This document shows positions 1 to 64,000 of a stretch of DNA of 64,000 bases, piece after piece. The notes beneath the pieces were generated by a model, which searched no databases, was not told where the DNA came from, and was given only the letters and a program-made list of their open reading frames with translations. How positions within the stretch are numbered: the first letter of the stretch is position 1; each line of letters starts with the position of its first letter. This DNA comes from Desulfobaccales bacterium. GTDB lineage: Bacteria; Desulfobacterota; Desulfobaccia; Desulfobaccales; 0-14-0-80-60-11. Made by a program: the position numbers and the translations under genes. Where the stretch lies: positions 648-64,647 of the forward strand of contig JBEKDQ010000001.1 in NCBI GenBank assembly GCA_050014275.1. The letters are read 5' to 3'.

Positions 1-64
1 TAGGGGATTGGGGTGGGGTTTGGGGTAGGAAAGAGAGGTCGCCAAAATCGTTTTTGAAACGCGT

Positions 65-80
65 TGGCCCCGTTGCTGCA
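65..80 (+). promoter_or_regulatory. Weak candidate sigma-54 (-24/-12) promoter upstream of the ClC gene
   Basis: TTGGCCCCGTTGCTGCA has GG (66-67) and GC (78-79) 12 nt apart. It has two mismatches to TGGCAC-N5-TTGCA and lies 165 nt upstream of the ATG at 245. Confidence 0.25.
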
Positions 81-244
81 TAATTTCGATTAAGACCTTT
101 TCCGCTGGGCAGCTCTCAAAAGCCTGGGAATGGATTAGCGCCTAAATCTATTTTGCAGGCTTAGTTAAAGGAAATCGAGCTCCCAGCTTGTAGGGTCGAA
201 AGCTTTTCAAGGATTTCTTTCTCAGTTGTTATTCTGGCCCGAAG

Positions 245-2023
245 ATGAAACCCATATTTCGCACAATTTTTTCCCTATTCAATAAGCTGCCCGGGCGCTT
301 TCGCCTGCTTCTGCTGAGTGCCTTGGTGGGCGTGGTTTCCGGGCTGGGGGCCATCCTCTTTGATATGCTCCTCAAATTGGCCCTCAGATATTTCATCACC
401 TTACCCACGGGTTATGTTGAACCTGCCACCGGACCTGTCAGCGCCGCCCTGACCGGAGCTTCTCCAGTACATGCCTGGTTGCTTCTGATTATCCCTTGCC
501 TGGGGGGTCTGCTGGCGGGGCTGATGGTTTTTTTCATCGCTCCTGAGGCAGCGGGTGATGGCACCGATGCCATGATCGAGGCTTTCCATTATCGGGGCGG
601 CTATACTCGCAAGAGAGTGCCCTTTATCAAAACTCTGGCATCAGCGATCACCATCGGTAGCGGAGGTTCTGCCGGCAAGGAGGGGCCCATTTCCCAAATC
701 GGCGCCGGTTTCGGGTCGATAATGGCTACCGTTTTGAAGCTCAAGCCCCGCGACCGGCGCATCCTGGTGTTGGCAGGAGCCGCCGGCGGCCTTGGCGCCA
801 TCTTTCACGCCCCCTTGGGTGCGGCCCTCTTTGCCCCGGAAGTGCTTTACCGGGAGATGGAATTTGAATCCAGGGCCATCCTCCCTTGTGTGTTGGCTTC
901 CATCAACGCCTACTGCATTTTTGACCTGCTCTACAAACCCGGAGCCCTGTTTTTTCCCGGTCCGGTGGGTTTCGCCTTTATCGAGATGCCCCCTTATCTT
1001 CTCTTCGGATTAGTGTGCGCCCTGGTGGGTTATTTTTACATCAAGGTATTTTATGGCCTGCGAGATTATTTCTTCCGACGCCTGCCCTTGCCGCGGTGCA
1101 TCATGCCGGCCCTGGGAGGATTGATGCTGGGGGTGATAATCTGTTTTTATCCTCAGGTATCATCCACCGGCTATGGCTGGGTGCAGATGGCGATGGAAGG
1201 GAAACTCTTCTGGAAGACTATGCTGATCTTAGCCTTCTTGAAGATTGCCGCCACCTCTTGCACCATTAGCTCCGGCGGGAGCGGCGGGGTTTTCGGCCCT
1301 TCGGTATTCATCGGAGCCATGTTGGGGGGCGCTTTCGGTTTTCTGGGCCATCAGTTGGCGCCGGGTTGGGTGGTCAACCCTAATTCTTTTGTCCTCGTGG
1401 GGATCGGCGGTTTTTTTGCCGGGGTTGCCAAGGTGCCCCTGGCTTCCATGATTATGGCATGCGAAATGTCTAACAGTTATTCTTTACTAGTGCCTTTAAT
1501 GCTGGTATCATCCGTGTCTTACTTATTATTGGGAAGGACCAGCCTTTATGAAAAACAAGTTCTTGCCCCTATAGCCTCGCCCACACACATCGCAGAGTTT
1601 GCCCGGGACTTAATGAAAGGAATGCATGTCTATGAGGCGGTGAATCAACGTCCGGCGACCGTAATCCCCGAGGAAATGTCTTATAACGAACTGGTTGAAG
1701 TCATCTTAAAATCCGGACACACCTGCTTCCCCGTGGTTAATGAAGATGGTCGGATGACCGGCATCATATCTGCCAATGATGTTCATGATAAAATATTTCA
1801 AGAAACCCCGTCGCATTTGGTCTTCGCCAAAGACCTAGCCAACCCCGATATAGTGCCGATCTTCTGGCACGATACTTTAGAAGGCGCCCTGGACAAGATG
1901 GTGGCTCTGCAAATGGATGCACTTCCAGTGGTGCATGAAGAATCTCCCGATATTGTTGCCACCATGATCTCAAAACACGATATCCTAACTTTTTACCATT
2001 CCGTGAGCGAGTTCAAAGAATAA
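245..2023 (+). CDS. ClC-family chloride channel / Cl-:H+ antiporter with C-terminal CBS pair
   Basis: 592-aa ORF with ClC filter motifs GSGGSAGKEGP and GGVFGPS. Many hydrophobic helices, and a soluble C-terminal ~130 aa with a CBS-like repeat pattern. Confidence 0.9.
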   Translation: MKPIFRTIFSLFNKLPGRFRLLLLSALVGVVSGLGAILFDMLLKLALRYFITLPTGYVEPATGPVSAALTGASPVHAWLLLIIPCLGGLLAGLMVFFIAPEAAGDGTDAMIEAFHYRGGYTRKRVPFIKTLASAITIGSGGSAGKEGPISQIGAGFGSIMATVLKLKPRDRRILVLAGAAGGLGAIFHAPLGAALFAPEVLYREMEFESRAILPCVLASINAYCIFDLLYKPGALFFPGPVGFAFIEMPPYLLFGLVCALVGYFYIKVFYGLRDYFFRRLPLPRCIMPALGGLMLGVIICFYPQVSSTGYGWVQMAMEGKLFWKTMLILAFLKIAATSCTISSGGSGGVFGPSVFIGAMLGGAFGFLGHQLAPGWVVNPNSFVLVGIGGFFAGVAKVPLASMIMACEMSNSYSLLVPLMLVSSVSYLLLGRTSLYEKQVLAPIASPTHIAEFARDLMKGMHVYEAVNQRPATVIPEEMSYNELVEVILKSGHTCFPVVNEDGRMTGIISANDVHDKIFQETPSHLVFAKDLANPDIVPIFWHDTLEGALDKMVALQMDALPVVHEESPDIVATMISKHDILTFYHSVSEFKE

Positions 2024-2529
2024 TTAGAAGCTTCCTTGGAGCTTCCTGGACCGGGAACCACCTCATCATGTATGGTTAAGAATATGTGGGCGTCAAGTCC
2101 ATGTTCTTTGATTTTTTGGTCCAACTGACAAAGTGCGGTTTTAAAGTAAATATTCAGAGAATTGGGAAAAGCACGGGGCGGTTTCGGAGGAGTATACAGG
2201 AGGTAGGATAAGGCAGAAGATAGGGCTTTTCTTGTTGCCTCAAAATTCATTCCCCACACTGGACTGTCAGTTGTTCAGGCATTTTTTGAAAAGTTTCCCC
2301 TGGTATGGTCCCCCCGACTCTGCGCCTTCAAGCGACAGAATCGGAATGAGTCTCAAGTGAAACCTGGAGCAAAGAATTATTAAAGCCGCCTGACTTGATA
2401 AATGTTATCATAAAATTAAGCAAGATTCTTGCTTTCTAGCTGCTTAACTGGCCCGGCGAGCTTGGAAGTCTCAAGGAATGTTCTACCTAAGGCCTGAAGT
2501 GCCCAAACGACCGGGTAAGGAGGGTAAGG

Positions 2530-3447
2530 ATGGAAGAAGCCCAAGTAAGCCGCACCTCCCTGGCGACTGCTTACATTCGTGGCTACCATGCCGGACATGA
2601 TACTCCTAAGATTTTCGATGATTTTCTCGCCCATGGTTTTCTTACAGAGGTGGAACGGGCCTTAGTTGAACAAAGTCTCACAGGTTCTCTAAAGTTAATC
2701 GACCCGGCACTGGCAGCATCATGCCCTGATATGGCGAGCGCTTTGGCGGCTTATATGCGAGTCGGTGCGGGCCCACCCATCACCCTCTCCCGGGGGCGGT
2801 ATGTGGAAGACACCCTTGGGAAAGCTGTCGGACAAGGGTTGAAGCAGTATGTGATTCTGGGAGCGGGGATGGATACGTTTGCATTCCGGCGCCCGGATAT
2901 GTCGGAACGGCTGCAAGTCTTCGAGGTCGACCACCCCGCCACGCAAACTTTCAAGCGGCAACGCCTGGTTGACATTGGCTGGGAATATCCGGCGCAGTTG
3001 CATTTCGTGTCGGTAGATTTCAGGCGAGACCAGCTTGCAGATGCACTGATGCGCTCATCCTATGACCCGCTGGCTCCAGGCTTTTTTAGTTGGCTGGGTG
3101 TCACCTATTACCTTTCCCGTGAAGCTGTTTTCACCACATTGTGCGCCATCGCCGGCATCGCCCCTCCGGGGAGCACGGTCATTTTCGATTACCTGGATAC
3201 CGATGCTTTTGTCCTTCAGAAGGCGGCCAAGAACGTGCGAGTTATGATGGAAACCGTGCAACGGCTGGGTGAACCGATGATGACCGGCTTTGATCCAGAT
3301 ACTCTCGCCGCTGACCTTGCAGCTATCGGCCTGGATCTCCATGAAAATCTGTCCCCAGGCGATATTGAAGAACGCTACTACCAGGGACGAATAGACGGTT
3401 ACCACGCCTGTGAACATGTACATCTTGCCAAGGCAGTAGTCACTTAG
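2530..3447 (+). CDS. Class I SAM-dependent methyltransferase (leucine carboxyl / O-methyltransferase-like family)
   Basis: 305 aa. Contains the VILGAGMDTFAFR ... FEVDHPATQ motifs typical of this family. RBS AAGGAGG lies upstream of the ATG. Confidence 0.75.
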   Translation: MEEAQVSRTSLATAYIRGYHAGHDTPKIFDDFLAHGFLTEVERALVEQSLTGSLKLIDPALAASCPDMASALAAYMRVGAGPPITLSRGRYVEDTLGKAVGQGLKQYVILGAGMDTFAFRRPDMSERLQVFEVDHPATQTFKRQRLVDIGWEYPAQLHFVSVDFRRDQLADALMRSSYDPLAPGFFSWLGVTYYLSREAVFTTLCAIAGIAPPGSTVIFDYLDTDAFVLQKAAKNVRVMMETVQRLGEPMMTGFDPDTLAADLAAIGLDLHENLSPGDIEERYYQGRIDGYHACEHVHLAKAVVT

Positions 3448-3981
3448 CCCAGGATTAAGGCGATGGCGCGCTCCAGTTGGGCTCATTGCACGCCAATATC
3501 TATCGGCTAGGTGTGGGTGGTTTTAAGCTGGATTTCGGCCTGAATCACGTCCGCTCTGGAGACGCCCATTGCCCCCCAACAACCCGGTCCAGGGAAGAGA
3601 TCTGGAAAACCAAAACCGATTAGTCGTGGTCCAAGTTAAATATGTTTTTGCTTCTGGGCAATATGCCGTTGCCCTGGGTCGCTATGTGGCTTGAGGGGCG
3701 GCAAGGCCCACGCAGATAAACTCACCCCGGAGCAAGGTCAGGGAGATTTCCTGCAAGGCTGCCAAGGACAGGTGGGAGAAGAATTTAAAGGCTTAACTGC
3801 TGAGGATGCTTTCCAATTCCTCAAGCATTTTTAGGTGGAGGTCTGTCTGGCGGAGCTATCGAATAATATGGTTTTTTGTCGCTGCACCTGGTCGCCAGAG
3901 TAGCAGATTTTTCCGGTTTCTACCAGGTTCCCCAAAAGTTTTTAAAAAAGGAACGCTCCAAAACCTGCGCGGGGCACATAC

Positions 3982-4308
3982 TTAGTCGGTTTCTTCCCCC
4001 AGGATATCGAAGACCCAGCTCAGGGCCGCGGAGGTGTTGGGGAAGCCGATGGTGCTGGTGAGCAGAATCACGGCATGATAAATCTCTTCGGGTGTGGCCC
4101 CGGCCTTTAATGCCCGTCTAACATGGCTGTGGACCGCCCCTTCGGAACGGATGGCCGCCCCTGCGGCCAACTGCACCAGGTGCGAGGTCTTCTCATCCAG
4201 CGGCCCTTCCTTGCGCAGCACTTCCCCTAATTGCTCCAGAGACTTGATGAAGTTTCCGTGGTGCTCTTTGATGAAAGAATACCAACCGGGATAGGTTTCT
4301 TCAGACAT
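3982..4308 (-). CDS. Carboxymuconolactone decarboxylase (AhpD-like) family protein
   Basis: The ORF extends to 4344, but GGAGGG sits 4-5 nt upstream of the internal ATG at 4308 (MSEETYPGW...). Small all-helical protein with CMD-like sequence (LDEKTSHLVQLAAGAAIRSEGAVHSHVRRALKAGATPEEI). Confidence 0.65.
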   Translation of the reverse strand: MSEETYPGWYSFIKEHHGNFIKSLEQLGEVLRKEGPLDEKTSHLVQLAAGAAIRSEGAVHSHVRRALKAGATPEEIYHAVILLTSTIGFPNTSAALSWVFDILGEETD

Positions 4309-4414
4309 GGGAACCCTCCAAATCGTTAATGCGCCCGACCTCATCGCAGTCCGTCAGCGCCGCGGACGCTTAGTTGATATATGGATATTCCCTCTAATCA
4401 AGTCAAGCAGGGCC

Positions 4415-4654
4415 TCAGCCACCGCCGATGGGGGGAAAGAAGCCGAGGCGCTCGCCGCCCTGGAGCACAAAGTCCGGCTCCTGCCGGCGGCCATCGACCA
4501 TGAGCAGGGCCACCTCACCGGCAGGCACGCCGAGAGTTGCCAGGACCTGGGCCACCGTGGTCCCCGGCTTCACCTCGAGGGCGATGCCCTCGTAAGGGTC
4601 GTAGCCGGGAAGGTATTGGCGCAAGGTGGCGTTAAGAAAGATTTGCAAAGCCAT
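4415..4654 (-). CDS. MoaD/ThiS-type beta-grasp sulfur-carrier protein with C-terminal Gly-Gly
   Basis: ~79 aa from the internal ATG (MALQIFLNATLRQYLP...), ending ...FFPPIGGG followed by the stop. AAGGA RBS is present. Size and diglycine terminus are typical of MoaD/ThiS. Confidence 0.7.
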   Translation of the reverse strand: MALQIFLNATLRQYLPGYDPYEGIALEVKPGTTVAQVLATLGVPAGEVALLMVDGRRQEPDFVLQGGERLGFFPPIGGG

Positions 4655-4776
4655 GGTGCGGTCCTTGGGGCGCTCAAATAAAGGGAAGGCCAGAACCAAA
4701 GGTCCAGCCCGCCCTGGTCAGTTACGGTTCATGCATAGTTATCTAAGCCCAACTCCACCCCAAAGAACGGCAAAAC

Positions 4777-5610
4777 TCACCTGGCATCGGGGATGAAAAG
4801 CTGGTTGCCGTGGGCATCCCGGAAAGCGGCAATGGTTTGCTGGCCTTCCGGGGATATCAGCCAGTTGATGAACGTCATGGCTTCTTTATATTTGACCTGA
4901 GGATGTTTTTCGGGATTCACCGCCATCACCCCGTACTGGTTGAACAGGGACGGATCGCCCTGCAACACTATCTGCATCTCCATCTTGTCCTTATCCTTGG
5001 TGGCCAGCCAGGTGCCCCGGTCGGTGAGCGTATAGGCCCGTTTTTCATTGGCCACCCGCTGGGTCTTTTCCATGCCCTGGCCCACCTCCAGGTACCACGG
5101 CTTCCCCTTGGGGTCCAGGCCGGCGGCCTGCCACAGGGCCAGCTCCTTCACATTGGTTCCCGACTTATCTCCTCGGGAGACGAAGGGGCCGCCGGCGGCG
5201 TAGATCTTCTTGAAGGCCTCCACCGCCGAGGTCAGTCCTTTGATCTGCAAAGGATCGCCCGCGGGGCCGATGATGACAAAATCGTTATACATCAGATCAT
5301 GCCGATTGACGAAATAGCCTTCCTGGACCGCTTGCAATTCCTGTGCTTTGGCGTGCACCAAGACCGTGTCGGCATCGCCCCGCTTGCCGATCTCGATGGC
5401 GGCGCCAGTGCCCACCGCCACCACATCGACGTGGATGCCGGTCTTTTTCTCAAAGATCGGCAGGAGATATTTGTACAACCCGGAGTTCTCGGTGGAGGTG
5501 GTGGAGGCACAGCGGAGGTGAATAGCCTCCGCCGCGGCACTAACCCCCGCCAGCATCATGGTCAGCATCAATCCAGTCATCCATGTCTTTAACCAGAAAT
5601 TGCATCCCAT
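4777..5610 (-). CDS. tupA: Periplasmic tungstate/oxyanion-binding protein of an ABC transporter (TupA-like)
   Basis: 277 aa with a signal peptide (…LAGVSAAAEA). Has the CASTTSTENSGL ... VAVGTGAAIEIGKRGDADTVLVHA pattern of TupA-type PBPs. AGAGGA RBS present. No permease or ATPase gene is adjacent. Confidence 0.65.
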   Translation of the reverse strand: MGCNFWLKTWMTGLMLTMMLAGVSAAAEAIHLRCASTTSTENSGLYKYLLPIFEKKTGIHVDVVAVGTGAAIEIGKRGDADTVLVHAKAQELQAVQEGYFVNRHDLMYNDFVIIGPAGDPLQIKGLTSAVEAFKKIYAAGGPFVSRGDKSGTNVKELALWQAAGLDPKGKPWYLEVGQGMEKTQRVANEKRAYTLTDRGTWLATKDKDKMEMQIVLQGDPSLFNQYGVMAVNPEKHPQVKYKEAMTFINWLISPEGQQTIAAFRDAHGNQLFIPDAR

Positions 5611-5858
5611 TCAGCAGTCCTCTTTTTCCCGAAAATTTCCACTTGGGTCCTTTGCGAACCTCTAAACCGGGATTATGCACCAGCCTTGGCAACCGCATTC
5701 TAAAAAGGGTTTTAGGACATCTTGCCCGGGAAAAATCTCCCAAATTTAGCAATTCTTGCCATATAATCAATGATTAATATAATTACCATATATAAAGGAA
5801 AGTCAAAGAAATTTTTTATGGTGAAATCTTCACCGTTGGCTGCCGGTGGGGGGCATGA

Positions 5859-5874
5859 TGGCTTACCATTTGCA
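5859..5874 (+). promoter_or_regulatory. Candidate sigma-54 promoter of the adh / histidine kinase / NtrC-type regulator operon
   Basis: TGGCTTACCATTTGCA has GG (5860-61) and GC (5872-73) at canonical 12-nt spacing. It lies ~100 nt upstream of the Fe-ADH start. Confidence 0.45.
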
Positions 5875-5975
5875 TGAGGAATGTCCGATATGATATATTT
5901 TAATTAAAGCGCATTCTAAAATAGGCGCCCCCACCCAGGGTAAGGTAATTTTTGTGAGCAAGTGAACGGCGACTC

Positions 5976-7136
5976 ATGGATAATCCGGACGACTCCTTGG
6001 AAAAATTTGATATGCCCGAGGTCATCTTCGGCCTGGGCGCCTTGAGCAAGATCGGCCATTGTGCCAAGCGCCTGGGCGGGGAAAAGGTCTTCCTGGTCAC
6101 CGACCCGGGCATCATTGAAGCCGGTTGGGTGGATGAAAGTATCAAATACCTGGAAAAAGAAGACCTGAGATACGTGGTCTACGACAACGTGGTCACCAAC
6201 CCCAGGGATTTCCAGGTGGAGACTGGCGCCCAGCTCTATCTCCAGGAGCAGTGCGACGTCATCGTGGCGGTAGGCGGCGGTAGTGCAATCGACGCGGGCA
6301 AGGGAGTGGCCATCCTGGCTTCCAACTTCGGGAGCATCCATGATTACGAGGGCTGCAATAAAATCACTCACCCCATTCCGCCCATGGTGTGCGCCCCCAG
6401 CACCGCCGGGACCGGGGCCGACATCACCCAGTTTGCCGTGATCACCGACGTTGCCCGGCGGGTGAAGATGACTATCCTTAGCCGGGCCATCATGCCAGAT
6501 ATCTCCGTGATCGACCCGCGTCTCTTGCAGACCAAGCCCCAGGATCTCATCGCCTCCACCGGAGTGGACACCCTGACCCACGCCATAGAGGCTTATGTCT
6601 CGGCGCTCTCCTGGCACCTGACCGACCCGCACGCCATCCACGCCATTGAGCTGGTGATGCAGCATCTGCCCACGGCCGTGAAGTCCAGAAATATGGACGC
6701 CCTGGCCGGCATGTCCATTGCCTGCCTTGAGGCCGGCATCGCCTTTTCCAATGCGATTCTAGGCGCGGTGCATGCCCTGGCCCACCCCCTGGGGGGCTAT
6801 TACGATATGCACCATGGCGTCGCCAACACGGTGCTCCTGCCGGTGGTGACCCGCCGCAACCTGAAACACTCCCCGGACAAATACGCCCGCATTGCCCAGG
6901 CCATGGGGGTGACGGCCAACGGCCAGAGCACCCGGGAGATGGGGCTACAGATTATTGAAAAGATTGAACAATTACTTACAGAGATCGAACTCCCAACCAG
7001 ACTATCCCAACTGGGGGTGAAGCGGGAGGATATTCCCCTGATGGCTGACCTGGCACAGCAGGATGTCTGCCTGTTAACCAACCCCTGCTCATACTCCAAA
7101 GAAGAGATCGAAGCGATTTATCATGAGGCCTGGTAA
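5976..7136 (+). CDS. Iron-containing (type III) alcohol dehydrogenase
   Basis: 386 aa with GGGSAIDAGK, a PSTAGTGADIT-type loop and metal-ligand His motifs (THAIEAY, HALAHPLGG..HHG). Confidence 0.9.
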   Translation: MDNPDDSLEKFDMPEVIFGLGALSKIGHCAKRLGGEKVFLVTDPGIIEAGWVDESIKYLEKEDLRYVVYDNVVTNPRDFQVETGAQLYLQEQCDVIVAVGGGSAIDAGKGVAILASNFGSIHDYEGCNKITHPIPPMVCAPSTAGTGADITQFAVITDVARRVKMTILSRAIMPDISVIDPRLLQTKPQDLIASTGVDTLTHAIEAYVSALSWHLTDPHAIHAIELVMQHLPTAVKSRNMDALAGMSIACLEAGIAFSNAILGAVHALAHPLGGYYDMHHGVANTVLLPVVTRRNLKHSPDKYARIAQAMGVTANGQSTREMGLQIIEKIEQLLTEIELPTRLSQLGVKREDIPLMADLAQQDVCLLTNPCSYSKEEIEAIYHEAW

Positions 7137-7144
7137 AGGACGCC

Positions 7145-8344
7145 ATGGGACAAGACCCGAAACTGGCAGCTTATGATTTTAAGGGCCTAGGATATTCCAA
7201 GATCGGTCACTTCAAGGAAGTCCGCGCCAAAATCAAGGAACTGGAAGGTCTAAACCTGGAATTGGCCCGGCGACACCACAAGCTGGCCACCATCATCGAC
7301 AGCATGAGTGACGGCTTGACCATCTTGAACCGAGACCTGGATATAATCTTGGCCAACAAGGTCCAGAAGGCCATGTTCCCGGATATTTCCCTGGAAGGGA
7401 AAAAATGCTACCGCACCTTTTTTCGGAAAGACCATGCCTGCCGCAACTGTCCGGCTCTCAAGACCATGGAAAGGCAAGAAGTACTCTCGGGAGAATTCCT
7501 GATCAAGGAGGGCGAATTCGCCGGCCGCTTCTGTGAATGGACTACCTCCCCCTTGCGGGGCGCCTCCGGGCAGGTGGAGCAAGTGTTGCTGCTCATGAGG
7601 GATGTCACGGAGCGTAAAGAATACGAATTCAAGCTGATGCAGACCGATCGGATGGCGGCCATCGGCCTCTTGGCCGATGGCATCGCCCACGAAATCAATA
7701 ATCCCCTGACCTCTATTGCAGGTTTTTCCGAGGCGCTGCTCAAAAGGCTCGGAAATAATTCGCTGCCGGGAGAGAAGAAGCCGAAACTCCTCCTGGAGTA
7801 CTTGGATATTATTAATAAAGAGGCCCATCGCTGTAAGGAAATAGTCCGGCAGTTGCACGACTTTAACCGTAAGCCCACGCATGGACGGGAAGTGCTCGAT
7901 GTCGGCCAGATCATTAATGCCACGGTGTCCCTGATCCGGACCCATGCCAAACATAACAATACCAAGATCAAGGTGAAGAATAGCCTGGCCACCGGGTTCG
8001 ACCGGGTTGAAGGCAATGAGGCCCAGATGAAACACGCCTTCCTCAACCTGATCCATTTTCTGCTCGGCGTCATGCCGGACGGTGGCGAATTGACGATCAC
8101 GGCCAGGAATTCCGGGAACCTGATTGAGGTCATCCTGTCGGCCAGCGGAGGTCGACTCCCGGCTCACTGGCACGAGAATGCCATGCATTCCCCCTATAGC
8201 TGGGACCTGGCTGGCGGAGAGACGCCGGTGAATCTTTCCATCTGTTACAGCATCATTCGGCACCACAGCGGCACCCTGCGGCTGGATATCCGGGAGCAGG
8301 AAGAGCCCTCTCTGGTGGTACGGTTTCCCTCGTTTGTGCCATGA
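7145..8344 (+). CDS. PAS-domain sensor histidine kinase
   Basis: 399 aa, soluble. Has a PAS region carrying Cys residues (CYRTFFRKDHACRNCP), an H-box (IAHEINNPLTSI) and a C-terminal HATPase-like region. Confidence 0.85.
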   Translation: MGQDPKLAAYDFKGLGYSKIGHFKEVRAKIKELEGLNLELARRHHKLATIIDSMSDGLTILNRDLDIILANKVQKAMFPDISLEGKKCYRTFFRKDHACRNCPALKTMERQEVLSGEFLIKEGEFAGRFCEWTTSPLRGASGQVEQVLLLMRDVTERKEYEFKLMQTDRMAAIGLLADGIAHEINNPLTSIAGFSEALLKRLGNNSLPGEKKPKLLLEYLDIINKEAHRCKEIVRQLHDFNRKPTHGREVLDVGQIINATVSLIRTHAKHNNTKIKVKNSLATGFDRVEGNEAQMKHAFLNLIHFLLGVMPDGGELTITARNSGNLIEVILSASGGRLPAHWHENAMHSPYSWDLAGGETPVNLSICYSIIRHHSGTLRLDIREQEEPSLVVRFPSFVP

Positions 8345-8431
8345 AGACATAAAAAGTCGGGCCGTGAAGGCCGGGGGAAGGGCATTGACCGATAGACCGG
8401 AAAGATAATACTCCACGAAGGAGATAACACC

Positions 8432-9763
8432 ATGTCCCAGGGAAGGATTCTGGCCATTGATGATGAACAGAACATCAGGACCCTCATCGCCAATGAATTC
8501 TCCTTGGAAGGCTTCGGCGTCACCACCGCCAAAAGCGGCGAGGAGGGCCTGAAGTTTTGTGATAAAGAGAAGTTTGACGTCGTCCTCCTGGACATCCGGC
8601 TGCCCAAGATGAACGGCATCGAGGTGCTCCGGCGCCTAAAGGAGAAGACGCCGGATGCCAGGGTCATCATGATCACGGCCTACGGCGACATCAAAACCGC
8701 CGTGGAATCCATGAAACTGGGGGCCCAGGATTACGTCACCAAGCCTTTCAAACTCGGCGAACTCCTGGGTCTAGTAAAACAGGCCTTGGGCGGTGGCCAG
8801 AGCGGCGGCGATGCCAAAACCTCCGAGTCTGCCCTGGCGGCCGGCGGGGCCCCGGGCTTTATCCGCTGTCCCAACCGGGCGATGCAAGACCTCTATGACC
8901 TGGTGGCCAAGGTGGCCCCTACGGATAAGACCATCTTAATCCAGGGGGAAACCGGCGTAGGCAAGGATGTGGTGGCTCAACAGATTCACGCCCTGAGCCG
9001 GCGCAAGGACGGCCCTTTCATTATCGTGGATTGCGGCATCCTCAACCAAAACCTGGCGGAAAGTGAGCTTTATGGCCATACCAAAGGCGCCTTCTCCGGG
9101 GCCTGGGAAAAGAGGTCCGGCCTGGTGGAGCAGAGCCATGGCGGTACCCTGTTCCTGGACGAAATCGGCAACATCGAATTGGAATTGCAGAAAAAATTCC
9201 TGCGCTTCCTGGAGACCAAGAAGTTTCGCCGCCTGGGAGAAACCCGGGAGGTCGAAATCGACACCCGGATCATCCTGGCCACCCACCTGGACCTGCAGGA
9301 AGCGGTGGCCCGGGGGACTATGCGCAAGGACTTGTTTTACCGCATTGACGTGATTCTCATTCCTATTCCACCTCTAAGAAAACGGCCGGAAGACGTGCCT
9401 CCACTGGCCCGCCATTTCCTCAGTCTGGAGCAGAGTATCGTTGGCGCCAAGAAGATCTCAGCCGAAGCCATGCGGATCATGACCGAGTATGCCTGGCCGG
9501 GAAACGTTAGGGAACTCCGGAGCGTGATCAACAAGGCGGTGATTTTTGCCCGGACCGATACCATTACGCCCAACGATCTGCCCTCTGAGCTCAGGAGAAA
9601 TGTGCCGGTTTCCCCGCAGAAGACCCTGGAGGACTTGGAGAAGAATTATATCCTCACGGTCCTGGAGAGAACAGGAGGCAATCAGAGCGAGGCCGCCAAG
9701 ATCCTGGGGATTAACCGCAAGACCCTTTATAAAAAGATTCATAAGTTTAAGATACTTAATTGA
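8432..9763 (+). CDS. Sigma-54-dependent response regulator (NtrC family enhancer-binding protein)
   Basis: 443 aa. Receiver domain (DDEQNIR..., DVVLLDIRLPKMNG), AAA+ core (GETGVGKD, GAFSGA (GAFTGA-type motif), LFLDEIG) and a C-terminal Fis-type HTH. Confidence 0.9.
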   Translation: MSQGRILAIDDEQNIRTLIANEFSLEGFGVTTAKSGEEGLKFCDKEKFDVVLLDIRLPKMNGIEVLRRLKEKTPDARVIMITAYGDIKTAVESMKLGAQDYVTKPFKLGELLGLVKQALGGGQSGGDAKTSESALAAGGAPGFIRCPNRAMQDLYDLVAKVAPTDKTILIQGETGVGKDVVAQQIHALSRRKDGPFIIVDCGILNQNLAESELYGHTKGAFSGAWEKRSGLVEQSHGGTLFLDEIGNIELELQKKFLRFLETKKFRRLGETREVEIDTRIILATHLDLQEAVARGTMRKDLFYRIDVILIPIPPLRKRPEDVPPLARHFLSLEQSIVGAKKISAEAMRIMTEYAWPGNVRELRSVINKAVIFARTDTITPNDLPSELRRNVPVSPQKTLEDLEKNYILTVLERTGGNQSEAAKILGINRKTLYKKIHKFKILN

Positions 9764-10024
9764 TTTTCCGCTTGAGCTGCGGTCATTTGTCCCTATAGAC
9801 CCCAGAAGGTCTGGATTATCAACTTTCATATTAGATTCATGATGTTATCTTAACTGCCCGCAGGTCCATCTCATAATTCACACCCCAGCGACCCAGCTTT
9901 TTACCTTCCGGTCCCCCGGCTCTCGATTTCGCCTGATTCGGGGTCCTACCCTTCATCATAAATTACCCTGGTATTTTAGGGACATGTTGACTTAAGAGTT
10001 TGGTGAGAGGCCTTGGAGAAAGGT

Positions 10025-10040
10025 AGGCACGCGGTTTGCT
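10025..10040 (+). promoter_or_regulatory. Candidate sigma-54 promoter ~590 nt upstream of the mycofactocin-type cluster
   Basis: AGGCACGCGGTTTGCT has GG (10026-27) and GC (10038-39) 12 nt apart, a near-consensus GGCACG-N4-TTGC. The long distance to the first CDS lowers confidence. Confidence 0.4.
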
Positions 10041-10617
10041 TATATGTGCTTTGCCCGCCGATCTAGTCATTTGAGATTCGCCATGGAAGCATTAAGGTTC
10101 ACCCAGAGCCAGATCGGAGAAATGCCTCAGAAACGAAATCCCCAAATGAAAGGGGGCGGTCCAAGAACGTCATCCTGGGCACCTTGGCAGAAGATTCCCA
10201 TAGAAAGTAAGGGCTTGTTTTAGGACTAAAGCAAACCAGGCACCAAGGGGGCGAGCCTGGTCTCGCTTCCATTTGTGCATATGAGCCGTACCACTTTCTC
10301 CTTTCGGCCCTCCGGGAGGAGGGCAAAACAAATTATTTCCCCCCTAAACTCCTCCTAGGAAGAGGGCCCCCCCATCCCTCTCCAAGGAGAACCTAGGCGT
10401 CAGTAGGGGGGATAGGTATTCTTCCCAACATCGGGGTGGCCGATACGGGGCGCACCTTACCCTGCAAGCCTGGAGGAAAAGGCCCGGCTGGTTGTCCCGG
10501 AGCAGAGATTAGCGCAATACGGCGCCACAGATATGCGGGAACTCCTGCAGAAAGTTACTAAAGATTAACCTTCGCAACTCTAAGCGATAATTCCGTGAAT
10601 CAGAAAGGAGTGAGGGG

Positions 10618-11427
10618 ATGAAGCTGGAAGGCAAAGTAGCCATCATAACCGGCGGGGCACGCGGCAACGGCTTTGCTGCGGCTAAGCTGATGGCCCAGGA
10701 AGGCGCGGATATCGTCATTGCCGACATCTGCGAAGATATCGCCACGGTTCCCTATCCTCTGTCCACCCCAGAGGGCATGGCGAACTCGGTCAACGAGATC
10801 AAAAAGCTGGGGCGGAAGGCCATGGGCATCAAGTGCGACGTGCGCAAGGCAGCCGATGTCCAGGCCATGGTGCAGCAGGTGCTGGACAGCTTCGGCAAGA
10901 TCGACATCCTGGTGAACAACGCCGGCACGGCCACCCTGGAGGCGGTGGTGGACATGAGCGAGGAATCCTGGGACGACATGATCGACGTCCACCTGAAAGG
11001 CACCTTCCTGTGCAGCAAATACGTGGTGCCTCAGATGATCGACGCCCACAGCGGTAAGGTGGTCAACATCAGCTCGGTGGGCGGCACCCGGGGTTTCGGG
11101 ATGGGCAGCCATTACTGCGCCGCCAAGCACGGCATCATCGGCTTTACCAAATCCCTGGCCATGGAGACCGCCGACCACAACATCAACGTCAACGCGGTGT
11201 GCCCAGGCACGGTCTGGACCGACATGATGCAGGGCCTGGCTAACTATTTCGGCATGGAAACCGCCGACGCCAAGGAGAACTTCTTCTCGGGCCATCTCTT
11301 CAAGGACCGGGAGATCACTCCGGACGATATTGGCCAGGCCGTGCTCTGGTTGGTCACCGAGGACACCAAGTGCATCACCGGCGGGATCATCATGGTGGAC
11401 GCCGGCTGGACTTGCCGGGCACCGTAA
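10618..11427 (+). CDS. Mycofactocin-coupled SDR-family oxidoreductase
   Basis: 269 aa. Has TGGARGNG, and the characteristic insert after the second strand (IADICEDIATVPYPLSTPEGMANSVNEIKKLGRK) seen in the mycofactocin-associated SDR subfamily. YxxxK is present as YCAAK. It lies immediately upstream of mftA. Confidence 0.8.
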   Translation: MKLEGKVAIITGGARGNGFAAAKLMAQEGADIVIADICEDIATVPYPLSTPEGMANSVNEIKKLGRKAMGIKCDVRKAADVQAMVQQVLDSFGKIDILVNNAGTATLEAVVDMSEESWDDMIDVHLKGTFLCSKYVVPQMIDAHSGKVVNISSVGGTRGFGMGSHYCAAKHGIIGFTKSLAMETADHNINVNAVCPGTVWTDMMQGLANYFGMETADAKENFFSGHLFKDREITPDDIGQAVLWLVTEDTKCITGGIIMVDAGWTCRAP

Positions 11428-11512
11428 GCGCCGGTGCAACCCTGGCGGTAAGGATTGAGGCGGGCGCCCGCGCCCCCTTGAGCACTAATCTAAATAACTG
11501 GAGGAATGACAG

Positions 11513-11638
11513 ATGGACGATGTGACCAGACGCGAAGAACAACCCCTGGAAGCCCAAGCCGAGGAGCTGGTCCCCTGCATCCTGGAAGAAGTCTGCATCG
11601 AAGAGATGGCGGTGGACGGAATCTGTGGCATCTACTAA
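11513..11638 (+). CDS. mftA: Mycofactocin precursor peptide MftA (variant C-terminus ...VDGICGIY)
   Basis: Hand-translated 41-aa ORF that falls below the ORF-track cutoff: MDDVTRREEQPLEAQAEELVPCILEEVCIEEMAVDGICGIY then stop. An acidic leader plus a C-terminal xDGxCGxY matches the canonical MftA ending IDGMCGVY. GGAGGA RBS lies upstream. Confidence 0.8.
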   Translation: MDDVTRREEQPLEAQAEELVPCILEEVCIEEMAVDGICGIY

Positions 11639-11708
11639 AAGCCGGCCTGGTTTCCGGTCCGGATGTGGCCGGGAACCAGGCGAAATTCAAGGCAACGGGG
11701 GAAGCGCC

Positions 11709-11990
11709 ATGAGCCCGGGAAAGGTCTATTGTCTCAAGGAGGGGGTCCAGGTGCGCCCGGAGGTCTTTGGGCTGCTCTTTTACGATTACCGGGGTCCCAA
11801 ACTCTACTTCGTGCCTTCCCGTGACCTCATCAACATTTCTTTTTTTGCCGGACGGCAAACCGAGCAGGAACTGATTGAAACCATTGCCACCGCTCATCCC
11901 TGGTCCCGTCGCGATATTCAGGACCGGGTGCGGCAAATTCTGGAGATGCTCGAGACGAAGGGATTGGTCCATGGGCAATCGTTATCTTGA
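11709..11990 (+). CDS. mftB: Mycofactocin biosynthesis chaperone MftB (PqqD/RRE family)
   Basis: ~93 aa from the internal ATG (MSPGKVYCLKEGVQVRPEVFGLLFYDYRGPKLYFV...). Typical MftB N-terminal pattern and position between mftA and mftC. Confidence 0.8.
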   Translation: MSPGKVYCLKEGVQVRPEVFGLLFYDYRGPKLYFVPSRDLINISFFAGRQTEQELIETIATAHPWSRRDIQDRVRQILEMLETKGLVHGQSLS

Positions 11991-13038
11991 CCTGGGGTTA
12001 TCCGCCCCGGTAAACGTCACCTGGGAAGTGACTTACAACTGCAACCTCTCGTGCATCCACTGCCTGTCGGACTCGAGCCGGCAGGGGCACCTGGGGCTGA
12101 GCACCCAGGAGTGCCTGGGGGTGATCGATATCCTGGCGGACCAGAAGGTCTTCCAGTTGAGCATCGGCGGCGGCGAGCCCTTCACCCGTCCGGATTTTTT
12201 GGATATCGTGGACCATGCCCACCAAAAGGGTATCGTCACCTGCATCAGCACCAATGGCACCCTGATCACCGAAGAGATAGCCCGGCGGCTGGATCACCGA
12301 CTGGTCTATGTCCAGGTGAGCCTGGACGGCGCCACCACCGAGTCCAATGACGCCATCCGGGGCCGGGGCAGCTTCCGCAAGGCGGTGCGAGCCCTGGAAC
12401 TCTTAGGCCAGACGAACATCGGTCTGAGCCTCAACACCGTGCTCACCCGTCTCAGTTTCCCGGAGTTGGACCGCCTCTCCGACCTGGCGGCCAGCGTCGG
12501 GGCCCGCCTCAGGGTCTCGCGCTTCCGGCCATCGGGCCGGGGCAAGCGCTCCTGGGACGACCTGAATCTTTCCAAGGAGCAGATGGTCGGCTTCTCGGAG
12601 TGGCTGAACCGGCACCTGGAAGTCTCCACCGGCGACTCCTTCTTCTCGGTGTCCTCGGAAGACCGCCGCTCCCTGGGGCTTAACATGTGTGGGGCGTGTA
12701 AGCTCACCTGCTGTATCTCCCCACTGGGAGAGATTTATCCCTGCGCCTTCTTGCAGGAGCCGGAATTTCTGGCCGGTAAGCTGCTGGAGGATAATTTCGC
12801 TCACATCTGGGAGCACTCGCTGGTCTTTGGCTCTTTTCGCGAATTAGAGATCAAATCCTGCGAGCGCTGCCAGCGCTTTAATCTGTGCCACGGCGGCTGC
12901 CCGGCCGTGGCTTATCATACGCAACGCCGCTTGGGCCTGCCGGACCCCGAGTGCCTGGTCAATTGCATCACCGTTAATTCTTTGACACCCGGGAGGGCCG
13001 ATGACCAACGCGATACCCCGAGGGCGGTTCTCCCTTAG
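11971..13038 (+). CDS. mftC: Mycofactocin radical SAM/SPASM maturase MftC
   Basis: ~355 aa from MGNRYLDLG... Has the CNLSCIHC radical SAM motif, then GGGEPF, VSLDGATTESNDAIRGRGSF, RVSRFRPSGRG, TGDSFF, GLNMCGA and SPASM cysteines (CERCQRFNLCHGGC, PDPEC). Overlaps mftB by 20 nt. Confidence 0.9.
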   Translation: MGNRYLDLGLSAPVNVTWEVTYNCNLSCIHCLSDSSRQGHLGLSTQECLGVIDILADQKVFQLSIGGGEPFTRPDFLDIVDHAHQKGIVTCISTNGTLITEEIARRLDHRLVYVQVSLDGATTESNDAIRGRGSFRKAVRALELLGQTNIGLSLNTVLTRLSFPELDRLSDLAASVGARLRVSRFRPSGRGKRSWDDLNLSKEQMVGFSEWLNRHLEVSTGDSFFSVSSEDRRSLGLNMCGACKLTCCISPLGEIYPCAFLQEPEFLAGKLLEDNFAHIWEHSLVFGSFRELEIKSCERCQRFNLCHGGCPAVAYHTQRRLGLPDPECLVNCITVNSLTPGRADDQRDTPRAVLP

Positions 13039-14530
13039 ACCGGGCCTCAGGCTGATCCCAGGGGAGGCGGGAGGGGTCCTCCTCCAGCCCGCACCGCTAC
13101 GCCTCCTTCGTGTCAACTCCGCAGCATTTGCGCTCCTTCAGAGATGTCAGGCAGGCTTCTTTTTAGAGAATAACGCCAGCCAGCCCGCGGGCCAACCGGA
13201 GAGGTCCATGTTCGCCTTTCTCGATGCCCTCTGGCAATCCGGTTTGCTGGACTGGCAGCCGGCCCTGGATACCTGCGCCCCGGCGGTCAGTATCGTCCTG
13301 CCGGTATATAACCGGGCCGGGGAGATCGGCAGATGCCTCGAGGCGCTGCTGGCCCTCAATTACCCCGGAGCGCGGCGGGAGATCATCGTGGTAGACGATG
13401 GCTCCACAGACGGCACCCCGGACGTGGTGAGAAATTGTCCGGTCAGGCTCCTCGTTCAGCCCCAAAACCTCGGGCAATCCGCAGCCCGCAATGCCGGGGT
13501 GCGGGCCGCCGGGGGCGATATCATTGCCTTTATCGATAGCGACTGCATCGCCGACCGGGACTGGCTTCGGGAGCTGTTGCCCTATTTTCAGGATTCCCGG
13601 GTAGCCCTGGTGGGCGGCTACGTAGATTCCTTCTTCCGGGAGACCAGGCTGGACCGCTTTGAGGAGGTCCAGTCTCCTCTGAACATGGGCCAGGGGTTGG
13701 CCTTCGGCACCACTGCTGAGTCGGACTTTTACGTGCCCACCTGCAATGTCCTGATCCGGAAAGAAGCCTACCTGGAGGTGGGGGGGCTGGATGAGGGGCT
13801 GCGTCTGGGCGAAGATGTGGACCTGTGTTGGCGGCTCAAGGAAAAGGGCCATCGTCTTCTTTACGTGCCCCGGGGCAAGGTGAGACACAAGCATCGCAAC
13901 CGCCTCCGGGAAATCCTGGCCCGGCGTTTCGACTATGGCACCTCCGAGGCCTTTCTCTTCAGCCGGCATGAGCAGGTGAAAAAACGCTTCCCCTGGAAAC
14001 CCACGGCCCTGGGTGTCTTCTTCTTAGGTTGTCTGGCGCTGCTGACGGGGTTCTGGCTGCTTCTCCCCCTGGCGGCGTTGTTGACGGCGACCGAGGCCTG
14101 GCGCCGCCAGCGGCAGGTGCAGATGAAGGCCGGGATGGCCCTGGGCTACCTCGCGGTCCTGAGGGCGATTCTCAGGGATTATTTCGCCACAGGGTTTTAT
14201 CTCACTTACCACTTGCTCCGCTATTATTTACTGCCTATTTTAATAATAGCCCTAATTTTTCCGGCCGCGGCGCCGCTAGCGGCGGTGCTTATCCTCTTTC
14301 CGGCGACGGTAGAGTTCGCCCGAAAGAAGCCGCGGCTGTCCCTGCCGCTGTTTCTCTGCCTCTATCTGGCGGAGCAGGCCTGCTATCAGGCCGGGGTATT
14401 CTGGGGTTGTCTCATTTGGAAAAATTTTCGTCCATATCATCTGTTGTTCTTCCGGTCTCAGAGAAATTCTGGGGCAGAGAGAGGTACACCGAATCTTAAC
14501 TTTGAGGAGACCATATGCCGAAATTCTTAA
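13001..14530 (+). CDS. mftF: Mycofactocin-system glycosyltransferase MftF (GT2 with N-terminal extension and C-terminal TM helices)
   Basis: 509 aa. N-terminal RFSLRPGLRLIPGEAGGVLLQPAPLRLLRVNSAAF segment, a GT2 core (VSIVLPVYNR, VVDDGSTDGT, FIDSDC, GEDVDLCWR), and hydrophobic helices at the C-terminus. Confidence 0.75.
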   Translation: MTNAIPRGRFSLRPGLRLIPGEAGGVLLQPAPLRLLRVNSAAFALLQRCQAGFFLENNASQPAGQPERSMFAFLDALWQSGLLDWQPALDTCAPAVSIVLPVYNRAGEIGRCLEALLALNYPGARREIIVVDDGSTDGTPDVVRNCPVRLLVQPQNLGQSAARNAGVRAAGGDIIAFIDSDCIADRDWLRELLPYFQDSRVALVGGYVDSFFRETRLDRFEEVQSPLNMGQGLAFGTTAESDFYVPTCNVLIRKEAYLEVGGLDEGLRLGEDVDLCWRLKEKGHRLLYVPRGKVRHKHRNRLREILARRFDYGTSEAFLFSRHEQVKKRFPWKPTALGVFFLGCLALLTGFWLLLPLAALLTATEAWRRQRQVQMKAGMALGYLAVLRAILRDYFATGFYLTYHLLRYYLLPILIIALIFPAAAPLAAVLILFPATVEFARKKPRLSLPLFLCLYLAEQACYQAGVFWGCLIWKNFRPYHLLFFRSQRNSGAERGTPNLNFEETICRNS

Positions 14531-14787
14531 TTGAACGAGAGATTCCCAAGGCCGGTCAGCTTTCCCCCGCGGACCTGCAGGCCATCTCCCAGAAATCCTG
14601 CCAGGTTCTTCGGGAACTCGGTCCGCAAATCCAGTGGCTGCAGAGCTACGTGACCCCAGACAAGATTTACTGCGTATATCTGGCGCCCAACGAGGACATA
14701 ATCAGGGAACATGCCAAGCGGGGCGGCTTTCCCGCCAACCGTATTTCTGAAATCAAAAAGGTGATTGATCCTACGACAGCCGAATAG
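14515..14787 (+). CDS. DUF4242-family small protein (family reported to include a Ni-binding ferredoxin-fold protein)
   Basis: 90 aa, MPKFLIEREIPKAGQLSPADL...YCVYLAPNEDIIREHAKRGGFPANRISEIK, which matches the DUF4242 pattern as I remember it. Overlaps the mftF end by 16 nt. Confidence 0.55.
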   Translation: MPKFLIEREIPKAGQLSPADLQAISQKSCQVLRELGPQIQWLQSYVTPDKIYCVYLAPNEDIIREHAKRGGFPANRISEIKKVIDPTTAE

Positions 14788-14813
14788 GACAATCCCGAAA
14801 CAAGCCGGCCCTC

Positions 14814-15647
14814 ATGACGAAAGATTTGACCAACAAATATCATCGTCTGCGTACAATTCTCCAGGACCTGGGGAGCGTGGCAGTGGCCTACTCCGGCGGG
14901 GTGGACAGCACCCTGCTCCTCAAGGTGGCCCAGGAGGTCCTGGGGGAGCGGATACTGGCCATTACCGCCGACTCCGAGACCACCCCCCAGCAGGAGCGGA
15001 AAGATGCGGCCCTCCTGGCCCGAGAACTGGGGGTGGAGCACCTGGTGGTGGCCGGCCGGGAACTGGAGCTGCAGGAGTTTCTCCGGAACCCCACCGACAA
15101 GTGTTATATCTGCAAAAAGGCTCGTTTCAGCGAGCTGGTGAAAATGGCCCGGGAGCGCGGCCTCAATGCGGTGGTGGACGGCGGCAACTTGGACGACCAG
15201 GCAGACTTCCGTCCCGGCATGCGGGCCGTTGAGGAACTGGGGATCAGGAGCCCTCTGGCGGAAGCCGGCCTTACCAAGGCGGAGATCCGCCTCCTCTCCA
15301 AGAGGCTGAAGCTCCCCACCTGGAAAAAGCCGGCCTACGCCTGCCTGGCCTCCCGTATCCCGTACCATCACGAAATCACGGTGGAGAAGCTGCGGCAGAT
15401 CGATGCCGCCGAAGAGCTAATCCGGAAAAGGGGCCTGGCGACCCAGGTGCGGGTCCGGCATTATGGCGACACGGCCCGCATCGAGGTAGAACCCGTAAGC
15501 ATCCACAGGCTGGCCGCCAAGATGGTGCGCTCGGACCTAATCAAAGAGCTTAAGACCCTGGGCTTCAAGTTCGTCACCCTGGACCTGGAGGGGTACCGTA
15601 CCGGGAGTCTGAACCCGGCTGAGGTTAAAACCAAAACAGAAAGTTAA
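14814..15647 (+). CDS. larE: ATP-dependent sacrificial sulfur transferase LarE
   Basis: 277 aa. PP-loop motif AYSGGVDST, a conserved Cys region (DKCYICKK), and overall LarE-like length and order next to larB and larC. Confidence 0.85.
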   Translation: MTKDLTNKYHRLRTILQDLGSVAVAYSGGVDSTLLLKVAQEVLGERILAITADSETTPQQERKDAALLARELGVEHLVVAGRELELQEFLRNPTDKCYICKKARFSELVKMARERGLNAVVDGGNLDDQADFRPGMRAVEELGIRSPLAEAGLTKAEIRLLSKRLKLPTWKKPAYACLASRIPYHHEITVEKLRQIDAAEELIRKRGLATQVRVRHYGDTARIEVEPVSIHRLAAKMVRSDLIKELKTLGFKFVTLDLEGYRTGSLNPAEVKTKTES

Positions 15648-15730
15648 TGGTCCCCTTAGAAAATCCGCTGGCCGCCCCATGGGGCGCCATCAACCCTACG
15701 GCCAAGGGCCTGTTTAAAGGAAGGTAAAGC

Positions 15731-16567
15731 ATGGAAAATGAATTCTTAAGAGACCTGCTGAAGCAGGTCGCCAGCGGCCAGATGAATCTGGACGCCGCCA
15801 TGCACGCATTGCGCAAGCTCCCCTTTGAGGACCTGGGCTACGCCCGGATAGACTTCCATCGTTGCCTGCGGAACGGGGTGCCGGAGGTCATTTATTGTGC
15901 CGGGAAGACCCTGTCGCAGATCCAGGGCATTGCCCAGAAGCTCGCCCATCACCATGTTAACGTCCTGGCTACCAGGGCCAGCCAGGAGGTGTTTGAGGGC
16001 GTCCGGGAAGTGGTCCCCGACTGCGAGTACCACGAAGCGGCCCGCATCATCGTGCTAAAGCCCCGGCCGTTGGAAGGATCGGGGCTCATCGCCGTGGTGA
16101 GCGCCGGCACCTCGGATATTCCCGTGGCCGAAGAGGCCGCCATCACCGCCGAAGTCCTGGGCAATAAAGTTACGCGCCTCTATGACGTGGGGGTGGCGGG
16201 AATCCACCGGCTGCTGAACCACTGTGACGACCTATTCCGGGCCAACGTGGCGGTGGTGGTAGCCGGCATGGAAGGCGCTCTGGCCAGCGTGGTGGGTGGC
16301 CTGGTCTCCTGCCCGGTAATCGGGTTGCCCACCAGCGTGGGTTACGGCGCCAGCTTCGGGGGCATCGCCGCCCTGCTCAGCATGCTGAACAGCTGCGCCT
16401 CGGGGGTCTCCGTGGTCAACATCGATAATGGCTTTGGGGCCGGCTTCCAAGCCAACCTCATCAACAAGATCGCGGCCAAGGCCGCCTCGGACACGGACAT
16501 TGCGAGGCCTGAGATGCAGGAAAAGCCCGCCGACCTACACCTGAAAAGGGCCTCCTGCTGTTCTTGA
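15731..16567 (+). CDS. larB: Nickel-pincer cofactor biosynthesis protein LarB (NaAD carboxylase/hydrolase, PurE-like)
   Basis: 278 aa. N-terminal LarB-specific segment (…LDAAMHALRKLPFEDLGYARIDFHRCLRNGVPEVIYCAGKT) followed by a PurE-like fold (VVSAGTSDIPVAEEA). Confidence 0.85.
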   Translation: MENEFLRDLLKQVASGQMNLDAAMHALRKLPFEDLGYARIDFHRCLRNGVPEVIYCAGKTLSQIQGIAQKLAHHHVNVLATRASQEVFEGVREVVPDCEYHEAARIIVLKPRPLEGSGLIAVVSAGTSDIPVAEEAAITAEVLGNKVTRLYDVGVAGIHRLLNHCDDLFRANVAVVVAGMEGALASVVGGLVSCPVIGLPTSVGYGASFGGIAALLSMLNSCASGVSVVNIDNGFGAGFQANLINKIAAKAASDTDIARPEMQEKPADLHLKRASCCS

Positions 16568-16602
16568 CGTTTTGGATATGGATTGGATATGGAGATGACT
16601 CA

Positions 16603-17925
16603 ATGAAAATCGCTTATTTCGATTGCTTCTCCGGGGCCAGCGGCGACATGATTCTGGGCGCCCTGGTGGACGCCGGCCTAAGTCTGGAGCATCTCACCGG
16701 GGAATTGGCCAAGTTGAACCTCTCCCATTATCATATTGCCGCCAAGAAGGTGGTAAAACAAGGGCTGGGCGGAACCCAGATGCTCATCGATCTAGAAAGG
16801 GACCGGCACTTCGAGGTCGGGCACCACCATGAGGAAGGGTTTCACAACCATCATCACAATCATCATCATGGGCGCCATCAAGATCATCATCACGACCACC
16901 ACTCGCACCGCGGCCACGAATGCCAGCGCCCGCCTCGCCATGAGCACCGGAATTTCCATGACATCAAAAATCTCATTGAGGCCAGCCCCCTCGACGAGGC
17001 GGTGAAGCACCAGAGTCTCCAGATCTTTACCCGTCTGGCCGAAGCTGAGGCGCAGGTGCACCGCACCAGTATCGAACAGATCCACTTCCACGAAGTGGGG
17101 GCGTTGGATTCCATCATCGACGTGGTGGGGGCGGCCATCGGCTTCCAGGCCCTGGGGATTGAGAAGATTTACTGTTCCCCCCTGGAGGTGGGCAGCGGCA
17201 CGGTGGTGTGCGCCCACGGCACCTTGCCGGTGCCGGCCCCGGCCACTCTGGAACTCATCAAAGGCAAGCCCGTCTATTCCAGCGGGGTGCAGGGAGAGCT
17301 GCTGACGCCCACCGGGGCCGCCATTCTCACCACCCTGGCCGCGGCCTTCGGCGCCATGCCGGCCATGACCGTGGAGGCCAGCGGTTACGGCGCCGGCACC
17401 CTGGATACGCCCGGTCCCAATCTCCTGCGGGTCTCCATCGGCGAAGCCGCCGAGACGGCGCAGGGCTTCCAGGTGGAGCGGGCGGCGGTCATTGAAACCA
17501 ATATTGACGACATGAATCCCCAGCTCTATGATTATCTTATCCAGAAGATGCTGGATATGGGCGCCCTGGATGTCTTCCTGGCGCCCATCCAGATGAAGAA
17601 GAATCGCCCCGGCACCCTGGTCTCGGTCATCTGCCAGGTGGAGGCGGTGGAAAAATTTGCCGAGTTTTTGCTCCAGGAGACCACTACCATCGGACTCAGG
17701 TGGCGGGTGGACCACCGCCTCAAGGCCGACAGGTCGATGCGGACGGTGGAGACCAGGTATGGGCCGGTGCGCTTTAAGGTGGCGCACCTGGGCGATCAGA
17801 CCGTCAATATTTCCCCGGAGTACGAGGACTGCAAACGCCTCGCTCTGGAAAAGAGCCTGGCCCTTAGAGACGTCATGGAAGAAGCCGGTTCGATGGCTGT
17901 GAAACTGAAACATGGCAATGGCTGA
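16603..17925 (+). CDS. larC: Nickel insertion protein LarC (DUF111) with internal His-rich tract
   Basis: Begins MKIAYFDCFSGASGDMILGALVDAGL, the LarC signature. The His-rich region HHHEEGFHNHHHNHHHGRHQDHHHDHHSHRGHE is encoded at ~16,820-16,920. Length ~440 aa. Confidence 0.85.
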   Translation: MKIAYFDCFSGASGDMILGALVDAGLSLEHLTGELAKLNLSHYHIAAKKVVKQGLGGTQMLIDLERDRHFEVGHHHEEGFHNHHHNHHHGRHQDHHHDHHSHRGHECQRPPRHEHRNFHDIKNLIEASPLDEAVKHQSLQIFTRLAEAEAQVHRTSIEQIHFHEVGALDSIIDVVGAAIGFQALGIEKIYCSPLEVGSGTVVCAHGTLPVPAPATLELIKGKPVYSSGVQGELLTPTGAAILTTLAAAFGAMPAMTVEASGYGAGTLDTPGPNLLRVSIGEAAETAQGFQVERAAVIETNIDDMNPQLYDYLIQKMLDMGALDVFLAPIQMKKNRPGTLVSVICQVEAVEKFAEFLLQETTTIGLRWRVDHRLKADRSMRTVETRYGPVRFKVAHLGDQTVNISPEYEDCKRLALEKSLALRDVMEEAGSMAVKLKHGNG

Positions 17926-18020
17926 GGGGAAGGATTTCCACCTTAGAACGTAATAAAGCTCAACTAATTTTCGAGCGGTGGGCGCTTCCACCGAAAATTC
18001 CACCAGTGAAGGAGCAGGCT

Positions 18021-19757
18021 ATGGAAAAGATTCTCAGAATTGACATGGGCGCAGAGGGCGGCCCCAAGGTCTCCGAGGTTCCGGTGGGGGAATACGCCGG
18101 TCTGGGCGGCCGGGCCATGACTTCCAGCATCGTGGGCAAAGAGGTGCCCCCCCTCTGCCATCCCCTGGGTGGCGAGAACAAACTGGTGATCGCCCCGGGG
18201 CTATTGAGCGGCACGGCCGCCGTTTCTTCCGGCCGCATCTCGGTGGGCTGCAAGAGCCCTTTGACCGGAACCATCAAGGAGTCCAACGCCGGGGGGCAAG
18301 CGGCGCAGGTCCTGGCTCGTTTGGGCTACGCCGGCATTGTCCTGGAGGGCAAGCCAAAAACGGACGACCTCTACAAGGTGTTCATCAACAAAGATGGAGT
18401 CACGATCACCGTGGACAACAGCTTAAAGCTGCTGCCCAATTATGACCTTATTGACCGGATGAAAAAGGAGCATGGAGAAAAGATCGCCTGTATCTCCATC
18501 GGCCCTTGCGGCGAGATGAAGATGGCGGCATCTTCAGTGGCCTTCACCGACATGGAGCTCAGGCCGTCCCGCCATGCAGGCCGTGGAGGGGTCGGAGCCG
18601 TTATGGGCGCCAAGCAAGTTAAAGTCATTGTGCTTGATGGAACGGGCACGAAGATGCGAACCCCCAAGAATCCGGAAAAATTCAACGATGCCAATAAGCG
18701 GTTTACGGAAGGGCTCAAGGGCCATCCGGTCACCGGGCAGGCGCTGCCCGCCTACGGCACGAATGTATTGACTAACATCCTCAATGAAGCAGGAGGGTAT
18801 CCTACTTACAACTTCGCGGAGGGGCGCTTTCAAGGGGCTCATCAGATCAGCGGTGAGACGCAGACAGAAATAATGGAATCCAGGGGCGGGTTGACCTCCC
18901 ATAGCTGCCACACTGGCTGCGCCATCCGCTGCTCGGGCACCTATCACGATAAAGACGGCCATTACGTGACTAAACAACCCGAATACGAAACTGTCTGGGC
19001 GCACGGGGGCAATTGTGGCATCTGTGATATGGATGCCATTGCCAATCTTGATTTCCTGGATGACAACTTCGGGCTGGACACCATTGAAACGGGGGTTACG
19101 GTGGGCGTGGCCATGGAAGCCGGCCTGCTCAAATTCGGAGATTCCGAAGGGGCCATCAATCTGGTGAAAGAAATAGGCAAAGGCACCTACCTGGGCCGCA
19201 TCCTGGGGGCCGGCGCCGAAGTCACCGGCAAAATCTTTGGCGTGGAGCGGGTTCCGGTGGTCAAAGGCCAGGCCATGCCCGCCTATGATCCTCGAGCAGT
19301 GCAGGGCATCGGCGTCACCTACGCCACCAGCACCATGGGGGCCGACCATACGGCCGGCTACGCCGTGGCCACCAATATCCTCAAAGTGGGGGGCGACGTC
19401 GATCCCCTTTCGCCCAAAGGCCAGGTGGAACTGTCCCGGAATCTGCAAATCGCCACGGCGGCGGTTGATGCCACCGGCATGTGCCTGTTCATCGCCTTCG
19501 CCGTCCTGGACCAGCCGGAGACCTTTCAGGCCTTGATCGATTTGATCAATGCCTTCTATGGCGGCAACCTGGATGCCAATGGCGTGATGGAATTGGGCAA
19601 AACCATCCTGAAGATCGAAAAGGAGTTCAATACCCAGGCCGGCTTCACCAAGGCCCACGACCGGCTGCCGCGGTTCTTCAAGAACGTGCCCCTGCCCCCG
19701 CATAACGTCGTCTTCCAGGTGACGGATGCGGAGCTGGATGAGGTGTACAACTTCTAA
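18021..19757 (+). CDS. Tungsten-containing aldehyde:ferredoxin oxidoreductase family protein (AOR copy 1)
   Basis: ~578 aa from the ATG preceded by AAGGAG (the ORF track starts at GTG 18006). AOR N-terminal domain (ILRIDMG..., GLGGRAMTS), and pterin/FeS region motifs (…GADHTAGY, CLF…). Confidence 0.9.
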   Translation: MEKILRIDMGAEGGPKVSEVPVGEYAGLGGRAMTSSIVGKEVPPLCHPLGGENKLVIAPGLLSGTAAVSSGRISVGCKSPLTGTIKESNAGGQAAQVLARLGYAGIVLEGKPKTDDLYKVFINKDGVTITVDNSLKLLPNYDLIDRMKKEHGEKIACISIGPCGEMKMAASSVAFTDMELRPSRHAGRGGVGAVMGAKQVKVIVLDGTGTKMRTPKNPEKFNDANKRFTEGLKGHPVTGQALPAYGTNVLTNILNEAGGYPTYNFAEGRFQGAHQISGETQTEIMESRGGLTSHSCHTGCAIRCSGTYHDKDGHYVTKQPEYETVWAHGGNCGICDMDAIANLDFLDDNFGLDTIETGVTVGVAMEAGLLKFGDSEGAINLVKEIGKGTYLGRILGAGAEVTGKIFGVERVPVVKGQAMPAYDPRAVQGIGVTYATSTMGADHTAGYAVATNILKVGGDVDPLSPKGQVELSRNLQIATAAVDATGMCLFIAFAVLDQPETFQALIDLINAFYGGNLDANGVMELGKTILKIEKEFNTQAGFTKAHDRLPRFFKNVPLPPHNVVFQVTDAELDEVYNF

Positions 19758-19782
19758 GTAGTTAAACTCACTGCCTGACCCG

Positions 19783-19808
19783 AGGTGGGGCCGGCCCTGG
19801 CCCCACCT
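19783..19808 (+). terminator. Putative intrinsic terminator after AOR copy 1
   Basis: Perfect 10-bp GC-rich stem AGGTGGGGCC / GGCCCCACCT with a 6-nt loop, followed by the T-rich TCTTTCCCCTTT. Confidence 0.5.
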
Positions 19809-19885
19809 TCTTTCCCCTTTACAACCCCTTCATATTCTTTATAATAAAAGATAGGGACGCCCTTGGAACTGCAGGAATTCATTAC

Positions 19886-20524
19886 ATGTCTAACCGAGTG
19901 ACGAGGGATACCCCCAAACCTGACGCTGCCGTTCTCTCCTTTAGCCTATCGCAGGCTCATCTGCCGCGCCTTTTCCCTCTCTTGCAGCAAGGTTTTTTGG
20001 TCAGGGTTCCGGGGGGCTGCAATATCAGAACCATCCTTTGCCAGCATCTCGGCTTTACGCCGGACTATCTGGAAAACCGGATCCAGACCATCTTTCTCAA
20101 CGGCAAAGCGGTGGACGAAGTGGATGCGACCATCGTGGGCGAGGGCGCCACCCTGGCCCTGTCCACCGCCATGCCGGGGCTGGTGGGGGCGACCATGCGG
20201 AAGGGCGGCTATTATGCGGGCTTGCGCGGCGCCATCACTCACCGGGAGGCCAAACGAGCCACACCGGAGGCGAACTGCCTGGTGAGGCTTAAGCTTTTCA
20301 ACCTCTTGACCGGGGAAGTGGGGCCCCTTTTCCTGGAGAAGGGCATCTGTTTCGAGAGCGCCGTTCTTGAAGACTTTTTCAGAACCCGGCCGGAGGATTT
20401 CTGGTCGGGATTTCTGGCTGTGTCCCTGAACGGCAAGGAACTGGACCTCACGGCTTTGGCCGCCGGGCCCTGGCCCGGCGTGCCGGACCTTATCTGTCTG
20501 AAAGTTCTGGTCGGACCTGACTGA
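19886..20524 (+). CDS. Hypothetical protein (no recognisable family)
   Basis: 212-aa ORF with codon usage consistent with its neighbours. I recognise no motifs. Confidence 0.45.
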   Translation: MSNRVTRDTPKPDAAVLSFSLSQAHLPRLFPLLQQGFLVRVPGGCNIRTILCQHLGFTPDYLENRIQTIFLNGKAVDEVDATIVGEGATLALSTAMPGLVGATMRKGGYYAGLRGAITHREAKRATPEANCLVRLKLFNLLTGEVGPLFLEKGICFESAVLEDFFRTRPEDFWSGFLAVSLNGKELDLTALAAGPWPGVPDLICLKVLVGPD

Positions 20525-20557
20525 GAGGGAAAAATTTCACGGCAAGGAAGGCGGCTC

Positions 20558-21718
20558 ATGTTCAAGGCGGCTACCGTCACCCTGAAAAACAGGTTTTCCC
20601 GGGATATGGGACGGCGCCTGGGCAAGGCCCTGGTGGAGAAGCTCGGAGATTTCCCCCAGGCCTGCTGGCTCTTCTGTTCTCCCCAAACCGGCCAGCGGGA
20701 GTTGCTCAAGGGCATCGTCAGCGCCGTTCGCACTCACACCCTGGTGGGTTGCACCACCGACGGCGAGATCTCTTCCGAGGGCTTCAGCACCGGCTCGGCG
20801 GTGCTGGGGGGCATTGCCAGCGATCAGATCGACTTCCAGGTCGCCTGTGCCACCAATCTGGGCCAGGATTCCGAAAAAGCGGGGCAAGAACTGGCCAGGG
20901 CTTTCTCCCCGGGAACCAGTTATTTGCAGCTCTTCTCGGATGGCCTCACCGGCAATGGCTGCGCCCTCTTGCGGGGCATGGCGGGGGTCCTGGGCCGGCA
21001 GACGCCCATCGCCGGCGGCACGGCGGGAGATGGCGGGGAGTTCGTCCGCACCCGGCAGTACATCGGGGATCAGGTGCTGACTGATGCCGCGGTGGCCATC
21101 GGCTTGTCCGGTAACTTCCAGGTGGGCACCGGGGTCCGTAGCGGCTGGTCTCCCCTGGGTATCGCCAAGCGGGTGACCCGGGCCTCGGGCAATGTGCTTT
21201 ATGAATTGGGTGGCCAGCCGGCCCTGGAGGTCTATGAGCGCTTCCTGGGAAAACATGCCGAGAGATTACCGGCGGTGGGCGTGGAGTACCCCATGGGTCT
21301 GGTGGACGACAGCGGCTATTGCGGCGGTGGCGAATATCATCTCTTGCGCGCCACCATGTCGGTCAATCGCGAGGACGGCTCCATCTCCTTCGCCGGTGAG
21401 ATCCCGGAGGGGGCCATGGTCCGGATGACTTGTGGCGATACCGACGCCATCCTGGAGGCCACTGGCCGGGCCGTAGAATTGGCCCAGGAGGACCTGGGGG
21501 GGCGGTCCCCGGTCATGGCCTTTTTTTATTCCTGCATGGCCCGGAGAATTGTCCTGGGTCGGCGCACCAAAGAAGAAATAGAGCACATCCGCCAGAAAGT
21601 GGGCCGAGAAATCCCCATCCTGGGATTTTACACCTATGGGGAGTACTGCCGCGTCAGCCCCGGCGGCCCCAGCTTTCTCCACAACGAAACGGCCACGGTG
21701 TCGCTCATCGGAATTTGA
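20558..21718 (+). CDS. FIST-domain signal-transduction protein
   Basis: 386 aa. Layout and sequence resemble FIST_N/FIST_C proteins (…GCTTDGEIS…, …FYTYGEY…). AGGAAGG RBS present. The stop is separated by 3 nt from the start of the following hybrid kinase. Confidence 0.65.
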   Translation: MFKAATVTLKNRFSRDMGRRLGKALVEKLGDFPQACWLFCSPQTGQRELLKGIVSAVRTHTLVGCTTDGEISSEGFSTGSAVLGGIASDQIDFQVACATNLGQDSEKAGQELARAFSPGTSYLQLFSDGLTGNGCALLRGMAGVLGRQTPIAGGTAGDGGEFVRTRQYIGDQVLTDAAVAIGLSGNFQVGTGVRSGWSPLGIAKRVTRASGNVLYELGGQPALEVYERFLGKHAERLPAVGVEYPMGLVDDSGYCGGGEYHLLRATMSVNREDGSISFAGEIPEGAMVRMTCGDTDAILEATGRAVELAQEDLGGRSPVMAFFYSCMARRIVLGRRTKEEIEHIRQKVGREIPILGFYTYGEYCRVSPGGPSFLHNETATVSLIGI

Positions 21719-21721
21719 GAT

Positions 21722-23704
21722 ATGCAGATCAAAACTTTGCTGGAGAGAGTCAAGGAGTTGGAAGAACTGCTTGATGTCTCGGAGCGCAAAGCCGACATCT
21801 TGACCAACCTGCTGAAAGAGGCCAACGCCGAATTCGAACATACCCTGGAAATGGTCACCATCTCGCAGGCCAATTTCCGGGCCGTGTTTGAGAATGCCCC
21901 CGAAGCCATCTTTATTGTAGATGGGGAAGCATACCGCATCCTGGATTGTAACGACTTTGCCACGAAATGGCTGGGATATAGGCGCGAAGAGCTGCTTTCC
22001 CTCAGCTTTGACGACCTGATCGAAGCCAGCAGCCAACAGAATGTTTTACGCCTGGGCAGTAGCTATAAAGGCATCCAGGAGTGCCGCTTTAGGAAAAAGC
22101 GCGGCGTCGCGGTGGATTCCGAGGTGACGGGGACCATGCTCGAATTCCAGGGCAGAAGATGCATGGTGGTGCTTGTCCGGGATGTCACCGAACGCAAGCA
22201 GCTCGATGAACTGGCGAGGTACAAGGAACTCTTCGAGAACGTCACCGACCCTGTATTCATCAATAATCTCCAGGGGAGGATCCTGGAGGTCAATGATGTG
22301 GCTTGCGAGCGCTTCGGCTACTCCCGGGAAGAATTCTTCCGGATGAGTCTGAAACGACTCGCCGGGCCCGACCAACTGGCCCTCCTCCAGGAAACCAGGG
22401 CCCAGATCGAAGAAGGCCTGACCATCCAGTTTGAAATGGAAACGATTACCAAAACGGGGGAATGGATTCCAGTGGAATTCCACGCCCGGGGCATCACCTA
22501 TCGGGGCCAACCCGCGGTTTTGGGCGTGGCACGGGACTTGAGCTTCAGGAAGAAGCTGCAACAGACCCTGGTGGAAAAGGCCCGGCTGACTGCGGTGGGG
22601 GAAATGGCCAGCGGCATCGCCCATAACTTCAATAACCTGCTGCAGATGATCTTGGGGGCCACCGAGGCCTCCCTGGGGAAACTGGAGGCCGGCAAGATCA
22701 GGGAATGCCGGGAAGCACTCCAGCGGATTCAGGCCACCTCCCAGCGGGGCGGCGAAATCGTCCGGCGCCTCAAGGATTTTACCACCACCGGGTTTGCCGA
22801 CAGCGATGCGGCCGATAGTTTTGCACTGGCCGAACTGATCCGGGAAGCAGTGGAGCTGACCAAACCCCTGTGGAAGAACCTGCCTGATGTGCGGAAGATC
22901 GAGGTATATCAGGACCTGGACCCTGACTGCCTGGTGCAGGGGAGACCTTCGGAAATTTATGAAGTCCTGGTCAATCTCATCCTCAATGCGGTGGAAGCCA
23001 TGCCGAAAGGCGGGTCCTTGTTGATTTCCACCCGGGTCCGGGACGAGAAGGTTTGGCTCCAGGTCAGCGATACCGGGGTCGGCATCACCGCTGAAAACCT
23101 GGAGCGCCTCTTTCAGCCCTTCTTCAGCACCAAGGGGCTAAAGAGCAGCGGCTTGGGCCTCTCTTCCAGTTACGGCATCATCACGCGGCACCAGGGGGAG
23201 ATTCAGGTGGAAAGCACGGTGGGCCAGGGCACGACCTTCACGGTGACCCTACCCCTGGCCCATACCCCCGCCCGGATGAAAGTCGCCGCCCTAGTCGACC
23301 TGGAAAGTCCCAAGATCAAGTTTCTCATCATCGAGGACGAAATTAACATTGTTAAGTCCATGGAATTATTTTTTGAAGAGACCGAGGTGGAACTAGTCGC
23401 CTGCCGCACAGGCACCGAGGGTCTGGAAGTCTACCTCAACCACCAGTTTGATGTGGTGCTGTGCGACCTGGGACTGGATGACCTGAACGGCTGGGAAGTG
23501 GGCAAGCAAATCAAAGACCACTGCCAGGTGAAGGGACTCCGCAAGACCCCCTTCCTCCTTTATACCGGCTGGGATAAGAAATTTGATCCCGAGCAACTGG
23601 CAGAGAGCGGGGTGGACCGTCTGGTGACCAAACCCGTCTCCTGCGCCGATTTACTTCGTTTGCTGCGGGAAGCTGTGGCCCATAATAACAACCACAACCA
23701 CTGA
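21722..23704 (+). CDS. Hybrid sensor histidine kinase (coiled coil, 2 PAS, HisKA, HATPase, receiver)
   Basis: 660 aa. Two PAS-like repeats (VRDVTERK, ARDLSFRK boundaries), an H-box (IAHNFNNLLQ), N/G boxes (LNAVEAM, DTGVGI, GLGLSS), and a C-terminal receiver (FLIIEDE…DVVLCDLGLDDLNGWE). Confidence 0.9.
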   Translation: MQIKTLLERVKELEELLDVSERKADILTNLLKEANAEFEHTLEMVTISQANFRAVFENAPEAIFIVDGEAYRILDCNDFATKWLGYRREELLSLSFDDLIEASSQQNVLRLGSSYKGIQECRFRKKRGVAVDSEVTGTMLEFQGRRCMVVLVRDVTERKQLDELARYKELFENVTDPVFINNLQGRILEVNDVACERFGYSREEFFRMSLKRLAGPDQLALLQETRAQIEEGLTIQFEMETITKTGEWIPVEFHARGITYRGQPAVLGVARDLSFRKKLQQTLVEKARLTAVGEMASGIAHNFNNLLQMILGATEASLGKLEAGKIRECREALQRIQATSQRGGEIVRRLKDFTTTGFADSDAADSFALAELIREAVELTKPLWKNLPDVRKIEVYQDLDPDCLVQGRPSEIYEVLVNLILNAVEAMPKGGSLLISTRVRDEKVWLQVSDTGVGITAENLERLFQPFFSTKGLKSSGLGLSSSYGIITRHQGEIQVESTVGQGTTFTVTLPLAHTPARMKVAALVDLESPKIKFLIIEDEINIVKSMELFFEETEVELVACRTGTEGLEVYLNHQFDVVLCDLGLDDLNGWEVGKQIKDHCQVKGLRKTPFLLYTGWDKKFDPEQLAESGVDRLVTKPVSCADLLRLLREAVAHNNNHNH

Positions 23705-23706
23705 CC

Positions 23707-24717
23707 TCAGCCCCCAATGGCAGACATGGGGCCGCTGAGGCATTTTGGGGAAACGCCGTTGTTCAAGGAGTGTTCCCGGGGCTTATTCCAAATGGCCTGG
23801 CGAATGGCGACCTCGATATCCTTGTCGGCCGCCCCGCGGCGCAGCAGACTCCTGAGATCCACTTCTTCCCGGGTGAAGAGGCAGTTGCGCAGCTTGCCGT
23901 TCGCGGTCACCCGGAGGCGGTTGCAGGTGTGACAGAAGTGCTGGGTAACGGGCGTGATGAGACCAATCTTGCCCAAGGCCCCGGGAAAGCGGTAGTAGCG
24001 CGCCGGGCCGTTGCTGTGCTCGCTGTGGGCCGGCAGGAGCCGGTCCAGCCGCTGCAGGCGCTCTTTGATCTCCTCCCCTGAAAAAAAGTGTCTTTCCTGG
24101 ACTCCGGGCAGGAACTGCATCAGCTCGATGAATCTCACATGGAAGGGAAAGGTGTAGGTCAGGGAGGCCAGGTCGCCGATTTCCTCAGCATTGAGGTCCC
24201 GCATGACCACCACGTTGATCTTGATGGGCTGGAAACCGATGACGCGGGCCTGGTGAATACCTTTCCAAACCTGAAAAAAGGCGTTAATACCGGTGACCCG
24301 GGCATATTTTTCCGGGCTCAGGGTGTCCAGGCTGATGTTGAGCCGGCTGATCCCGGCGTTAAAGAGGTCCTGGGCGAATTGGGGCAAAAGGACCCCGTTG
24401 GTGGTGAGGCTGAGGCTTTCCAGCTCAGGCAGCCGGGCAATCCTTTCACAGAGATGGGGGAGATCGCGCCGCACCAGCGGTTCGCCCCCGGTGAGGCGGA
24501 TCTTGGTAATGCCCAGAGATATAGCTATCCTGGCAATTCTCTCCAGCTCCTCATAGCGCAGGATGTCTTCGTGTGGCAGAAAAGGCACACCCGTCGAAGG
24601 CATGCAATAGAGGCAGCGAAGATTGCAACGGTCGGTTACGGAGAGGCGAAGATAGTCAATGCGGCGCTGATAGGGGTCGATGAGGGGGTTTTCTGAGGTT
24701 CTCCGGTTAGATTGCAC
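23707..24717 (-). CDS. moaA: GTP 3',8-cyclase MoaA (radical SAM, molybdopterin/tungstopterin biosynthesis)
   Basis: IDYLRLSVTDRCNLRCLYCMP, GGEPLVRRD, and a C-terminal CHTCNRLRVTANGKLRNCLF auxiliary-cluster motif. The ORF extends to a TTG at 24765, but that codon sits inside a strong hairpin. The GTG at 24717 gives a typical N-terminus. Confidence 0.9.
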   Translation of the reverse strand: MQSNRRTSENPLIDPYQRRIDYLRLSVTDRCNLRCLYCMPSTGVPFLPHEDILRYEELERIARIAISLGITKIRLTGGEPLVRRDLPHLCERIARLPELESLSLTTNGVLLPQFAQDLFNAGISRLNISLDTLSPEKYARVTGINAFFQVWKGIHQARVIGFQPIKINVVVMRDLNAEEIGDLASLTYTFPFHVRFIELMQFLPGVQERHFFSGEEIKERLQRLDRLLPAHSEHSNGPARYYRFPGALGKIGLITPVTQHFCHTCNRLRVTANGKLRNCLFTREEVDLRSLLRRGAADKDIEVAIRQAIWNKPREHSLNNGVSPKCLSGPMSAIGG

Positions 24718-25015
24718 GTGTTGAGCCGCCTGTGGAAATATTCGAGATTGGCCAGTAAGGCCCAAAGGGGAGCCCCAGCGGCTCCCCTTTGAGTGAAAAT
24801 GGTTACCCTTACTTCGAGGCCATAAGACCTTTTGGGTCGGTAGGCCCAGAGGAAGCTGACGTTCAACCTGGCCCGGGATTACATCCCGGCGCCCCCTGGC
24901 ACCTTTGCCACCCTGATTTATTATAAAAATGTAAGTGCTGACAACTCCTTTGTCAATGGCAAGAGAGTCTCTAGTGATCCCCCCTTCCCGTTACCAGATT
25001 ATTGAGTCCCCGAGG

Positions 25016-25327
25016 CTACTTATCCTCAGGACTGATCATCTCCCACAAGGTGATTTCCACAGGCTGCGCCAGGATCTGGTCCACCTTCCCCAGAAGGGCC
25101 TGCAAGTAAGGCATCTGCAGATGTTCGTCCAGGTCCCTTTTACTCCGCCAATTTTCGTAAAAGACAAAGGCGGACTTATCATCCAGCGCTTGGTGCAGAT
25201 CGTAGTTGACGCAGCCGGGCTCAGACCGAGTCGGCGCCACCAGGGCCAGGAGCTCTTCTTTGACCCTGGCTTCCATCCCGGGTTTGGCCTTGATTTTGGC
25301 TACCACCGTCAGCTTCGCTCCCGCCAT
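25016..25327 (-). CDS. Antibiotic-biosynthesis-monooxygenase (ABM/YgiN-like) domain protein
   Basis: ~103 aa from MAGAKLTVVAKIKAKPG... with the typical ABM pattern (…EPGCVNYDLHQ…FVFYENWRSKRDLDEHLQMPY…). Confidence 0.7.
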   Translation of the reverse strand: MAGAKLTVVAKIKAKPGMEARVKEELLALVAPTRSEPGCVNYDLHQALDDKSAFVFYENWRSKRDLDEHLQMPYLQALLGKVDQILAQPVEITLWEMISPEDK

Positions 25328-26049
25328 CTGTGCCTCCCTTCCGTATTGGCCGATGAGCCGCCCTTCCAAGGTCCCGGAAACCTTTTTTGGGGTTGGTTGT
25401 TTCCCCTCTTTAGGGCAGACCTCTATTCAGATTTGAAGCCGCAAAAGGCGCAGCTTTCCGGGTCTTTCTTAAAGAATTTAAGCAATATTAGTGCCAGGTT
25501 AAGAAACGGCGATAAACGGTCGATTTCCCGTAGGCGTGGGGCAGGATGGGACACCGGCTTGGGGGCGCAAGACCCCAACGGGGCTAGGGATAATCAGGAT
25601 AAGTTGCTGAAAAAAATACTAATAAATAAAAATGGGGCCGATTGGGGCTAAAAAAGGCAAACTATGGCTGACCCCGGTTAGCCGGCCTTGACCCGAAATG
25701 CATAAATCATTTGGAGCAACCGGTCCAGCAATGGCAGGAGGCCCTGCCTTATTTGCCGAGGCGGTAGGAGATTCCCGGGGCCAGCCCTTCCTGCGCCAGG
25801 ATGGCCTCCAGGTTTCGCACCAGCCTCAGCCCCAGGGCCTTGCCGTTGGTTTCAGTTTTCTCAGGAGATTCAGCCACTAACGGGGCTCATGAAGGAAAAA
25901 TTAAAGATCCGGCCCAGGAGGCGCCACCGGGTAGGGCCAGTCATCGGAGGTCGGGTCCATTTTTTGCATAAAAGAATTTTGGTGCTTGAGCTTTTTTCCG
26001 CCTTGGAAAGCTGCTTCCTTCATTATTAATCCATCACCCCAAAAGTGTC

Positions 26050-26598
26050 ATGGCCAGAATACGCGTGGAAAGCTATAAATTTTGCCCACAGTGCTGCGGC
26101 ACCCTGGAAAGGCGCCGGCTCAAGGCCGGGGAGCCTGAACAACTCTGCTGTCCCCAGTGCGGCTTTATCTTCTATCTCGACCCCAAGGTGGTGGTCGTCG
26201 CCGTGGTCCCTAAAGATGGCGGCCTCGTGCTGGTGCGGCAGGATAGGGCCTGCCGTCGTGACTCTTGGGTGCTCCCCGGGGGTTTTGTGGACCTGGGCGA
26301 GCCCCTGGAAGAAGCGATCACCCGGGAAGTCCTGGAGGAGACTCACCTTTCGGTGCGGGTGAGCCGGCTGCTTCAGGCCTATTCTTATCCGGGAGCCCAA
26401 AAGGTGGTGCTCGCCTACCTCACTGAGTATCTGTCCGGCGAACTGGCCCCGGGGGATGAAGCCCTGGAGGCTCGAGTTTTCACCCGCGACGAAATTCCCT
26501 GGGATCACCTGGGCTTCCAAACCACCCGCGAGGCCCTGAAGGATTATCTCAGGACCCTCGGTCCGGTTCGCTCCGCCAAAAAAAAGGCCAGTTTCTGA
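26050..26598 (+). CDS. NUDIX hydrolase with N-terminal zinc ribbon
   Basis: 182 aa. Zinc ribbon CPQCCG…CCPQCG, and a Nudix box GGFVDLGEPLEEAITREVLEETHL. Confidence 0.85.
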   Translation: MARIRVESYKFCPQCCGTLERRRLKAGEPEQLCCPQCGFIFYLDPKVVVVAVVPKDGGLVLVRQDRACRRDSWVLPGGFVDLGEPLEEAITREVLEETHLSVRVSRLLQAYSYPGAQKVVLAYLTEYLSGELAPGDEALEARVFTRDEIPWDHLGFQTTREALKDYLRTLGPVRSAKKKASF

Positions 26599-26603
26599 GC
26601 CCC

Positions 26604-27062
26604 CTCAAGGCGCCTGGGGCCGGCGATAACACCGTTTGCCCGCCTCTTTGAGGCGCTTGAGGATATCCGGCCCCTGTTCGAAGTAGCAGAAGCCGTAGTT
26701 GGTGGACAGGGCGCCGACCGGGGATATTCATTCATCTCGTAGATGTCCTCCAGCCGGTTCAAGCGCTCATAGAGCTGTTTCACCCTGGCGACGGACATCC
26801 GCTGGTCGGAGCGCCACGCCGGCTCCGGAGTGCGCCAGGGATTGCCCTCGAAAATGAGGGAGGTGACCCCGTATTGCGCCGGATCACGGAACATCCGGGA
26901 GCCCGGCATCACCATGAGCAGTCCCATGACGTAATAAGAAATCCGGTCGACGTGGTCCTCCAGGAATCTCACCGTGACCAGGCCGTCCTTCTCGGTCTCT
27001 CCCGGAAAACCGAAGATCCCCGCCCCAGCAGGCGAAGTCCATTGCGTCCCAAGACCTTGCAC
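26604..27062 (-). pseudogene. Truncated and frameshifted remnant of a (B12-binding-type) radical SAM gene
   Basis: The reading frame starts inside the protein at …GIFGFPGETEKD… and has no N-terminal radical SAM core. After …EDIYEMNEY the plausible continuation (PVGALSTNYGFCYFEQGPDILKRLKEAGKRCYRRPQAP, then stop) sits in another frame. The remnant overlaps the 3' end of the amidohydrolase ORF. Confidence 0.6.
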
Positions 27063-28285
27063 TTCTCCCGGTCGGTCAGGTGCTTATTGGACTTCAGGCT
27101 CTTGACGATGGAGGCGATGCTCACGCCGGCTGACAGAGGTCCGGGGTAATCGGTGGCGAACAGGACCCGTCCGAAGCCGATGGTCTTGCGGATCTCTTTT
27201 ACCACGTTCTCCCGGTCTAGCAGCCAATCCACTGCCGCCAGGTCGGCATAGACGTTGTCGAATTTTTTTCCCAGTTGCAACGCTTCATAGAGCCAGATAC
27301 CCGGCACGTGGGTGCTGTAAGCCCCGAAATGGGCCAAGACCAGGGGCACGTCCGGATATCTCTTCAGCAGATTTTCCCAGAGCATCGGGTGGTTGTTGCC
27401 GCTGAGCTCCAGGATTTCAAAGGGGCCGGTCCCGCAGCCGGTATGGGAGAGGATGATGGAGCCGGTACGGCGGCAGGATTCGAAGAGCATCTCCAGATTT
27501 TCGTTTTCCGCCGGATTGAAGAACTGGGAAAAGGGCAGGAGCTTGAAGCCCCGCAGGGAGAGGCGCTCCACCTCTTCGATCCTGGCCTCCACGTAAGCCC
27601 GGTCTTTGCTGGGATTCACCGACCCGAAGCCGGTCAGGAGGTCGGGATAGTCCCTGACCCAGTCGGCCACGTCCTGATTGGTGACGTGGGTCGGGGAGTA
27701 AAGGCTGGCCTTGATCTGCCAGAGGATGGAGGCCAGCGGCAGGCGCTGGGCCAGACTCGAACGGGCATAATCTTTGCTCAACTGCCCTTGAATCTCCGGC
27801 CGGTCCACATCGGCAGGATCGGTATCCGTGGCCAGGATGACGGCGTGGGTGACGCCCGCTTTCTTCAGGTCAGCAAAGAATTTTAGGTCCGCGAACTTGG
27901 GGTGGATATGGAAGTCCGCCACCTGGCAGCGCCCCGGTTCCCGCGGTTCGTCCACCAATTTCTGTAAATCCTTGGCGGCGGCTGGCAATTCGGAGATCCT
28001 GAAGGCTCCTTTGCCCCGCACCACCACGTAGTCCTCTACGGTCAGGGGGTGGTGCAGCGCCTTCAAGGCCATGAAGATGCGGTACCTTATCCGGATATCG
28101 TCCACCCGGTCCAAATAAGGCTGCAGCCTGTCAATCAATTCCCGGCGGTCCTGGGCCTCCTCCAGTCGGAACAGGACCCGCACCATGCGCCAACGAATCT
28201 CCGGGGGATCGTCAACCAGGGCCCCAAATATCTCGTCTTTGTCAGGCAGGGGCGGAAAGCCGATATAGGAAGGACTCTCTTTCAA
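26969..28285 (-). CDS. Metal-dependent amidohydrolase (TIM-barrel, Amidohydro_2-like) with N-terminal helical extension
   Basis: 438 aa. Has …VADFHIHP… (HxH), …LSHTGCG…, …LAHFG… and …ATDYP… motifs. The last ~17 codons after …KVLGRNGLRLLG run into the radical SAM remnant, so the native stop may have been replaced. Confidence 0.7.
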   Translation of the reverse strand: MKESPSYIGFPPLPDKDEIFGALVDDPPEIRWRMVRVLFRLEEAQDRRELIDRLQPYLDRVDDIRIRYRIFMALKALHHPLTVEDYVVVRGKGAFRISELPAAAKDLQKLVDEPREPGRCQVADFHIHPKFADLKFFADLKKAGVTHAVILATDTDPADVDRPEIQGQLSKDYARSSLAQRLPLASILWQIKASLYSPTHVTNQDVADWVRDYPDLLTGFGSVNPSKDRAYVEARIEEVERLSLRGFKLLPFSQFFNPAENENLEMLFESCRRTGSIILSHTGCGTGPFEILELSGNNHPMLWENLLKRYPDVPLVLAHFGAYSTHVPGIWLYEALQLGKKFDNVYADLAAVDWLLDRENVVKEIRKTIGFGRVLFATDYPGPLSAGVSIASIVKSLKSNKHLTDREKCKVLGRNGLRLLGRGSSVFRERPRRTAWSR

Positions 28286-28585
28286 TTTGCCTCGTTATAA
28301 ATTTTGTCCGACGGGCAGAGTATTTTGTGTGAGCAGAAGAAAGAAGGCAACACTAAAACCGAGGAACGAGAAAGTTTCCGCCCGGAAACAGGGCGCTTTC
28401 GGCTGGCCTGCCAACCTGGGGAGCGACAGGCTGCTGGGGCAAGGAGACAGACTTCCCTGGGACCTGCCGATAAGCGCCTGTTTCCGGAGAAAACCGTCTT
28501 GGTTACCGTAAATCAACCGAAAACAGGACCTCAAGCATCAATGGCAAAGCGGCAAGGTGCCGGTCAGGCATGAGATCGAAGCCGT

Positions 28586-29182
28586 TTAACCAATCGGACC
28601 CACCGGGAGGACCGATTTGCCATACATCGACCCCATGATTCCGGCCGCGCAGAGATAGAGGGCCATGAGTCCATCGAGTATTCCTACATACCCGGCCACC
28701 TGGATTAACCCCGGGGCCCCGGCCAGACCCAGATCCAACAGCACGAACACCGCCAGCAAGAGGATGAGGGTCAAAATTACCGCCGTGTTGGTTTTCAAAG
28801 CAGAGAGCAGGATAATCACCGTAAATATGGTGTAGGCGATCAAGAAGACCAGGAGGGCATTGGCATCCAGGGTGTACCATTTGAGGGCCACGCCGAGATT
28901 GATCAGGCTGTAAACCACCCAAAACATTCCATAAATCGCGAATATCAGGGCCGCAAAGAGTTCATTCTTCTTAAACCCTGCCAAGGCCGCAAAAAAGTGT
29001 ATCAGACCAGTGATCATGGCGAGCGGAATGATAATGCTCACGGCATTTGGACCAAGAATGCCGGCATTCATAAAGCTCAGGGTAAAAAGCCCGATGCCGA
29101 AGCTGGCCAAACCTACTGTCGAAGGATCGGCCGTTGCTGTATGTTTGATTTCCAAAATGCCCGCAGGTTCTTGTGAAGCCAT
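28586..29182 (-). CDS. GPR1/FUN34/YaaH-family acetate/succinate channel (SatP-like)
   Basis: 198 aa with six predicted TM helices. N-terminal …TADPSTVGLASFGIGLFTLSFMNAG… corresponds to the family's NPxPLGL region. Confidence 0.8.
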   Translation of the reverse strand: MASQEPAGILEIKHTATADPSTVGLASFGIGLFTLSFMNAGILGPNAVSIIIPLAMITGLIHFFAALAGFKKNELFAALIFAIYGMFWVVYSLINLGVALKWYTLDANALLVFLIAYTIFTVIILLSALKTNTAVILTLILLLAVFVLLDLGLAGAPGLIQVAGYVGILDGLMALYLCAAGIMGSMYGKSVLPVGPIG

Positions 29183-29696
29183 TATTCTTTACCTCCTCAA
29201 TTAAATTGGTTCTTGTCACTCGAAAATCCGGTAAAAAGCCAGAGGCAAACTGAAATTACTGCGCCTATGGTTACCTACCCCCTTCCTCCATGGGAAAATA
29301 AATGGCTAATTTCTCTCAAGCAAAATCTGCGCCAGCATTGCCGGAGCCAGTCGATTTTTGCAAATAGCGGTGGCCTTTGAGTAACTATTTGGGAAGATTA
29401 GAAAAATATTGTCACTCCCAGCGAAGGACTCTCCGCAATCTCCCCTAAAGTTCAGAGCCTGGGCGCGCGGCATGCCGCCGACCACTGTCCCTCCCTTTTT
29501 GGCCCCAGTCAACCCCATATACAGATATCATTACTTATTTCCAGTAGTTAAACTTTAAAAACCCGAGGGCAATAGGGGTCTTCCTCCGCAAGTCACGAAA
29601 TTTTATTCTAGTCAAAATAGTGTCTATATCGCTGAGATATGCGATAATTACTTCAATGTTTTATTAATCCGGCAAATCGCGCTTTTCGGCCTCGAA

Positions 29697-29712
29697 TGGC
29701 ATAAACATTGCC
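29697..29712 (+). promoter_or_regulatory. Sigma-54 (-24/-12) promoter of the MopB-Hdr-Mvh-like-AOR operon
   Basis: TGGCATAAACATTGCC has GG (29698-99) and GC (29710-11) 12 nt apart, a near-consensus TGGCAC-N5-TTGC. It lies 65-80 nt upstream of the first CDS in an AT-rich intergenic region. Confidence 0.55.
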
Positions 29713-29778
29713 AATGTTATCTGGTTGGAAGGGCATAACAGGAATTTTTTGGGGAAGAGTTAATGATAAAGGGTGCCT

Positions 29779-31770
29779 ATGCTTGACCACCATCCAATAA
29801 AGCGGTTCCCGGGGTCTCGCCAAGAGCAGGACTACCAGGTCAGGACCGTCTGTCAGGAATGCGCCGTCGGTTGCGGTCTGGTGGCCCATGTCAAAGACGG
29901 CCGCATCGTGGATATTCAGGGGGAAGAGGAGCACCCCATTAGCCGGGGCAGGCTTTGTGCCCGTGGGACGGCCTTTGTCCAGGGGCTGACCCTCCCCGAG
30001 CGCCTCACCCAGCCCGCCAGCCGCCAGGATCGCCGGCAGGCCTTACAGCCCCTGGATGGCTGGAAGAGCGGCCTGGATCTCCTAGCCGAGCGGCTCCGCC
30101 ACCTAAAGGAGCGGCATGGTCCCAACGCCCTTCTCATCGGTTGCGACCTGGAGGGCGGCTTGGACTTTTACCTGGGGGCCATGCGCTTCGCCCAGCTCTG
30201 GGGGACCTCCCAGGTCTTTTATCCGCTGGGCGAACCCCTGGAGCCCTGGCCCTCCGGCCTGAACAGCCCGGCGGCGTCATGTTCCGACTGGATTCACAGC
30301 CGCTGCCTATTCCTGGTGGAGGCGGACCTGGCCGCCAGCCATCCCGTGGCCTGCAGTTGGGTCCAGGAGGCCCAACGCCGTGGGGCCCGGGTAGTGGCGG
30401 CGGACGCCCGCTTTACCGGCGCCCTGGCCAAGGCTGACGAGACCCTGAGAATCAAGCCCGAACAGGGCAACCTCCTGGGTCTGGCCCTCATGAAGCTTAT
30501 CCTGGCGGAGGGCGGCCAGGACGCCGCGGCCGTTGGGGCCGGCTTCACCGAAACTTCCCAATGGCAGGCCTCCTTTGAACAGTTGTCTTTGGAAGGCGTT
30601 GAGGCGGCCCTCGGGGTCCCCTTGGAAAGACTCCAGCACCTGGCCCGGCTCCTGGCTCAGCGGGGTCCGGTCACCGTGATCACCGGTAGGGAGTTGGCCG
30701 ATTTGCCGCACCATCACATCTGGCTAACCCTGGCCACGGCCATGGGCTGGGTAGGACGACCGGGCGGGGGTTGGTATCCCGTGGATGCCGGCGCCCCGCC
30801 GCTCAAGATCCATACCTATACGGGTGAAGCCAACACCCGGCCCGAAGGCGGTCACCGCGAAATCCCACCCAAACTGGCCGAGGTGAAAAGCCGGGCCGAC
30901 CAGCCCGTACGGGCCATCATCTGTTCAGGTAATTGTTTATATGACTATTTATCGCCCTTTGGGCGGTTGACGGAACAGGTAGACCTTATCGCCCACTTCG
31001 GCTCTTTCCCCAACGCCACCTGGGAACAAGCCTCCATGACCTTCCCCGCCGCCCTCTGGGCCGAACGGGACGGCCTGTCCTTCAGCAATGACCGATCCAT
31101 ACAATGGGGCACCAAGATTGTGGAGCCTCCGGACGGGTGTCGCTCGGGCCTGGACTTCTGGATGGTGTTGGCCCGGCGCTTCGGCTGGGAGGCCCACTTT
31201 CCCTGGGCCGGCGAAGATAGCAGGGCCGATCAGGCCGCCTTCTACTCCTGGCTCATGGCGCAAAGCCCCTTAACCGCCAAGTTGCAGGTGGACCAATTAC
31301 GGAGTCTGGAACCGGGCTCTCAGATCTTCTGGCCTGTGGGCAAAACCGTTCTGCCCAACGCCAGGTCGCCCTACAAGGGCAAGATTGTCCCGCACCCGGC
31401 CCCGGCGGCCCTGGCGCCCGGTGCAGAAACCGCCGAGACGGCAGACTATCCCCTGGCCTTCGAGGCAGTCCAGATAAGCTGCCGCTCCGGGGACGCCAGC
31501 CGTTTCTGGCCCTGGACCCGGGGGCTGTCCCGGGAGGACGCCGTCCAGATCAACCCGGAAACGGCCGATCTTCTCGGCATCGAAAATGGCGACGACGTCC
31601 TGGTGGAGACCCCCCGGGGCCGTTTGGCCGGCCGGGCCTGTCTCAGCCGCGCCGTGTCCCGCTGGCTGGTGGCCTCCCCCCACGGGGTGAGCGGCCTGAA
31701 GGCCCTGGTGCACAAAACGGATCAATCCCTGGATGAAGCTCGCCATCTGCTGAAAAAATTGAGCCTATGA
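29779..31770 (+). CDS. Cytoplasmic molybdopterin (bis-PGD) oxidoreductase catalytic subunit, substrate unknown
   Basis: ~663 aa. N-terminal FeS0 motif CQECAVGCGL…GRLCARG. MopB-like core and a C-terminal beta-barrel domain (…VQINPETADLLGIENGDDVLVETPRGRL…). No twin-arginine signal. The alternative GTG start is at 29773. Confidence 0.85.
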   Translation: MLDHHPIKRFPGSRQEQDYQVRTVCQECAVGCGLVAHVKDGRIVDIQGEEEHPISRGRLCARGTAFVQGLTLPERLTQPASRQDRRQALQPLDGWKSGLDLLAERLRHLKERHGPNALLIGCDLEGGLDFYLGAMRFAQLWGTSQVFYPLGEPLEPWPSGLNSPAASCSDWIHSRCLFLVEADLAASHPVACSWVQEAQRRGARVVAADARFTGALAKADETLRIKPEQGNLLGLALMKLILAEGGQDAAAVGAGFTETSQWQASFEQLSLEGVEAALGVPLERLQHLARLLAQRGPVTVITGRELADLPHHHIWLTLATAMGWVGRPGGGWYPVDAGAPPLKIHTYTGEANTRPEGGHREIPPKLAEVKSRADQPVRAIICSGNCLYDYLSPFGRLTEQVDLIAHFGSFPNATWEQASMTFPAALWAERDGLSFSNDRSIQWGTKIVEPPDGCRSGLDFWMVLARRFGWEAHFPWAGEDSRADQAAFYSWLMAQSPLTAKLQVDQLRSLEPGSQIFWPVGKTVLPNARSPYKGKIVPHPAPAALAPGAETAETADYPLAFEAVQISCRSGDASRFWPWTRGLSREDAVQINPETADLLGIENGDDVLVETPRGRLAGRACLSRAVSRWLVASPHGVSGLKALVHKTDQSLDEARHLLKKLSL

Positions 31771-32297
31771 CCAATATGACCAAGAGAAAGAGGAATATCC
31801 TGCTGGTGGAGGCCTCCCGCTGCATTGGCTGCTTCGGCTGCGAAGCGGCCTGCAAGATGGAACACGACCTCCCCGGAGAACCCAGGCCCATCCGAGTAAT
31901 CCAGGTGGGACCCTTGGGGGAAGGCGAGGAACTGCTCATGTCCTTCCAGCCCACCACCTGTTGCCACTGCGACCGGCCGGCCTGTGTCACCGCATGCCCC
32001 ACGGGGGCCATGCAGAAGCGGGAGGATGGCATCGTCTTTTCGGACCTGGAACTCTGCATCGGCTGCCAGACCTGCGCCGTGGCCTGTCCCTTCGGCGTCC
32101 CCCATCTCAACCCGGCCACCGGCAAGATCGCCAAGTGCGACGGCTGCCGGGAACGGGTGGACCAGGGCCTGTGGCCGGCCTGCGTGCTCAAGTGCCCCAC
32201 CGAGACCTTGATCTTCGGCGGTCCGGCCCGGGTGTTGCAGGAGATCGGGACCCAAGAAGCCCTGAAGGTGGCGAAGACCTTCACCCGGGAAGAATAG
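31767..32297 (+). CDS. Four-cluster 4Fe-4S electron-transfer subunit (DmsB/PsrB/FdhB-like)
   Basis: 176 aa. Has CIGCFGCEAAC, CCHCDRPACVTACP, CIGCQTCAVACP and CDGC…CVLKCP. ATGA overlap with the upstream gene. Confidence 0.85.
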   Translation: MTNMTKRKRNILLVEASRCIGCFGCEAACKMEHDLPGEPRPIRVIQVGPLGEGEELLMSFQPTTCCHCDRPACVTACPTGAMQKREDGIVFSDLELCIGCQTCAVACPFGVPHLNPATGKIAKCDGCRERVDQGLWPACVLKCPTETLIFGGPARVLQEIGTQEALKVAKTFTREE

Positions 32298-32306
32298 GAG
32301 TCCGGT

Positions 32307-32876
32307 ATGACCAGACTGACCGGCGCGGCGGCGGAGAAGGACTTTCTCACCCAGGTCATCGAAGCCAGCGGCCAGAACTTGTTGGAGTGCCTCCAGTGCG
32401 GCAAGTGCAGCGGCGGCTGCCCCATTTCTTCAGCCGAAGTGGGTGGCCCTCGGCGCCTCATCGCCGAGATCCTTTACGGCATGAAGGACAAGGCCCTCAA
32501 GGACCCCACCTGGTGGTACTGCGTCAGCTGCGGCACCTGCATGACCCGCTGCCCCGTGGAAATCAATATGTATCGCGTGGCCACCGTGCTCTGCGAGATT
32601 GCCGAAAATGAAAAGATCAAGCCTTGCGAGCCGGATATTCACCTGTTTGAGGAGCTCTTTTTGAAATCCGTGGAGAAATACGGCCGGGCCAAGGAACTCA
32701 AGGTCGTGATGAAATTCAACCTGCGCACTCTGCGGCCCTTCAAAGACCTGGGCCAGGGGCTGAGCCTGATGCTCAAGGGGGCCATCAATCCCAAAGAGAT
32801 GTTCAAGAAGAGCCCCCCGGACAAGCGCATCGCCCGGATTTTCTCCCGGGTGCAGGAAATAGAAGCGGGAGACTAG
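32307..32876 (+). CDS. hdrC: Heterodisulfide reductase subunit C-like protein
   Basis: 189 aa with two CxxCxxCxxxCP motifs (CLQCGKCSGGCP; CVSCGTCMTRCP). Confidence 0.8.
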   Translation: MTRLTGAAAEKDFLTQVIEASGQNLLECLQCGKCSGGCPISSAEVGGPRRLIAEILYGMKDKALKDPTWWYCVSCGTCMTRCPVEINMYRVATVLCEIAENEKIKPCEPDIHLFEELFLKSVEKYGRAKELKVVMKFNLRTLRPFKDLGQGLSLMLKGAINPKEMFKKSPPDKRIARIFSRVQEIEAGD

Positions 32877-32878
32877 CC

Positions 32879-33754
32879 ATGAAAGTCAGCTACTATCCCG
32901 GGTGTTCCCTGGAAGCCACCGGCAAGCCTTATAACGACTCCACCCAGGAAGTCTGCCGGGCCCTGGGGGTGGAACTGTTAGAGGTCCCCGACTGGGCTTG
33001 CTGCGGCTCCTCCCCGGCCCTGAAGATGAACGAGCTGCTCTCTGCCGCCCTCTCGGGCGTTAACCTGGCCCTGTTGGAGAAGCAGGAACCCGCCGACGTG
33101 GTGGCCCCTTGCCCCTTCTGCTATCGCCGGTTGTTGAGCGCCCAGGACGACATGGCCCGGGACCCGGAATTGAAAAAGCAGGTCCAGGAGGCCATCGAGG
33201 CGGACCTGGCCGGAAGCCTGCAAATCCATAACCTGGTATCCTTCCTGCGGGGAAAGGTGGGCCTGGCGGCCATTACCGCCCGTCTGATCAAGCCCCTGGC
33301 GGGCCTCAAGGTCGTTCCCTTCTACGGCTGCTACATGGTCAAGCCCAAACAGGTGACCCACTGCGAAGACCCGGAAGATCCCACCGCCCTGGACGAGATC
33401 CTGGCGGCCCTGGGGGCCGAGGTCCTGGACTGGGATTTCAAGACGGAGTGTTGCGGCGCCGGCCTGTCTCTCAGCAAAACCGAGAAGGTGGTCGAGCTTT
33501 CCGGGCGCCTGGTCCGGGAAGCGGCCTATCGCGGCGCCGACGCCATCGTGGTGGCCTGCCAACTCTGCCAGGCCAACCTGGATATGCGCCAGGGGCAGAT
33601 CGGCAAGCAAGATAAGAAGGAATATAACCTCCCCATCATTTACTTCACTCAGCTCATGGGATTGGCGCTGGGCCTGGCCCCCACGGCCCTGGGCCTCAAC
33701 CATCACCTGGTCGACCCCATACGCCTGCTGGAAAAAAAGGGATTAATCGGATGA
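32879..33754 (+). CDS. hdrB: Heterodisulfide reductase subunit B-like protein (two CCG domains)
   Basis: 291 aa. Contains YYPGCS…PDWACCGSSPA and FYGCY…TECCGAG, the duplicated CCG motifs that bind noncubane FeS clusters. Confidence 0.85.
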   Translation: MKVSYYPGCSLEATGKPYNDSTQEVCRALGVELLEVPDWACCGSSPALKMNELLSAALSGVNLALLEKQEPADVVAPCPFCYRRLLSAQDDMARDPELKKQVQEAIEADLAGSLQIHNLVSFLRGKVGLAAITARLIKPLAGLKVVPFYGCYMVKPKQVTHCEDPEDPTALDEILAALGAEVLDWDFKTECCGAGLSLSKTEKVVELSGRLVREAAYRGADAIVVACQLCQANLDMRQGQIGKQDKKEYNLPIIYFTQLMGLALGLAPTALGLNHHLVDPIRLLEKKGLIG

Positions 33755-36700
33755 GTAAAAAGGTTGGCGTCTATATCTGTCACTGCGGCACCAACATCGG
33801 CGACGTGGTGGACGTGGACAAGATCGCCGAAGAAATCGGCGCCGAAGACGAAGATGTGGTGGTCTGCCGCCACTACAAATATATGTGCTCCGAGCCGGGC
33901 CAGAAGTTGATCCGGGACGACGTGGCGGAGTTGAAGCTGGACCACGTGGTGGAGGCCTCCTGCTCTCCCAAGATGCACGAGCCCACCTTCCGCAACGCCG
34001 TGTCCCAGGCCGGCATGAACCAGTATATGTTCGAGATGGTCAACATCCGGGAGCACTGCTCCTGGGTCACCGAGAACCCGGAACTGGCCACCCAAAAGGC
34101 CAAGGCCCTGATCAAGGGCGGCATCGCCCGGGTGAAGCATCATCGGCCCCTGGTCGGTTCCTGGAAACCGGTCAATCCCAAGGCCTTGGTGGTGGGCGGT
34201 GGCATCGCCGGCATCACCACGGCCCTGAAGATCGCCAAATCCGGCTACAAGGTCTACCTGGTAGAAAAGGAGGAGATCATCGGCGGCCGCATGGCCCAGT
34301 TCGACAAGACCTTCCCCACCCTGGACTGCGCCGGCTGCACCCTGACCCCCAAGACCAGCGAAGTGGGGCGACATCCCAACATCGAGATTCTGACCAAGGC
34401 GGAAGTCGTCGAGGTCAGCGGCTTCGTGGGCAATTTCAAGGTCAAGATCCGCCAGCAGCCCCGCTATGTGCGGATGGACAAATGCACCGGCTGCGGCGAC
34501 TGCCAGAAGGTCTGCCCCATCGAGGTCGACAGCAAGTTTGAGCTGGACATGGCCAAACGGCACCCCATCAGCCGGCCCTTCCCCCAGGCCATCCCCAATA
34601 CCTATTCCATTATTCGCGCCGGTTCGCCGCCCTGCCAGTCGGCCTGCCCGGCCGGCGTCAATGTGGTGGGCTATATGAACCTGGCGGGCCTGGGGAAATT
34701 CGACGAGGCCCTGGCCCTGGTGCGGGAGCGCATGCCCTTTGCCGCCTCCTGCGGCCGCATCTGCTTCCATCCCTGCGAAAGCTCCTGCAAGCGGGGCCAG
34801 ATGGACAAACCTCTGGCCATCTGCCAGACCAAGCGCTTCCTGGGTGACCAGGAACTGGCCCAGGGCACGTTCGTCCATCCGGAAAAGCAGGAAGAGCGCC
34901 CGGAGCGTATCGCCCTGGTGGGAGGCGGCCCGGCCAGCCTATCCGCCGCCTACTACCTGGCCCTCATGGGCTTCAAGCCGGTGATCTTCGAGGCCGCGCC
35001 CGAAGCCGGCGGCTGGCTGCGCTACGGCATCCCCGAATACCGCCTGCCCAAGGCCATCCTCAAGCAGGAAGTGGACAACCTGGCCTCACTGGGCGTGGAA
35101 ATCCACTACAATACCCCCATCGGGCCGGGCCGCACCATTGACAACCTGATGACCAAAGAAGGGTTCAGCGCCGTCTTCCTCGGCGTGGGGGCCCAGGACG
35201 CCCTGCGCCTGCCGGTACCCGGGGCCGAGTCTGAAGGAGTGCACTGGGGCGTCGAATATCTGCGGGATTCGGCCATGGGCAAGGTTCCCGACCTTACCGG
35301 CAAACGGATGATCATCATCGGCGGCGGTAACGTAGCCGTGGACGCGGCCCGCACCGCCGTCCGGCAGGGCGCTACGCCGGTGGCCATGATCTCCCTGGAG
35401 GCCCGGGATGAGATGCCCGCCTCGGCCTGGGAAGTGGAGGAGGCCGAACATGAAGGTGTGCATTTCGAGCATCGCTGGGGGGTCAAGCAAATCCTCAGCC
35501 AGGACGGGAAGGTGACCGGCATCGAGCTCCGGGCCGTGGAGCGGGTCTTTGACGACCAGGGTCGCTTCGCCCCCAGCTATCTGGACGATCAACTCGCCAC
35601 CCGGGACGCCGACGCAGTAATCATGGCCATCGGCCAGAAGACCAATTTGAAGTTCCTCACCCCGGAGGACGGCGTCGCCCTGACGGAGCGCGGTCTCATC
35701 CAGGTGGACCCGGATACCCTGGCCACCAGTCGGCCCGGCGTCTTCGCCGGCGGCGACTGCACCCTGGGACCGGCCTCCTTCGTTCAGGCGGTGGCCAAGG
35801 GCCGGGAGGCGGCAGAATCGATTTACTCCTACCTGGTGCACGGCGGCTTGCGGGAAGTCACCCCCAAGGAAAGGCAGGTAGCCCCGGAGATCACCGCTGA
35901 TGAGCAGCGGCGGGCCCTGCCCATTCCCCGGCAGGAGATGCCCTGCCTGACGGCCCAGGAGCGCCGGGGCGGCTTCGCCGAAGTGGATCTGGGTTTCACC
36001 GCGGAGATGGCCCAGGCCGAGGGCCAGCGCTGCATCAGTTGCTCGCTTTGCTGCCAATGCGGCGAATGCGTGCGGGCCTGCGGTCCGGGCGCCATCGACC
36101 TGAAGGAACGGGAGCGGAGCCGGGAACTGGAGGTGGGGGCTATCGTCGTCGCCACCGGCGTCGACATCTTCGATGCCCACAAGTACCCGGAATACGGCCA
36201 TGGCAAATACCCCGACGTGCTCACCAACCTGCAGTTTGAGCGCCTGTGCAACGCCGCCGGCCCCACCGGGGGCAAGGTCATCCGGCCCAGCGACGGCAAG
36301 GTGCCCGAAAGCATCGTCTTCATCCAGTGCGTGGGCTCCCGGGACCGGGCCCGGGGGGGGGAGTACTGCTCCAAGGTCTGCTGCATGGTCTCCGCCAAGC
36401 AGCTCAGTATCTTCAAGCACCACAACCGCGAGGGTAAGGCCTACGTCTTTTATATCGATAACCGAACCGGCGGCAAGGGCTATGAAGAGTTCCTGCGCCG
36501 GGCCATCGAAGAGGAAGGCGCCACCTATATCCGGGGCCGGGTGGCCAAAGTCTTCCAGGAAGGCGGCCGCCTGGTGGTCAGGGGTGAAAATTCCCTGGTG
36601 GGCGGCACCGTCGACGTGGAGGCCGACATGGTGGTCCTGGCCACCGGCCTGACGCCCCAGAAGGACTACCTCAACGTGGCCCGGGCCCTGAACCTGGCCT

Positions 36701-37119
36701 CGGACAAAGACGGCTTCTTCATCGAGCTCCACCCCAAGCTGGGCCCGGTGGAGACTCCCCTGTCCGGCATCTTCCTGGCCGGCGGCTGCCAGGGCCCCAA
36801 GGACATCCCCGAGTCGGTGGCGCAGGGCGGAGCCGCGGCTGCCGAGGCCCTGGCCCTGTTCAGTATGGGGGAAGTGGAAGTGGAGCCCACCGTGGCCCAG
36901 GCGGACAGCGCCCTGTGCACCGGCTGCAAGACCTGCCTAAGCCTCTGCGCTTACAGCGCCATCTCCTTCAGCGAAGAAGGCAAGGTGGCGGTGGTCAATG
37001 AGGCCCTCTGCCAGGGCTGCGGCACCTGCGCGGCGGCCTGCCCGGCGGCGGCCCTCAAGGTGCAGCACTTCACCCCGGACCAAATCTTTGCCCAGATCGA
37101 AGGGATGCTGGCATCATGA
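33751..37119 (+). CDS. hdrA: Giant HdrA-like flavoprotein with embedded GltD/NfnB-like NAD(P)H-binding module (HdrL-type)
   Basis: 1122 aa. HdrA-type N-terminus (VYICHCGTNIG) and an FAD GxGxxG (VVGGGIAGIT). Inserted segment CQSACPAGVNV…CGRICFHPCESSC… followed by VGGGPASLSAAYYL…GGWLRYGIPEYRLPK and IIGGGNVAVDAA, which is GltD/NfnB-like. Then the HdrA C-terminal half with ferredoxin motifs (CISCSLCCQCGEC; CTGCKTCLSLC; CQGCGTCAAACP). Confidence 0.85.
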   Translation: MSKKVGVYICHCGTNIGDVVDVDKIAEEIGAEDEDVVVCRHYKYMCSEPGQKLIRDDVAELKLDHVVEASCSPKMHEPTFRNAVSQAGMNQYMFEMVNIREHCSWVTENPELATQKAKALIKGGIARVKHHRPLVGSWKPVNPKALVVGGGIAGITTALKIAKSGYKVYLVEKEEIIGGRMAQFDKTFPTLDCAGCTLTPKTSEVGRHPNIEILTKAEVVEVSGFVGNFKVKIRQQPRYVRMDKCTGCGDCQKVCPIEVDSKFELDMAKRHPISRPFPQAIPNTYSIIRAGSPPCQSACPAGVNVVGYMNLAGLGKFDEALALVRERMPFAASCGRICFHPCESSCKRGQMDKPLAICQTKRFLGDQELAQGTFVHPEKQEERPERIALVGGGPASLSAAYYLALMGFKPVIFEAAPEAGGWLRYGIPEYRLPKAILKQEVDNLASLGVEIHYNTPIGPGRTIDNLMTKEGFSAVFLGVGAQDALRLPVPGAESEGVHWGVEYLRDSAMGKVPDLTGKRMIIIGGGNVAVDAARTAVRQGATPVAMISLEARDEMPASAWEVEEAEHEGVHFEHRWGVKQILSQDGKVTGIELRAVERVFDDQGRFAPSYLDDQLATRDADAVIMAIGQKTNLKFLTPEDGVALTERGLIQVDPDTLATSRPGVFAGGDCTLGPASFVQAVAKGREAAESIYSYLVHGGLREVTPKERQVAPEITADEQRRALPIPRQEMPCLTAQERRGGFAEVDLGFTAEMAQAEGQRCISCSLCCQCGECVRACGPGAIDLKERERSRELEVGAIVVATGVDIFDAHKYPEYGHGKYPDVLTNLQFERLCNAAGPTGGKVIRPSDGKVPESIVFIQCVGSRDRARGGEYCSKVCCMVSAKQLSIFKHHNREGKAYVFYIDNRTGGKGYEEFLRRAIEEEGATYIRGRVAKVFQEGGRLVVRGENSLVGGTVDVEADMVVLATGLTPQKDYLNVARALNLASDKDGFFIELHPKLGPVETPLSGIFLAGGCQGPKDIPESVAQGGAAAAEALALFSMGEVEVEPTVAQADSALCTGCKTCLSLCAYSAISFSEEGKVAVVNEALCQGCGTCAAACPAAALKVQHFTPDQIFAQIEGMLAS

Positions 37120-37535
37120 GCGACTTTGAACCCAAGATCATCGCCTTTCTCTGTAACTGGTGCTCTTACGTGGCCGCGGACGCCGCCGGGGTCTCCCGCT
37201 TCGTCCAGAAGCCCAACGTCCGGGTGATCCGGGTGGCGTGCTCCGGCATGGTGGACCCGAGCTACATCCTCAAGGCCTTCGCCCAGGGGGCGGACGGCGT
37301 CCTGGTGGGCGGCTGCTGGCCGGGGGACTGCCACTACATCGCCGGCAATCACAAGGCCATGCGCCGGGCCCCACTCCTGAAAAAACTGCTTAGCGAAATG
37401 GGCGTGGAGGAAGGGCGCTTCCGCCTGCAATGGATCGCCGCTTCCGAACCCGGCCCCTATGCCAAGACCATCAATGAAATGACTGAAGTGATTCGCAAAC
37501 TAGGTCCGTTTCCCCTGAAAAGGAGCGCTGCGTGA
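37116..37535 (+). CDS. mvhD: MvhD/FlpD-like [2Fe-2S] electron-transfer protein
   Basis: 139 aa. Has IIAFLCNWCSY…RVACSG…GGCWPGDCHY, the MvhD signature. ATGA overlap with hdrA. Confidence 0.85.
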   Translation: MSDFEPKIIAFLCNWCSYVAADAAGVSRFVQKPNVRVIRVACSGMVDPSYILKAFAQGADGVLVGGCWPGDCHYIAGNHKAMRRAPLLKKLLSEMGVEEGRFRLQWIAASEPGPYAKTINEMTEVIRKLGPFPLKRSAA

Positions 37536-38539
37536 GCCGGGCGGAGAAGAAAAAGAAGCTGGCCGTCTATACCGCCACGGGATGCCGCGCCTGTGAGCAG
37601 GCCCTCTTGGACCTGAACTACGAAGTCAATGACCTGAGCCGCTTTGCCGAGATAGTCTTCTGGCCTTATATATTGGGCTCGACGTGGGCCGCCCTGGACG
37701 AGACCGAGGTGGATGTCGCCTTTTTCGCCGGGGCCATCCGCACTGCGGCGGATCGCCAGGCGGCCCTGAAGCTCCGGGAAAAGTCCCGGTTGCTGGTGGC
37801 CGTAGGGGCCTGCGCCGCCTTCGGGGGCCTGCCGGGGTTGGCCAATCTGGCGGCGCCGGCGCCGGAAGTCCCCGGCGCCGCCAGGTCCAACGGGGAACCG
37901 GCCCTTCCCGGGATCGAACCCCGGGTCTCGGCTCTGTCCCTGATCGTGCCGGTCGATTATGTCGTCCCAGGCTGCGTCCCGACCCAGAACCTCCTCTGGG
38001 CCGCCATGCTGGCCCTGGTCTGCCAGGGCGCCTCACCGGCCCGGCTCTCTTATGCCGCCGCCCGGCTGCCGGCGGCGCTGGCCGAGGCCATCGCCGCCGG
38101 CGTCCTGCCGCCCCGGGGCAGCACCTTTGCTGGCGAAAAGTCGGTCTGCGCCAGTTGCTCCCGGATCAAGGAGGAAAAGAAGTTTGGGACCTGCAAGCGC
38201 CCTTACCAGGAATACCAGGAAACCGGCCGCTGCCTGTTGGAGCAGGGTGTGATCTGCCAGGGCGTGGCCACCCAGGAAGGCTGCGGCGGCCTCTGCACCG
38301 GGGTGGGGATTCCCTGCCGGGGCTGCTTCGGCAAGGCCCCGGCCATCTTCGACCCCGGCGCCAAGATGGTGTCGGCCATCAGCTCCACCTTCGACTCCAG
38401 CAACCCCCAGGAGATCGCGGCGTTGGTGGAGAACTTCGTAGACCTGGCGGGCACCTTTTACCGCTACGTGTTGCCGAGCCAATGCGCCCTTTTGGTGACG
38501 CCCAGCAAGGTTGAGAAAGATGCAGACGATAACCTTTGA
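37532..38539 (+). CDS. Group-3 [NiFe]-hydrogenase small-subunit-like FeS protein (MvhG-like)
   Basis: 335 aa. Has the proximal-cluster pattern TGCRAC…GACAAFGG…VPGCVP and a C-terminal Cys-rich region (CASCS…C…C…CQG…CGGLC…CRGC). GTG start overlaps the mvhD stop. Confidence 0.75.
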   Translation: MSRAEKKKKLAVYTATGCRACEQALLDLNYEVNDLSRFAEIVFWPYILGSTWAALDETEVDVAFFAGAIRTAADRQAALKLREKSRLLVAVGACAAFGGLPGLANLAAPAPEVPGAARSNGEPALPGIEPRVSALSLIVPVDYVVPGCVPTQNLLWAAMLALVCQGASPARLSYAAARLPAALAEAIAAGVLPPRGSTFAGEKSVCASCSRIKEEKKFGTCKRPYQEYQETGRCLLEQGVICQGVATQEGCGGLCTGVGIPCRGCFGKAPAIFDPGAKMVSAISSTFDSSNPQEIAALVENFVDLAGTFYRYVLPSQCALLVTPSKVEKDADDNL

Positions 38540-39824
38540 TTCATTGCGCTGGCAGGAACAACCGGCCCGGGTCACCATCACGGTCAACGGTGGGCCGCCC
38601 CAGGTCTACTTTCAAAGAATCGCCCCCCGGGAAGTGGCGGCCCTGTGCCAGGGACGGCCGGTGGAGGAGTTGCCCCGGATCCTGGCCATCCTGTCTCCGG
38701 CCCATCATCTCTGCGCCGCCCGGGCCCTGGACCGGCTCTTTGGGGTGGAGCCGCCGCCGCTGGCCCTGAATATGCGGGAGGCCCTGCGCCAGGCCTTATT
38801 TTACCGGCATCACTTGCAGAAATTCTATTTTCTGCTCACTTCGCTGGAGAATCCCTTTATGGATTTCTGGTCCTCCGAGGCCCGCCGCGGGCTGCACACC
38901 ATCCCGCACCAGCTTTTTGACGACCTCCGGCGCCACGTGTCGCTGGCCCAGGAGGCGGCCGGCATCCTGGGGGGGCGGGCTGACCATCCGGTGACCGCGG
39001 TGGCCGGCGGGGTGAGCCGTTACCTGAAAGAGGACAACTACCCGCGGCTGGCCGAAATCGCTGCGGCCTGCCGGAACTATGGCCTGCGGCTGGCCGAGTT
39101 CCTCCGGGAAGAGGTCTTGGCTGAGGGGAAAATGGCGGATCTCCTGGAGCTGGCAACCGTGCCCCTGGCCACCCTGGCCCTGGGGCCCGAACCCGACAGT
39201 CTGATCTTGAGGGACGTTGCGGGCCAGGAAACGGCCCGTTTCGCCGCCGCTGCCCTCTTCGAAAAAATCGGGCTGCATCATGAGACCTGGACCTATGAAC
39301 CTTTTGCCTTCCTCCGGGATAAGGGCTGGAAAGACTTGGGCGCCGAGCCGATGGACAGCCTCTTCTTCGTCGGCCCCCTGGCCCGCCTGAACAATGGTGC
39401 GCCCCTGGCCGCGCCTTTGGCCGAGGCTGAGCGCCAACGGCTGATTGCGGCCCTGGGGCCCTTCCCTCATTTCAGTGTGGCGGCGGCCTATTGGGCCTTG
39501 CTGGTGGAACTGCTGGAGGCGGCGGAGCACCTGGTCGTCCTGTGCGAGGTGGAAAAGCTGACCGGTCCGGCCCTGCGCACCATTCCCGCCGGCCCGGGCC
39601 GGGCAGGCCATGCCGCCCTGGAGGCGCCCGAGGGCCTCATCTACCACCATTTTCAAGCCGATGAGCACGGCCTGGTCCGGGAGGCCCAAGTCCTGGAGGC
39701 GGCTACGGAAAATAATGGACTTTTCGGACTCCTGACCCGGCAGACGGTGGAGGCTGCCCTGGCCCGGAAACAACCCTGGGAGGAGACCAAAGAGAGGATC
39801 GAATTGAGCCTGCTGCCTTTTTAA
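38520..39824 (+). CDS. [NiFe]-hydrogenase large-subunit homolog lacking all Ni-Fe cysteine ligands (pseudo-hydrogenase subunit)
   Basis: ~434 aa. Retains the large-subunit landmarks EELPRIL…, GGRADHPVTAVAGG and LEAPEGLIYHHF…ATENN. The N-terminal RxCGxCxxxH position reads AILSPAHH. The C-terminus ends …KERIELSLLPF where DPCxxCxxH is expected. Only four isolated Cys, none in a CxxC pair. Confidence 0.7.
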   Translation: MQTITFDSLRWQEQPARVTITVNGGPPQVYFQRIAPREVAALCQGRPVEELPRILAILSPAHHLCAARALDRLFGVEPPPLALNMREALRQALFYRHHLQKFYFLLTSLENPFMDFWSSEARRGLHTIPHQLFDDLRRHVSLAQEAAGILGGRADHPVTAVAGGVSRYLKEDNYPRLAEIAAACRNYGLRLAEFLREEVLAEGKMADLLELATVPLATLALGPEPDSLILRDVAGQETARFAAAALFEKIGLHHETWTYEPFAFLRDKGWKDLGAEPMDSLFFVGPLARLNNGAPLAAPLAEAERQRLIAALGPFPHFSVAAAYWALLVELLEAAEHLVVLCEVEKLTGPALRTIPAGPGRAGHAALEAPEGLIYHHFQADEHGLVREAQVLEAATENNGLFGLLTRQTVEAALARKQPWEETKERIELSLLPF

Positions 39825-39867
39825 TCGAATCGTCTCGGGCCTGCAGGCCTCAGGAGGACTAGCGTTC

Positions 39868-40359
39868 ATGTTGAAGACCTTGATTGTGGATGCCCAGAAA
39901 TGTTCCGGGTGCCGTTCTTGCGAGAACTACTGCGCCCTCAAGCACGGGGGCTTATGCAACCCCGCCAGGGGTAGGATTCACGTGGTCAAGTGGGAACGGG
40001 AAGGGATCTTCGTGCCCATCAACTGCCGGCGCTGCGAGAAGCCGGCCTGCGAGCAGGTCTGTCCCAAGCACGCCACCTACCGCAACTTCGACACCGGCGC
40101 CCTGGAGGTGGATGCGGCCCGCTGCATCGGCTGCCTGAACTGCGTCTCCGCCTGTCCCTTCGGGGCCACCTTCGTGGACCCGGAGAGCGGCGAGGTCCTG
40201 AAGTGCGACCTGTGCGACGGCGACCCCACCTGCGTCAAGGTCTGCCCCACCGGGGCCTTGACTTTTGAAGACCTCTCCAAAGAGGCTTACCTCAAGCTGA
40301 TCGCCTGTGCGGACCAGATTCCCCTGCTGGTCCGGGAGGCTATCGGGAGGCAGGAATAA
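39868..40359 (+). CDS. Multi-cluster 4Fe-4S ferredoxin-like subunit (AorA/BamC-like) paired with AOR copy 2
   Basis: 163 aa. Has CSGCRSCENYC, CRRCEKPACEQVCP, CIGCLNCVSACP and CDLCDG…CVKVCP. Its stop overlaps the start of the next gene (TAATG). Confidence 0.85.
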   Translation: MLKTLIVDAQKCSGCRSCENYCALKHGGLCNPARGRIHVVKWEREGIFVPINCRRCEKPACEQVCPKHATYRNFDTGALEVDAARCIGCLNCVSACPFGATFVDPESGEVLKCDLCDGDPTCVKVCPTGALTFEDLSKEAYLKLIACADQIPLLVREAIGRQE

Positions 40360-42248
40360 TGTACGGCTGGGTTGGCAAGATACTTAAAGTCGATCTTACC
40401 GAAGGCAAGATCAGCACGGAGCCCACCGAGGCTTACGTGGACGAATACATTGGCGGCCGCGGCCTGGGGGTCAAGCTGATCTACGATAACTATAAGCCCG
40501 GCACCGGCGCCCTGGAGCCGGGCAATCCGCTGCTGTTCAATACCGGGCCGCTCTCCGGCACCGCTATGCCCGGTTCGGGCCGGGTGGACGTCACGGCCCT
40601 GTCCCCCATGAGCAACCTCAGGGCCAAGTCCAACTTCGGAGCCTATTGGGGCCCGGAGCTCAAATTCAACGGCTTCGACCATCTGTTCATCACCGGCAAG
40701 GCCGAGAAACCCTGCTACCTCTGGATCCACGACGGCAAGGTGGAGATTCGCCCCGCCGAACACCTCTGGGGTCAGGATACCCACGAGACCCAGAAGCTGA
40801 TCCAGCAAGAGCTGGGCGACCCGGAGATCAAGGTGGTCTGCATCGGCCCGGCGGGGGAAAACCTGGTGCGCTTCGCCTGTCTGATCAGCGAGACTGGCGA
40901 CGCCGCCGGACGCACCGGTATGGGGGCGGTGATGGGCTCCAAGAACCTGAAGGCCGTGGCGGTACGCGGCACCGGCAGCGTGCGGGTGGCCCACCCCGAG
41001 AAGTTCCTGGAACTCTCCATCCAGGTGAACCGAGAAGTCCGGGAAAGCCCCGCCTACCAGGAGCTCTCCTCCTGGGGCGTGGCCCGGGGCGTGCAGATGA
41101 TGTATCAGATGGGCTTCTTCCCGGTGGGCTACTTCGAAGACGTCTGCGTTGACGAAATCTGCCAGAAATATGCGGCCCCCGCCTACGTCGAGCAGCATCA
41201 GCTCAAGAACGTCGGCTGCTTCAACTGCCCGGGACGCTGCATGAACTTCCTGTCGGTGCCAGGCTTGGGCAAAGGCGTGACCTCCTGCGAGCCCTTCAGC
41301 GGCTTCACCGGCGCCGTCTGGAACCTGGACATGGACACCTTCTGGGAGGCGACCCTCCTGGTCAATAAGCTGGGCATCGACTGCACCGAGACCTCGGCCT
41401 CCATCGGCCTGCTGATGGAGCTCTTCCACGAAGGCATCATCACCGAAAAGGAGACGGACGGCATCCCTATGGTCCGGGGCAGCAAGGAGGCCATCCTCAC
41501 CACCATCCGCAAGATCGCCGCCCGGGAGGGCTACGGCGAGTTGCTGGCCCAGGGCCAGAAGGCCTTCACCAGCCAGATCGGCCCGGCGGCGGTGGAGAAG
41601 TTGGACCTGGTCAAGGGCCTGGCGCCCCATGCCTATGAATTCCGCTCCTTCCACGGCACCGCCCTGATGCAGGCCGTGGGCCACCGGGGCGACCCGCTGC
41701 CGCTGCGGGGCAGCCTCCTGGAAGTGGACTGGAACCACGCCCCGGAATGGTTCCAGCAAGTGGCTAAAGAACAGTTCGGCAGTGAAGAGGCGGCCATCCC
41801 CACCTCTTACGAGGGCAAGGCCATGTCCGCGGTGATCTCCGAACACCTGGAGCGGGTGCCAGACAACCTGGGCATCTGCAAGTGGATCTACGGCCTCTTC
41901 GCCTATCAAGATGTCAACATGGCCCTCCGCCTGTTCAACCTGGCCACCGGCAAGGACTGGGATATGGCGCAACTCCTTAAGGTCTCCGAAAAGGTGCGCA
42001 ACCTGGAGCGCATGTTCGACGTGCGCCAGGGCCTGACCCGCAAGGACGACGATCTGCCCAAGAAGTTCTTTGAGGTGCCCCTCTCCAAGGGCAAATTTGC
42101 CGGGGAGGTCCTGGACCGGGCCAAGTTCGAAAAGATGAAGGACGAGTACTATGAGATCCGGGGCTGGAATAAAGAAACCGGCATCCCCACCCGGGAGAAG
42201 CTGGTGGAGCTGGGCCTAGAGGCGGTGGCCGACGAGGTGCTGAACTAG
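40359..42248 (+). CDS. Tungsten aldehyde:ferredoxin oxidoreductase-family protein (AOR copy 2, long form)
   Basis: 629 aa. AOR N-domain (GKILKVDLTEGKIS…GGRGLG), then …GRTGMGAVMGSKNLKA… and pterin-binding domains. Clearly divergent from copy 1 and ~50 aa longer. Confidence 0.9.
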   Translation: MYGWVGKILKVDLTEGKISTEPTEAYVDEYIGGRGLGVKLIYDNYKPGTGALEPGNPLLFNTGPLSGTAMPGSGRVDVTALSPMSNLRAKSNFGAYWGPELKFNGFDHLFITGKAEKPCYLWIHDGKVEIRPAEHLWGQDTHETQKLIQQELGDPEIKVVCIGPAGENLVRFACLISETGDAAGRTGMGAVMGSKNLKAVAVRGTGSVRVAHPEKFLELSIQVNREVRESPAYQELSSWGVARGVQMMYQMGFFPVGYFEDVCVDEICQKYAAPAYVEQHQLKNVGCFNCPGRCMNFLSVPGLGKGVTSCEPFSGFTGAVWNLDMDTFWEATLLVNKLGIDCTETSASIGLLMELFHEGIITEKETDGIPMVRGSKEAILTTIRKIAAREGYGELLAQGQKAFTSQIGPAAVEKLDLVKGLAPHAYEFRSFHGTALMQAVGHRGDPLPLRGSLLEVDWNHAPEWFQQVAKEQFGSEEAAIPTSYEGKAMSAVISEHLERVPDNLGICKWIYGLFAYQDVNMALRLFNLATGKDWDMAQLLKVSEKVRNLERMFDVRQGLTRKDDDLPKKFFEVPLSKGKFAGEVLDRAKFEKMKDEYYEIRGWNKETGIPTREKLVELGLEAVADEVLN

Positions 42249-42416
42249 CGGGCTGTTGAAAAACTCCTTAAAAAGAGGAGTTCTTGTAGGGGCGACTCGC
42301 TGAGCCGCCCGGGCGACCCAAGGTTTGCTGAAACACCCGCTAGGTTTTAACAGCCTGTTAAAGAAGAATTCGCAGGCTGGCTTCAATAATGGAAAGGTTC
42401 TCACGGGGTCATAAAG

Positions 42417-43244
42417 ATGTCCCTTCAGGCGATAGCCAGGCGGGCGATGCGAGGCGGCCGGGAATTCCTGCTGGCGCCGATGGCGAGCCTGCAGGCCTGG
42501 GCAGCGGCACGGAGTCTCAGTCTGAGCCGGGCCCAGGAACTGGCCCTGGAGGCGGGCATCTTCCCCGAAGTCCTGGAGCGCAATTTCCCCACCCTGACCC
42601 CGGCGCAACAGCTCACCTTATGGCGGGGCAGCGCCCTGGTGGTGGGGCTGGGGGGCCTGGGGGGCTGCCAGGCGATGCTGCTGGCCAGGGCCGGGGTGGG
42701 CCGCCTCTACCTGGCGGACGGCGACGCCTTCACTCCCTCCAACCTCAACCGCCAGTTGCTGGCCACCGCCCTCACCCTGGGGCAGAACAAGGCCGTGGTC
42801 ACCGCCCGCCATCTCCGGGAGATCAACGAAGGCCTCCTCGTTGAGGCCCTCCCGGAATTTCTGGATCAGGAGCGGCTGCGGGAGGTTCTGCCCGCGGTGC
42901 GGGTGCTGCTGGACGCCCTGGATACCCTTAGGGCCCGGCGGGACCTGATCGCCGCGGCCCAACAGGCCGGGGTGCCGGTGGTGCACGGCGCGGTGAACGG
43001 CGTCTTTGGCCAGGTGACCACCATCATGCCCCAGGATCGCGCGGAGTTTAACCCTTATCCGCTCTTGGAAGCCCCGGGGCCGGAGACCCCTCCCGGGGTG
43101 CTGGCCCCCACTGTCACCCTGACCGCCAGCCTCCAGACCTTGGAGGCCATCCGCCTGCTGCTGGGAAAAGAGCCCCACTACCGGGGCCGCCTGGCCCACT
43201 TCGACGGCGATACCGGCCGCCTGGAGATCTTGCCGCTGGGTTGA
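42417..43244 (+). CDS. ThiF/MoeB/HesA-family E1-like adenylyltransferase
   Basis: 275 aa. Has VVGLGGLGGCQAMLLARAGVGRLYLADGDAFTPSNLNRQ, i.e. the nucleotide-binding GxGxxG plus the SNLNRQ motif. No rhodanese domain. Confidence 0.8.
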   Translation: MSLQAIARRAMRGGREFLLAPMASLQAWAAARSLSLSRAQELALEAGIFPEVLERNFPTLTPAQQLTLWRGSALVVGLGGLGGCQAMLLARAGVGRLYLADGDAFTPSNLNRQLLATALTLGQNKAVVTARHLREINEGLLVEALPEFLDQERLREVLPAVRVLLDALDTLRARRDLIAAAQQAGVPVVHGAVNGVFGQVTTIMPQDRAEFNPYPLLEAPGPETPPGVLAPTVTLTASLQTLEAIRLLLGKEPHYRGRLAHFDGDTGRLEILPLG

Positions 43245-44198
43245 TGTCTTGGGAAGGGGGCCAGGTCTTCCACAGGCGAGACGCCTGTGCCACTGGCCCT
43301 GTCCCCCTCCCTAACAGGTTGGCCGAAAGTCTAATCGATGAAGGGGCCATCGACCTGGTGGGCCGCATCATGCACTTCGCCAAAGCACCAAAGGCCAAGA
43401 AGGGGCGCCTGGGCTTGCGGAGGAAGACCCCAATTGGCCATGGACTGAGATAGATTATCAATTTGAAATAATTCAAAATATCCTGATATGGGGTTCGTTG
43501 GGGCCAAAACGGGAAGCGCCAGCGCCGGCTGGAGGCAAGGCCCACCTTCGGAAGAAGCATCCTTCGGTGCCGATTAATTATTTATAATTATAATCAATAC
43601 TTAACCAATACCACCTCTGATTTAACAATCTATCGGCGGTGGGAGGTGTTGGCGCAGATTTTGCTTAATAGAAATCAGCCATTCTATCTTTCGACGGAGG
43701 AAGGGGGTAGGTAACCACAAGCGCGGTGATCCTCTGTATTTGGGGATTTTCTTTGATTCATCTGTGTCAAAGAGCCATCGATCCCAAAATGGAGGAAAGA
43801 CATGATCCCCCGGCATGCTCCTGGTCTAGTCGCTCATTTTGTGGGTCGTGGTGGGTCTGTGGATTCCGGCCTTCTCCCTTATGCTGACCGGTGCCCTGCT
43901 GCTTTGCCATTGAGCTTGAGGTTTTTCTGTCTTGGTTTAGAAAGGTTGATTAACCCCCAGCTTCCGGATCGGAAACGGGACCAAGGGCCCAGGGGTCTCC
44001 CGCCTGCTACCACGTCTTACTGCAGGCGCTTTCACAGGTGAACAGGAAACCCCCAGGTTCTACTTCACCAGAGGAAAGGGGGCTGATACGGCTGCACTAT
44101 GGCTGCACAACCCATTAGTCAAGGGGCAGTGTCGCAAGGATTGGATTGACTCGTGAAGGCAAATTTCTTCACCCAAAGCCATGAGGAGGCATAAAGCT

Positions 44199-45707
44199 AT
44201 GGTAGAGTACGTTTATGAACCGACAAAATGGAATGAGATGAAGGCACCGATTCAAGGCGGGAGAGACACCTATCAAGCCAAGAGTTGGAATCCCACCTCC
44301 AAAAAATGGGGGCCCTGGACGAAAGACGGGCCGGCCAAGGTCTGGTTTTCCGAGGCGAATGCCACCAACTGGACCGAGTCCATGATCTGCAAAACCAAAG
44401 ACCTCTTCTATGAAGCCAAACTTAATGAGTGCTTCCAGAAAGGCGATGAGGTGGCGATCAAGATCCATTACGGCGAATGGAACCGGACGGCCATTCTCCG
44501 GCCGGAGTACATTGCCGCCATCATCGAGGAAGTGAAATCCTGCGGCGGCAATCCCTATGTAGTGAATGACACCACCCTGTCCTACCACACCTATAACAGC
44601 ATGGCGATTTCCCAATACCAGATGGAAGGCGCCATCCGCCATGGTTACACCGATGCCACCTTCGGCTGCCCGGTGCTTATCGCCGACGGCTACTCCGGCG
44701 AGGATGATTACCGGGTAGAGCTTCCCGAGGGCCTCATCCTCAAAGAGACCTTCATCGGCCGGGCCATTGCCGAAGCCGATGCCATGATCGTCATCGGACA
44801 TGCCCGGGGCCATTCGATCACGATGTATGGCGGCGTTTTGAAGCAATTGGGCATCGGCTGCCAGTCGAAGCGCGGCAAGTATATCACCCACCTGGCCCAC
44901 TGGGGCGACCCCCACGACGCCATCGGCTGGCCGAAGTTCACGGATAAGTGCCCGGGCAAGGCCTGCAAGTTCCACCAGATGTGCGACGATTCCTGTCCCC
45001 GCAATGCCCACCACGTCTTCGAGCACGGAAAGGTGTGGTATCCGGAGCGCTGCCGGCTCTGCTACTCCTGCCAGGTTACCTGCATCTTCTCCGGCATGAC
45101 CGGCATCACCTTCGAGGAAAACTACTTCCCCAATGCCATGATCGCCCATGCCGACGCTGCCCTGGGGGCCCTCAAATGCTTCGATCGGGGCAAAGTAGGC
45201 TTCATCAACTGCGCCATCGACGTGGTCCCGGAATGTGACTGTTTCCCCTGGGCCGGTCTTGCCATCTGCCCGGATGTGGGCATCCTGGCCAGCCGGGACA
45301 TGGTTGCCCTCGAAAATGCCACCCTGGACCTCATCGACAATGCTCCCATAACCCCCGGTTCGGTGGCCCAGGAAAAGGGATTGAAGCCCGGAGACGACAA
45401 ATTTAAGGTTGTCAACGGTTTCAGCCCCCGCATCACGATGGCGGCGGCGGAAAAGATCGGCTGTGGCACCGGGAAATACGAGATGGTCAATTATGAACCC
45501 ATCTTGAACCCGGAAAATGCCATGAAGTGGCAGATCCGGAAAGGCGGCATCGCCAACCACCGGCCCACCACCGTCCGCCTGCGGGAGGTGTTCAGAAAGC
45601 ATGACCTGGCCACGGAAGTCATGCCTTTCCGGCGGACGGCCTACAACAAGGAGTGGGTCTGGGACAACTGGAAGGAGTATGACCCTCTCAAGGGTGCAAA
45701 GGCTTAA
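44199..45707 (+). CDS. DUF362-domain Fe-S protein (COG2768-like) with inserted ferredoxin-type cysteine motifs
   Basis: ~502 aa from the ATG 9 nt downstream of GAGGAGG. DUF362-like core (…VAIKIHYGEW…, …VIGHARGH…), plus CPGKACKFHQMCDDSCP and CRLCYSCQVTC motifs. Confidence 0.65.
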   Translation: MVEYVYEPTKWNEMKAPIQGGRDTYQAKSWNPTSKKWGPWTKDGPAKVWFSEANATNWTESMICKTKDLFYEAKLNECFQKGDEVAIKIHYGEWNRTAILRPEYIAAIIEEVKSCGGNPYVVNDTTLSYHTYNSMAISQYQMEGAIRHGYTDATFGCPVLIADGYSGEDDYRVELPEGLILKETFIGRAIAEADAMIVIGHARGHSITMYGGVLKQLGIGCQSKRGKYITHLAHWGDPHDAIGWPKFTDKCPGKACKFHQMCDDSCPRNAHHVFEHGKVWYPERCRLCYSCQVTCIFSGMTGITFEENYFPNAMIAHADAALGALKCFDRGKVGFINCAIDVVPECDCFPWAGLAICPDVGILASRDMVALENATLDLIDNAPITPGSVAQEKGLKPGDDKFKVVNGFSPRITMAAAEKIGCGTGKYEMVNYEPILNPENAMKWQIRKGGIANHRPTTVRLREVFRKHDLATEVMPFRRTAYNKEWVWDNWKEYDPLKGAKA

Positions 45708-45795
45708 GGTAAATCATTTCACTGGGGAGGGGGGATCCCCTCCCCAAGCTTGTTAATGAAGATTATATTTATATTTAGAAAAAGGTGCGGGTCAC

Positions 45796-46770
45796 ATGAG
45801 GGAAGTATTGTGGGTCGATATCCGGGGCATGTCAGCGGAAAATAGTGTGCCCCACAAGCTTACCCGCCTTTTGCAAGAGTCCGGCGGTTTAGAAGGGCTG
45901 TCCGAGGGAATGAGAGTCTCCCTGAAGATTAATACCTCGGAGGATGGCTATGAGTATGGCCTGCGACCGGTTTTTTTCCGGACCGTGGCCGAAATAGTCA
46001 ACCGCGTTACCAAGGTGCGTCCCACTATTTGTGATGGCATAAAGTTAGTCGATTATTGGCGCCGGGCTGCCGGGAAAAGATCTTCTGCGGGGAAAACCTT
46101 CCTGGAAGTGGCCCGGAAACAAGGGTACGGCAACGATACCCTGGGAGGCAACTTTGTCATCAACGGCGGCTTCAGCGGAGATGAAGGCAATCTTTATTCC
46201 GCCGACCTGGACGACTCCGTTGTCGGCGGGGTTGAGGTGGGTACCGCCGTCTGCCGCAGCGACACTTTATTTGTGCTGTCTCATGTCACGCTGCACCCGC
46301 TCTTTGGCATGAGCGGAGCTTTGCTCAACGGCGGGTTTGACTGTCTCATCGGCCGGGAAAAGACCCGAATCCTCAAAGGAATCAATCCATATCTGTTCAA
46401 TGGCAGCTCCCCTCCCGGCACAGAGCTGTTAGAGTTTCAACGGCGCGCCCTGGAATGCCTGCTCAGCGTCCGGAAATCCGTGGAAGATCTGGTATTCTAT
46501 GTCAATTATCTCTGGGATGTGACCCCGCAGCCGGAATACTTTCCTTACAGCCAAACCCCGGTGGTCGAAAATTTGGGCTTCCTGGCTTCCCCTGATCCGG
46601 TGGCGCTGGATGCCGCCAGTTTCTCTTTACTGCGGGAAAGATGGGAAGCCAAAGCAAATCAGCAAGATCTCCCTGGATTCACGAGCAACCTGGATTTTTT
46701 AAGAGTGCTGCAGGTTGCCGAGCTTTTAGGAATGGGCCGCGCCAGTTTCAGTGTCAGGGAGCTGTCCTAA
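45796..46770 (+). CDS. DUF362-like protein lacking the ferredoxin insert
   Basis: 324 aa. Similar layout to the previous protein (…VSLKINTSE…, …VLSHVTLHPLFGMSGA…) but without Cys clusters. The assignment is tentative. Confidence 0.45.
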   Translation: MREVLWVDIRGMSAENSVPHKLTRLLQESGGLEGLSEGMRVSLKINTSEDGYEYGLRPVFFRTVAEIVNRVTKVRPTICDGIKLVDYWRRAAGKRSSAGKTFLEVARKQGYGNDTLGGNFVINGGFSGDEGNLYSADLDDSVVGGVEVGTAVCRSDTLFVLSHVTLHPLFGMSGALLNGGFDCLIGREKTRILKGINPYLFNGSSPPGTELLEFQRRALECLLSVRKSVEDLVFYVNYLWDVTPQPEYFPYSQTPVVENLGFLASPDPVALDAASFSLLRERWEAKANQQDLPGFTSNLDFLRVLQVAELLGMGRASFSVRELS

Positions 46771-46792
46771 TCCTACACCCGACCTGGAGGAC

Positions 46793-47785
46793 ATGATGGA
46801 CTGCACCAAAGAAGAGTTTCAAGAACAGCAAAGGCAACAACTGATTCGTGAAGGGGCCGTCGCCGAGGCCCTGAAGTATGTCAAATATAAAATCGCCATT
46901 TTATCGGGCAAGGGGGGCGTGGGGAAAACCGCCACTACCATTAATCTGGCGGCTGCCTTGACCAAGTCCGGCTATCAGGTGGGGGTTTTCGATGCCGACC
47001 TGCACGGCCCCAGTGTTCCCAAGATGCTGGGAATCAAGAAAGAGGCCAAGCTTGATGGCGCCTTCTGGATCAACCCGGTGACGACCCAATCCGGCATCAA
47101 AGTCCTCTCCGTGGCGCTCTTTTGGCCGGGGGACATGACGCCGGTTATGTGGCGCGGCCAGGCGAAGAGCCGCACCATCCGCCAACTTCTATCTGCGGCC
47201 AAGTGGGGCGGCCTCGATTTTTTATTGGTGGACCTACCCCCGGGGACAGGCGATGAGCCCATAGCCGTTCTCAAGTCTATTCCAGATCTGGATGGCGTCG
47301 TCATCGTCACCACTCCCCAGGAGGTCTCCACCATCGTCTGTTCCAAGGCCATCAATGCTTCCCTGGCCTTGGGCGCCAAGGTTCTGGGACTGGTGGAGAA
47401 TATGAGCTGTTATGTTTGCCGGTGTTGCCACGACACCGTGTTTTTATTCGGCAAGGATAAGGGCAAGGAACTGGCCAAAATGATGGAGATCCCTTTCCTG
47501 GGTTCCATTCCTTTGGATCCTCTCTTTTCCGAGGCTGCGGATGCGGGGATACCCATAGTGGATCTCTTTCCCGACAGCATCACGGCCACAGCCTTCAGTG
47601 AGATTGCCCGGACCCTGGCCACCCAACTGCCGCCCAAGGAGGTGGCCGAGGCGCCACCCATGGAAAGCAAGCCCTGTCCCGGGTCCCATGACCATCATAA
47701 TCATCATCACCATCAGAATCATCATCAAGGGGATGAATGCTGTGGTCATTTACATCCGAAGGAGCCTCATAACGAGTCCAAATAG
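46793..47785 (+). CDS. Mrp/NBP35 (ApbC)-family P-loop ATPase, Fe-S/metal cluster carrier, with His-rich C-terminal tail
   Basis: Has a deviant Walker A (ILSGKGGVGKT), LLVDLPPGTGDE, and ENMSCYVCRCCHDTVFLFG at the CxxC carrier position. The tail is …GSHDHHNHHHHQNHHQGDECCGHLHPKEPH. Confidence 0.85.
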   Translation: MMDCTKEEFQEQQRQQLIREGAVAEALKYVKYKIAILSGKGGVGKTATTINLAAALTKSGYQVGVFDADLHGPSVPKMLGIKKEAKLDGAFWINPVTTQSGIKVLSVALFWPGDMTPVMWRGQAKSRTIRQLLSAAKWGGLDFLLVDLPPGTGDEPIAVLKSIPDLDGVVIVTTPQEVSTIVCSKAINASLALGAKVLGLVENMSCYVCRCCHDTVFLFGKDKGKELAKMMEIPFLGSIPLDPLFSEAADAGIPIVDLFPDSITATAFSEIARTLATQLPPKEVAEAPPMESKPCPGSHDHHNHHHHQNHHQGDECCGHLHPKEPHNESK

Positions 47786-47922
47786 AAGGCTTTTTAACTC
47801 GACCCGCAGCCGTAATGAATTAGGGTAATTTTGAAACCTGCACGCGTTGCTGGAGACGGCCCTGAGCCTGCAATCCGTTCTTGGTAAATTGAGAAAGATT
47901 ATCGAAGAAGTTAAAACCTGAG

Positions 47923-48264
47923 ATGGGGAGGATTGGTGTGAACGAACAGAAAATGGGCACTCATTACGTGCGGGAGGTTTGTCAGATCTTCCGTGATATT
48001 GCTGGGACAACTAATTTCCCTCCAATCAAAGAAAAACTGATAACCCTGTGCGAGGAACTGGAACCCCTGGCCCCCAAGCTCTTCTTTAAAACCCAAAAGG
48101 GCACGGAAGACATGCAAGAATTGGCCAGGGAAATCGAGGATCTGAAGGACAAGCTGTTTGTTTGTGAGCAGGTGGAGGCCGCTCAAAGCATGTGTAATCC
48201 TTTCTTCGTCAGGATTGGCAAAATCATTGAGCACGTCAAAACCATGAGGGTCCGGATGACCTGA
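47923..48264 (+). CDS. Hypothetical small helical protein
   Basis: 113-aa ORF (the start could be the internal MGTHYV). No recognisable family. Its stop sits 3 nt before the MITE target-site duplication. Confidence 0.4.
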   Translation: MGRIGVNEQKMGTHYVREVCQIFRDIAGTTNFPPIKEKLITLCEELEPLAPKLFFKTQKGTEDMQELAREIEDLKDKLFVCEQVEAAQSMCNPFFVRIGKIIEHVKTMRVRMT

Positions 48265-48269
48265 GGAGT

Positions 48270-48585
48270 CAGTAGTGTCCGGCAAGGTTTTTGCTACAAG
48301 GCGGGCAGCTGAGAATTGTTTGAACTTTAGGTATGCCCACTAGCTGATCAATTCATGGAATTTACAAAGTATTTCTCTCTCCCCCCTTGGGGGGAGAGGG
48401 TCGGGTGAGGGGGGTATGCAACGGCCGACGAAGCCACCCCTCACCCGGTGTCGTCCCCTCGCAGGGGAGAGGGGATTTAGTTGCATCGGCATAATATATT
48501 GATATCGCTGAAATTACAATGATCTAAAGTTTAACTGCGAGATAGTGTAATCTTCTCCATGCAATTTTGTTGCCGGACACTACTG
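48270..48585 (+). mobile_element. MITE-like non-autonomous element, copy 1 (316 bp)
   Basis: Perfect 16-bp terminal inverted repeats CAGTAGTGTCCGGCAA / TTGCCGGACACTACTG. Flanked by a perfect 9-bp direct duplication CTGAGGAGT (48261-48269 and 48586-48594). No ORF. GC-rich internal palindromes. A second copy lies at 55251-55577. Confidence 0.85.
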
Positions 48586-48599
48586 CTGAGGAGTGTGGT

Positions 48600-48962
48600 A
48601 TGAACCTGAGTCAAGATGACCAGGAGATGATGAGGGACATCATCCGGATGAGCGTACGCGCCGCGATCCTGCTGCGCGGCGTCATGCTCCAGAAGGTGGA
48701 CCGCGAGACGCTGGCCTGGGGGCTCGAGGAGTTGGCAGCCTCCAATCTTATGAATAAATACTTTCCTCGCCTCGTCGACCAGCCGGAACTGGTCCAACTT
48801 TTGAATTTGCTGCACCTGGTGAGCAGCCTGGAAGGCCAATGGGAATTTCAGGTGAGCGAGTATGGGCTGGATTCCCTGAAGGATGACCTGCACGAAATCA
48901 ATTTCAGTCTGAAATTAATCGGTGAGAAATTCGACCTGGAGCAGTTGAAGCAAGCAATTTGA
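48600..48962 (+). CDS. Hypothetical small protein
   Basis: 120 aa from the ATG at 48600 (MNLSQDDQEMMRD…), preceded by the GAGGAG that forms part of the MITE target-site duplication. The ORF-track start at 48567 lies inside the MITE and is unlikely. Confidence 0.45.
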   Translation: MNLSQDDQEMMRDIIRMSVRAAILLRGVMLQKVDRETLAWGLEELAASNLMNKYFPRLVDQPELVQLLNLLHLVSSLEGQWEFQVSEYGLDSLKDDLHEINFSLKLIGEKFDLEQLKQAI

Positions 48963-49195
48963 AATATCCGCATATAGCGCCTTCACCCTATTTGACTTCT
49001 TCAAGGGCTGGGACTTTGAGATCGAGTACCGGCAGGGTGACGATGATTGCAAAACCACGTCGCTGAATGCCTCGAGGCAGGTGAGGCGCAGCTCCCCATG
49101 CGCAAAGCGCTTTAATAGGCGCATGTGGCCATCTCGCGGGCGCTGGACTTTGCTTGGGCCCCGGTCTGTCATCTGCGCCGGTTTAAAAGGCCTCA

Positions 49196-50218
49196 TCAAG
49201 GCCCGGTGGTAAGAACCACGCGAAACCGCGCCTTACCGCTCATCATGCGCTCGTAGGCTTCTGTAGCAGACTCCAGCGGAAAGACCTCGTTCATCGACCT
49301 GACGCCAGTCAGCACGCTGAAGGACATCGCATCCTGCGAATCGATGGACGTCCCACACGGCCAACCTGTGATCGACAGGCGCCGCATAATAAGCGAAACG
49401 GGAGGCACGTCAAGCGGTTCCATAGTGGCGCCGATGATCATCAACTTGCCATTGACGCCCAGACCGCCTACTACAGCACTCATGGCCTTGCTGTTCGTCG
49501 CGGTGGCTATGATGACTTTTGCCCCCCCCAACCTGGCCAGTTCCACCGCGGGGTCCTGCGACAGACTATCAATGTAATATGTGGCTCCAAGCTGCCTGGC
49601 CAGTCCCTCCTTGTCTTTGCCGCGTGCGATCGCCACAGTCTTAAAGCCCATCTTGGCGGCGAACTGGACGCCGAGATGGCCGAGTCCGCCAATCCCAAGT
49701 ACGGCTACGATATCACCCGGCCTGGCGCCACTGTTCCGGAGAGCATTGAAAGTGGTGATTCCAGCACACATAAGCGGTGCTGCCTCCACGGCTGAAAGCT
49801 CTGGGGGGATCATCGCGAGCGCTCCTGCGGGGGCAATCATGTACTCGGCGTATCCGCCATCGTACGTAATGCCGGGTATCTGAGCGGCATTCTGGCAAGC
49901 GAGGAAGTCACCCCGACGGCAAGAATCGCAATAGCCACAATGTCCGCCATGCCAGCCGACCCCGACCCGCTGCCCGGTTTTCCAGCCAACGACCCCTGGG
50001 CCAACCGCGTCAATGATGCCGGCGACTTCGTGTCCCGGGATTCGGGGATATTGGATCCCCGGAAAGGTCCCCTCTTTGGTAAGCGAGTCGCCGTGGCAGA
50101 TACCGCACGCCTGCACCTTGATACGCACCGATCCAGTACCTGCCTCTGGAATGTCCCGTTCAACGAGTTCTAAGGGTCCATTTGGGTGTGGGACCTGCAC
50201 CGCCCGCATTTTCGCCAT
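49196..50218 (-). CDS. Zinc-dependent medium-chain alcohol dehydrogenase
   Basis: 340 aa. Has CGICHGD, GHEVAGIIDAVG, the structural-Zn motif CGYCDSCRRGDFLAC, and a Rossmann GIGGLGH. Confidence 0.9.
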   Translation of the reverse strand: MAKMRAVQVPHPNGPLELVERDIPEAGTGSVRIKVQACGICHGDSLTKEGTFPGIQYPRIPGHEVAGIIDAVGPGVVGWKTGQRVGVGWHGGHCGYCDSCRRGDFLACQNAAQIPGITYDGGYAEYMIAPAGALAMIPPELSAVEAAPLMCAGITTFNALRNSGARPGDIVAVLGIGGLGHLGVQFAAKMGFKTVAIARGKDKEGLARQLGATYYIDSLSQDPAVELARLGGAKVIIATATNSKAMSAVVGGLGVNGKLMIIGATMEPLDVPPVSLIMRRLSITGWPCGTSIDSQDAMSFSVLTGVRSMNEVFPLESATEAYERMMSGKARFRVVLTTGP

Positions 50219-50400
50219 GTTTTCTCCAATCGTTTGGTTTAGTGTTTAGTATGGGGCGCAGAACTTCTTCGGCTGGGAAGGGCTTCTCTTGAATTTGAAG
50301 TTAGCCATTTCCAGGGTAGGGTCAATTCTCCCTTCAAAACTTATTTTTTACGGCGCTGGCTGAATCTGCTGCATAATCTCGGATATAATCAGATTTCGGT

Positions 50401-51378
50401 ATGGTTCGCCATATCTTTGGTCCAGGTCTTTCCCGGAGGGTCATCGTGGTAAAGATATTCTGGGTTATCCTATTCATTTTGGCCATAATAGTCCCTCCTT
50501 ATGCCCAGGCAGAGGAACCGCTGGCGCTAGAACCTCTGATCTCCCCTGGCACACGTCTGATGATCTTCTCGCCACACCCGGACGATGAAAGTCTGGGGGC
50601 AGGAGGGCTGATTCAGCGCGTTCTCCAAAGAGGTGGAAGGGTGAAGGTTGTCTTTATGACCTGCGGAGAGGGCTTTCGTGGAGGGGTGGAACAGGAGGAT
50701 CGCATCTCCCATCCCACTGCCGAAAATTACCGCAAATATGGTGATGAACGCCGGGGAGAGGCCCTGATGGCCGTCACCCGGTTGGGGCTGAAGGAGGACG
50801 AGGTGACCTTCCTTGGCTTTCCGGACGGCGGGCTGTCCTCCCTTCTTTTGCATTTTTGCACCGGACGACAGGCGTACAGGTCTCCTTTTACCCAGGAAAA
50901 CTGTCCCCAAGCATTCGAAATCATTACTCCGCATACCATCTATACCGGCCCCGATCTCACCAAAGAGATCGAACGAGAGATTGCCGATTTTCGACCTGAC
51001 GTGGTGGCGACCACCCCGCGGCAGGACAGGCATTCAGACCATAGCGCAACTTACTTTTTCGTTAAGGAGGCCTTGACACAGTTGAGCAAGAAACATCCCC
51101 ACCTCAAACCCCGGGTGCTCACCTTCCTGATCCATTTTGGCCAGTGGCCGAATGGCCAGGGTGCGGGGACCGGGTCACGCCTCCATCCTCCTGAGGGCTT
51201 TCCTGATAAAGGCATACAATGGGTCTCACTTACCCTCACCCCCGAGGAGGTGGAGACTAAACGCCAGGCCATCCGGGAGTACCATACCCAGATGCTGGTC
51301 ATGGGCCGGTTTCTTTCAAGCTTTGCCAGGTCTAATGAACTATTCATCCTGGAGAAGCAAGTATTGGGGCAGAATTGA
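50401..51378 (+). CDS. PIG-L/LmbE-family N-acetylglucosaminyl deacetylase, secreted or membrane-anchored
   Basis: 325 aa with an N-terminal hydrophobic signal or anchor. Has the SPHPDDESLGAGG and HSDH motifs. Confidence 0.8.
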   Translation: MVRHIFGPGLSRRVIVVKIFWVILFILAIIVPPYAQAEEPLALEPLISPGTRLMIFSPHPDDESLGAGGLIQRVLQRGGRVKVVFMTCGEGFRGGVEQEDRISHPTAENYRKYGDERRGEALMAVTRLGLKEDEVTFLGFPDGGLSSLLLHFCTGRQAYRSPFTQENCPQAFEIITPHTIYTGPDLTKEIEREIADFRPDVVATTPRQDRHSDHSATYFFVKEALTQLSKKHPHLKPRVLTFLIHFGQWPNGQGAGTGSRLHPPEGFPDKGIQWVSLTLTPEEVETKRQAIREYHTQMLVMGRFLSSFARSNELFILEKQVLGQN

Positions 51379-51844
51379 AAAAGATTTTACGCCTCAAAAA
51401 ATATTCTTTTGGATTAGGAGTCGCAGCCGCGCTCCTTTAAAAGACCTACCATCCCCTCGGCTGCCGGAGCATGGGAGAAAGCGGCTTTCCGGCTTCGCCC
51501 CGGCTCCGCTCGACCCCGGAAATCTGAGCGGCCGGACCCGGGAGGGCTTGACTTTCCTCCTGGGAAAATAGAAGGTTAAACCAACCTGAACCGTCATGTT
51601 TTAAACCCTGACTCCGGGGAGCAGCCGTTCATGGGCTTTTGGCCCACCCCAAAATTATGAAAATGTCGCGCCGCCGCCCCCGGCGGCGCGGGAACCGGCT
51701 GCCAGAGGGGAAGTATCCCACATACTGAGCAACTTTTCGAAGCAGAGCAGACCAGAAGGCCCCGGAAGGAAGAGCGCCGACTTTTAAAAGACCCATAGGT
51801 TACCCAGGCTTACCCGGGGAGTTCCCCTGTTCAAACCAAGGAGG

Positions 51845-52507
51845 TTGGCCATGCCGGTGCAGGATTGGATGAGCAAGGATCTGATCACCATAGATGAAGG
51901 CGCTTCCATCATAAAGGCCTCCAATCTCATGAAGCAAAACAGGGTGCGACATCTGCCGGTTTTGCGGAAAGGCCGCCTGCTGGGCATCGTCTCGGACCGG
52001 GACCTGAAGGAGGCCACGCCTTCCAAGGCCACCACCCTGGATATCCACGAGATGTACTATCTCCTGGATCAGATCAAGGTGAAGAGCCTGATGCCCAAAC
52101 AGCTCTCCACCATCACTCCCGGGGAAACGGTGGAAAAAGCGGCGGCGGTCATGTTAAACCGGAACATCTCAGCTCTGCCGGTGGTGGACCCCCAGGGAAC
52201 CCTGCAGGGGATCATTACCAAAGGCGACGTCTTCCGGGCCTTTGTCTCCATTTCGGGCATCAACCAGGCCCCCCTGGCCATGGGCTTTGATCTGGAAGAC
52301 CGGCCCGGCTCGGTTAAGGCGGTCACCGATCTGATTCGGGCCCACGGCGGCCGCATCTTCAGCATCTTGACGGGCTATGAGAATGCCCCCGAGGGCTTTC
52401 TGCGGATCTTCATCCGGGCCCGGGACGTGAAGGATGAAGAAGCCCTTCGGAAGGACCTGGAAGGTAAAAATAGGGTTCTTTATTATATTCATGAAAAGAT
52501 GGATTGA
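51845..52507 (+). CDS. CBS-pair plus ACT-like domain protein (AcuB-like)
   Basis: 220 aa. Two CBS motifs (…HLPVLRKGRLLGIVSDRDL…; …ALPVVDPQGTLQGIITKGDV…) and a C-terminal ACT-like ~70 aa. AAGGAGG RBS present. Confidence 0.8.
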   Translation: MAMPVQDWMSKDLITIDEGASIIKASNLMKQNRVRHLPVLRKGRLLGIVSDRDLKEATPSKATTLDIHEMYYLLDQIKVKSLMPKQLSTITPGETVEKAAAVMLNRNISALPVVDPQGTLQGIITKGDVFRAFVSISGINQAPLAMGFDLEDRPGSVKAVTDLIRAHGGRIFSILTGYENAPEGFLRIFIRARDVKDEEALRKDLEGKNRVLYYIHEKMD

Positions 52508-52620
52508 GGTGGCAGGGAGAAGCCCCAGCGGTGCGGGCCGCGCCTTGGCCAGCTTTAAGGTGGCTAAGGAAAATCACCTTAGGTACGGTTAGAATACCGA
52601 TCTTCAACGAGGTTTCAATT

Positions 52621-55143
52621 ATGGCCGCCGAATCGGATGCCTTGTCCTATCGCCGCCGTTACCGGGGCCTGGTGGGCATCAAGAGCAAGATGCCCATCCG
52701 GGATACTTCGGTTCTGAGCCGCATCTACACCCCCGGGGTGGGGGCCATCTGCCGGGAGATTGAAAGAAATCCCCTGGCTTCCTTCGAGTACACCTGCCGC
52801 GGCAATTCCATCGCCTTGATCACCGACGGCAGTCAGGTCTACGAATTAGGCAATATCGGAGCCCTGGCCGCCTTGCCCAAGTTGGAGTCCAAGTCGGTGC
52901 TCTTTAAGACCTTTGCCAACGTGGATGCGGTGCCCATTGCCCTGTTGACCCAGGATGCCGATGAAATCGTGGAAATCGTCAGGACCCTCACCCCGTCCTT
53001 CGGTGGCATCTGCCTGGAGAGCATCGCCGCGCCCAAGTGCTTCACCATCGAGAACCGCATCCGCAAGGCGGTCCGGGTTGCGGTGCTGCACAATGAAAAC
53101 CACGCGGCAGGCATCATTGTGCTGGCGGCGGTAATTAACGCCCTGAAGGTGGTGGGCAAGAATCTCCAGGAGGCCCGCATCGTCATCAATGGCGCCGGGG
53201 CGGCGGGTATTGGGGTGGCCAAAGGATTGATCGTCGCCGGCAATGATAACATCGTCCTGTGCGATCGCCACGGGGCCCTGAACGTCTACCGGATGGTGGG
53301 AATGAACTGGGCCAAATCGGAGATCGCCCGCCTGGTGTCCACCCATGATGTCAAAGGAGACCTGGCCCAGGTCCTCAAGGACGCCGATGTCTTCATCGGC
53401 CTATCGGCCGGCGGCCTGGTCACCCGGGAGATGATCGCCAGCATGGCCCCGGACCCCATCGTCTTTGCCCTGGCCCTACCCCAGCCGGAGATTGAGGAGG
53501 CGGAGGCCAAGGCGGGCGGCGCCGCGGTGACGGCCACCGGCCTGGCCACCAGCGAGACTCAGATCCGCTCGTCTCTGGTGACCCCGGGATTTTTCCGGGG
53601 GTGCCTGGACGTGGGAGCCCATCGGGTCAACATCGACATGTATCTGGCCGCGGCCCGGGCCCTGGCGGGCATGATCCCGGAGGAGAAATTATCCCCCAAC
53701 AATATCATTCCCCGGCAGATGGACTGGCGCATCTCTCCGGTGGTCGCCAGAGCGGTGGCCCAGGCGGCCCAGGAGACCGGGACCGCCTCCCTGGGGCCGG
53801 AAAAGGTGAGTCCCGAACGGGTCTATGAGCGCACCGAGCGCTATATCTACGAAGGAGAGCTGGCCTGGCTGCCCGCCGAGGGCCAGGATTACGTAAAATT
53901 GAGCGTCAATGAGGAAGCCTTGGAGCTGCACCGCCGTTATCAGGGGTGCGTGGAGATCTATACCAAGGTGCCCATCAAGGACGAAATCATTTACAATCGC
54001 CTGTATGCCCCGGCGGCGGTGGTGGAGGTTTGCCAGAAGATCCTGCACGAACCCATGGCCGCCTATGACTTCACTTGCAAGAACAACCTGGTGGCCATCG
54101 TCACCGACGGCAGCGCCGTGTTGGGCCTGGGAAATATCGGCCCCCGGGCCGCTCTGCCGGTCATGGAAGGCAAGGCGGTTATTTTTAAGACCTTCGGCGG
54201 CGTGGAGGCTTTTCCCATCTGCATCAGCACCCAGGAGAGCGAAGAGGTCATCCGGCTGGTGGAAAATATCTCACCGGCCTTTGGCGGCATTAACCTGGAG
54301 GACATCTCCTCCCCCCGTTGTTTCGAAATCGAGCAAAGGTTGCGGGAAAGGTTGGATATTCCGGTCTTTCACGATGATCAGCACGGCACCGCGGTGGTGG
54401 TCCTGGCAGGGCTGCTCAACGCCTTGAAGCTGGTGGATCGGAAACTTTCCGAGGTCAGGCTGGTCTTTAACGGGGCCGGCGCCTCGGCCATCGCCACCGC
54501 CAAACTCCTGATCAACGTCGGAGCCCAAAATCTGGTGGTCTGCGACACCAGAGGCGCCATTTATCGGGGCCGGGCCCAGGGGATGAATTTAATTAAACAC
54601 GAACTGGCGGAGATTACCAACCCGGATCGGCAAAAAGGCAGCCTGGCTCAGGTTATCAAAGGAGCTGACGTCTTCCTCGGCCTCTCCGCGCCCCGGGTGC
54701 TCACCCGGGAGATGGTGCAGTCCATGGCGCCCAATCCCATCGTTTTTGCCATGGCCAATCCCGAGCCGGAGATTTATCCCCAGGAGGCCAGTGAGGCCGG
54801 GGCCGTGGTGGTGGCCACCGGCAGATCGGACTTCCCTAACCAGGTGAACAATTGCCTGGCCTTTCCCGGCATCTTTCGCGGCGCCCTGGATATCCGGGCC
54901 AACGCCATCAATACGGCCATGAATATTGCCGCGGCCCATGCCATTGCCGCCCTGGTGGGCCCGGAATTGAACCCCGGCTACATCTTGCCGGGAGCCATGG
55001 ATTTCCGGGTGCCGCCGGCGGTGGCGGAAGCCGTGGCCCGGGCCGCCATGGAAACCGGTACGGCTCGCATCGACCTGCCGCCGGAAAGGGTGGCCCGCCA
55101 TACCCGGGAGTTCATTTATGACGAGAGGTTGTCCTTAATCTGA
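52621..55143 (+). CDS. Tandem-duplicated malic enzyme: degenerate N-terminal module fused to a canonical NAD(P)-malic enzyme module
   Basis: 840 aa from MAAESDAL. The C-terminal half has VMEGKAVIFK, INLEDISSP, FHDDQHGTAVV, GAGASAIA, ANPEPEI and NNCLAFPGIFRGALD. The N-terminal half aligns with it but reads KLESKSVLFK, ICLESIAAP, LHNENHAAGI, ALPQPEI and SSLVTPGFFRGCLD. Confidence 0.85.
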   Translation: MAAESDALSYRRRYRGLVGIKSKMPIRDTSVLSRIYTPGVGAICREIERNPLASFEYTCRGNSIALITDGSQVYELGNIGALAALPKLESKSVLFKTFANVDAVPIALLTQDADEIVEIVRTLTPSFGGICLESIAAPKCFTIENRIRKAVRVAVLHNENHAAGIIVLAAVINALKVVGKNLQEARIVINGAGAAGIGVAKGLIVAGNDNIVLCDRHGALNVYRMVGMNWAKSEIARLVSTHDVKGDLAQVLKDADVFIGLSAGGLVTREMIASMAPDPIVFALALPQPEIEEAEAKAGGAAVTATGLATSETQIRSSLVTPGFFRGCLDVGAHRVNIDMYLAAARALAGMIPEEKLSPNNIIPRQMDWRISPVVARAVAQAAQETGTASLGPEKVSPERVYERTERYIYEGELAWLPAEGQDYVKLSVNEEALELHRRYQGCVEIYTKVPIKDEIIYNRLYAPAAVVEVCQKILHEPMAAYDFTCKNNLVAIVTDGSAVLGLGNIGPRAALPVMEGKAVIFKTFGGVEAFPICISTQESEEVIRLVENISPAFGGINLEDISSPRCFEIEQRLRERLDIPVFHDDQHGTAVVVLAGLLNALKLVDRKLSEVRLVFNGAGASAIATAKLLINVGAQNLVVCDTRGAIYRGRAQGMNLIKHELAEITNPDRQKGSLAQVIKGADVFLGLSAPRVLTREMVQSMAPNPIVFAMANPEPEIYPQEASEAGAVVVATGRSDFPNQVNNCLAFPGIFRGALDIRANAINTAMNIAAAHAIAALVGPELNPGYILPGAMDFRVPPAVAEAVARAAMETGTARIDLPPERVARHTREFIYDERLSLI

Positions 55144-55185
55144 TTTGCTGCCCGCCAGAGATTTCTGCAAAAGCCAGCTCAGAAG

Positions 55186-55208
55186 GGCGCGTCTTACGCG
55201 CCTTTTTT
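55186..55208 (+). terminator. Intrinsic terminator after the malic-enzyme gene
   Basis: GGCGCG-TCTTA-CGCGCC hairpin immediately followed by TTTTTT. Confidence 0.7.
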
Positions 55209-55250
55209 GGTGCTCGGAGCCGCACCCTGCCGGTAATCTGGGGTCTTGTT

Positions 55251-55577
55251 CAGTGGTGTCCGGCAACAAAATTGCAAGGAGAAGATTACACTCTATCTTG
55301 CAGTTAAACTCTAGAACATTGTAATTTCAGTGATATCAACATATTATACCGACGCTCACTAAATTCCCTCTCCCCTGCGAGGGGACGACACCGGGGGAGG
55401 GGTGGCTTCATCGGCCGTTCCATACCCCCCTCACCCTGCCCTCTCCCCCCAAGGGGGAGAGGGAAATAACTTGTAAATTCCATGAATTGATTACCTAACG
55501 GGCGTGCCTAAGTTCAGTCAATTCTCTACTGCCTATCTCATAGCAAAAACTAGCAAAAACCTTGCCGAACACCACGG
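55251..55577 (-). mobile_element. MITE-like element, copy 2 (327 bp, inverted relative to copy 1)
   Basis: Alignable end to end with the reverse complement of 48270-48585, with scattered mismatches and a ~12-nt internal duplication (AGCAAAAAC x2). TIRs are CAGTGGTGTCCGGCAA / TTGCCGAACACCACGG. The flanking 9-bp duplication is GGTCTTGTT / GGTCTTGTC. Confidence 0.8.
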
Positions 55578-55619
55578 GGTCTTGTCAGGTCGCCGGGCCC
55601 AAACTGCGGCCGCGGTCGC

Positions 55620-55795
55620 TTAATTGACCAGCAGGTTGGGGGGCAGTTGGTTGAATTGGCTGCGGTACCGCAGTTGACTGCTGGCGAACAGGATGGAAAA
55701 AATATTGTGGTCATCGCTCACCGGCCTGGGGTTTTTCAGCATTTCCCGGGTCACCAGCCGCACCGCCTTCAAGGTCCGGTAATCTTTGGGCGGTG
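55620..55795 (-). pseudogene. 3'-terminal fragment of an unidentified gene
   Basis: Hand translation gives …PKDYRTLKAVRLVTREMLKNPRPVSDDHNIFSILFASSQLRYRSQFNQLPPNLLVN then stop. The frame is closed upstream, where REP-like repeat A begins. No start codon or N-terminal part. Confidence 0.3.
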
Positions 55796-55796
55796 A

Positions 55797-55925
55797 CTGT
55801 AGAACTTGGGTATGAGATTAATAGTTACATCCTTCTTCTCTGCGCTCTCTGCGCCTCTAGGGTGAAAAATAGAGTCGGGATTCACCCCAGAGACGCAGAG
55901 GACGCGGAAGGCTACTCCTGGGGGG
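55797..55925 (+). repeat. REP-like hairpin repeat, copy A
   Basis: Shares ~125 bp with copy B and a ~72-bp core with copy C: ATCCTTCTTCTCTGCGCTCTCTGCGCCTCT.GGGTGAAAAATAGAGTCGGGATTCACC.CAGAGACGCAGAG. Confidence 0.8.
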
Positions 55926-56037
55926 TGGCCAGGAAGCCTTCGTCGGCCCTAATGCAAATGCGGGATATGCTTCGCTTTCCCGCCCTACGGGCTCAAACAT
56001 GGAATCAAAAGGATTGTCCTAGGCTTAAAAGAATGAA

Positions 56038-56163
56038 CTATAGAAGTATACGAGATTAATGATTCCATCCTTCTTCTCTGCTCTCTGCGCCTCTGCGATG
56101 AAAAATAAAGTCGGGATTCACCGCAGAGACGCAGAGGACGCGGAAGGCTACTCCTGGGGCGGT
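56038..56163 (+). repeat. REP-like hairpin repeat, copy B
   Basis: Direct repeat of copy A, ~240 bp downstream and in the same orientation. The core forms a ~20-bp stem (CTCTGCGCCTCTGCG.TGAA / TTCACCGCAGAGACGCAGAG). Confidence 0.8.
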
Positions 56164-56334
56164 TCTGGCCGGGCAGGATTTGCAAAGCGGGTTCGGGTTT
56201 AGTAATCTACCGATAATTGATTAGCCCGGAAACGAGTTCAGTGACAGGAGGGGACTGAGGCCTGTTGCTCCTGGCCGCTCCCTCCAGCAAGTCTTCCCGA
56301 GCTGAGGCAAAGTATCATCCTGGTGGCATCATCC

Positions 56335-57864
56335 ATGAAGAAAACGATTTTTAAACTAATCCTCAGCTCTCTCCTCATATGCCTGGCAGCCTGGCATTTC
56401 TTGGCTATCGCGGGGGGAGGCGCAGCCGATCCTGCTCCCGGCGTCCTGGCTCCTTCCCAGTCGGGCAACCCCTATGCCTTTCTATTCGAGGTGCTGGCCA
56501 TCGTCCTCATCATCGCCTCCGTGGGCCAGTATGCCGCAGCCAGGCTGAAGCAGTCTCCGATGCTGGGGGAAATTACGATAGGGATCATCGTCGGCACCCT
56601 GCTATACCAGCTCGGAATGCCTACCATGACCATTATTCGCCACTATGAACAGGTGCATCAGGTTTCGAGTGCAGCTATGAAAGCAAATGTCTGTTTTAGT
56701 GATGCTACCCATAAAGTTTTGAAAGAGGCCGGGCTACCCGAGAAGGATACCCAAAAATTAGAGCAGGTGCTCCTCAGGGAGGATGTAGCCCAATCCTACC
56801 TTACGGTCAATGCCCTGCAACTTTTCTCGAACCTGGGGGTGGTGCTCCTCCTCTTCCTGGTGGGGCTGGAATGCAATGTGAAGGACATGCGGGCCGTAGG
56901 GTGGTGGGCCCTGGGGGTGGCGCTTATCGGCATGGTGGGAATTTTCCTTTTAAGTTATCTGGCCCTGAGCATTTTATTCCTTAAAGGCGGCAATCCCCTT
57001 ATCCCGGTATTTCTGGCCGCGGCCCTTACCGCTACCAGTATCAGCATCACCGCCCGGGTCTTTCAGGACCTGAAATGGATGCGTAAAAGGGAAGCCAAGG
57101 TGGTCCTGGGGGCCGCGGTCATAGATGATGTGCTGGGGCTCATCCTCCTGGCGGTGGTGACTGGGGTGGCCATCAGTGGCGCGGTGGACCTCTCCACCGT
57201 GGCCGGGATCTTCTTAAAAGCCGCAATATTTTTAGTGGGCGTGCTCCTTTTGGGCGCCATTCTTGTTCCTCGTTTGGTAACACTTTTCGCCACCCTTTCC
57301 CGGAGAAATGTCAGGGTCATCTTTCCCTTTGCCCTGGTCATGCTTCTGGCCTGGCTGGCCGACCGGTTTGGCCTGGCCACCATCATCGGCGCATTCGCTG
57401 CCGGGTTAATCATCGAAGAGGATTATTTCCCCGGGGGGGGTCAAGGCCGGACGGTGGAATCAATTATTGCTCCCATCCAGTCGCTCTTCGCTCCCATCTT
57501 TTTTGTTCTGATCGGCCTCCGGGTGGACATAACCGTTTTGGCCAATGCGCAGGTCCTCCTCATGAGCCTGGTGTCGGTGGGAATCATTGTCATCTGCAAG
57601 CTGATCTCGGCCCTGCCGGTGAAACCAGGGGACAACCGTCTGGTAGTGGCCGCGGGTATGCTCCCCCGAGGAGAGGTGTCCCTCATCTTCGCCAGCCTGG
57701 GCAAGTCACTGGGCTTGCTCAATGACAACCTGTTTGCCGCCATCATCATTGTCATGTTGGTCACCACCTTCATCACCCCGCCGCTCTTGAAATGGGCCAT
57801 TGAGCGGCAGGAATTGTTAGCGTCTGTCCAGGCTAACCCACAAACCAGTGGGCAAAAAATTTGA
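56335..57864 (+). CDS. Cation:proton antiporter (CPA2 / Kef-NapA-type)
   Basis: ~509 aa from MKKTIFKL (the ORF track begins at GTG 56323). About 12 TM helices, the …LLLFLVGLE… motif, and no soluble KTN domain. Confidence 0.85.
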   Translation: MKKTIFKLILSSLLICLAAWHFLAIAGGGAADPAPGVLAPSQSGNPYAFLFEVLAIVLIIASVGQYAAARLKQSPMLGEITIGIIVGTLLYQLGMPTMTIIRHYEQVHQVSSAAMKANVCFSDATHKVLKEAGLPEKDTQKLEQVLLREDVAQSYLTVNALQLFSNLGVVLLLFLVGLECNVKDMRAVGWWALGVALIGMVGIFLLSYLALSILFLKGGNPLIPVFLAAALTATSISITARVFQDLKWMRKREAKVVLGAAVIDDVLGLILLAVVTGVAISGAVDLSTVAGIFLKAAIFLVGVLLLGAILVPRLVTLFATLSRRNVRVIFPFALVMLLAWLADRFGLATIIGAFAAGLIIEEDYFPGGGQGRTVESIIAPIQSLFAPIFFVLIGLRVDITVLANAQVLLMSLVSVGIIVICKLISALPVKPGDNRLVVAAGMLPRGEVSLIFASLGKSLGLLNDNLFAAIIIVMLVTTFITPPLLKWAIERQELLASVQANPQTSGQKI

Positions 57865-57895
57865 GGAAAGACCATCGCTTCTGAATACTTCGTAA

Positions 57896-58012
57896 ACTGA
57901 GTTGGGACTCGCTCTAGCCAGGGAGATCGTGGAGGCTCACGGCGGCCACCTCGAAGTAGCCAGCCAGCCGGGAAAGGGGACCAAATTCACTTTCACCGTC
58001 AGGGCGGCCTAA
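57896..58012 (+). pseudogene. C-terminal remnant of a sensor histidine kinase (HATPase G2-box to stop)
   Basis: Hand translation gives TELGLALAREIVEAHGGHLEVASQPGKGTKFTFTVRAA then stop. There is an in-frame stop immediately upstream (57893-95) and no remaining kinase body. Confidence 0.6.
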
Positions 58013-58073
58013 GCCGGTCCACCCCGCTGGCTTCGTCTGCTATAACTTATTAATCTTGAAAGGGGATTAATCC

Positions 58074-58172
58074 ATGGACCTTGTTTGGATAACTATCACC
58101 CTGCTTTTCTTTGTGATTTGCCTGCTTTATGTCGGCTTCCTGGCCAGGGAGGGCAAGACATGGAAAACCTGA
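58074..58172 (+). CDS. Candidate 32-aa hydrophobic micropeptide overlapping the kdpF start
   Basis: MDLVWITITLLFFVICLLYVGFLAREGKTWKT then stop. One predicted TM helix. The stop overlaps the kdpF start region (ACATGGAAAACCTGA). No homology is claimed. Confidence 0.3.
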   Translation: MDLVWITITLLFFVICLLYVGFLAREGKTWKT

Positions 58173-58243
58173 TCGTGGGCCTGGTGGCCTTCGCCCTGTT
58201 TATCTATCTTTTTGTGGTGCTGCTGCGCCCGCAAAAGTTCTAA
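58160..58243 (+). CDS. kdpF: K+-transporting ATPase subunit F
   Basis: 27 aa, MENLIVGLVAFALFIYLFVVLLRPQKF. The single TM helix and the …YL…LLRP.KF ending are typical of KdpF. It lies 16 nt upstream of kdpA. Confidence 0.7.
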   Translation: MENLIVGLVAFALFIYLFVVLLRPQKF

Positions 58244-58258
58244 CTCGGGGATGCCGCA

Positions 58259-60061
58259 ATGAATGCAAGCGGTTGGACCCAATTAATTCTCTTCAGCGTC
58301 ATCCTGCTGGCCCTCACCAAGCCCATGGGGTTGTACCTGGTGCAGGTGCTGGATGCCAATGGCCGGACCTTCCTCGATCCCCTCTTAAAGCCGGTGGAGC
58401 GCCTGACCTATCGCCTGGCCGGGATCGATCCCACCAAGGAGCAGGACTGGAAAGGCTACGCCGTCTCCGTCCTGATCTTCAGCCTGGTCACCATGTTGTT
58501 GACCTATTTCATCCTGCGGCTGCAATACTTTCTGCCCCTTAACCCCCAGGGTTTTGCCGGAGTGGCCGGGGATCTCTCCTTTGAGACCGCGGCCAGTTTC
58601 CTCGCTAACGCCAGCTACCAGAACTATGCCGGTGAAAACACCATGTCCTATCTCTCCCAGATGTTGGCCCTGGCCTCACACTGTTTTTTCTCAACGGCCA
58701 CGGCCATCGCCGTAGCCGCCGCCCTGGTGCGGGGCCTCGCCCGGGATAAGGCTGCGACCCTGGGGAATTTCTGGACCGATCAGACCCGCACCTGCCTTTA
58801 CCTGCTGCTGCCGATCTCTCTGGTATTTGCCGTGTTCTTGGTCTCCCAGGGGATGATCCAGAACTTCAGCGCCTACACCACTGCCCAGGTGGTGGAACCC
58901 TTTACTGCCCAGGTCGCCAAGAAGGACGCCGGCGGCCAGGAGGTCAAGGACGCCCAGGGCAACACGGTGATGGAGGATGTTAAGGTGGAAACCCAGACCA
59001 TCCCCCAGGGTCCCATGGCCTCCCAGGTATCCATCAAGATGCTGGGCAGCAATGGCGGCGGCTTCACCAACGCCAACGCCGCCCATCCCTTCGAGAATCC
59101 CACGCCGCTGTCGAATTTCATCCAGATGCTGTCCATCTTCCTGATACCCAGCGGCCTGACCTATTACCTGGGCCGCCAGTTAAGGAACCAGAAGCACGGC
59201 TGGTCGGTGTGGGCCGCCATGTTTTTGCTCTTCCTGGTAGGCGTGCTCATCTGCTGGGGGGCGGAAACCTATGGCAACCCGCGTCTGACGGCCCTGGGCC
59301 TCGACCCCGCCACCAGCGCCATGGAAGGCAAGGAAGTCCGCTTCGGCATCTTTAATTCCGCTCTGTCTACCACGATAACCACGGACGCCTCCTGCGGCGC
59401 GGTCAACGCCATGCTTGACTCCTGCACGCCCCTGGGCGGCCTGGTGCCGATGTTCAACATCCATCTGGGCGAGGTCATCTTCGGCGGCGCAGGGGCCGGC
59501 CTCTTCGGCATACTGGTCTTCGCGGTCCTGGCCATCTTCCTGGCGGGCCTGATGGTGGGCCGCACCCCGGAATACCTGGGAAAAAAGATCGAGTCCTTCG
59601 ACGTCCAGGTGGCGGGCCTGTCTATTCTGGTGCCCAGCATCTTCCTGCTGGGCTTCACCGCGTTGGCCGCCTCCAGCCAGTGGGGCGTCAAGCCCTTAGG
59701 CAATAGCGGACCCCACGGCTTCAGCGAGATACTCTACGCCTTCACTTCCTGTATCGGCAACAACGGCAGCGCCTTTGCGGGCCTGTCGGCCAACACCCTC
59801 TGGTATAACCTGACCCTGGGGCTGGCCACCCTGATCGGGCGCTTCTTATCCATCGTGCCGGTATTGGCGCTAGCCGGCAGCCTGGCGGCCAAAAAGACCA
59901 TCCCGATGAGTTCCGGCAGTTTTCCGGTTTCCGGCGTCACTTTTACACTTCTCCTCGTGGGCACCGTCACCATCGTGGGGGCCCTGACCTTCTTCCCGGT
60001 GATCAGCCTGGGCCCCATCGTTGAGCACTTCATCATGATTAATTCTAACAAGTTATTCTAA
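58259..60061 (+). CDS. kdpA: K+-transporting ATPase subunit A
   Basis: 600 aa polytopic protein with a KdpA-typical N-terminus (…WTQLILF…LTKPMGLYL…) and position in the kdpFABC order. Confidence 0.95.
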
Positions 60062-60072
60062 GGACTCCGACG

Positions 60073-62103
60073 ATGGCTGCCAAAGTAAAAGCACGCTCAT
60101 TATTTGATAAGACTATCCTGATCCCGGCGATCGGGGATTCCTTTCGGAAGCTTGACCCCCGCGTGATGGTTCGTAATCCGGTGATGTTTGTGGCCTTGGC
60201 GGGAGCTGTGGTGACGACGGCCAAACTCTTTTATACCCCTTTACATGGCGGGTCTTGGGGTTTCTTTCTGCAAATCGCTCTGTGGCTCTGGTTCACGGTG
60301 CTGTTCGCCAACTTTGCCGAGGCCATGGCGGAAGGGCGGGGCAAGGCCCAGGCGGCCACCCTGCGCAAGGCTCGGACCCAGGCCATTGCCAATAGCCGGC
60401 TGCCTAGCGGGGTCATCGAGCCAATCCCGGCAGAGGCCCTGCGCAAAGGCGATATCTTCGTGGTTAAGGCCAATGAGGTGATTCCGGCGGATGGCGAAGT
60501 TATCGAAGGCGCGGCCACGGTGAATGAATCGGCCATCACCGGTGAGTCGGCCCCGGTGATTCGCGAGGCTGGCGGCGATCGCAGCGCGGTCACCGGCGGC
60601 ACCCAGGTGCTCTCCGATGAGATCTTGGTGCAGGTCACCGCCAACCCGGGGGAGAGCTTCATGGACCGGATGATCGCCCTGATCGAAGGCGCCAGCCGGC
60701 AGAAGACCCCCAACGAAATCGCCCTGACCATCCTGCTGGCAGCCATGACTATCATCTTTCTGGCAGTGATCGTCACCCTGAAGCTCTTTGGGACTTATGC
60801 GCAGGTGGATTTCTCCGTCCCAGTGCTGGCCGCCCTGCTGGTCTGCCTGATCCCCACCACCATCGGCGGCTTGCTGAGCGCCATCGGCATCGCCGGCATC
60901 GACCGGCTGGTGCAGCAAAACGTCCTGGCCATGAGCGGCCGCGCCGCCGAGGCTGCCGGTGACGTGGACGTGCTCCTGTTGGACAAGACCGGCACCATCA
61001 CCTTGGGCAACCGCCAGGCGGTGGAGTTCCTCCCGGCCCCGGGAGTCGATGTGAAAGAACTGGCCAGCATGGCGCAACTCGCCTCCCTGGTCGATGAAAC
61101 GCCCGAAGGGCGCAGCATCGTGGTGCTGGCCAAGCAATACGGCCTTAGGGGGCGGGATCTGCGTGAGTTCCCCAACGCCGAGTTTGTCCCCTTTAGCGCC
61201 AGGACCCGCATGAGCGGCGTCAATCTCCAGGGCGAGCAATACCGCAAGGGCGCCGCGGATGCGGTGCAAGAGTTCGTCGGCAAGCCGCTGCCTCCGGAGG
61301 TAGATGCTGAGATCCAGCGCATCGGCTTCCTGGGCGGCACCCCCCTGGTGGTCGCCAGCGCCGAAAAGATCTATGGAGTGGTCTATCTCAAGGACATCGT
61401 CAAAGGCGGCCTGGCGGACCGTTTCCTACGCTACCGGGCCATGGGCATCACCACCATCATGATTACCGGTGACAATCCCCTCACTGCCGCGGCCATCGCC
61501 AAGGAGGCCGGGGTCGACGATTTCCTGGCCCAGGCCAAACCGGAGGACAAGCTGGCCATGATTCACCGGGCACAGGCGGCCGGACACCTGGTGGCCATGA
61601 CCGGCGACGGCACCAACGACGCCCCGGCCCTGGCGCAGGCCGACGTGGGCGTGGCCATGAACACCGGCACCCAGGCGGCCAAAGAGGCCGGTAACATGGT
61701 GGATCTGGACTCTAACCCCACCAAACTCATCGAGATCGTAGAGATCGGCAAACAGCTTCTCATGACCCGGGGCGCCCTCACCACCTTCAGCATCGCCAAC
61801 GACGTAGCCAAATACTTTGCCATCATCCCGGCCATGCTAATGGCGACTTTCCCCCAAATCGCCCCCTTCAACGTCATGAAACTGGCCTCGTCGGAAAGCG
61901 CCATCCTCAGTGCGGTGATCTTCAATGCCCTGATCATTATTGCCCTGATTCCCCTGGCGCTGAAGGGCATCAAGTTCCGCCCCTTGGGGGCCGCCGCGGT
62001 GCTGCGGCGCAATCTGCTGATCTATGGCCTGGGCGGCGTCATCGTGCCCTTTATCAGCATCAAGCTCATCGACTTGATCGTCTCCGCCCTGCACCTGGCC
62101 TGA
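60073..62103 (+). CDS. kdpB: K+-transporting P-type ATPase subunit B
   Basis: 676 aa with [15 protein letters not shown] and [16 protein letters not shown]. Confidence 0.95.
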
Positions 62104-62116
62104 GAGAGAACGAGAT

Positions 62117-62713
62117 ATGAATATCCAAGGACTGCTTCAAGAAATCAAGGTTTCGGCCCTGGTCACCCTGGTCCTGTTGATCATCTTGTGCGGCCTCTAC
62201 CCCCTGGTGGTCTGGGGCATCGCCCAGGTGGTTTTTCCCAGCCAGGCCAACGGCTCCCTGCTGGAAGTTAAGGGGAAGGTGGTCGGCAGCGGCTTAATGG
62301 CCCAAAACTTCAGCGGGGCCCAGTATTTCCACCCGCGGCCCTCGGCCGCCGGCGACACTGGTTATGACGGTACCAGCTCCGGCGGCAGCAACCTGGGGCC
62401 ACTGTCCCGGAAGCTCAGCGACTATGTCAAGGAGCGGGTGGAGAAGTATCGCGCCGAAAATAACCTGCCGGCCGGAACTCCGGTTCCCGCCGACGCCGTG
62501 ACCGCCTCCGGCAGCGGCCTGGACCCCCATATCGGTCTGCGCAATGCCGCTTTTCAGGCCACTCGGGTTGCCCAGGCCAGAAAGTTGAGTAAAGATCAGG
62601 TCATGGGCCTCCTGCACAAATATACCGAAGGGCCTGACCTGGGCTTCTTGGGAGAGCCCGGGGTCAATGTGCTGCGGCTCAATCTGGCCCTGGACGCACT
62701 TTCGGTAAAGTAA
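62117..62713 (+). CDS. kdpC: K+-transporting ATPase subunit C
   Basis: 198 aa with a single N-terminal TM helix and the conserved ASGSGLDPHI motif. Confidence 0.9.
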   Translation: MNIQGLLQEIKVSALVTLVLLIILCGLYPLVVWGIAQVVFPSQANGSLLEVKGKVVGSGLMAQNFSGAQYFHPRPSAAGDTGYDGTSSGGSNLGPLSRKLSDYVKERVEKYRAENNLPAGTPVPADAVTASGSGLDPHIGLRNAAFQATRVAQARKLSKDQVMGLLHKYTEGPDLGFLGEPGVNVLRLNLALDALSVK

Positions 62714-62725
62714 GACAGTTTTTCT

Positions 62726-62800
62726 ATCCTTCTTCTCTGCGCTCTCTGCGCCTCTGCGGTGAAAAATAGAGTCGGGATTCACCGCAGAGACGCAGAGAGC
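62726..62800 (+). repeat. REP-like hairpin repeat, copy C (likely kdp operon terminator/insulator)
   Basis: Same 72-bp core as copies A and B. It starts 13 nt after the kdpC stop. ~20-bp stem CTCTGCGCCTCTGCGGTGAA / TTCACCGCAGAGACGCAGAG with a 14-nt loop. Confidence 0.8.
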
Positions 62801-62835
62801 TCCCCCTGGTAATCCCCAGGCCCCATCAGCTTGAC

Positions 62836-63675
62836 TCACCAAAGATTATGAGCGCTGGGATGTCCCTTCCTCGGCGCCAGGGATATGGCATCCATTTCAC
62901 AGGCCGAGCGGCAAATTCCGCATCCATAGCAGCGGAGGGGATCGACGAAGGTCTTCTGGTCCACCACTGAGAAGCCAATAGCCCCAAACTGGCACAAAGA
63001 ATGACATTCCCGGCAGCCTATGCAGGCATCGTTGCTCACCTCGGCCACATACTCACCGCGGAAGAAGGCGTGAAAATTATACTGATAACTGAGCATGGCC
63101 AGACAGTCGGCTCGATCGCAGTTGCAGAGGCCGCCGATGAAGGGGGTCTTGAAGGTCCAGATGGTGTGAATCAGCCCCTGTTTTTCAAAGCCGCGATGCA
63201 AATCGAGGGCCTCCGCCTTGGAGAGGCGGTCAACATGGGCATCTTCAGGACCATTCCTGAAGGTTTCCAGGAAGGCCTCCTGGAAGCCCAACATCTTCTC
63301 GGCGTCGAGCCCCAGGCCAAAGCAATACCCGGCGTCCGTCTTGCCTTTATTGATCTTGCGGCAGATGCAGGGAATGCGGACGATGGAACTGGCCAGGTCC
63401 ATCACCTGGGCGAGATCCTCCAGGGGAACCACCTGCCCGAAGTGATCCCGGCGCTGGCGCTTCTCCTGAAAATAGTAGATAAGCTTGCGCAGCCAGGCCG
63501 GAGCTCGCATGGCCTTTTGGAACCCGGCTTCCATCTTCTCGGCGCCCTGCAAATGCTTCGAAAAATCCTCCAGATAACGGCGGCGTTCCAGGTTATCAAG
63601 AAGTTCCTCGGAATAGTGCTCCGCCTTCAGATACCATTTCTTGCCGTCTCCGTGCTGATGGCAAAATTCGCACAT
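62836..63675 (-). CDS. Uncharacterised Cys-rich protein with C-terminal 2x[4Fe-4S] ferredoxin domain
   Basis: 279 aa. N-terminal MCEFCHQHGDGKKWY, a central CICRK…C…CNCDRADC, and C-terminal CIGCRECHSLC and CYGCGICRSAC motifs. Confidence 0.7.
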   Translation of the reverse strand: MCEFCHQHGDGKKWYLKAEHYSEELLDNLERRRYLEDFSKHLQGAEKMEAGFQKAMRAPAWLRKLIYYFQEKRQRRDHFGQVVPLEDLAQVMDLASSIVRIPCICRKINKGKTDAGYCFGLGLDAEKMLGFQEAFLETFRNGPEDAHVDRLSKAEALDLHRGFEKQGLIHTIWTFKTPFIGGLCNCDRADCLAMLSYQYNFHAFFRGEYVAEVSNDACIGCRECHSLCQFGAIGFSVVDQKTFVDPLRCYGCGICRSACEMDAISLAPRKGHPSAHNLW

Positions 63676-63742
63676 ATTAATTTCCCTCCTTTTTTGGGCT
63701 GGGGCGATGATGCTTCTTCATGGGCCAGAATCTGGACCCTGG

Positions 63743-64000
63743 TCATTTTGCCTCATCTCCATCGAGGCTCTCTCGGGACATCACCCGGAGCTGAAACATA
63801 CGGTCAATGATATAAGGCCGCAGGGCCCGGGCCCCCCGGGTAAGCTGCAGGGTCAAGGTGGCATTGTCTTCCAGGGAGAGCCCCTTTACGAGCCGGTCTC
63901 GGATGGCCATTTCGTGGTCCACGATGTCCCGGGCCAGGCGGGGGTAGAAGGAGGTCTCCTCCGGGGTGAGGCCTAATTCCCGGCAATCCTTGAGGATGCG
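63743..64000 (-). CDS. Partial CDS (C-terminal 85 aa; continues beyond the window), unknown function
   Basis: Hand translation of the minus strand is open from the window edge: RILKDCRELGLTPEETSFYPRLARDIVDHEMAIRD…RESLDGDEAK then stop (stop at 63743-45). It lies 67 nt upstream of the Cys-rich protein on the same strand. Confidence 0.4.
   Translation of the reverse strand, partial: RILKDCRELGLTPEETSFYPRLARDIVDHEMAIRDRLVKGLSLEDNATLTLQLTRGARALRPYIIDRMFQLRVMSRESLDGDEAK

Follow-up and report, generated by a model that had tools for sequence, protein, structure and literature searches.

Mycofactocin gene sets vary in composition, and profiling of complete genomes by Haft (2011) showed that some mycofactocin-positive genomes do without D, E and R, which are thus not universal (PMC3023750). 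In M. smegmatis, knockout of mftD abolishes mycofactocin production, knockout of mftF removes most mycofactocin species, and the mftE knockout still makes mycofactocin via an unknown peptidase (PMC7491314). The reaction of MftD is described as an aerobic one (PMC8406134). MftG is missing from 25% of MftC genomes, where its replacement is an open question (PMC11778925). Nickel-pincer cofactors, for their part, are now known in non-LarA enzymes, found via lar-gene neighbourhoods (PMC13524815). Here we describe a 64-kb stretch of DNA (the window) in which a little-studied set of mycofactocin genes, that of anaerobic sulfate-reducer relatives, lies beside genes for nickel-pincer nucleotide (NPN) synthesis.

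A variant-type mycofactocin system

The SDR, mftA, mftB, mftC and mftF genes adjoin one another on the + strand at 10618-14530 of the window:

10618..11427, + strand, mycofactocin-coupled SDR, subfamily 3 (NCBIfam NF040490, 510.4 against a cutoff of 385)
11513..11638, + strand, variant-type precursor MftA, 41 aa, C-terminus EEMAVDGICGIY (NF040489, 48.7 against a cutoff of 30)
11706..11990, + strand, MftB, RRE/PqqD-like chaperone (TIGR03967, 52 against a cutoff of 33)
11968..13038, + strand, MftC, radical SAM/SPASM maturase (TIGR03962, 365 against a cutoff of 265)
13001..14530, + strand, MftF, GT2 glycosyltransferase with a membrane C-terminus (TIGR03965, 392.3 against a cutoff of 280)

All five proteins exceed the curated NCBIfam cutoffs. 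The preliminary description of this DNA was therefore right on the identity and contiguity of the five genes, and the trusted-cutoff scores of MftB, MftC and MftF speak against the different rSAM-RiPP that it had considered. For MftC, the runner-up among other radical-SAM families scores 159, and the protein shares 42-46% identity with annotated MftC from Thermomicrobium, Streptomyces and Haloterrigena. The mftB frame is open from a GTG at 11625, with ATG 11706 as the likely start, and the mftC frame is open from 11875, with ATG 11968 as the likely start. Assuming these ATG starts, the gene overlaps reported earlier are real, at 23 nt for mftB/mftC and 38 nt for mftC/mftF. The nearest relative is a Desulfobaccales MAG. 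On the favoured reading, the region holds a complete variant-type mycofactocin system of the kind known from Desulfobacterota.

The canonical precursor model TIGR03969 was not among the NCBIfam matches of the window's MftA. NF040489 is the NCBIfam model for a “variant-type” precursor, with a C-terminal GIY instead of GVY, and NF040490 describes the SDR that accompanies it. As these models exist already, and as Haft (2011) had noted genomes of this kind, the pattern without D, E and R is not new in itself. The C-terminus is GIY in 72 of 75 related precursors and GVY in the other 3, and the core motif DG-x-CG-x-Y is otherwise kept. The modified residue is Ile in the variant-type precursor, against Val in the canonical one, and an analogue of mycofactocin derived from Ile is the probable product.

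Absence of MftD, MftE, MftR, MftG and MftM

A Pfam scan of 46 other long ORFs of the window found no FMN_dh, Creatininase or TetR_N domain, and tblastn over all six frames, for which three MftD, two MftE and the MftR, MftG and MftM annotated sequences served as queries, recovered no homologue in the 64 kb (best E = 0.09), which bears out the earlier statement that MftD, MftE and a TetR regulator are lacking here. Comparison with mft clusters of other anaerobes, as had been proposed, gave the same picture. Relaxed tblastn (E ≤ 0.05) for all five proteins returned zero matches in 826,565 nt, comprising 87 related loci and the window, and none was present in the Pfam-annotated contexts (±10 kb each) of three more genomes: Desulfonema limicola (complete genome), a 175-kb JGI contig and Syntrophobacter sp. 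SbD1.

The preliminary description had left three possibilities, namely that D and E are encoded elsewhere, that other enzymes substitute for them, or that the product stays peptide-bound or differs from mycofactocin. These are reasonable but unequal in likelihood. A split cluster, with ordinary mftD and mftE (perhaps also mftR) elsewhere in the genome and a canonical pathway, gains some room from the 64 kb that make up the visible portion of the genome and from the partial dispersal seen in other organisms: the Thermomicrobium roseum locus has mftD with no mftE nearby, and the Haloterrigena locus mftE with no mftD nearby. We nevertheless regard it as very unlikely, because D and E are unmatched throughout the 826 kb and the three further contexts, because complete-genome profiling found genomes of this kind (PMC3023750), and because the aerobic MftD step (PMC8406134) is a poor fit to a strict anaerobe whose genome carries Hdr, AOR and sigma-54 systems. 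That MftE is lacking is in itself no marked anomaly, since the M. smegmatis mftE knockout remains a producer. Substitute enzymes and/or a modified product are the better supported of the three possibilities, and on the best reading MftD, MftE, MftR and MftG are absent from the lineage by design, the locus being no fragment of a split canonical cluster. We therefore favour, with a probability of roughly 0.6, a variant-type system that lacks D, E, R and G by design and in which an oxygen-independent enzyme stands in place of MftD and/or MftG.

Operon structure and regulation

The SDR-mftABCF genes head a tightly spaced gene run (10618-23704). The genes behind them, which include those for nickel response, for LarE-LarB-LarC, for an AOR-family enzyme and for sensors, are:

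14515..14787, + strand, SCO4226-like nickel-responsive small protein (PF14026, 101 bits)
14814..15647, + strand, LarE, sulfur transferase of NPN cofactor synthesis (TIGR00268, 322.8 against 150)
15731..16567, + strand, LarB, NaAD carboxylase/hydrolase of NPN synthesis (NF033503, 299.7 against 175)
16564..17925, + strand, LarC, nickel-inserting cyclometallase with a His-rich region (TIGR00299, 230.8 against 90; NF052512, 153.4 against 50)
18006..19757, + strand, aldehyde:ferredoxin oxidoreductase (AOR) family protein (Pfam AFOR_N, AFOR_C)
19886..20524, + strand, conserved 212-aa protein, family unassigned, position after AOR kept (no Pfam or NCBIfam match)
20558..23704, + strand, FIST-domain sensor, then hybrid PAS histidine kinase/receiver; end of the gene run (Pfam FIST, FIST_C, PAS, HATPase_c, Response_reg)

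Intergenic gaps from the SDR gene through 20558..23704 are at most 128 nt, as in an operon. A sigma-54 promoter-like element precedes the run, and directly upstream are an ErcA-like Fe-ADH, a kinase and a sigma-54 activator:

5976..7136, + strand, Fe-containing ADH, ErcA-like (Pfam Fe-ADH, ADH_Fe_C; NCBIfam NF041833 ErcA, 478.6, below the cutoff of 550)
7145..8344, + strand, PAS/HisKA sensor histidine kinase (Pfam PAS_4, HisKA), position kept in related loci
8432..9763, + strand, sigma-54-dependent response regulator, NtrC type (Pfam Response_reg, Sigma54_activat, HTH_8)
10026..10039, + strand, sigma-54 promoter-like element GGCACgcggtTTGC (-24/-12), ahead of the SDR-mft-lar operon; the window has two such matches in all

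This Fe-ADH/kinase/regulator triad is kept upstream of the system in many loci. In 19 of 26 loci the same sigma-54 element separates the regulator gene from the operon that follows, compared with 37 matches in 826 kb overall. The Fe-ADH, earlier listed as a candidate client of mycofactocin, is closest instead to ErcA-like regulatory Fe-ADH, albeit below the cutoff, and sits beside the kinase and sigma-54 regulator; it probably either partners the adjacent kinase in sensing or regulation or is a client dehydrogenase. The Zn-ADH (49196-50218, - strand), also listed as a candidate client, does not belong to the type associated with mycofactocin (TIGR03989, 110 against a cutoff of 440), and a client role for it is unsupported. 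Judged by family score, the SDR is the only family-supported candidate client dehydrogenase in the window.

A conserved supercluster in related loci

In the related loci the mft genes are always embedded in a single supercluster under sigma-54 control. Its full gene order is ErcA-like Fe-ADH, kinase and sigma-54 regulator; DUF362a, DUF362b, Mrp-like ATPase and two small proteins; SDR-MftABC(F); LarE-LarB-LarC; and tungsten-type AOR with FIST sensor. Counting was restricted to loci with enough flanking sequence, so denominators differ. The sigma-54 regulator is present in 26/31 loci with at least 6.5 kb of upstream sequence, DUF362a and the Mrp ATPase each in 28/31, LarB and LarC each in 22/24, LarE in 21/24, and AOR in 20/24 with at least 5 kb downstream; the SDR adjoins mftA in 49 of 54. 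Dozens of Desulfobacterota loci, with MftC 67-75% identical, have the mft genes placed exactly between the DUF362 module and LarE. The window differs from most relatives in that the DUF362 module, directly upstream of SDR-mft elsewhere, has moved to 44181-48962, 30 kb from the mft genes, which remain beside the lar genes.

As far as we could find, this context, with mft and nickel-pincer genes in an alcohol/aldehyde-oxidation operon, is new to the literature. The occurrence of mft beside nickel-pincer genes in ~90 related loci suggests two rare cofactors working together. The preliminary description mentioned neither LarE, LarB and LarC directly downstream (14814-17925) nor the DUF362 module, and so omitted what is most informative about the locus, namely that its link to LarEBC, DUF362 proteins and AOR is conserved.

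The gene right after MftC in 58 evaluable loci is MftF in 30 and LarE or LarB in 26; MftF is thus optional in the lineage, being absent in nearly half of the loci. This dispensability, unlike the outcome of mftF knockout in M. smegmatis (PMC7491314), would suit a different product that is no mycofactocin-type redox shuttle. The MftC-modified peptide might remain peptide-bound or be set free as an amine without redox activity (an AHDP analogue), and it could then serve neighbouring DUF362, AOR or SDR proteins as a prosthetic or maturation factor, or else act as a signal or ligand. So would the Ile in place of Val at the modified residue, and the lack of a known alpha-keto-amide-forming enzyme in the window and related loci. 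Such a product is nonetheless quite unlikely: the family of the almost always adjacent SDR is curated as mycofactocin-coupled, which points to a redox partner role; the scores of MftB and MftC are those of equivalogs of their canonical counterparts; and the precursor core motif is otherwise intact.

DUF362a as a candidate nickel-pincer enzyme

The relocated module comprises five genes:

44181..45707, + strand, DUF362a, LarA-like candidate for an NPN-dependent oxidoreductase, bearing an 8-Cys ferredoxin-like insert (PF04015)
45796..46770, + strand, DUF362b, degenerate DUF362a paralogue lacking both the Lys/His pair and the Fe-S insert (PF04015)
46751..47785, + strand, Mrp/ApbC/NUBPL-type P-loop ATPase, His-rich C-terminal tail seen in the translation (PF10609)
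47923..48264, + strand, small conserved protein, 113 aa
48567..48962, + strand, small conserved protein, ~120 aa

DUF362 and the LarA N-terminal domain belong to one Pfam clan (PMC11770544). An AlphaFold2 model of DUF362a (pLDDT 89) was compared with the PDB using Foldseek, and the top 19 matches were all LarA-family proteins. Residues H211, K221 and H237, invariant in 47 homologues, align with LarA H174, K184 and H200 with the LarA spacing kept, so that DUF362a retains the cofactor-tethering Lys and nickel-binding His among the residues whose roles are established in LarA (PMC7583248). LarA R75 and H108 are apparently not kept, from an alignment read by eye, and hhalign of DUF362a against a single LarA sequence was weak (E 0.005, probability 7%).

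Under the favoured variant-type reading, an alcohol or aldehyde signal would switch the regulon on. MftB and MftC would act on the C-terminal Ile-Tyr of MftA in the way they act on Val-Tyr in mycobacteria, and the result would be an analogue of the AHDP lactam that is 4-ethyl-4-methyl substituted and 14 Da heavier. The core would be released by a housekeeping peptidase, as happens in the M. smegmatis mftE knockout, an oxygen-independent enzyme other than MftD would form the redox-active alpha-keto amide, and MftF, where present, would glycosylate it. The cofactor could then reoxidise the tightly bound NADH of the subfamily-3 SDR.

LarA-type nickel-pincer enzymes abstract hydride from alpha-hydroxy or alpha-amino carbonyl compounds. 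Because of this chemistry, its LarA-like fold, the retained cofactor-binding residues, the 8-Cys insert and the LarE/B/C linkage, DUF362a is the leading candidate for alpha-keto amide formation and/or re-oxidation of the reduced cofactor (the MftG role), and the adjacent LarEBC would supply its NPN cofactor. Taken alone, the hypothesis that DUF362a with a nickel-pincer cofactor fills one or both roles is unlikely.

A reading that agrees on what the system is and on its lack of D and E contests only this link: LarEBC would serve the DUF362 proteins only, these would work with AOR or aldehyde metabolism, mft would share an alcohol-induced regulon but have no biochemical tie to the nickel-pincer cofactor, and unrelated enzymes elsewhere would fill the MftD and MftG roles. 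The DUF362a-DUF362b-Mrp-Lar module occurs with no mft nearby in Pelotomaculum thermopropionicum and a Thermococci archaeon, and DUF362a adjoins AOR genes in an Atabeyarchaeum genome and another metagenome contig, so its primary role may be in AOR/aldehyde metabolism rather than mycofactocin. Separation of the module from mft in the window points the same way. Set against this are the exact placement of mft between module and LarE in the Desulfobacterota loci, the persistence of mft beside lar in the window after the module had moved, and the fact that Pelotomaculum is itself mycofactocin-positive (PMC3023750). We judge the absence of direct coupling somewhat unlikely.

Other members of the DUF362 module

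DUF362b matches the DUF362a profile with 99.4% probability (hhalign) and has Leu at the K221 and H237 positions. The Mrp-type ATPase scores 286.8 with NF041136 (MrpORP), below the cutoff of 450. Neither small protein has an NCBIfam match. The 113-aa protein resembles by eye a 108-aa protein of D. limicola in the same position, with no tblastn pairing at E ≤ 1e-5. The ~120-aa protein has tblastn matches in 12 related loci, and its 120-aa D. limicola counterpart, used as query, in 28.

A variant-type mycofactocin cluster

The five genes that the preliminary description had placed at 10618-14530, encoding a mycofactocin-coupled SDR, MftA, MftB, MftC and MftF, were all confirmed there on the forward strand, each product scoring above its NCBIfam cutoff. 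This includes MftB, MftC and MftF, whose scores against the trusted cutoffs had been singled out as decisive for the assignment. The reported overlaps of mftB with mftC and of mftC with mftF measure 23 nt and 38 nt, respectively, taking the likely ATG starts.

Family assignments of the mft and lar gene products (family; score against cutoff)
10618-14530, forward strand, mft genes:
SDR; NF040490, mycofactocin-coupled SDR subfamily 3; 510.4 against 385
MftA (41 aa); NF040489, variant-type mycofactocin precursor; 48.7 against 30
MftB chaperone; TIGR03967; 52 against 33
MftC radical SAM/SPASM maturase; TIGR03962; 365 against 265 (next family 159)
MftF glycosyltransferase; TIGR03965; 392.3 against 280
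14814-17925, directly 3′ of mftF, nickel-pincer nucleotide synthesis genes:
LarE; 322.8 against 150
LarB; 299.7 against 175
LarC; 230.8 against 90 and 153.4 against 50

The precursor ends in EEMAVDGICGIY, with the tail VDGICGIY. NF040489 was the sole match for this 41-aa peptide, which gave no match to the canonical precursor model TIGR03969 (tail ...IDGMCGVY); the annotated canonical precursors that we fetched end in ...IDGMCGVY or ...IDGICGVY. The SDR scores 288.7 against the subfamily 1 model TIGR03971, under the cutoff of 300. Since both variant-type models, NF040489 and NF040490, are matched above cutoff, the locus belongs to a group that NCBIfam curators have already separated. With the canonical Mycobacterium system (mftA-F, mftR, mftG and mftM; TIGR03962-03969) it shares a short precursor whose C-terminus carries DG-x-CG-x-Y, the RRE chaperone MftB, the radical SAM/SPASM protein MftC and the GT2 glycosyltransferase MftF, these three above equivalog cutoffs, together with an adjacent dedicated SDR bearing a mycofactocin-type signature and an association with alcohol metabolism. 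The window and its lineage differ from that system in the Ile-Tyr rather than Val-Tyr end of the precursor, the absence of MftD, MftE, MftR, MftG and MftM from the window and the related loci, the optional presence of MftF, sigma-54 two-component control in place of the TetR regulator MftR, a strictly anaerobic host, and the embedding of the genes among lar, DUF362 and aldehyde:ferredoxin oxidoreductase (AOR) genes.

Absence of MftD, MftE, MftR, MftG and MftM

The lack of MftD, MftE and a TetR regulator in the 64 kb, as first described, was borne out by Pfam and by six-frame tblastn. No FMN_dh (PF01070), Creatininase (PF02633) or TetR_N domain was found in a Pfam scan of the window's 46 other long ORFs. 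Queries for MftD, MftE, MftR, MftG and MftM, taken from annotated proteins of plasmid-borne clusters of Mycolicibacterium, Thermomicrobium, Tsukamurella and Haloterrigena, gave a best E of 0.09 overall in six-frame tblastn of the window. That value belongs to MftD (PF01070/TIGR03966), and MftE (PF02633/TIGR03964) reached 0.10, with no match to either in the related loci; for MftR the window holds neither a TetR_N domain nor a tblastn match, and a sigma-54 regulator adjoins the cluster instead. A comparison with the clusters of other anaerobes, proposed at the outset, showed the five proteins to be absent at tblastn E <= 0.05 across the 826,565 nt of MftC-bearing related loci. The Pfam-annotated contexts (±10 kb) in Desulfonema limicola, a 175-kb contig and Syntrophobacter held no domains of these types. 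An LCM-type methyltransferase at 2530-3447 was considered as an MftM analogue and rejected, having no similarity to MftM and not being kept in related loci. The Zn-ADH at 49196-50218 (reverse strand), put forward earlier as a mycofactocin client, is not of the mycofactocin-associated type, scoring 110.5 bits against the TIGR03989 cutoff of 440.

The bare absence of MftD, MftE and MftR from mycofactocin clusters is already documented. Haft (2011) reported that the radical SAM protein, glycosyltransferase and peptide always travel together, and listed Geobacter uraniireducens, Pelotomaculum and Desulfotomaculum acetoxidans as non-actinobacterial hosts (PMC3023750). By their description, those clusters resemble the one here in occurring in anaerobes, in having Fe-ADH genes beside them and in that MftD, MftE and MftR are not universal. 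Among canonical-type annotated clusters, that of the Thermomicrobium roseum megaplasmid (L008) has mftD and no mftE within the stretch, and that of Haloterrigena turkmenica pHTUR01 (L010) has mftE and lacks mftD, with ETF/FAD oxidoreductase genes adjoining mftF.

A conserved gene order in related loci

Protein searches returned 4,515 MftC relatives at E <= 1e-40, the best 120 listed being 70–97% identical; among the relatives are Desulfonema limicola (complete genome, CP061799.1), Syntrophobacter sp. SbD1, Desulfatitalea and Desulfococcaceae. A genome scan with the window MftC gave four relevant loci, among them Desulfobacterales MAGs and the closest relative (contig JBAVAG010000070.1), a Desulfobaccales MAG whose MftC is 97% identical and whose genes lie in the same order, and a metagenome scan added 80 further loci (MftC identity 67–84%). 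The locus is a member of a widespread sediment lineage. The GIY C-terminus recurs in 72/75 related precursors (consensus EE[LM]AVDGICGIY).

The loci share a gene order that begins with an Fe-ADH, a sensor kinase and a sigma-54 regulator, followed by two PF04015 proteins (DUF362a and DUF362b), an Mrp-like ATPase and two small proteins; SDR, MftA, MftB, MftC and, in some, MftF come next, then LarE, LarB and LarC, and finally AOR, a 210-aa protein, a FIST sensor and a hybrid kinase. Where at least 5 kb of downstream sequence was available, LarB and LarC were each present in 22/24 loci, LarE in 21/24, AOR in 20/24 and MftF in 15/24; where at least 6.5 kb lay upstream, DUF362a and Mrp were each found in 28/31 and the SDR in 29/31. 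The gene next after MftC, evaluable in 58 loci, is MftF in 30 and LarE or LarB in 26, and the Desulfonema limicola locus is without MftF. These counts define a conserved core of SDR-MftABC and LarEBC, to which MftF is an optional addition. The adjacency of the window lar genes to the mft genes is kept in most related loci. In most relatives the DUF362 module lies directly upstream of the SDR-mft genes; in the window, the DUF362a-DUF362b-Mrp-small-small module is displaced to 44181-48962, 30 kb from the mft genes.

Two sub-lineages can be distinguished. The first (loci L013, L015, L025, L037 and others) has a DUF362a of ~450 aa and a Fer4-bearing DUF362b of ~370 aa, and MftF is always present; in the second (L002, L046, L071 and L091) the two proteins are ~500 aa and ~310 aa and MftF is mostly absent. 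The window is of the second type by its DUF362 proteins, yet carries MftF.

The coupling of mft and lar genes has a limit. In Pelotomaculum thermopropionicum SI (L093, AP009389.1), a module like that of the window lineage runs from Fe-ADH, GAF kinase and sigma-54 regulator through DUF362a, DUF362b, Mrp, an extended SDR/epimerase and two small proteins to LarB and LarC, and then to ThiS, MoaA, MOSC, MobB and ThiF genes. Within 10 kb of this module there are no mft genes, even though the species is listed as mycofactocin-positive (PMC3023750). A Thermococci archaeon likewise has the DUF362a-b-Mrp-small-small-Lar module without nearby mft genes, and DUF362a is a neighbour of AOR in further archaea and in metagenome contigs. 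As the Lar-DUF362 module is found without mft genes, the primary association of the lar genes is with DUF362a; the variant mft genes of Desulfobacterota are an insertion into the DUF362-Lar module.

A sigma-54 promoter-like element and the leader

The interval between the genes for the sigma-54 activator and the SDR holds a sigma-54 promoter-like element (−24/−12), GGCACgcggtTTGC, at 10026-10039. Exact-pattern scans found the same pattern in the equivalent intergenic region of 19/26 loci, with 37 matches overall in 826 kb. Over the stretch 10618-23704, which opens with the SDR gene and closes with the hybrid kinase, gene spacing is operon-like. The window Fe-ADH comes nearest to the regulatory ErcA type, but scores below cutoff.

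Between the promoter-like site and the SDR start lies a leader of ~580 nt (10040-10617). An Rfam scan of the whole window returned no RNA family, so no riboswitch accounts for it. The leader and its counterpart in the close relative L004 share 91% identity, the two genomes being too close for an informative alignment. Because the promoter-like site sits ~200–360 nt upstream of DUF362a in other loci, the leader of the window may be a scar of the DUF362 rearrangement.

The Pseudomonas regulon for PQQ-dependent ethanol oxidation, with the regulators ErcA and ErcS and with PqqA, PqqD and PqqE, offers a parallel. Both systems combine a PqqE-like radical SAM enzyme and a PqqD-like chaperone for a peptide-derived redox cofactor, predicted in the case of the window, with an ErcA-like Fe-ADH that adjoins a sensor kinase, in association with alcohol oxidation. 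They differ in cofactor chemistry, in dehydrogenase families, in sigma-54 control and in the anaerobic setting.

Kinship of DUF362a with LarA

The window encodes LarB, LarC and LarE, and no LarA (DUF2088/Lar_N, PF09861) was found in it by Pfam. DUF362a (44181-45707) and DUF362b (45796-46770) match PF04015, a family that shares Pfam clan CL0471 with the LarA N-terminal domain (PMC11770544). In PDB sequence and profile searches with both proteins the sole match was a ferredoxin-like insert, and the kinship with LarA surfaced through the structure model. Foldseek with the AlphaFold2 model of DUF362a (pLDDT 89) placed LarA-family structures in all of the top 19 PDB matches (E 1e-6 to 7e-3); TM-scores were only ~0.3, which fits a two-domain protein that carries an insert.

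A weak hhalign match (E 0.005, low probability) pairs DUF362a residues 191-237 with the cofactor-binding segment of one LarA homologue, setting H211, K221 and H237 opposite LarA His174, Lys184 and His200 with identical spacings (10 and 16 residues). In LarA these residues are catalytic, cofactor-tethering and a nickel ligand, respectively (PMC7583248). All three are invariant in 47 DUF362a homologues, down to 32% identity; no equivalents of LarA R75 and H108 were identified in DUF362a. DUF362a shares with the LarA/LarBCE system a predicted fold and a candidate Lys/His pair, and differs in its 8-Cys ferredoxin-like insert, its degenerate paralogue (DUF362b, which has neither the Lys/His pair nor the insert) and the accompanying Mrp-like ATPase. 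The insert points to a net transfer of electrons and not to racemisation. The Mrp/NUBPL-like ATPase (46751-47785) has a His-rich C-terminal tail, HDHHNHHHHQNHHQGDECCGHLH, similar to the tails of nickel chaperones, which hints at metal delivery and not Fe-S delivery alone. Recent work has traced, via the neighbourhoods of lar genes, enzymes other than LarA that use nickel-pincer cofactors (PMC13524815); DUF362 goes unmentioned in it.

A possible anaerobic route

The Ile-Tyr of the precursor would be processed by MftB and MftC as Val-Tyr is, and release of the core would be independent of MftE. In M. smegmatis, an mftE knockout still makes mycofactocin via an unknown peptidase and an mftD knockout abolishes it (PMC7491314); the MftD route has been described as aerobic (PMC8406134). 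With MftE dispensable and MftD essential in that organism, the critical missing function would be keto amide formation; the recycling enzyme, MftG, is lacking from the locus as well.

In LarA-type nickel-pincer chemistry, alpha-hydroxy carbonyl compounds lose a hydride from their alpha carbon. Such abstraction would be the reaction needed for mycofactocinol oxidation and, by analogy, also for the AHDP amine. Given this fit, DUF362a with its Fe-S insert is the most economical candidate for the missing keto-amide and/or recycling function, a role that we propose tentatively, by analogy with LarA, and regard as rather unlikely. In its fuller form, DUF362a, DUF362b and Mrp would constitute a new Fe-S-bearing nickel-pincer enzyme class that performs net oxidation and acts on the MftC-derived lactam in Desulfobacterota, replacing MftD (O2-independent conversion of the amine to the keto amide) and/or MftG (re-oxidation of the cofactor, with electrons passing to ferredoxin-level carriers); we give this about one chance in five. 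If true, mycofactocin and the nickel-pincer nucleotide, both rare cofactors, would be joined in a single chain that carries electrons in the anaerobic oxidation of alcohols. Were the linkage a matter of co-regulation only, the locus would still define a compact, testable regulon for anaerobic alcohol and aldehyde oxidation.

Mycofactocin has been studied almost entirely in aerobic actinobacteria, where MftD generates the redox centre and electrons reach respiration by way of MftG. About 25% of MftC-positive genomes are without MftG, and what replaces it is an open question (PMC11778925). The locus bears on this question of what stands in for MftG, and on how strict anaerobes make and recycle a mycofactocin-type cofactor. 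The regulon nesting and the optional MftF turn both into direct experiments, with concrete candidates from the same operon in the LarA-like Fe-S proteins and the nickel-pincer cofactor synthesis genes. DUF362a is also nominated as a candidate nickel-pincer enzyme family at a time when non-LarA users are only beginning to emerge. We found no published description of the variant system in the searchable literature, where its genomic context, the lack of MftD, MftE and MftG across the lineage and the lar/DUF362 linkage appear undescribed. What is added here is the conserved and apparently undescribed nesting of variant mft genes in a sigma-54-controlled LarBCE/DUF362/AOR regulon.

Neighbouring genes

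Other features of the window
19886-20524: conserved 212-aa protein after AOR
23707-24765, reverse strand: MoaA gene, after the main operon
29773-39824: molybdopterin oxidoreductase, HdrB-like CCG protein, 1122-aa HdrA-like fusion, MvhD/FlpD and hydrogenase-like subunits
39868-43244: second AOR, 4Fe-4S partner and ThiF/MoeB-like adenylyltransferase, just upstream of the DUF362 module
52504-55143: 879-aa ORF
58259-62713: KdpA-KdpB-KdpC potassium-transport ATPase operon

The positions of the second AOR, the ThiF/MoeB-like gene and MoaA indicate that genes for a pterin cofactor (tungsten or molybdenum) cluster with the system. The heterodisulfide-reductase-type electron-transfer cluster at 29773-39824 could be the acceptor of electrons from the alcohol-oxidation regulon. 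The 212-aa protein was weighed as a peptidase and gave no family match; by eye it has two '...LNGK..D' repeats and the look of a tandem of small, MoaD/ThiS-like beta-grasp units. The 879-aa ORF comprises two tandem complete malic-enzyme units, with the malic and Malic_M domains each present twice, and the Kdp operon is unrelated to the mft genes.

Follow-up and report, generated by a model that had tools for sequence, protein, structure and literature searches.

A variant-type mycofactocin precursor ending in Ile-Tyr and its nickel-pincer gene neighbourhood in Desulfobacterota

Mycofactocin is a redox cofactor derived from a short ribosomal precursor, MftA, whose C-G-V-Y end is invariant from Actinobacteria to Archaea (Haft 2011, PMC3023750). 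In the described pathway, MftB binds MftA, and MftC, after oxidative decarboxylation of the C-terminal Tyr, closes a ring from this residue to Val, giving a 4,4-dimethyl lactam that is freed as AHDP (234.137 Da). MftE frees this core, and the delta-mftE mutant of M. smegmatis still yields mycofactocin through another peptidase. MftD then converts AHDP by oxidative deamination into the redox-active keto-amide PMFT (233.105 Da), and the delta-mftD mutant of M. smegmatis makes no mycofactocins at all; MftF puts beta-1,4-glucose units on the phenol (PMC7491314). A second described system is LarA, in which H174 is catalytic, K184 tethers NPN, and H200 is a nickel ligand (PMC7583248). The N-domain of LarA and DUF362 belong to one Pfam clan, CL0471 (PMC11770544).

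We analysed a 64,000-nucleotide stretch of a Desulfobaccales contig, hereafter the window. A preliminary description of it had reported a 41-codon open reading frame with a good ribosome-binding site, encoding an MftA-type precursor in which Ile replaces the penultimate Val. The frame (ATG start, TAA stop) is as described there, with GGAGG 8 nt before the ATG and an identical translation product, MDDVTRREEQPLEAQAEELVPCILEEVCIEEMAVDGICGIY. The assignment to the MftA type also holds: the peptide scores 48.7 bits against the NCBIfam model NF040489, "variant-type mycofactocin precursor" (cut-off 30, E 6.7e-13), with its residues 20-41 aligned on profile positions 2-23, and MftB, MftC, and MftF adjoin. 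It does end in Cys-Gly-Ile-Tyr, and since C-G-V-Y is invariant in the canonical family (PMC3023750), this end is a true departure from MftA as originally defined. Scoring on the TIGRFAM MftA model, which the preliminary description had proposed, leaves the peptide outside: TIGR03969, a 23-residue C-terminal model with a curated cut-off of 25 bits, gives it 12.2 bits (E 0.13). What does not survive is the idea of a newly recognised variant, as the type is already modelled by NF040489 and CGIY ends are frequent among the sulfate-reducing Desulfobacterota; a homolog 88% identical to the peptide carries the NCBI name 'variant-type mycofactocin precursor [Desulfobaccales bacterium]'. The preliminary description had allowed that Ile-Tyr ends might prove both common and characterised. 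Common they are, and for their characterisation we found no paper: literature searches for 'variant-type' mycofactocin, CGIY, or a Val29/Ile substitution of MftA returned nothing relevant, those combining mycofactocin with Desulfobacterota returned no paper mentioning mycofactocin, and we found no published chemistry or function for the NF040489 family. By sequence, then, the CGIY precursor is a known, NCBI-curated family, widespread in one phylum, for which we found no published chemistry. The mftA studied here is one more member of a group that annotation pipelines name already. We nevertheless regard the open reading frame as a genuine, expressed-type precursor gene of a variant-type mycofactocin system, with the Ile-derived core pathway proposed below, and give this reading a probability of about 0.75.

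The SDR gene, mftA, mftB, mftC, and mftF are adjacent on one strand, and all partners of the precursor score above curated cut-offs (Table 1). Among solved structures, the SDR is closest to two mycobacterial, mycofactocin-associated nicotinoproteins, 3oec and 3t7c (each a 'carveol dehydrogenase'), and the three have in common a DIC...YP..TPE insertion after the second beta-strand. The SDR gene lies directly upstream of mftA in 58 of 59 related loci. The start of mftC was taken at the ATG at 11971, and the same gene length is called in the related locus L001. Its product keeps the radical SAM motif CxxxCxxC (CNLSCIHC at residue 24) and the SPASM motif Cx2Cx5Cx3C (CERCQRFNLCHGGC at residue 297); PqqE is among its closest solved relatives, which include no solved MftC structure. 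The next gene, mftF, is found in 24 of 38 related loci and absent in 14, Desulfonema limicola (CP061799) included. Directly 3' of the mftA stop, a stable hairpin is predicted, and comparable ones (z < -2) occur in 32 of 74 related spacers, making it recurrent and not universal. We considered and rejected a structured RNA near mftA or in the 850-bp leader that is free of genes, the Rfam match being sub-threshold and irrelevant. Scans for sigma-70 promoters and terminators gave sites no commoner than in shuffled sequences.

Table 1. Predicted features of the window, with the basis of each call.
Feature	Coordinates	Strand	Basis
ErcA-like Fe-dependent alcohol-dehydrogenase-like protein	5976-7136	+	NF041833 ErcA 478.6 bits (below cut-off 550); Pfam Fe-ADH
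PAS histidine kinase	7145-8344	+	Pfam PAS_4, HisKA
Sigma-54-dependent response regulator	8432-9763	+	Pfam Response_reg, Sigma54_activat, HTH_8
Sigma-54-promoter-like site AGGCACGCGGTTTGC	10025-10039	+	One mismatch to TGGCAC-N5-TTGC; GG, GC kept
Mycofactocin-coupled SDR oxidoreductase, subfamily 3	10618-11427	+	NF040490 510.4 bits (cut-off 385)
Ribosome-binding site GGAGG	11500-11504	+	Direct read; 8 nt 5' of mftA ATG
mftA, variant-type mycofactocin precursor, C-terminus ...AVDGICGIY	11513-11638	+	NF040489, homologs, codon comparison
Stable hairpin directly 3' of mftA stop	11645-11681	+	MFE -34 kcal/mol, z -2.9
mftB, peptide chaperone (RRE/PqqD-like), VRPEVFG motif	11709-11990	+	TIGR03967 53.2 bits (cut-off 33)
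mftC, radical SAM/SPASM maturase, 355 aa	11971-13038	+	TIGR03962 365 bits (cut-off 265)
mftF, family-2 glycosyltransferase	13001-14530	+	TIGR03965 392.3 bits (cut-off 280)
SCO4226-like nickel-responsive small protein	14515-14787	+	PF14026 101 bits
larE, nickel-pincer cofactor sulfur transferase	14814-15647	+	TIGR00268 322.8 bits
larB	15731-16567	+	NF033503 299.7 bits
larC, His-rich insert	16564-17925	+	TIGR00299 230.8 bits, NF052512 153.4 bits
Aldehyde:ferredoxin-oxidoreductase-family protein	18006-19757	+	NF007354 partial match; AFOR_N, AFOR_C in orthologs
DUF362a, LarA-like fold, inserted Cys-rich Fe-S-like region	44181-45707	+	PF04015; AF2; fold search
DUF362b, DUF362a paralog without His/Lys/His motif	45796-46770	+	PF04015; motif scan
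Mrp/NBP35-type Fe-S carrier ATPase, His-rich tail	46751-47785	+	NF041136 286.8 bits (below cut-off); Pfam ParA
Two small conserved ORFs with the DUF362 block	47923-48264, 48567-48962	+	54%, 67% identity to Desulfonema limicola ORFs

The constancy of the Ile-Tyr end was assessed in three surveys that leave the last two residues free: retrieval of homologs by the entire peptide, the inspection of MftC-anchored loci, and a profile search of cluster representatives. First, all 19 database homologs retrieved with the whole peptide end in ...EEMAVDGICGIY. Second, CGIY closes the precursor in each of the 10 MftC-retrieved loci with enough upstream DNA (3 from protein look-ups and 7 from a metagenome scan); in one MftC-retrieved locus, Val replaces Ile at position -5, which shows that variation near the CGIY end is tolerated. 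Third, 1.84 billion cluster representatives gave 320 profile matches at E <= 1e-3, and the best 150 of these comprise 41 peptides with a GIY end, 108 with a GVY end, and 1 spurious match. We also scanned one genome per GTDB species for the pattern D-G-[IM]-C-G-I-Y-stop. Of 84 matches, 71 have SDR, MftB, or MftC genes adjoining and represent about 70 species-level genomes, while the 13 without such neighbours are chance matches (chance expectation estimated at about 20-27). The labels among the 71 are Desulfobacterales, Desulfomonilaceae, Syntrophobacteraceae, Syntrophaceae, Desulfobaccales, Desulfatiglandales, Desulfarculaceae, and generic delta/Thermodesulfobacteriota; a few carry generic labels only ('Proteobacteria/Pseudomonadota bacterium' or 'bacterium'), and, these aside, none is assigned to a phylum other than Desulfobacterota.

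The last seven residues are constant in 75 distinct DNA versions of mftA, and all their synonymous codons occur: Gly(-6) is encoded by GGT (23), GGG (18), GGA (17), and GGC (17), and Ile(-2) by ATT (40), ATC (30), and ATA (5), with no Val codon. Constant residues despite full synonymous codon use indicate that the ...DGICGIY terminus is held by purifying selection throughout the Desulfobacterota clade. The leader behaves differently at the two cysteines that the preliminary description had singled out as extra: of the 75 DNA versions, 12 have Cys at the C22 position and 2 have it at C28, and we discarded both as a family trait and as a functional feature. These data also dispose of the reading in which the open reading frame is a chance one and no gene at all. 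Its small size speaks for this and nothing more does; the profile E-value of 6.7e-13, the ribosome-binding site, the constant position between the SDR gene and mftB, the synonymous turnover combined with protein conservation, and the recurrence in about 70 genomes refute it so thoroughly that its probability is practically nil.

The preliminary description had taken IDGMCGVY as the canonical end. It is one canonical end and not the sole one: among the best 150 of the 320 profile matches, most non-actinobacterial relatives carry [IV]DGICGVY, and the GVY peptides mostly end in ...EELA[IV]DGICGVY. Within the same 150, some depart from the CGIY type in nothing but the penultimate residue over their last twelve: EELAVDGICGVY (6 cluster representatives) and EELAVDGICGIY (26). 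GVY long forms pass both HMMs and score 38-47 bits on NF040489; CGIY peptides reach 49-54 bits on it and mostly fall below the TIGR03969 cut-off, a pattern consistent with NF040489 having been built around the CGIY type. The NCBI label of this type is also given to a GVY-ending peptide of Chloroflexota. The context of the GVY long forms runs ADH - mftA - mftC - OYE/Pyr_redox flavoprotein - ETF/FixC/FixX - mftF, and Lar and DUF362 genes do not adjoin it. The one such locus with a true MftC (L108), 50% identical to that of the window, carries a classical larA about 9 kb downstream of its GVY cluster. Another (L110) is a weak comparator because its radical SAM gene is just 25-28% identical to MftC. 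The contigs of two further GVY representatives (P0192 and P0149) are about 1 kb long, and their context is uninformative.

Val and Ile codons are separated by a single A-to-G transition, and Val was never met inside the Desulfobacterota CGIY clade. As GVY near-twins exist elsewhere, one transition away, and are absent from this clade, we conclude that Ile is lineage-specific and under selection rather than noise. One could object that the exchange is functionally neutral, the product being an ordinary mycofactocin with one more methylene and the same behaviour, and the 'variant' a case of sequence drift in a single lineage. MftC would take its hydrogen from a tertiary C-beta whether the residue is Val or Ile, the side chain lies far from the redox-active keto-amide (PMC7491314), and GVY peptides with otherwise identical cores pass both HMMs, all of which fits neutrality. 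Drift, however, accords poorly with the finding of Val in none of the 75 DNA versions, 19 homologs, and 10 MftC-anchored loci, although it is one transition off and synonymous sites are saturated. Moreover, an SDR subfamily (NF040490) and a gene neighbourhood of its own accompany the CGIY type in every case, and the GVY long forms occur in other contexts. We thus consider neutrality unlikely.

In the reading that we prefer, a precursor whose conserved Ile is used by a dedicated pathway, maturation would start with the binding by MftB of the conserved leader segment P-x-[IV]-L-E-E-[IV]-x-[IV]-E-E-[LM]-A-V-D-G. MftC would then decarboxylate Tyr41 oxidatively and join what had been the Tyr carbon to Ile40 at its tertiary C-beta. 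As with Val, the hydrogen would be taken from a tertiary C-beta, so that a 4-ethyl-4-methyl lactam with a new stereocentre is to be expected. The peptide end would become 3-amino-4-ethyl-4-methyl-5-(4-hydroxybenzyl)pyrrolidin-2-one, i.e., AHDP plus CH2, with the formula C14H20N2O2 and a mass of 248.152 Da once freed. By analogy with the Val-derived core, a 4-ethyl-4-methyl core heavier by 14.016 Da is a sound inference; the masses computed for it are 248.152 (amine), 247.121 (keto), and 249.136 Da (reduced). A peptidase not linked to the cluster would free the lactam, as in the MftE bypass of M. smegmatis, and an enzyme other than a clustered MftD would turn the lactam amine into the redox-active alpha-keto amide (247.121 Da). 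MftF, where encoded, would glycosylate the phenol, and the product would be reduced by the NAD(H) that the dedicated SDR binds tightly. The added methylene would leave the redox centre alone and most likely tunes recognition by co-evolved MftC and SDR or other partner enzymes. The reduction would probably belong to a module for alcohol/aldehyde oxidation, as judged from three genes nearby, for an ErcA-like sensor, a sigma-54 regulator, and an aldehyde:ferredoxin oxidoreductase.

Upstream of the SDR gene, the genes for the ErcA-like protein, the PAS kinase, and the sigma-54-dependent regulator likely form a sensing and regulatory trio, which is also found upstream in four related loci (L001-L003 and L007) and in Pelotomaculum (L111). 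A sigma-54-promoter-like site lies in the 850-bp stretch without genes that precedes the SDR gene; since the motif is not enriched over the whole window, this is a weak call based on position. Counted over loci with enough flanking DNA, as was the 58 of 59 given above for the SDR gene, larE or larB is directly downstream of the mft block in 37 of 38 related loci, and Mrp and DUF362 genes are upstream in 22 of 23. The order in related loci is DUF362a - DUF362b - Mrp-type ATPase - 2-3 small ORFs - SDR - mftA - mftB - mftC - [mftF], followed by larE - larB - larC - [aldehyde:ferredoxin oxidoreductase] - FIST protein - PAS kinase. In the window, the DUF362 block is about 30 kb off the mft cluster (44181-48962) and otherwise intact; the Desulfonema limicola homologs of its two small ORFs adjoin the SDR gene. 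NCBIfam has no models matching DUF362a, DUF362b, the small ORFs, or a 212-aa protein. In Pelotomaculum thermopropionicum, we found a DUF362a-DUF362b-Mrp-small ORFs-larB-larC-larE module without mft genes inside it. Judged by gene order, the SDR and mft genes of Desulfobacterota are thus set into the middle of a DUF362-Lar module, and the Pelotomaculum arrangement suggests that the lar genes probably serve DUF362a. No paper that connects mycofactocin to the nickel-pincer cofactor turned up in our literature search.

Two enzymes of the described pathway are missing from this neighbourhood. Neither the MftE creatininase-family peptidase (TIGR03964 / PF02633) nor the MftD FMN-dependent oxidative deaminase (TIGR03966 / PF01070) has a match among the window ORFs scanned, and in eight related loci no gene called at a distance of up to about 10 kb from the cluster encodes either. 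By analogy with M. smegmatis, MftE would be dispensable in principle and MftD would not. Since deletion of mftD abolishes mycofactocins in that species (PMC7491314), there may be an mftD gene elsewhere, another enzyme for that step, or a different end product. The last of these leads to a reading in which the MftC-modified peptide is not a free keto-amide carrier: it would stay an amine or peptide-bound and serve the nickel-pincer/DUF362 machinery in some other way, for instance as a substrate, scaffold, or ligand. The absence of MftD and MftE near all loci examined points that way, as do the Lar genes that follow the mft genes without a gap in 37/38 loci and the DUF362/Mrp block that precedes them in 22/23. 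However, the dedicated SDR (58/59 loci) and MftF (24/38) argue for the usual carrier role, the Pelotomaculum module shows that DUF362 and Lar need no peptide in cis, and MftD and MftE could lie elsewhere in the genome. This makes a non-carrier peptide quite improbable in our view, and we retain a redox carrier completed by an enzyme encoded outside the mft block.

DUF362a is a candidate for such an enzyme. Its AlphaFold (AF2) model, built with 28 homologs, has a pLDDT of 85.8, and in a fold search all 18 PDB matches at E <= 1e-3 belong to the LarA family with probability 1.00, at low TM-scores (0.24-0.36). The residues H211-x9-K221-x15-H237 are invariant in 28 bacterial and archaeal DUF362a homologs, and this His-x9-Lys-x15-His spacing equals that of H174/K184/H200 in LarA. 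With hhalign, H211 and K221 fall on the LarA His and Lys in a weak profile alignment (E 0.048). DUF362a matches PF04015 (DUF362) alone and neither Pfam Lar_N (PF09861) nor LarA_C, and sequence-only PDB searches with DUF362a and DUF362b gave no match. On this modelling, DUF362a looks like a predicted nickel-pincer enzyme. The MftD and MftG steps are otherwise oxygen- or respiration-linked (PMC11778925), and we tentatively put forward a single Desulfobacterota pathway that would join an Ile-Tyr mycofactocin with NPN: DUF362a would be a LarA-fold Fe-S enzyme that acquires NPN via LarE, LarB, and LarC and supplies an O2-independent step of the MftD or MftG type. In the first option, it might oxidise the lactam amine to the keto-amide; in the second, it might re-oxidise reduced mycofactocin, passing the electrons to its own Fe-S clusters. 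Both options are speculation, and the joint pathway as a whole seems to us improbable enough to be treated as a working idea.

These observations matter on two levels. The peptide is a natural experiment on the supposedly invariant part of mycofactocin: from its strictly conserved Ile one would expect a homologated core with a chiral C4 (ethyl/methyl), which could serve as a probe of MftC specificity and of the recognition between cofactor and enzymes. As a lead, the gene context is of greater value: it combines missing MftD and MftE, the fusion with nickel-pincer genes, and a LarA-like DUF362 protein. It raises the questions of how strict anaerobes finish and recycle mycofactocin without MftD, MftE, and MftG, and of which proteins use the nickel-pincer cofactor where larB, larC, and larE have no classical LarA nearby; DUF362a is a candidate answer to both. 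If it did act in the mycofactocin pathway, DUF362 would be the first non-isomerase branch of the LarA fold, and mycofactocin the first peptide-derived cofactor dependent on a nickel-pincer enzyme.

Compared with known systems, the locus combines shared and divergent traits as follows. With the canonical mycofactocin system (MftA-F of M. tuberculosis and M. smegmatis), it shares 1) a short precursor whose 23 C-terminal residues form a conserved region with a C-G-x-Y end; 2) the MftB chaperone, the radical SAM/SPASM protein MftC, and MftF; and 3) a dedicated SDR nicotinoprotein. It differs from that system in 1) Ile in place of the invariant Val, in a peptide that fails the canonical HMM; 2) the lack of clustered MftD, MftE, MftR, and MftG; 3) larE, larB, and larC fused on; and 4) a strict-anaerobe host lineage. 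The PQQ pathway (PqqA/PqqD/PqqE) likewise turns a ribosomal peptide into a redox cofactor by means of an RRE chaperone and a radical SAM/SPASM enzyme, and is unlike mycofactocin in the cross-linked residues, the later enzymes, and the final cofactor. DUF362a, a putative NPN-binding protein, resembles LarA and other NPN enzymes in Pfam clan, fold matches, His/Lys/His spacing, and adjacent larB, larC, and larE; it is unlike LarA in matching no Lar_N model, in its inserted Cys-rich Fe-S-like domain, and in its low TM-scores. By score, the window peptide and SDR are members of the NF040489/NF040490 'SDR_subfam_3' type, from which they show no sequence-level difference; some peptides with a GVY end likewise pass the NF040489 HMM, though they score lower. 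The long-form GVY precursors of other anaerobes resemble the window peptide in an almost identical core, ...EELA[IV]DGICGVY, and differ in their penultimate Val and their neighbours: Zn- or Fe-ADH, OYE/Pyr_redox, and ETF/FixC/FixX genes, whereas those of the CGIY type are SDR subfamily 3, DUF362, and Lar.

In 37 of 38 related loci (L004-L091), mftC or mftF is directly followed by larE, larB and larC, the genes of nickel-pincer cofactor biosynthesis. The same genes lie beside the cluster in the window, where a SCO4226-like nickel-responsive gene stands between mftF and larE. We found no paper connecting mycofactocin with the nickel-pincer cofactor. LarC carries a long His-rich tract (HHHEEGFHNHHHNHHHGRHQDHHHDHHSH) and the Mrp-type ATPase another at its C-terminus (HDHHNHHHHQNHHQGDECCGH), which suggests that both proteins handle nickel.

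The protein DUF362a is a candidate for a new nickel-pincer enzyme. Its predicted fold is LarA-like, and all 18 significant PDB matches of the model (E <= 1e-3, TM-scores 0.24-0.36) belong to the LarA family. The invariant H211-x9-K221-x15-H237 has the spacing of LarA H174/K184/H200 (the catalytic His, the Lys tethering the cofactor and a nickel ligand), and a Cys-rich, Fe-S-like segment is inserted in the protein. The first small ORF 3' of the Mrp gene encodes 108-119 amino acids and terminates in K-[TN]-[FM]-x-V-R-M-T-stop in every one of five loci (the window and L004 4333-4692, L005 7938-8264, L006 7464-7823 and L007 7595-7954); no family match was found for it.

In the 850 bp that separate the sigma-54 activator gene from the SDR gene, no ORF is convincing and Rfam gives no match; a sigma-54-like site lies inside this gap, which is likewise gene-free in comparison loci L001-L003. 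Immediately 3' of the mftA stop codon lies a stable hairpin (-34 kcal/mol, z -2.9), and similar ones (z < -2) occur in the mftA-mftB spacers of 32 of 74 related loci; it may set the ratio of precursor to enzyme. Elsewhere in the window, two inverted repeats, each with a sigma-54-like GG-N10-GC site, enclose a 6.7-kb segment with genes for a Zn-ADH, a deacetylase-like product, a CBS protein and a malic-enzyme fusion, and a pair of direct repeats lies within the gene-poor region preceding the Na+/H+ exchanger gene.

Features of the window and their coordinates
Feature	Coordinates	Remarks
Gap upstream of SDR gene	9764-10617	
Sigma-54-like site	10025-10039	
Hairpin	11645-11681	
larE, larB, larC	14814-17925	
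LarC	16564-17925	
DUF362a	44181-45707	
Mrp-type ATPase	46751-47785	
First small ORF 3' of Mrp gene	47923-48264	
Inverted repeats	48327-48585 / 55251-55511	~260 nt; 84-94% complementary
Direct repeats	55839-55923 / 56075-56159	2 x 85 nt; 92% identical; 236 nt apart

A Desulfobacterales subclade that includes the cultured Desulfonema limicola has a CGIY cluster without mftF, larE being directly 3' of mftC (L005, L022, L025, L026, L032, L043, L053, L060, L062, L073, L075, L089); its product, if any, would miss the clustered glycosylation step. Long-form Val-ending precursors (...EELAVDGICGVY) occur in a cluster type that differs from the CGIY loci (L108 8871-18628, L110 8749-20135), ordered ADH, mftA, radical SAM, OYE/Pyr_redox flavoprotein(s), ETF alpha/beta, FixC/FixX and glycosyltransferase. 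Neither MftD nor MftE was found in these two clusters either, and the radical SAM enzyme of L110 shares only about 25% identity with MftC.

The DUF362/Lar module also occurs on its own. In Pelotomaculum thermopropionicum SI (L111, AP009389, 3597-17726), genes for an Fe-ADH, a kinase, a sigma-54 regulator, DUF362a, DUF362b and Mrp are followed by those for an epimerase-like protein and two small ORFs, then larB, larC and larE. No mft genes lie inside it, so the module stands by itself in this Firmicute, whose genome has mycofactocin elsewhere (Haft 2011).

Follow-up and report, generated by a model that had tools for sequence, protein, structure and literature searches.

The window analysed here, a 64,000-nucleotide stretch from a Desulfobaccales bacterium, carries larE, larB and larC as an intact, co-directional run (14814-17925, forward strand). 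These genes stand among the following features:

5976-7136, forward strand: ErcA-like Fe-alcohol dehydrogenase (Fe-ADH; Pfam and NCBIfam)
7145-8344, forward strand: PAS histidine kinase (Pfam and NCBIfam)
8432-9763, forward strand: sigma-54-dependent response regulator (Pfam and NCBIfam)
10025-10040, forward strand: sigma-54-like promoter candidate AGGCACGCGGTTTGCT, one mismatch, upstream of the SDR-mft-lar genes
10618-11427, forward strand: mycofactocin-coupled SDR, subfamily 3 (NF040490, 510 bits, cutoff 385), conserved in the supercluster described below
11513-11638, forward strand: variant-type MftA precursor ending ...AVDGICGIY (NF040489, 48.7 bits, cutoff 30)
11709-11990, forward strand: MftB chaperone (TIGR03967, 53 bits)
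11971-13038, forward strand: MftC radical-SAM maturase (TIGR03962, 365 bits, cutoff 265)
13001-14530, forward strand: MftF glycosyltransferase (TIGR03965, 392 bits, cutoff 280)
14515-14787, forward strand: DUF4242/SCO4226-like protein, 90 aa (PF14026, 101 bits, E 3.4e-29)
14814-15647, forward strand: LarE, PP-loop sulfur insertase of the CXXC-C ([4Fe-4S]) type (TIGR00268, 323 bits, cutoff 150)
15731-16567, forward strand: LarB, NaAD carboxylase/hydrolase (NF033503, 300 bits, cutoff 175)
16603-17925, forward strand: LarC (PF01969, 496 bits; also TIGR00299 and NF052512, the LarC1 and LarC2 models)
18006-19757, forward strand: tungsten-type aldehyde:ferredoxin oxidoreductase (AOR1; PF02730, PF01314), directly after larC
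19886-23704, forward strand: conserved downstream genes for a 212-aa protein of no known family, a FIST sensor and a PAS hybrid histidine kinase
43650-43665, forward strand: sigma-54-like promoter candidate TGGCGCAGATTTTGCT, one mismatch, upstream of DUF362a
44181-45707, forward strand: DUF362a, LarA-clan protein interrupted by a two-[4Fe-4S] ferredoxin domain (PF04015, 124 bits)
45796-46770, forward strand: DUF362b, paralogue of DUF362a without a Lys184 equivalent (PF04015, 63 bits)
46751-47785, forward strand: Mrp/NUBPL-like P-loop ATPase (PF10609, 282 bits; MrpORP-like, 287 bits, below the cutoff of that model)
47923-48264, forward strand: S1, small conserved ORF with homologues after the Mrp-like gene in other loci
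48567-48962, forward strand: S3, small conserved ORF, likewise with homologues after the Mrp-like gene in other loci

LarE, LarB and LarC score far above their equivalog cutoffs, and the LarE translation contains the SGGVDS motif together with C97xxC100 and C177, the meaning of this CXXC-C motif being taken from earlier work (PMC9283937). LarC is a nickel insertase in which LarC1 and LarC2 are fused, and it carries a His-rich tract, HHHEEGFHNHHHNHHHGRHQDHHHDHHSH; its start may lie at 16564 or 16603, and the latter was chosen following gene calls on identical contigs. Pfam and NCBIfam matches and the translations thus confirm the complete, co-directional LarE, LarB and His-rich LarC of the initial annotation, as well as its placement of a 90-aa DUF4242 gene before larE, overlapping the end of mftF by 16 nt. 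The Lactiplantibacillus plantarum larA-larB-larC-larE operon (plasmid copy, L100) has the same contiguous LarB, LarC and LarE equivalogs. In contrast to that operon, the window lacks larA, follows the order E-B-C, encodes LarC as a single fused protein, has a CXXC-C [4Fe-4S] LarE in place of one with a single sacrificial Cys176, and flanks its lar genes with mycofactocin-type genes and a tungsten AOR.

The reported absence of a LarA/DUF2088-type gene from the window was borne out by each search applied. Pfam scans of about 40 long window ORFs, selected to cover its non-overlapping coding regions, gave no match to PF09861 or PF21113. When L. plantarum LarA served as phmmer query against the stop-to-stop ORFs (60 aa or longer) of the window and of loci L001-L099, no hit reached E <= 10. 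A two-sequence LarA HMM, run against the same ORFs and every later locus, recovered just the pair of sequences that had seeded it. The flanks, about 10 kb upstream (L091) and about 7.6 kb downstream (L094), likewise contain no LarA-family gene, and no LarA-like or AKR-like gene was found in any of 69 dereplicated metagenomic LarE loci with flanks of up to 10 kb. The window therefore holds a complete set for biosynthesis of the nickel-pincer nucleotide (NPN) without LarA within about 82 kb.

Rather than standing alone as an orphan, the larEBC cluster forms part of a supercluster conserved in many anaerobes. Its blocks are the Fe-ADH/kinase/sigma-54 regulator set, the SDR, a variant MftA/B/C with or without MftF, LarE/B/C, the tungsten AOR, and a DUF362 module of five to six genes (DUF362a, DUF362b, the Mrp-like ATPase and small ORFs). 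Where the LarC homologue is 61-76% identical, mftF or mftC is followed by larE-larB-larC and then by AOR. Among the 69 LarE loci, mftC or mftF lies directly upstream in 16 of the 26 with at least 1.5 kb of upstream sequence and visible LarB/LarC, and DUF362a, DUF362b and the Mrp-like gene occur together in 10 of the 15 with at least 8 kb upstream. At 9 of 12 dereplicated loci with enough downstream sequence, the gene after larC is AOR1-like (at least 60% identical). Loci in which DUF362a and lar genes cluster include L098, L099, L103, L111, L113 and L118, as well as L182 and L185; in L103 a DUF362a-like gene lies directly 5' of larE. In two cases the DUF362 module directly adjoins larBCE and mft genes are absent: Pelotomaculum thermopropionicum SI (L182; Fe-ADH, kinase, sigma-54 regulator, DUF362a, DUF362b, Mrp, X, S1, S3, LarB, LarC, LarE) and a Thermococci archaeon (LarC', LarB, LarE, DUF362a, DUF362b, Mrp, S2, S3, LarC). 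The trio at 5976-9763, which recurs upstream of the cluster in Pelotomaculum, is a candidate regulatory set. Scanning for TGGCAC-N5-TTGCW gave a window-wide count of sigma-54-like matches not above chance, and the two promoter candidates are suggestive only.

In the window, the DUF362 module (44181-48962) begins 26 kb downstream of the lar genes. Homologues of S1 and S3 follow the Mrp-like gene in L098, L099, L182, L184 and L185. The Mrp-like ATPase carries a His-rich C-terminal tail (5-18 His), conserved in 11 related loci, that resembles the tails of nickel chaperones. DUF362 and LarA_N (DUF2088) belong to a common Pfam clan, CL0471 (PMC11770544). All 17 PDB matches at E <= 1e-3 to the AF2 model of DUF362a (pLDDT 86.7) are LarA or LarA homologues, with low Foldseek TM-scores of 0.27-0.41. 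H211, K221 and H237 of DUF362a are invariant across 31 sequences of 32-95% identity, and hhalign and MAFFT align them without gaps to LarA H174, K184 and H200, the intervals of 10 and 16 residues being equal in both proteins; the hhalign match spans 48 columns (E 9e-4, probability 23%). In LarA, Lys184 is the cofactor tether, His200 a Ni ligand and His174 a catalytic His. The K184 position in six DUF362b-type proteins is occupied by L, L, A, S, Y and Y, never by Lys, and DUF362b, which always adjoins DUF362a, is probably its partner subunit. Despite this likeness to the LarA superfamily of NPN-dependent 2-hydroxyacid racemases/epimerases (DUF2088/Lar_N plus LarA_C), DUF362a matches PF04015 rather than PF09861 and is missed by LarA HMMs, and LarA His108 and the substrate-binding Arg75 are replaced in the MAFFT alignment. 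It further differs in its two-[4Fe-4S] insert, a CDC motif, its paralogous partner and a dedicated Mrp-like ATPase.

From gene identities, synteny and residue conservation we infer that DUF362a receives the cofactor and uses it chemically, and the explanation we prefer, with confidence evenly poised, is that LarEBC may supply NPN to this Fe-S-containing LarA relative. The earlier suggestion that a neighbouring gene is the NPN client survives in modified form: a candidate does lie nearby, at 44181-45707, but it is not an immediate neighbour, and DUF362a is a better candidate than the genes directly beside lar. Several observations weigh against DUF362a as the client. These are its distance from the lar genes in the window, the short hhalign match, the low TM-scores and the two replaced LarA residues, and also the absence of lar genes within 10 kb of 4 of 6 homologues sampled outside Desulfobacterota (L183, L184, L186, L187), L184 having a true LarA homologue nearby. 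Since the H/K/H triad is equally invariant in generic DUF362+Fer4 proteins, it may serve another ligand, and because DUF362a also tracks AOR genes (L183, L184, L185), it could have nothing to do with NPN and act as a partner or maturation factor of AOR.

The cofactor could instead go to a racemase or epimerase of the LarA superfamily whose gene lies in another part of the genome, the clustering with mft, AOR and DUF362 then reflecting shared regulation or metabolism only. The inspected DNA amounts to about 82 kb of the genome, and L184 carries DUF362a as well as a genuine LarA homologue (Lar_N plus LarA_C) between two AOR genes, so that LarA homologues and DUF362 modules are able to coexist. 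We nevertheless consider a distant LarA rather unlikely, as the window, its flanks and the 69 related lar loci are free of LarA-like genes, larBCE occurs without larA in about 15% of surveyed genomes (PMC11796402), and the DUF362/mft/lar/AOR gene order, kept across phyla, argues for a local client.

It is also improbable, though it has its own support in the gene order, that NPN goes to a nearby oxidoreductase of the NAD(P) type or to the variant mycofactocin pathway itself. The subfamily-3 SDR might bind NPN instead of NAD, as the aldo-keto reductase (AKR) NphT does with NPN, or an NPN enzyme might stand in for the absent MftD/MftE when the ...GICGIY peptide is matured. The window's MftA, MftB, MftC, MftF and SDR pass curated models, as expected of a canonical mftABCDEF cluster with nicotinoprotein partners, but its MftA is of the NCBIfam 'variant-type', neither mftD nor mftE was found in the window (Pfam scans) or in related clusters, and its mft genes are fused to larEBC, an association for which no report was found in the literature searched. 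The SDR and variant MftA are conserved throughout, 19 of 20 supercluster MftA peptides checked (the window's included) ending in CGIY and that of L162 in ...AIDGICGVY, and mftC or mftF often stands directly 5' of larE, as counted above. In Pelotomaculum the corresponding position is taken by an NAD-epimerase/SDR-like gene, another of which lies beside DUF362a in a Bathyarchaeote, and NAD-type oxidoreductases adjoining orphan larBCE have proved to be NPN enzymes (PMC13524815). On the other side, the SDR scores as a standard mycofactocin-coupled SDR and, read by eye, keeps the canonical TGxxxGxG, an acidic residue for the adenosine ribose, NNAG and the Ser-Tyr-Lys triad. Furthermore, lar and DUF362 cluster without mft in Pelotomaculum and the Thermococci archaeon; therefore mft is an add-on rather than a core partner.

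The initial annotation had also proposed that DUF4242 is a nickel chaperone or store for LarC and had called for its co-occurrence with larC to be analysed. The gene is probably co-transcribed with its neighbours, because it overlaps mftF and ends 26 nt before larE, and relatives whose LarC is as little as about 76% identical retain the arrangement. Its AF2 model (pLDDT 84.5; best PDB match 4oi6) has the ferredoxin-like fold of SCO4226 of Streptomyces coelicolor (PDB 4OI3/4OI6; TM 0.76/0.83, rmsd 2.0 A, identity 18%), a member of the same Pfam family that binds Ni in vitro (PMC4186839). That binding is weak, however (Kd about 10 uM), and its surface sites are conserved in Streptomyces only (PMC4186839). 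The window protein, by contrast, is a member of an ultra-conserved subfamily that occurs in many phyla, identity across several of them being 72-83%, and from it a profile search reaches SCO4226 only at a non-significant E = 1.4. In the sole aligned stretch, of 34 residues, His76 is replaced by Ser78 and Ser46 by Pro48, so that two of three conserved Ni-1 ligands appear to be absent; independently of alignment, the protein contains one His against nine in SCO4226. Among 80 genome loci with close relatives (72-93% identity), lar genes lie within 10 kb only in the sister MAG, leaving 0 of 79 independent loci, of which 37 have DUF4242 upstream of a lipoyl E2 acyltransferase gene. Conversely, DUF4242 is present in only 3 of the 69 LarE loci, and the more distant L098/L099-type clusters do without it. 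Clusters of this type that contain DUF4242 have it after the MftF glycosyltransferase gene, and in L157 it stays paired with the GT2 (MftF) gene even though the pair is 9 kb away from larE and on the opposite strand. DUF4242 is thus a recently inserted, lineage-specific passenger between mftF and larE, tied, if at all, to mftF. It is probably not the nickel helper of the lar genes, and a dedicated chaperone or store supplying LarC, which already has its own His-rich tract, was rejected as very improbable.

Returning to DUF362a, non-LarA NPN enzymes have already been discovered adjoining orphan larBCE genes (PMC13524815). Both the NPN-dependent NphT and an NPAD-dependent ornithine cyclodeaminase (OCD) came from larBCE neighbourhoods without larA and are precedents for non-LarA nickel-pincer users (PMC13524815), but their folds are unrelated. 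Neither the window nor the related loci yielded an AKR, and Pfam scans of the window returned no match to the OCD family. In the proposed mechanism, larE-larB-larC would be a working NPN biosynthesis operon in which LarB carboxylates and hydrolyses NaAD, the [4Fe-4S]-type LarE adds two sulfurs, and the His-rich LarC inserts nickel. NPN would then pass to DUF362a, which retains the Lys that tethers the cofactor in LarA, the His that ligates Ni and one of the catalytic His residues. The Fe-S insert, the CDC motif, DUF362b and the Mrp-like ATPase suggest net redox chemistry rather than racemisation, and DUF362a might abstract hydride via NPN and send the electrons onward through its Fe-S clusters. 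DUF362a would in this way take part in the redox metabolism of an alcohol, aldehyde or hydroxy compound, jointly with the AOR and the SDR/mycofactocin pair.

The genes for making the nickel-pincer nucleotide (NPN), the cofactor built by LarB, LarE and LarC and used by LarA, form an intact pathway in the window. The ORF map and family scans agree with the initial annotation that larE, larB and larC are complete and co-directional and that a DUF4242 gene stands before them. The genes of this region are:

within 10618-14530, + strand, mycofactocin-coupled SDR subfamily 3 (NF040490, 510 bits)
within 10618-14530, + strand, variant-type mycofactocin precursor MftA, ending ...AVDGICGIY (NF040489)
within 10618-14530, + strand, MftB and MftC (TIGR03967 and TIGR03962, respectively)
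13001-14530, + strand, mftF (TIGR03965, 392 bits)
14515-14787, + strand, DUF4242, 90 aa (PF14026, SCO4226-like, 101.3 bits against a gathering score of 28.5)
14814-15647, + strand, LarE (TIGR00268, 322.8 bits against a curated cutoff of 150)
15731-16567, + strand, LarB (NF033503, 299.7 bits against a cutoff of 175; PurE-like PF00731, 49 bits)
16603-17925, + strand, LarC (PF01969, 496 bits; LarC1 of the TIGR00299/NF052512 set, 231 bits; LarC2, 153 bits)

As had been reported, DUF4242 overlaps the mftF stop, its start sharing 16 nt with the end of mftF. The gaps that follow are short (26 nt from DUF4242 to larE, 83 nt from larE to larB, 35 nt from larB to larC and about 80 nt from larC to the gene for a tungsten-type aldehyde:ferredoxin oxidoreductase, AOR), and all six genes from mftF to the AOR gene lie on the + strand. 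No intrinsic terminator was found inside the intergenic gaps from mftF to the AOR gene, and no Rfam RNA, riboswitches such as NiCo and Moco included, reached its gathering score in the window.

LarE carries the PP-loop ATP-binding motif SGGxDS as SGGVDS (residues 27-32) and a sulfur-donor site, C97xxC100...C177, of the CXXC-C type. The CXXC-C motif marks the LarE class with a catalytic [4Fe-4S] cluster, whereas the LarE of Lactiplantibacillus plantarum relies on a single sacrificial Cys (PMC9283937). The LarE of the window is accordingly predicted from its motif to belong to the catalytic [4Fe-4S] class rather than to resemble the L. plantarum enzyme with its Cys176. The LarC1 and LarC2 parts are fused in one ORF, as recognized by the PF01969, TIGR00299 and NF052512 models, and the translated sequence includes the tract HHHEEGFHNHHHNHHHGRHQDHHHDHHSH; the protein is a predicted CTP-dependent nickel insertase.

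The mycofactocin genes upstream are of a variant type. MftD and MftE carry out the release and oxidative deamination of the mycofactocin core. MftA, MftB and MftC, which pass their model cutoffs (NF040489, TIGR03967 and TIGR03962), are accompanied here by neither enzyme: no mftD or mftE (no creatininase-family and no FMN-dehydrogenase gene) was seen in the window Pfam scans or in related clusters, and the two genes may be located in another part of the genome. The precursor ends in CGIY in 19 of 20 variant peptides, taken from 17 metagenomic LarE loci, the window and the homologous loci L098 and L099; the exception, from locus L162, ends in CGVY. A variant mycofactocin cluster likewise occurs in L098, L099 and the loci L111-L174, and mftF is missing in many lineages, leaving mftC directly before larE.

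Orphan larBCE clusters are known, and about 15% of surveyed genomes possess the NPN pathway without LarA (PMC11796402), in keeping with the earlier statement that such genomes are common. The absence of a LarA-type gene from the window also held. In a Pfam scan of about 40 long ORFs, chosen to span the non-overlapping coding regions of the 64-kb window, neither Lar_N (PF09861) nor LarA_C (PF21113) was matched. The LarA queries were the protein of the L. plantarum plasmid lar operon (L100) and a second genuine LarA from the metagenomic locus L184. With the former, no phmmer match at E ≤ 10 was obtained to the ORFs (stop-to-stop, 60 aa or longer) of the window and loci L001-L099, and a two-sequence HMM run against this ORF set and all later loci matched its own seeds alone. 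Longer contigs of the same organism showed no LarA in about 10 kb upstream and 7.6 kb downstream of the window ends, and no LarA concealed in the window or its immediate flanks was thus found by Pfam, phmmer, HMM or flank inspection.

Only two NPN users other than LarA have been reported, an aldo/keto reductase (AKR) and an ornithine cyclodeaminase (PMC13524815). Neither an NphT-like AKR nor an ornithine cyclodeaminase was found as a client within the window by Pfam scans, in which AKR (PF00248) was absent, or by phmmer. In the window and earlier loci, the lar-adjacent AKR of Clostridium butyricum gave only two phmmer matches, both weak (E 0.02 and 0.12). On the C. butyricum plasmid (NZ_CP013238.1, 592856-599465), larB-larC-larE precede ECF transporter genes of the Cbi type and a gene annotated as aldo/keto reductase, a layout of the kind behind the discovery of the published NPN-dependent AKR family.

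The genes that travel with larEBC were collected through a LarE-alignment metagenome scan, in which at least 80 loci were reduced to 69 groups by dereplication at 97%. No LarA-like or AKR-like gene occurs in any of these 69 loci, and tblastn with the C. butyricum AKR (E 1e-6, 80 bits) likewise gave 0 matches. The gene immediately before larE is mftC or mftF in 16 of 26 informative groups, MftF stands in line in 5 of 17, and an AOR1-like gene (AOR1 being the gene after larC in the window) follows larC in 9 of 12. Where at least 8 kb of upstream sequence was available, two DUF362 paralogues, DUF362a and DUF362b, together with an Mrp-like gene were present in 10 of 15 groups. Neighbourhoods of LarC homologues contain the same SDR/mycofactocin-lar block as the window, and in L098 and L099 this block is preceded by DUF362, DUF362 with Fer4, an Mrp/ParA-like ATPase and small ORFs. 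In another locus, L103 (2585-5340), a DUF362a-like gene and a 140-aa ORF lie immediately before larE; at the DNA level this larE shares at least 97% identity with the larE of L104, and larB is apparently a 17-codon remnant ahead of larC. The L103 arrangement is either a true variant or an assembly artefact.

DUF4242 had been proposed as a nickel chaperone or store for LarC, and this tempting annotation, which is without support, is taken out by the present analysis. Relatives of the protein number more than 8000, and in a one-genome-per-species collection proteins 72-83% identical to that of the window occur in Acidobacteriota, Methylomirabilota, Planctomycetota, Verrucomicrobiota, Gemmatimonadota, Collimonas and Rhodanobacteraceae. 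Among the matches listed, the closest named source is a Desulfobaccales MAG (93% identity). When the Lar and Mft proteins of the window were compared by tblastn with 80 DUF4242 loci (±10 kb), this sister MAG was the sole match, so that the expected co-occurrence of DUF4242 with larC is confined to it (0 of 79 independent loci). Conversely, DUF4242 is present in 3 of 69 dereplicated LarE loci, and clusters of the L098/L099 type (LarC 67% and 61% identical) run from mftF straight into larE without it. In locus L157, a GT2 gene is likewise followed by DUF4242, the two lying 9 kb away from larE and on the other strand. In 37 of the 79 other loci (L012-L090), the majority titled Acidobacteriota or Pyrinomonadaceae, a lipoyl-E2 acyltransferase gene follows DUF4242 at a distance of about 105 nt, and an E3 gene stands about 2.7 kb before it.

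The membership of the Streptomyces protein SCO4226 in the DUF4242 family, which had been stated initially, is borne out by the PF14026 match and by the fold. The AF2 model (pLDDT 84.5) has a ferredoxin-like beta-alpha-beta-beta-alpha-beta fold, and its best structural match is SCO4226 (4oi6_A, TM 0.76/0.83); the two proteins share the common Pfam family and the fold at 18% identity, and no solved structure is close in sequence to DUF4242. SCO4226 binds Ni weakly, with a Kd of about 10 µM, at surface sites conserved within Streptomyces alone (PMC4186839). A profile search reached 4oi3 only at a non-significant E = 1.4 over 34 residues, and in this alignment His76, Ser46 and Glu74 of SCO4226 fall on Ser78, Pro48 and Arg76. 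Of the Ni-1 site (Asp43, Ser46 and His76), the His and Ser are therefore not matched as far as this non-significant alignment goes, and Asp43 lies outside the aligned stretch. The lone invariant His of the DUF4242 subfamily is H66, and the invariant Cys are C29 and C53. DUF4242 as a Lar partner was discarded on synteny and apparent ligand loss.

A second AOR gene and a ThiF-family gene immediately precede the DUF362 module of the window (44181-48962). The module comprises DUF362a (44181-45707, +), DUF362b (45796-46770, +), an Mrp/NUBPL-like ATPase and the small ORFs S1 and S3. The ATPase resembles nickel metallochaperones in its His-rich tail (HDHHNHHHHQNHHQGDECCGHLH, 47680-47785); such tails, of 5-18 His, are kept in 11 related loci and are absent from the Pelotomaculum and archaeal versions. 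An inverted repeat of ~260 nt (48327-48585 and 55251-55511, 84-94% complementary) brackets a 6.7-kb segment with S3, Zn-ADH, PIG-L and CBS genes and a long malic-enzyme gene, and, lying at the module edge, may be the mark of an inversion or insertion.

DUF362a has few homologues (190 at E ≤ 1e-10). A cultured organism, Pelotomaculum thermopropionicum SI, carries a DUF362a-larBCE cluster, in which Fe-ADH, kinase and sigma-54 regulator genes and an IS element come before DUF362a, followed by DUF362b, Mrp, a NAD-epimerase-like gene, S1, S3, LarB, LarC, LarE and MoaA. In a Thermococci archaeon (L185) the order is LarC', LarB, LarE, DUF362a, DUF362b, Mrp, S2, S3 and LarC, and the module adjoins AOR, GcvH, LplA and NiFe-hydrogenase genes. 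No lar gene was found within 10 kb of DUF362a in four lineages (an Asgard archaeon, L184, L186 and the Bathyarchaeote locus L187); a LarA homologue and several AORs are encoded at L184, and in the Asgard archaeon DUF362a is the direct neighbour of an AOR gene. With Pelotomaculum, Thermococci and L103 linked and these four lineages unlinked, local synteny indicates that the DUF362a-lar link is recurrent across domains and not universal.

DUF362 and DUF2088 (LarA_N) belong to a common Pfam clan, CL0471 (PMC11770544). Pfam assigns DUF362a to PF04015 only, with no match to PF09861 or PF21113, and the LarA phmmer and HMM searches did not detect it. No solved structure is close to it in sequence. 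At E ≤ 1e-3, the AF2 model of DUF362a (pLDDT 86.7) matches LarA-family structures alone: LarA and its homologues account for every one of the 17 best PDB matches (E 3e-6 to 8e-4), at low TM-scores of 0.27-0.41, and the fold is taken as LarA-like. In LarA, Lys184 is the NPN tether and His200 a Ni ligand (PMC9283937). By hhalign (E 9e-4), DUF362a residues 190-237 align with LarA 153-200, placing H211, K221 and H237 on His174, Lys184 and His200 with identical spacing. A separate MAFFT alignment concurs for five a-type proteins, and the Lys is never present in six b-type paralogues. Across 31 DUF362a sequences (32-95% identity), H207, H211, K221 and H237 are invariant, as are the Cys of an inserted two-[4Fe-4S] domain and a C-D-C motif. 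The equivalents of Lys184 and His200 are kept as K221 and H237, whereas His108 and Arg75 of LarA are replaced and the Fe-S insert is new. By MAFFT, the equivalent of His174 is invariant (H211) and Ser, Thr or Asn takes the place of His108; a single catalytic His also occurs in some genuine LarA homologues, judging by the titles of PDB 9q3k and 9q3j. Judged by sequence, DUF362a is a relative of LarA and not a member of the LarA superfamily, and its retention of the LarA cofactor-binding triad makes it a candidate NPN-binding client.

A run of genes at 29773-42248 is similar to BamB-like, electron-bifurcating complexes of tungsten enzymes; it contains molybdopterin-oxidoreductase-like, HdrC/B-like and HdrA-like genes, genes resembling both the small and the large subunit of NiFe-hydrogenase, a poly-ferredoxin and the second AOR. 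The DUF362 modules of L184 and L185 likewise have NiFe-hydrogenase, Fer4 and AOR genes beside them. Tungsten/molybdenum cofactor functions are abundant, with moaA (23707-24765), a ThiF/MoeB-like gene and two AORs, and a PBP_like_2 solute-binding protein (4777-5610, -), which could be of the tungstate/molybdate-binding TupA type, adjoins a ThiS/MoaD-like gene. Intergenic direct repeats of 85 nt (55839-55923 and 56075-56159) are 92% identical. GcvH-like genes occur near the DUF362a modules of L184, L185 and L187, and LplA in L184 and L185; together with the lipoyl-E2 gene beside DUF4242 in about half of the genome loci, this may be fortuitous or may hint at chemistry linked to lipoyl groups.

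A tentative reading, which we hold to be somewhat likelier to fail than to stand, is that DUF362a-type proteins with DUF362b, the Mrp-like ATPase and the small ORFs form an unrecognised nickel-pincer class of LarA-derived Fe-S oxidoreductases, in which Ni-pincer hydride abstraction would be coupled to one-electron transfer; they would act alongside tungsten AORs and, in Desulfobacterota, be genetically fused to a variant mycofactocin pathway without MftD and MftE, whose O2-dependent MftD step the NPN enzyme might even replace. In the mechanism favoured here, which is held about as likely as not, NPN would be handed to DUF362a, possibly assisted by the Mrp-like ATPase with its His-rich tail in the window subgroup. 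DUF362a would then act on a substrate of the alcohol, aldehyde or hydroxy type, taking a hydride from it and passing the electrons out via its own Fe-S clusters; the tungsten AOR and the SDR/mycofactocin couple would share this pathway. An ErcA-like Fe-ADH, a kinase and a sigma-54 regulator may form the set that controls it. Sites resembling sigma-54 promoters are located at 10025, upstream of the SDR gene, and at 43650, upstream of DUF362a, with the window-wide count of such sites at chance. One 16-mer, TGGCGCAGATTTTGCT, occurs both before DUF362a (43650-43665, +) and before the gene at 28586-29182 (29319-29334, -).

In the literature searched, no single paper pairs mycofactocin with "pincer", DUF362 appears beside nickel-pincer only as a phylogenetic outgroup, and the paper classifying tungsten oxidoreductases is silent on nickel, mycofactocin and DUF362. 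The DUF362a protein offers a concrete candidate for many anaerobes, being an Fe-S-bearing DUF362 protein that has the cofactor-holding residues of LarA and is clustered with larBCE in Bacteria and Archaea. If the proposal is true, part of the widespread DUF362 family would acquire a function, NPN chemistry would reach beyond racemisation and hydride shuttling to include net electron transfer, and one pathway would bring together the nickel, tungsten and mycofactocin cofactor systems.
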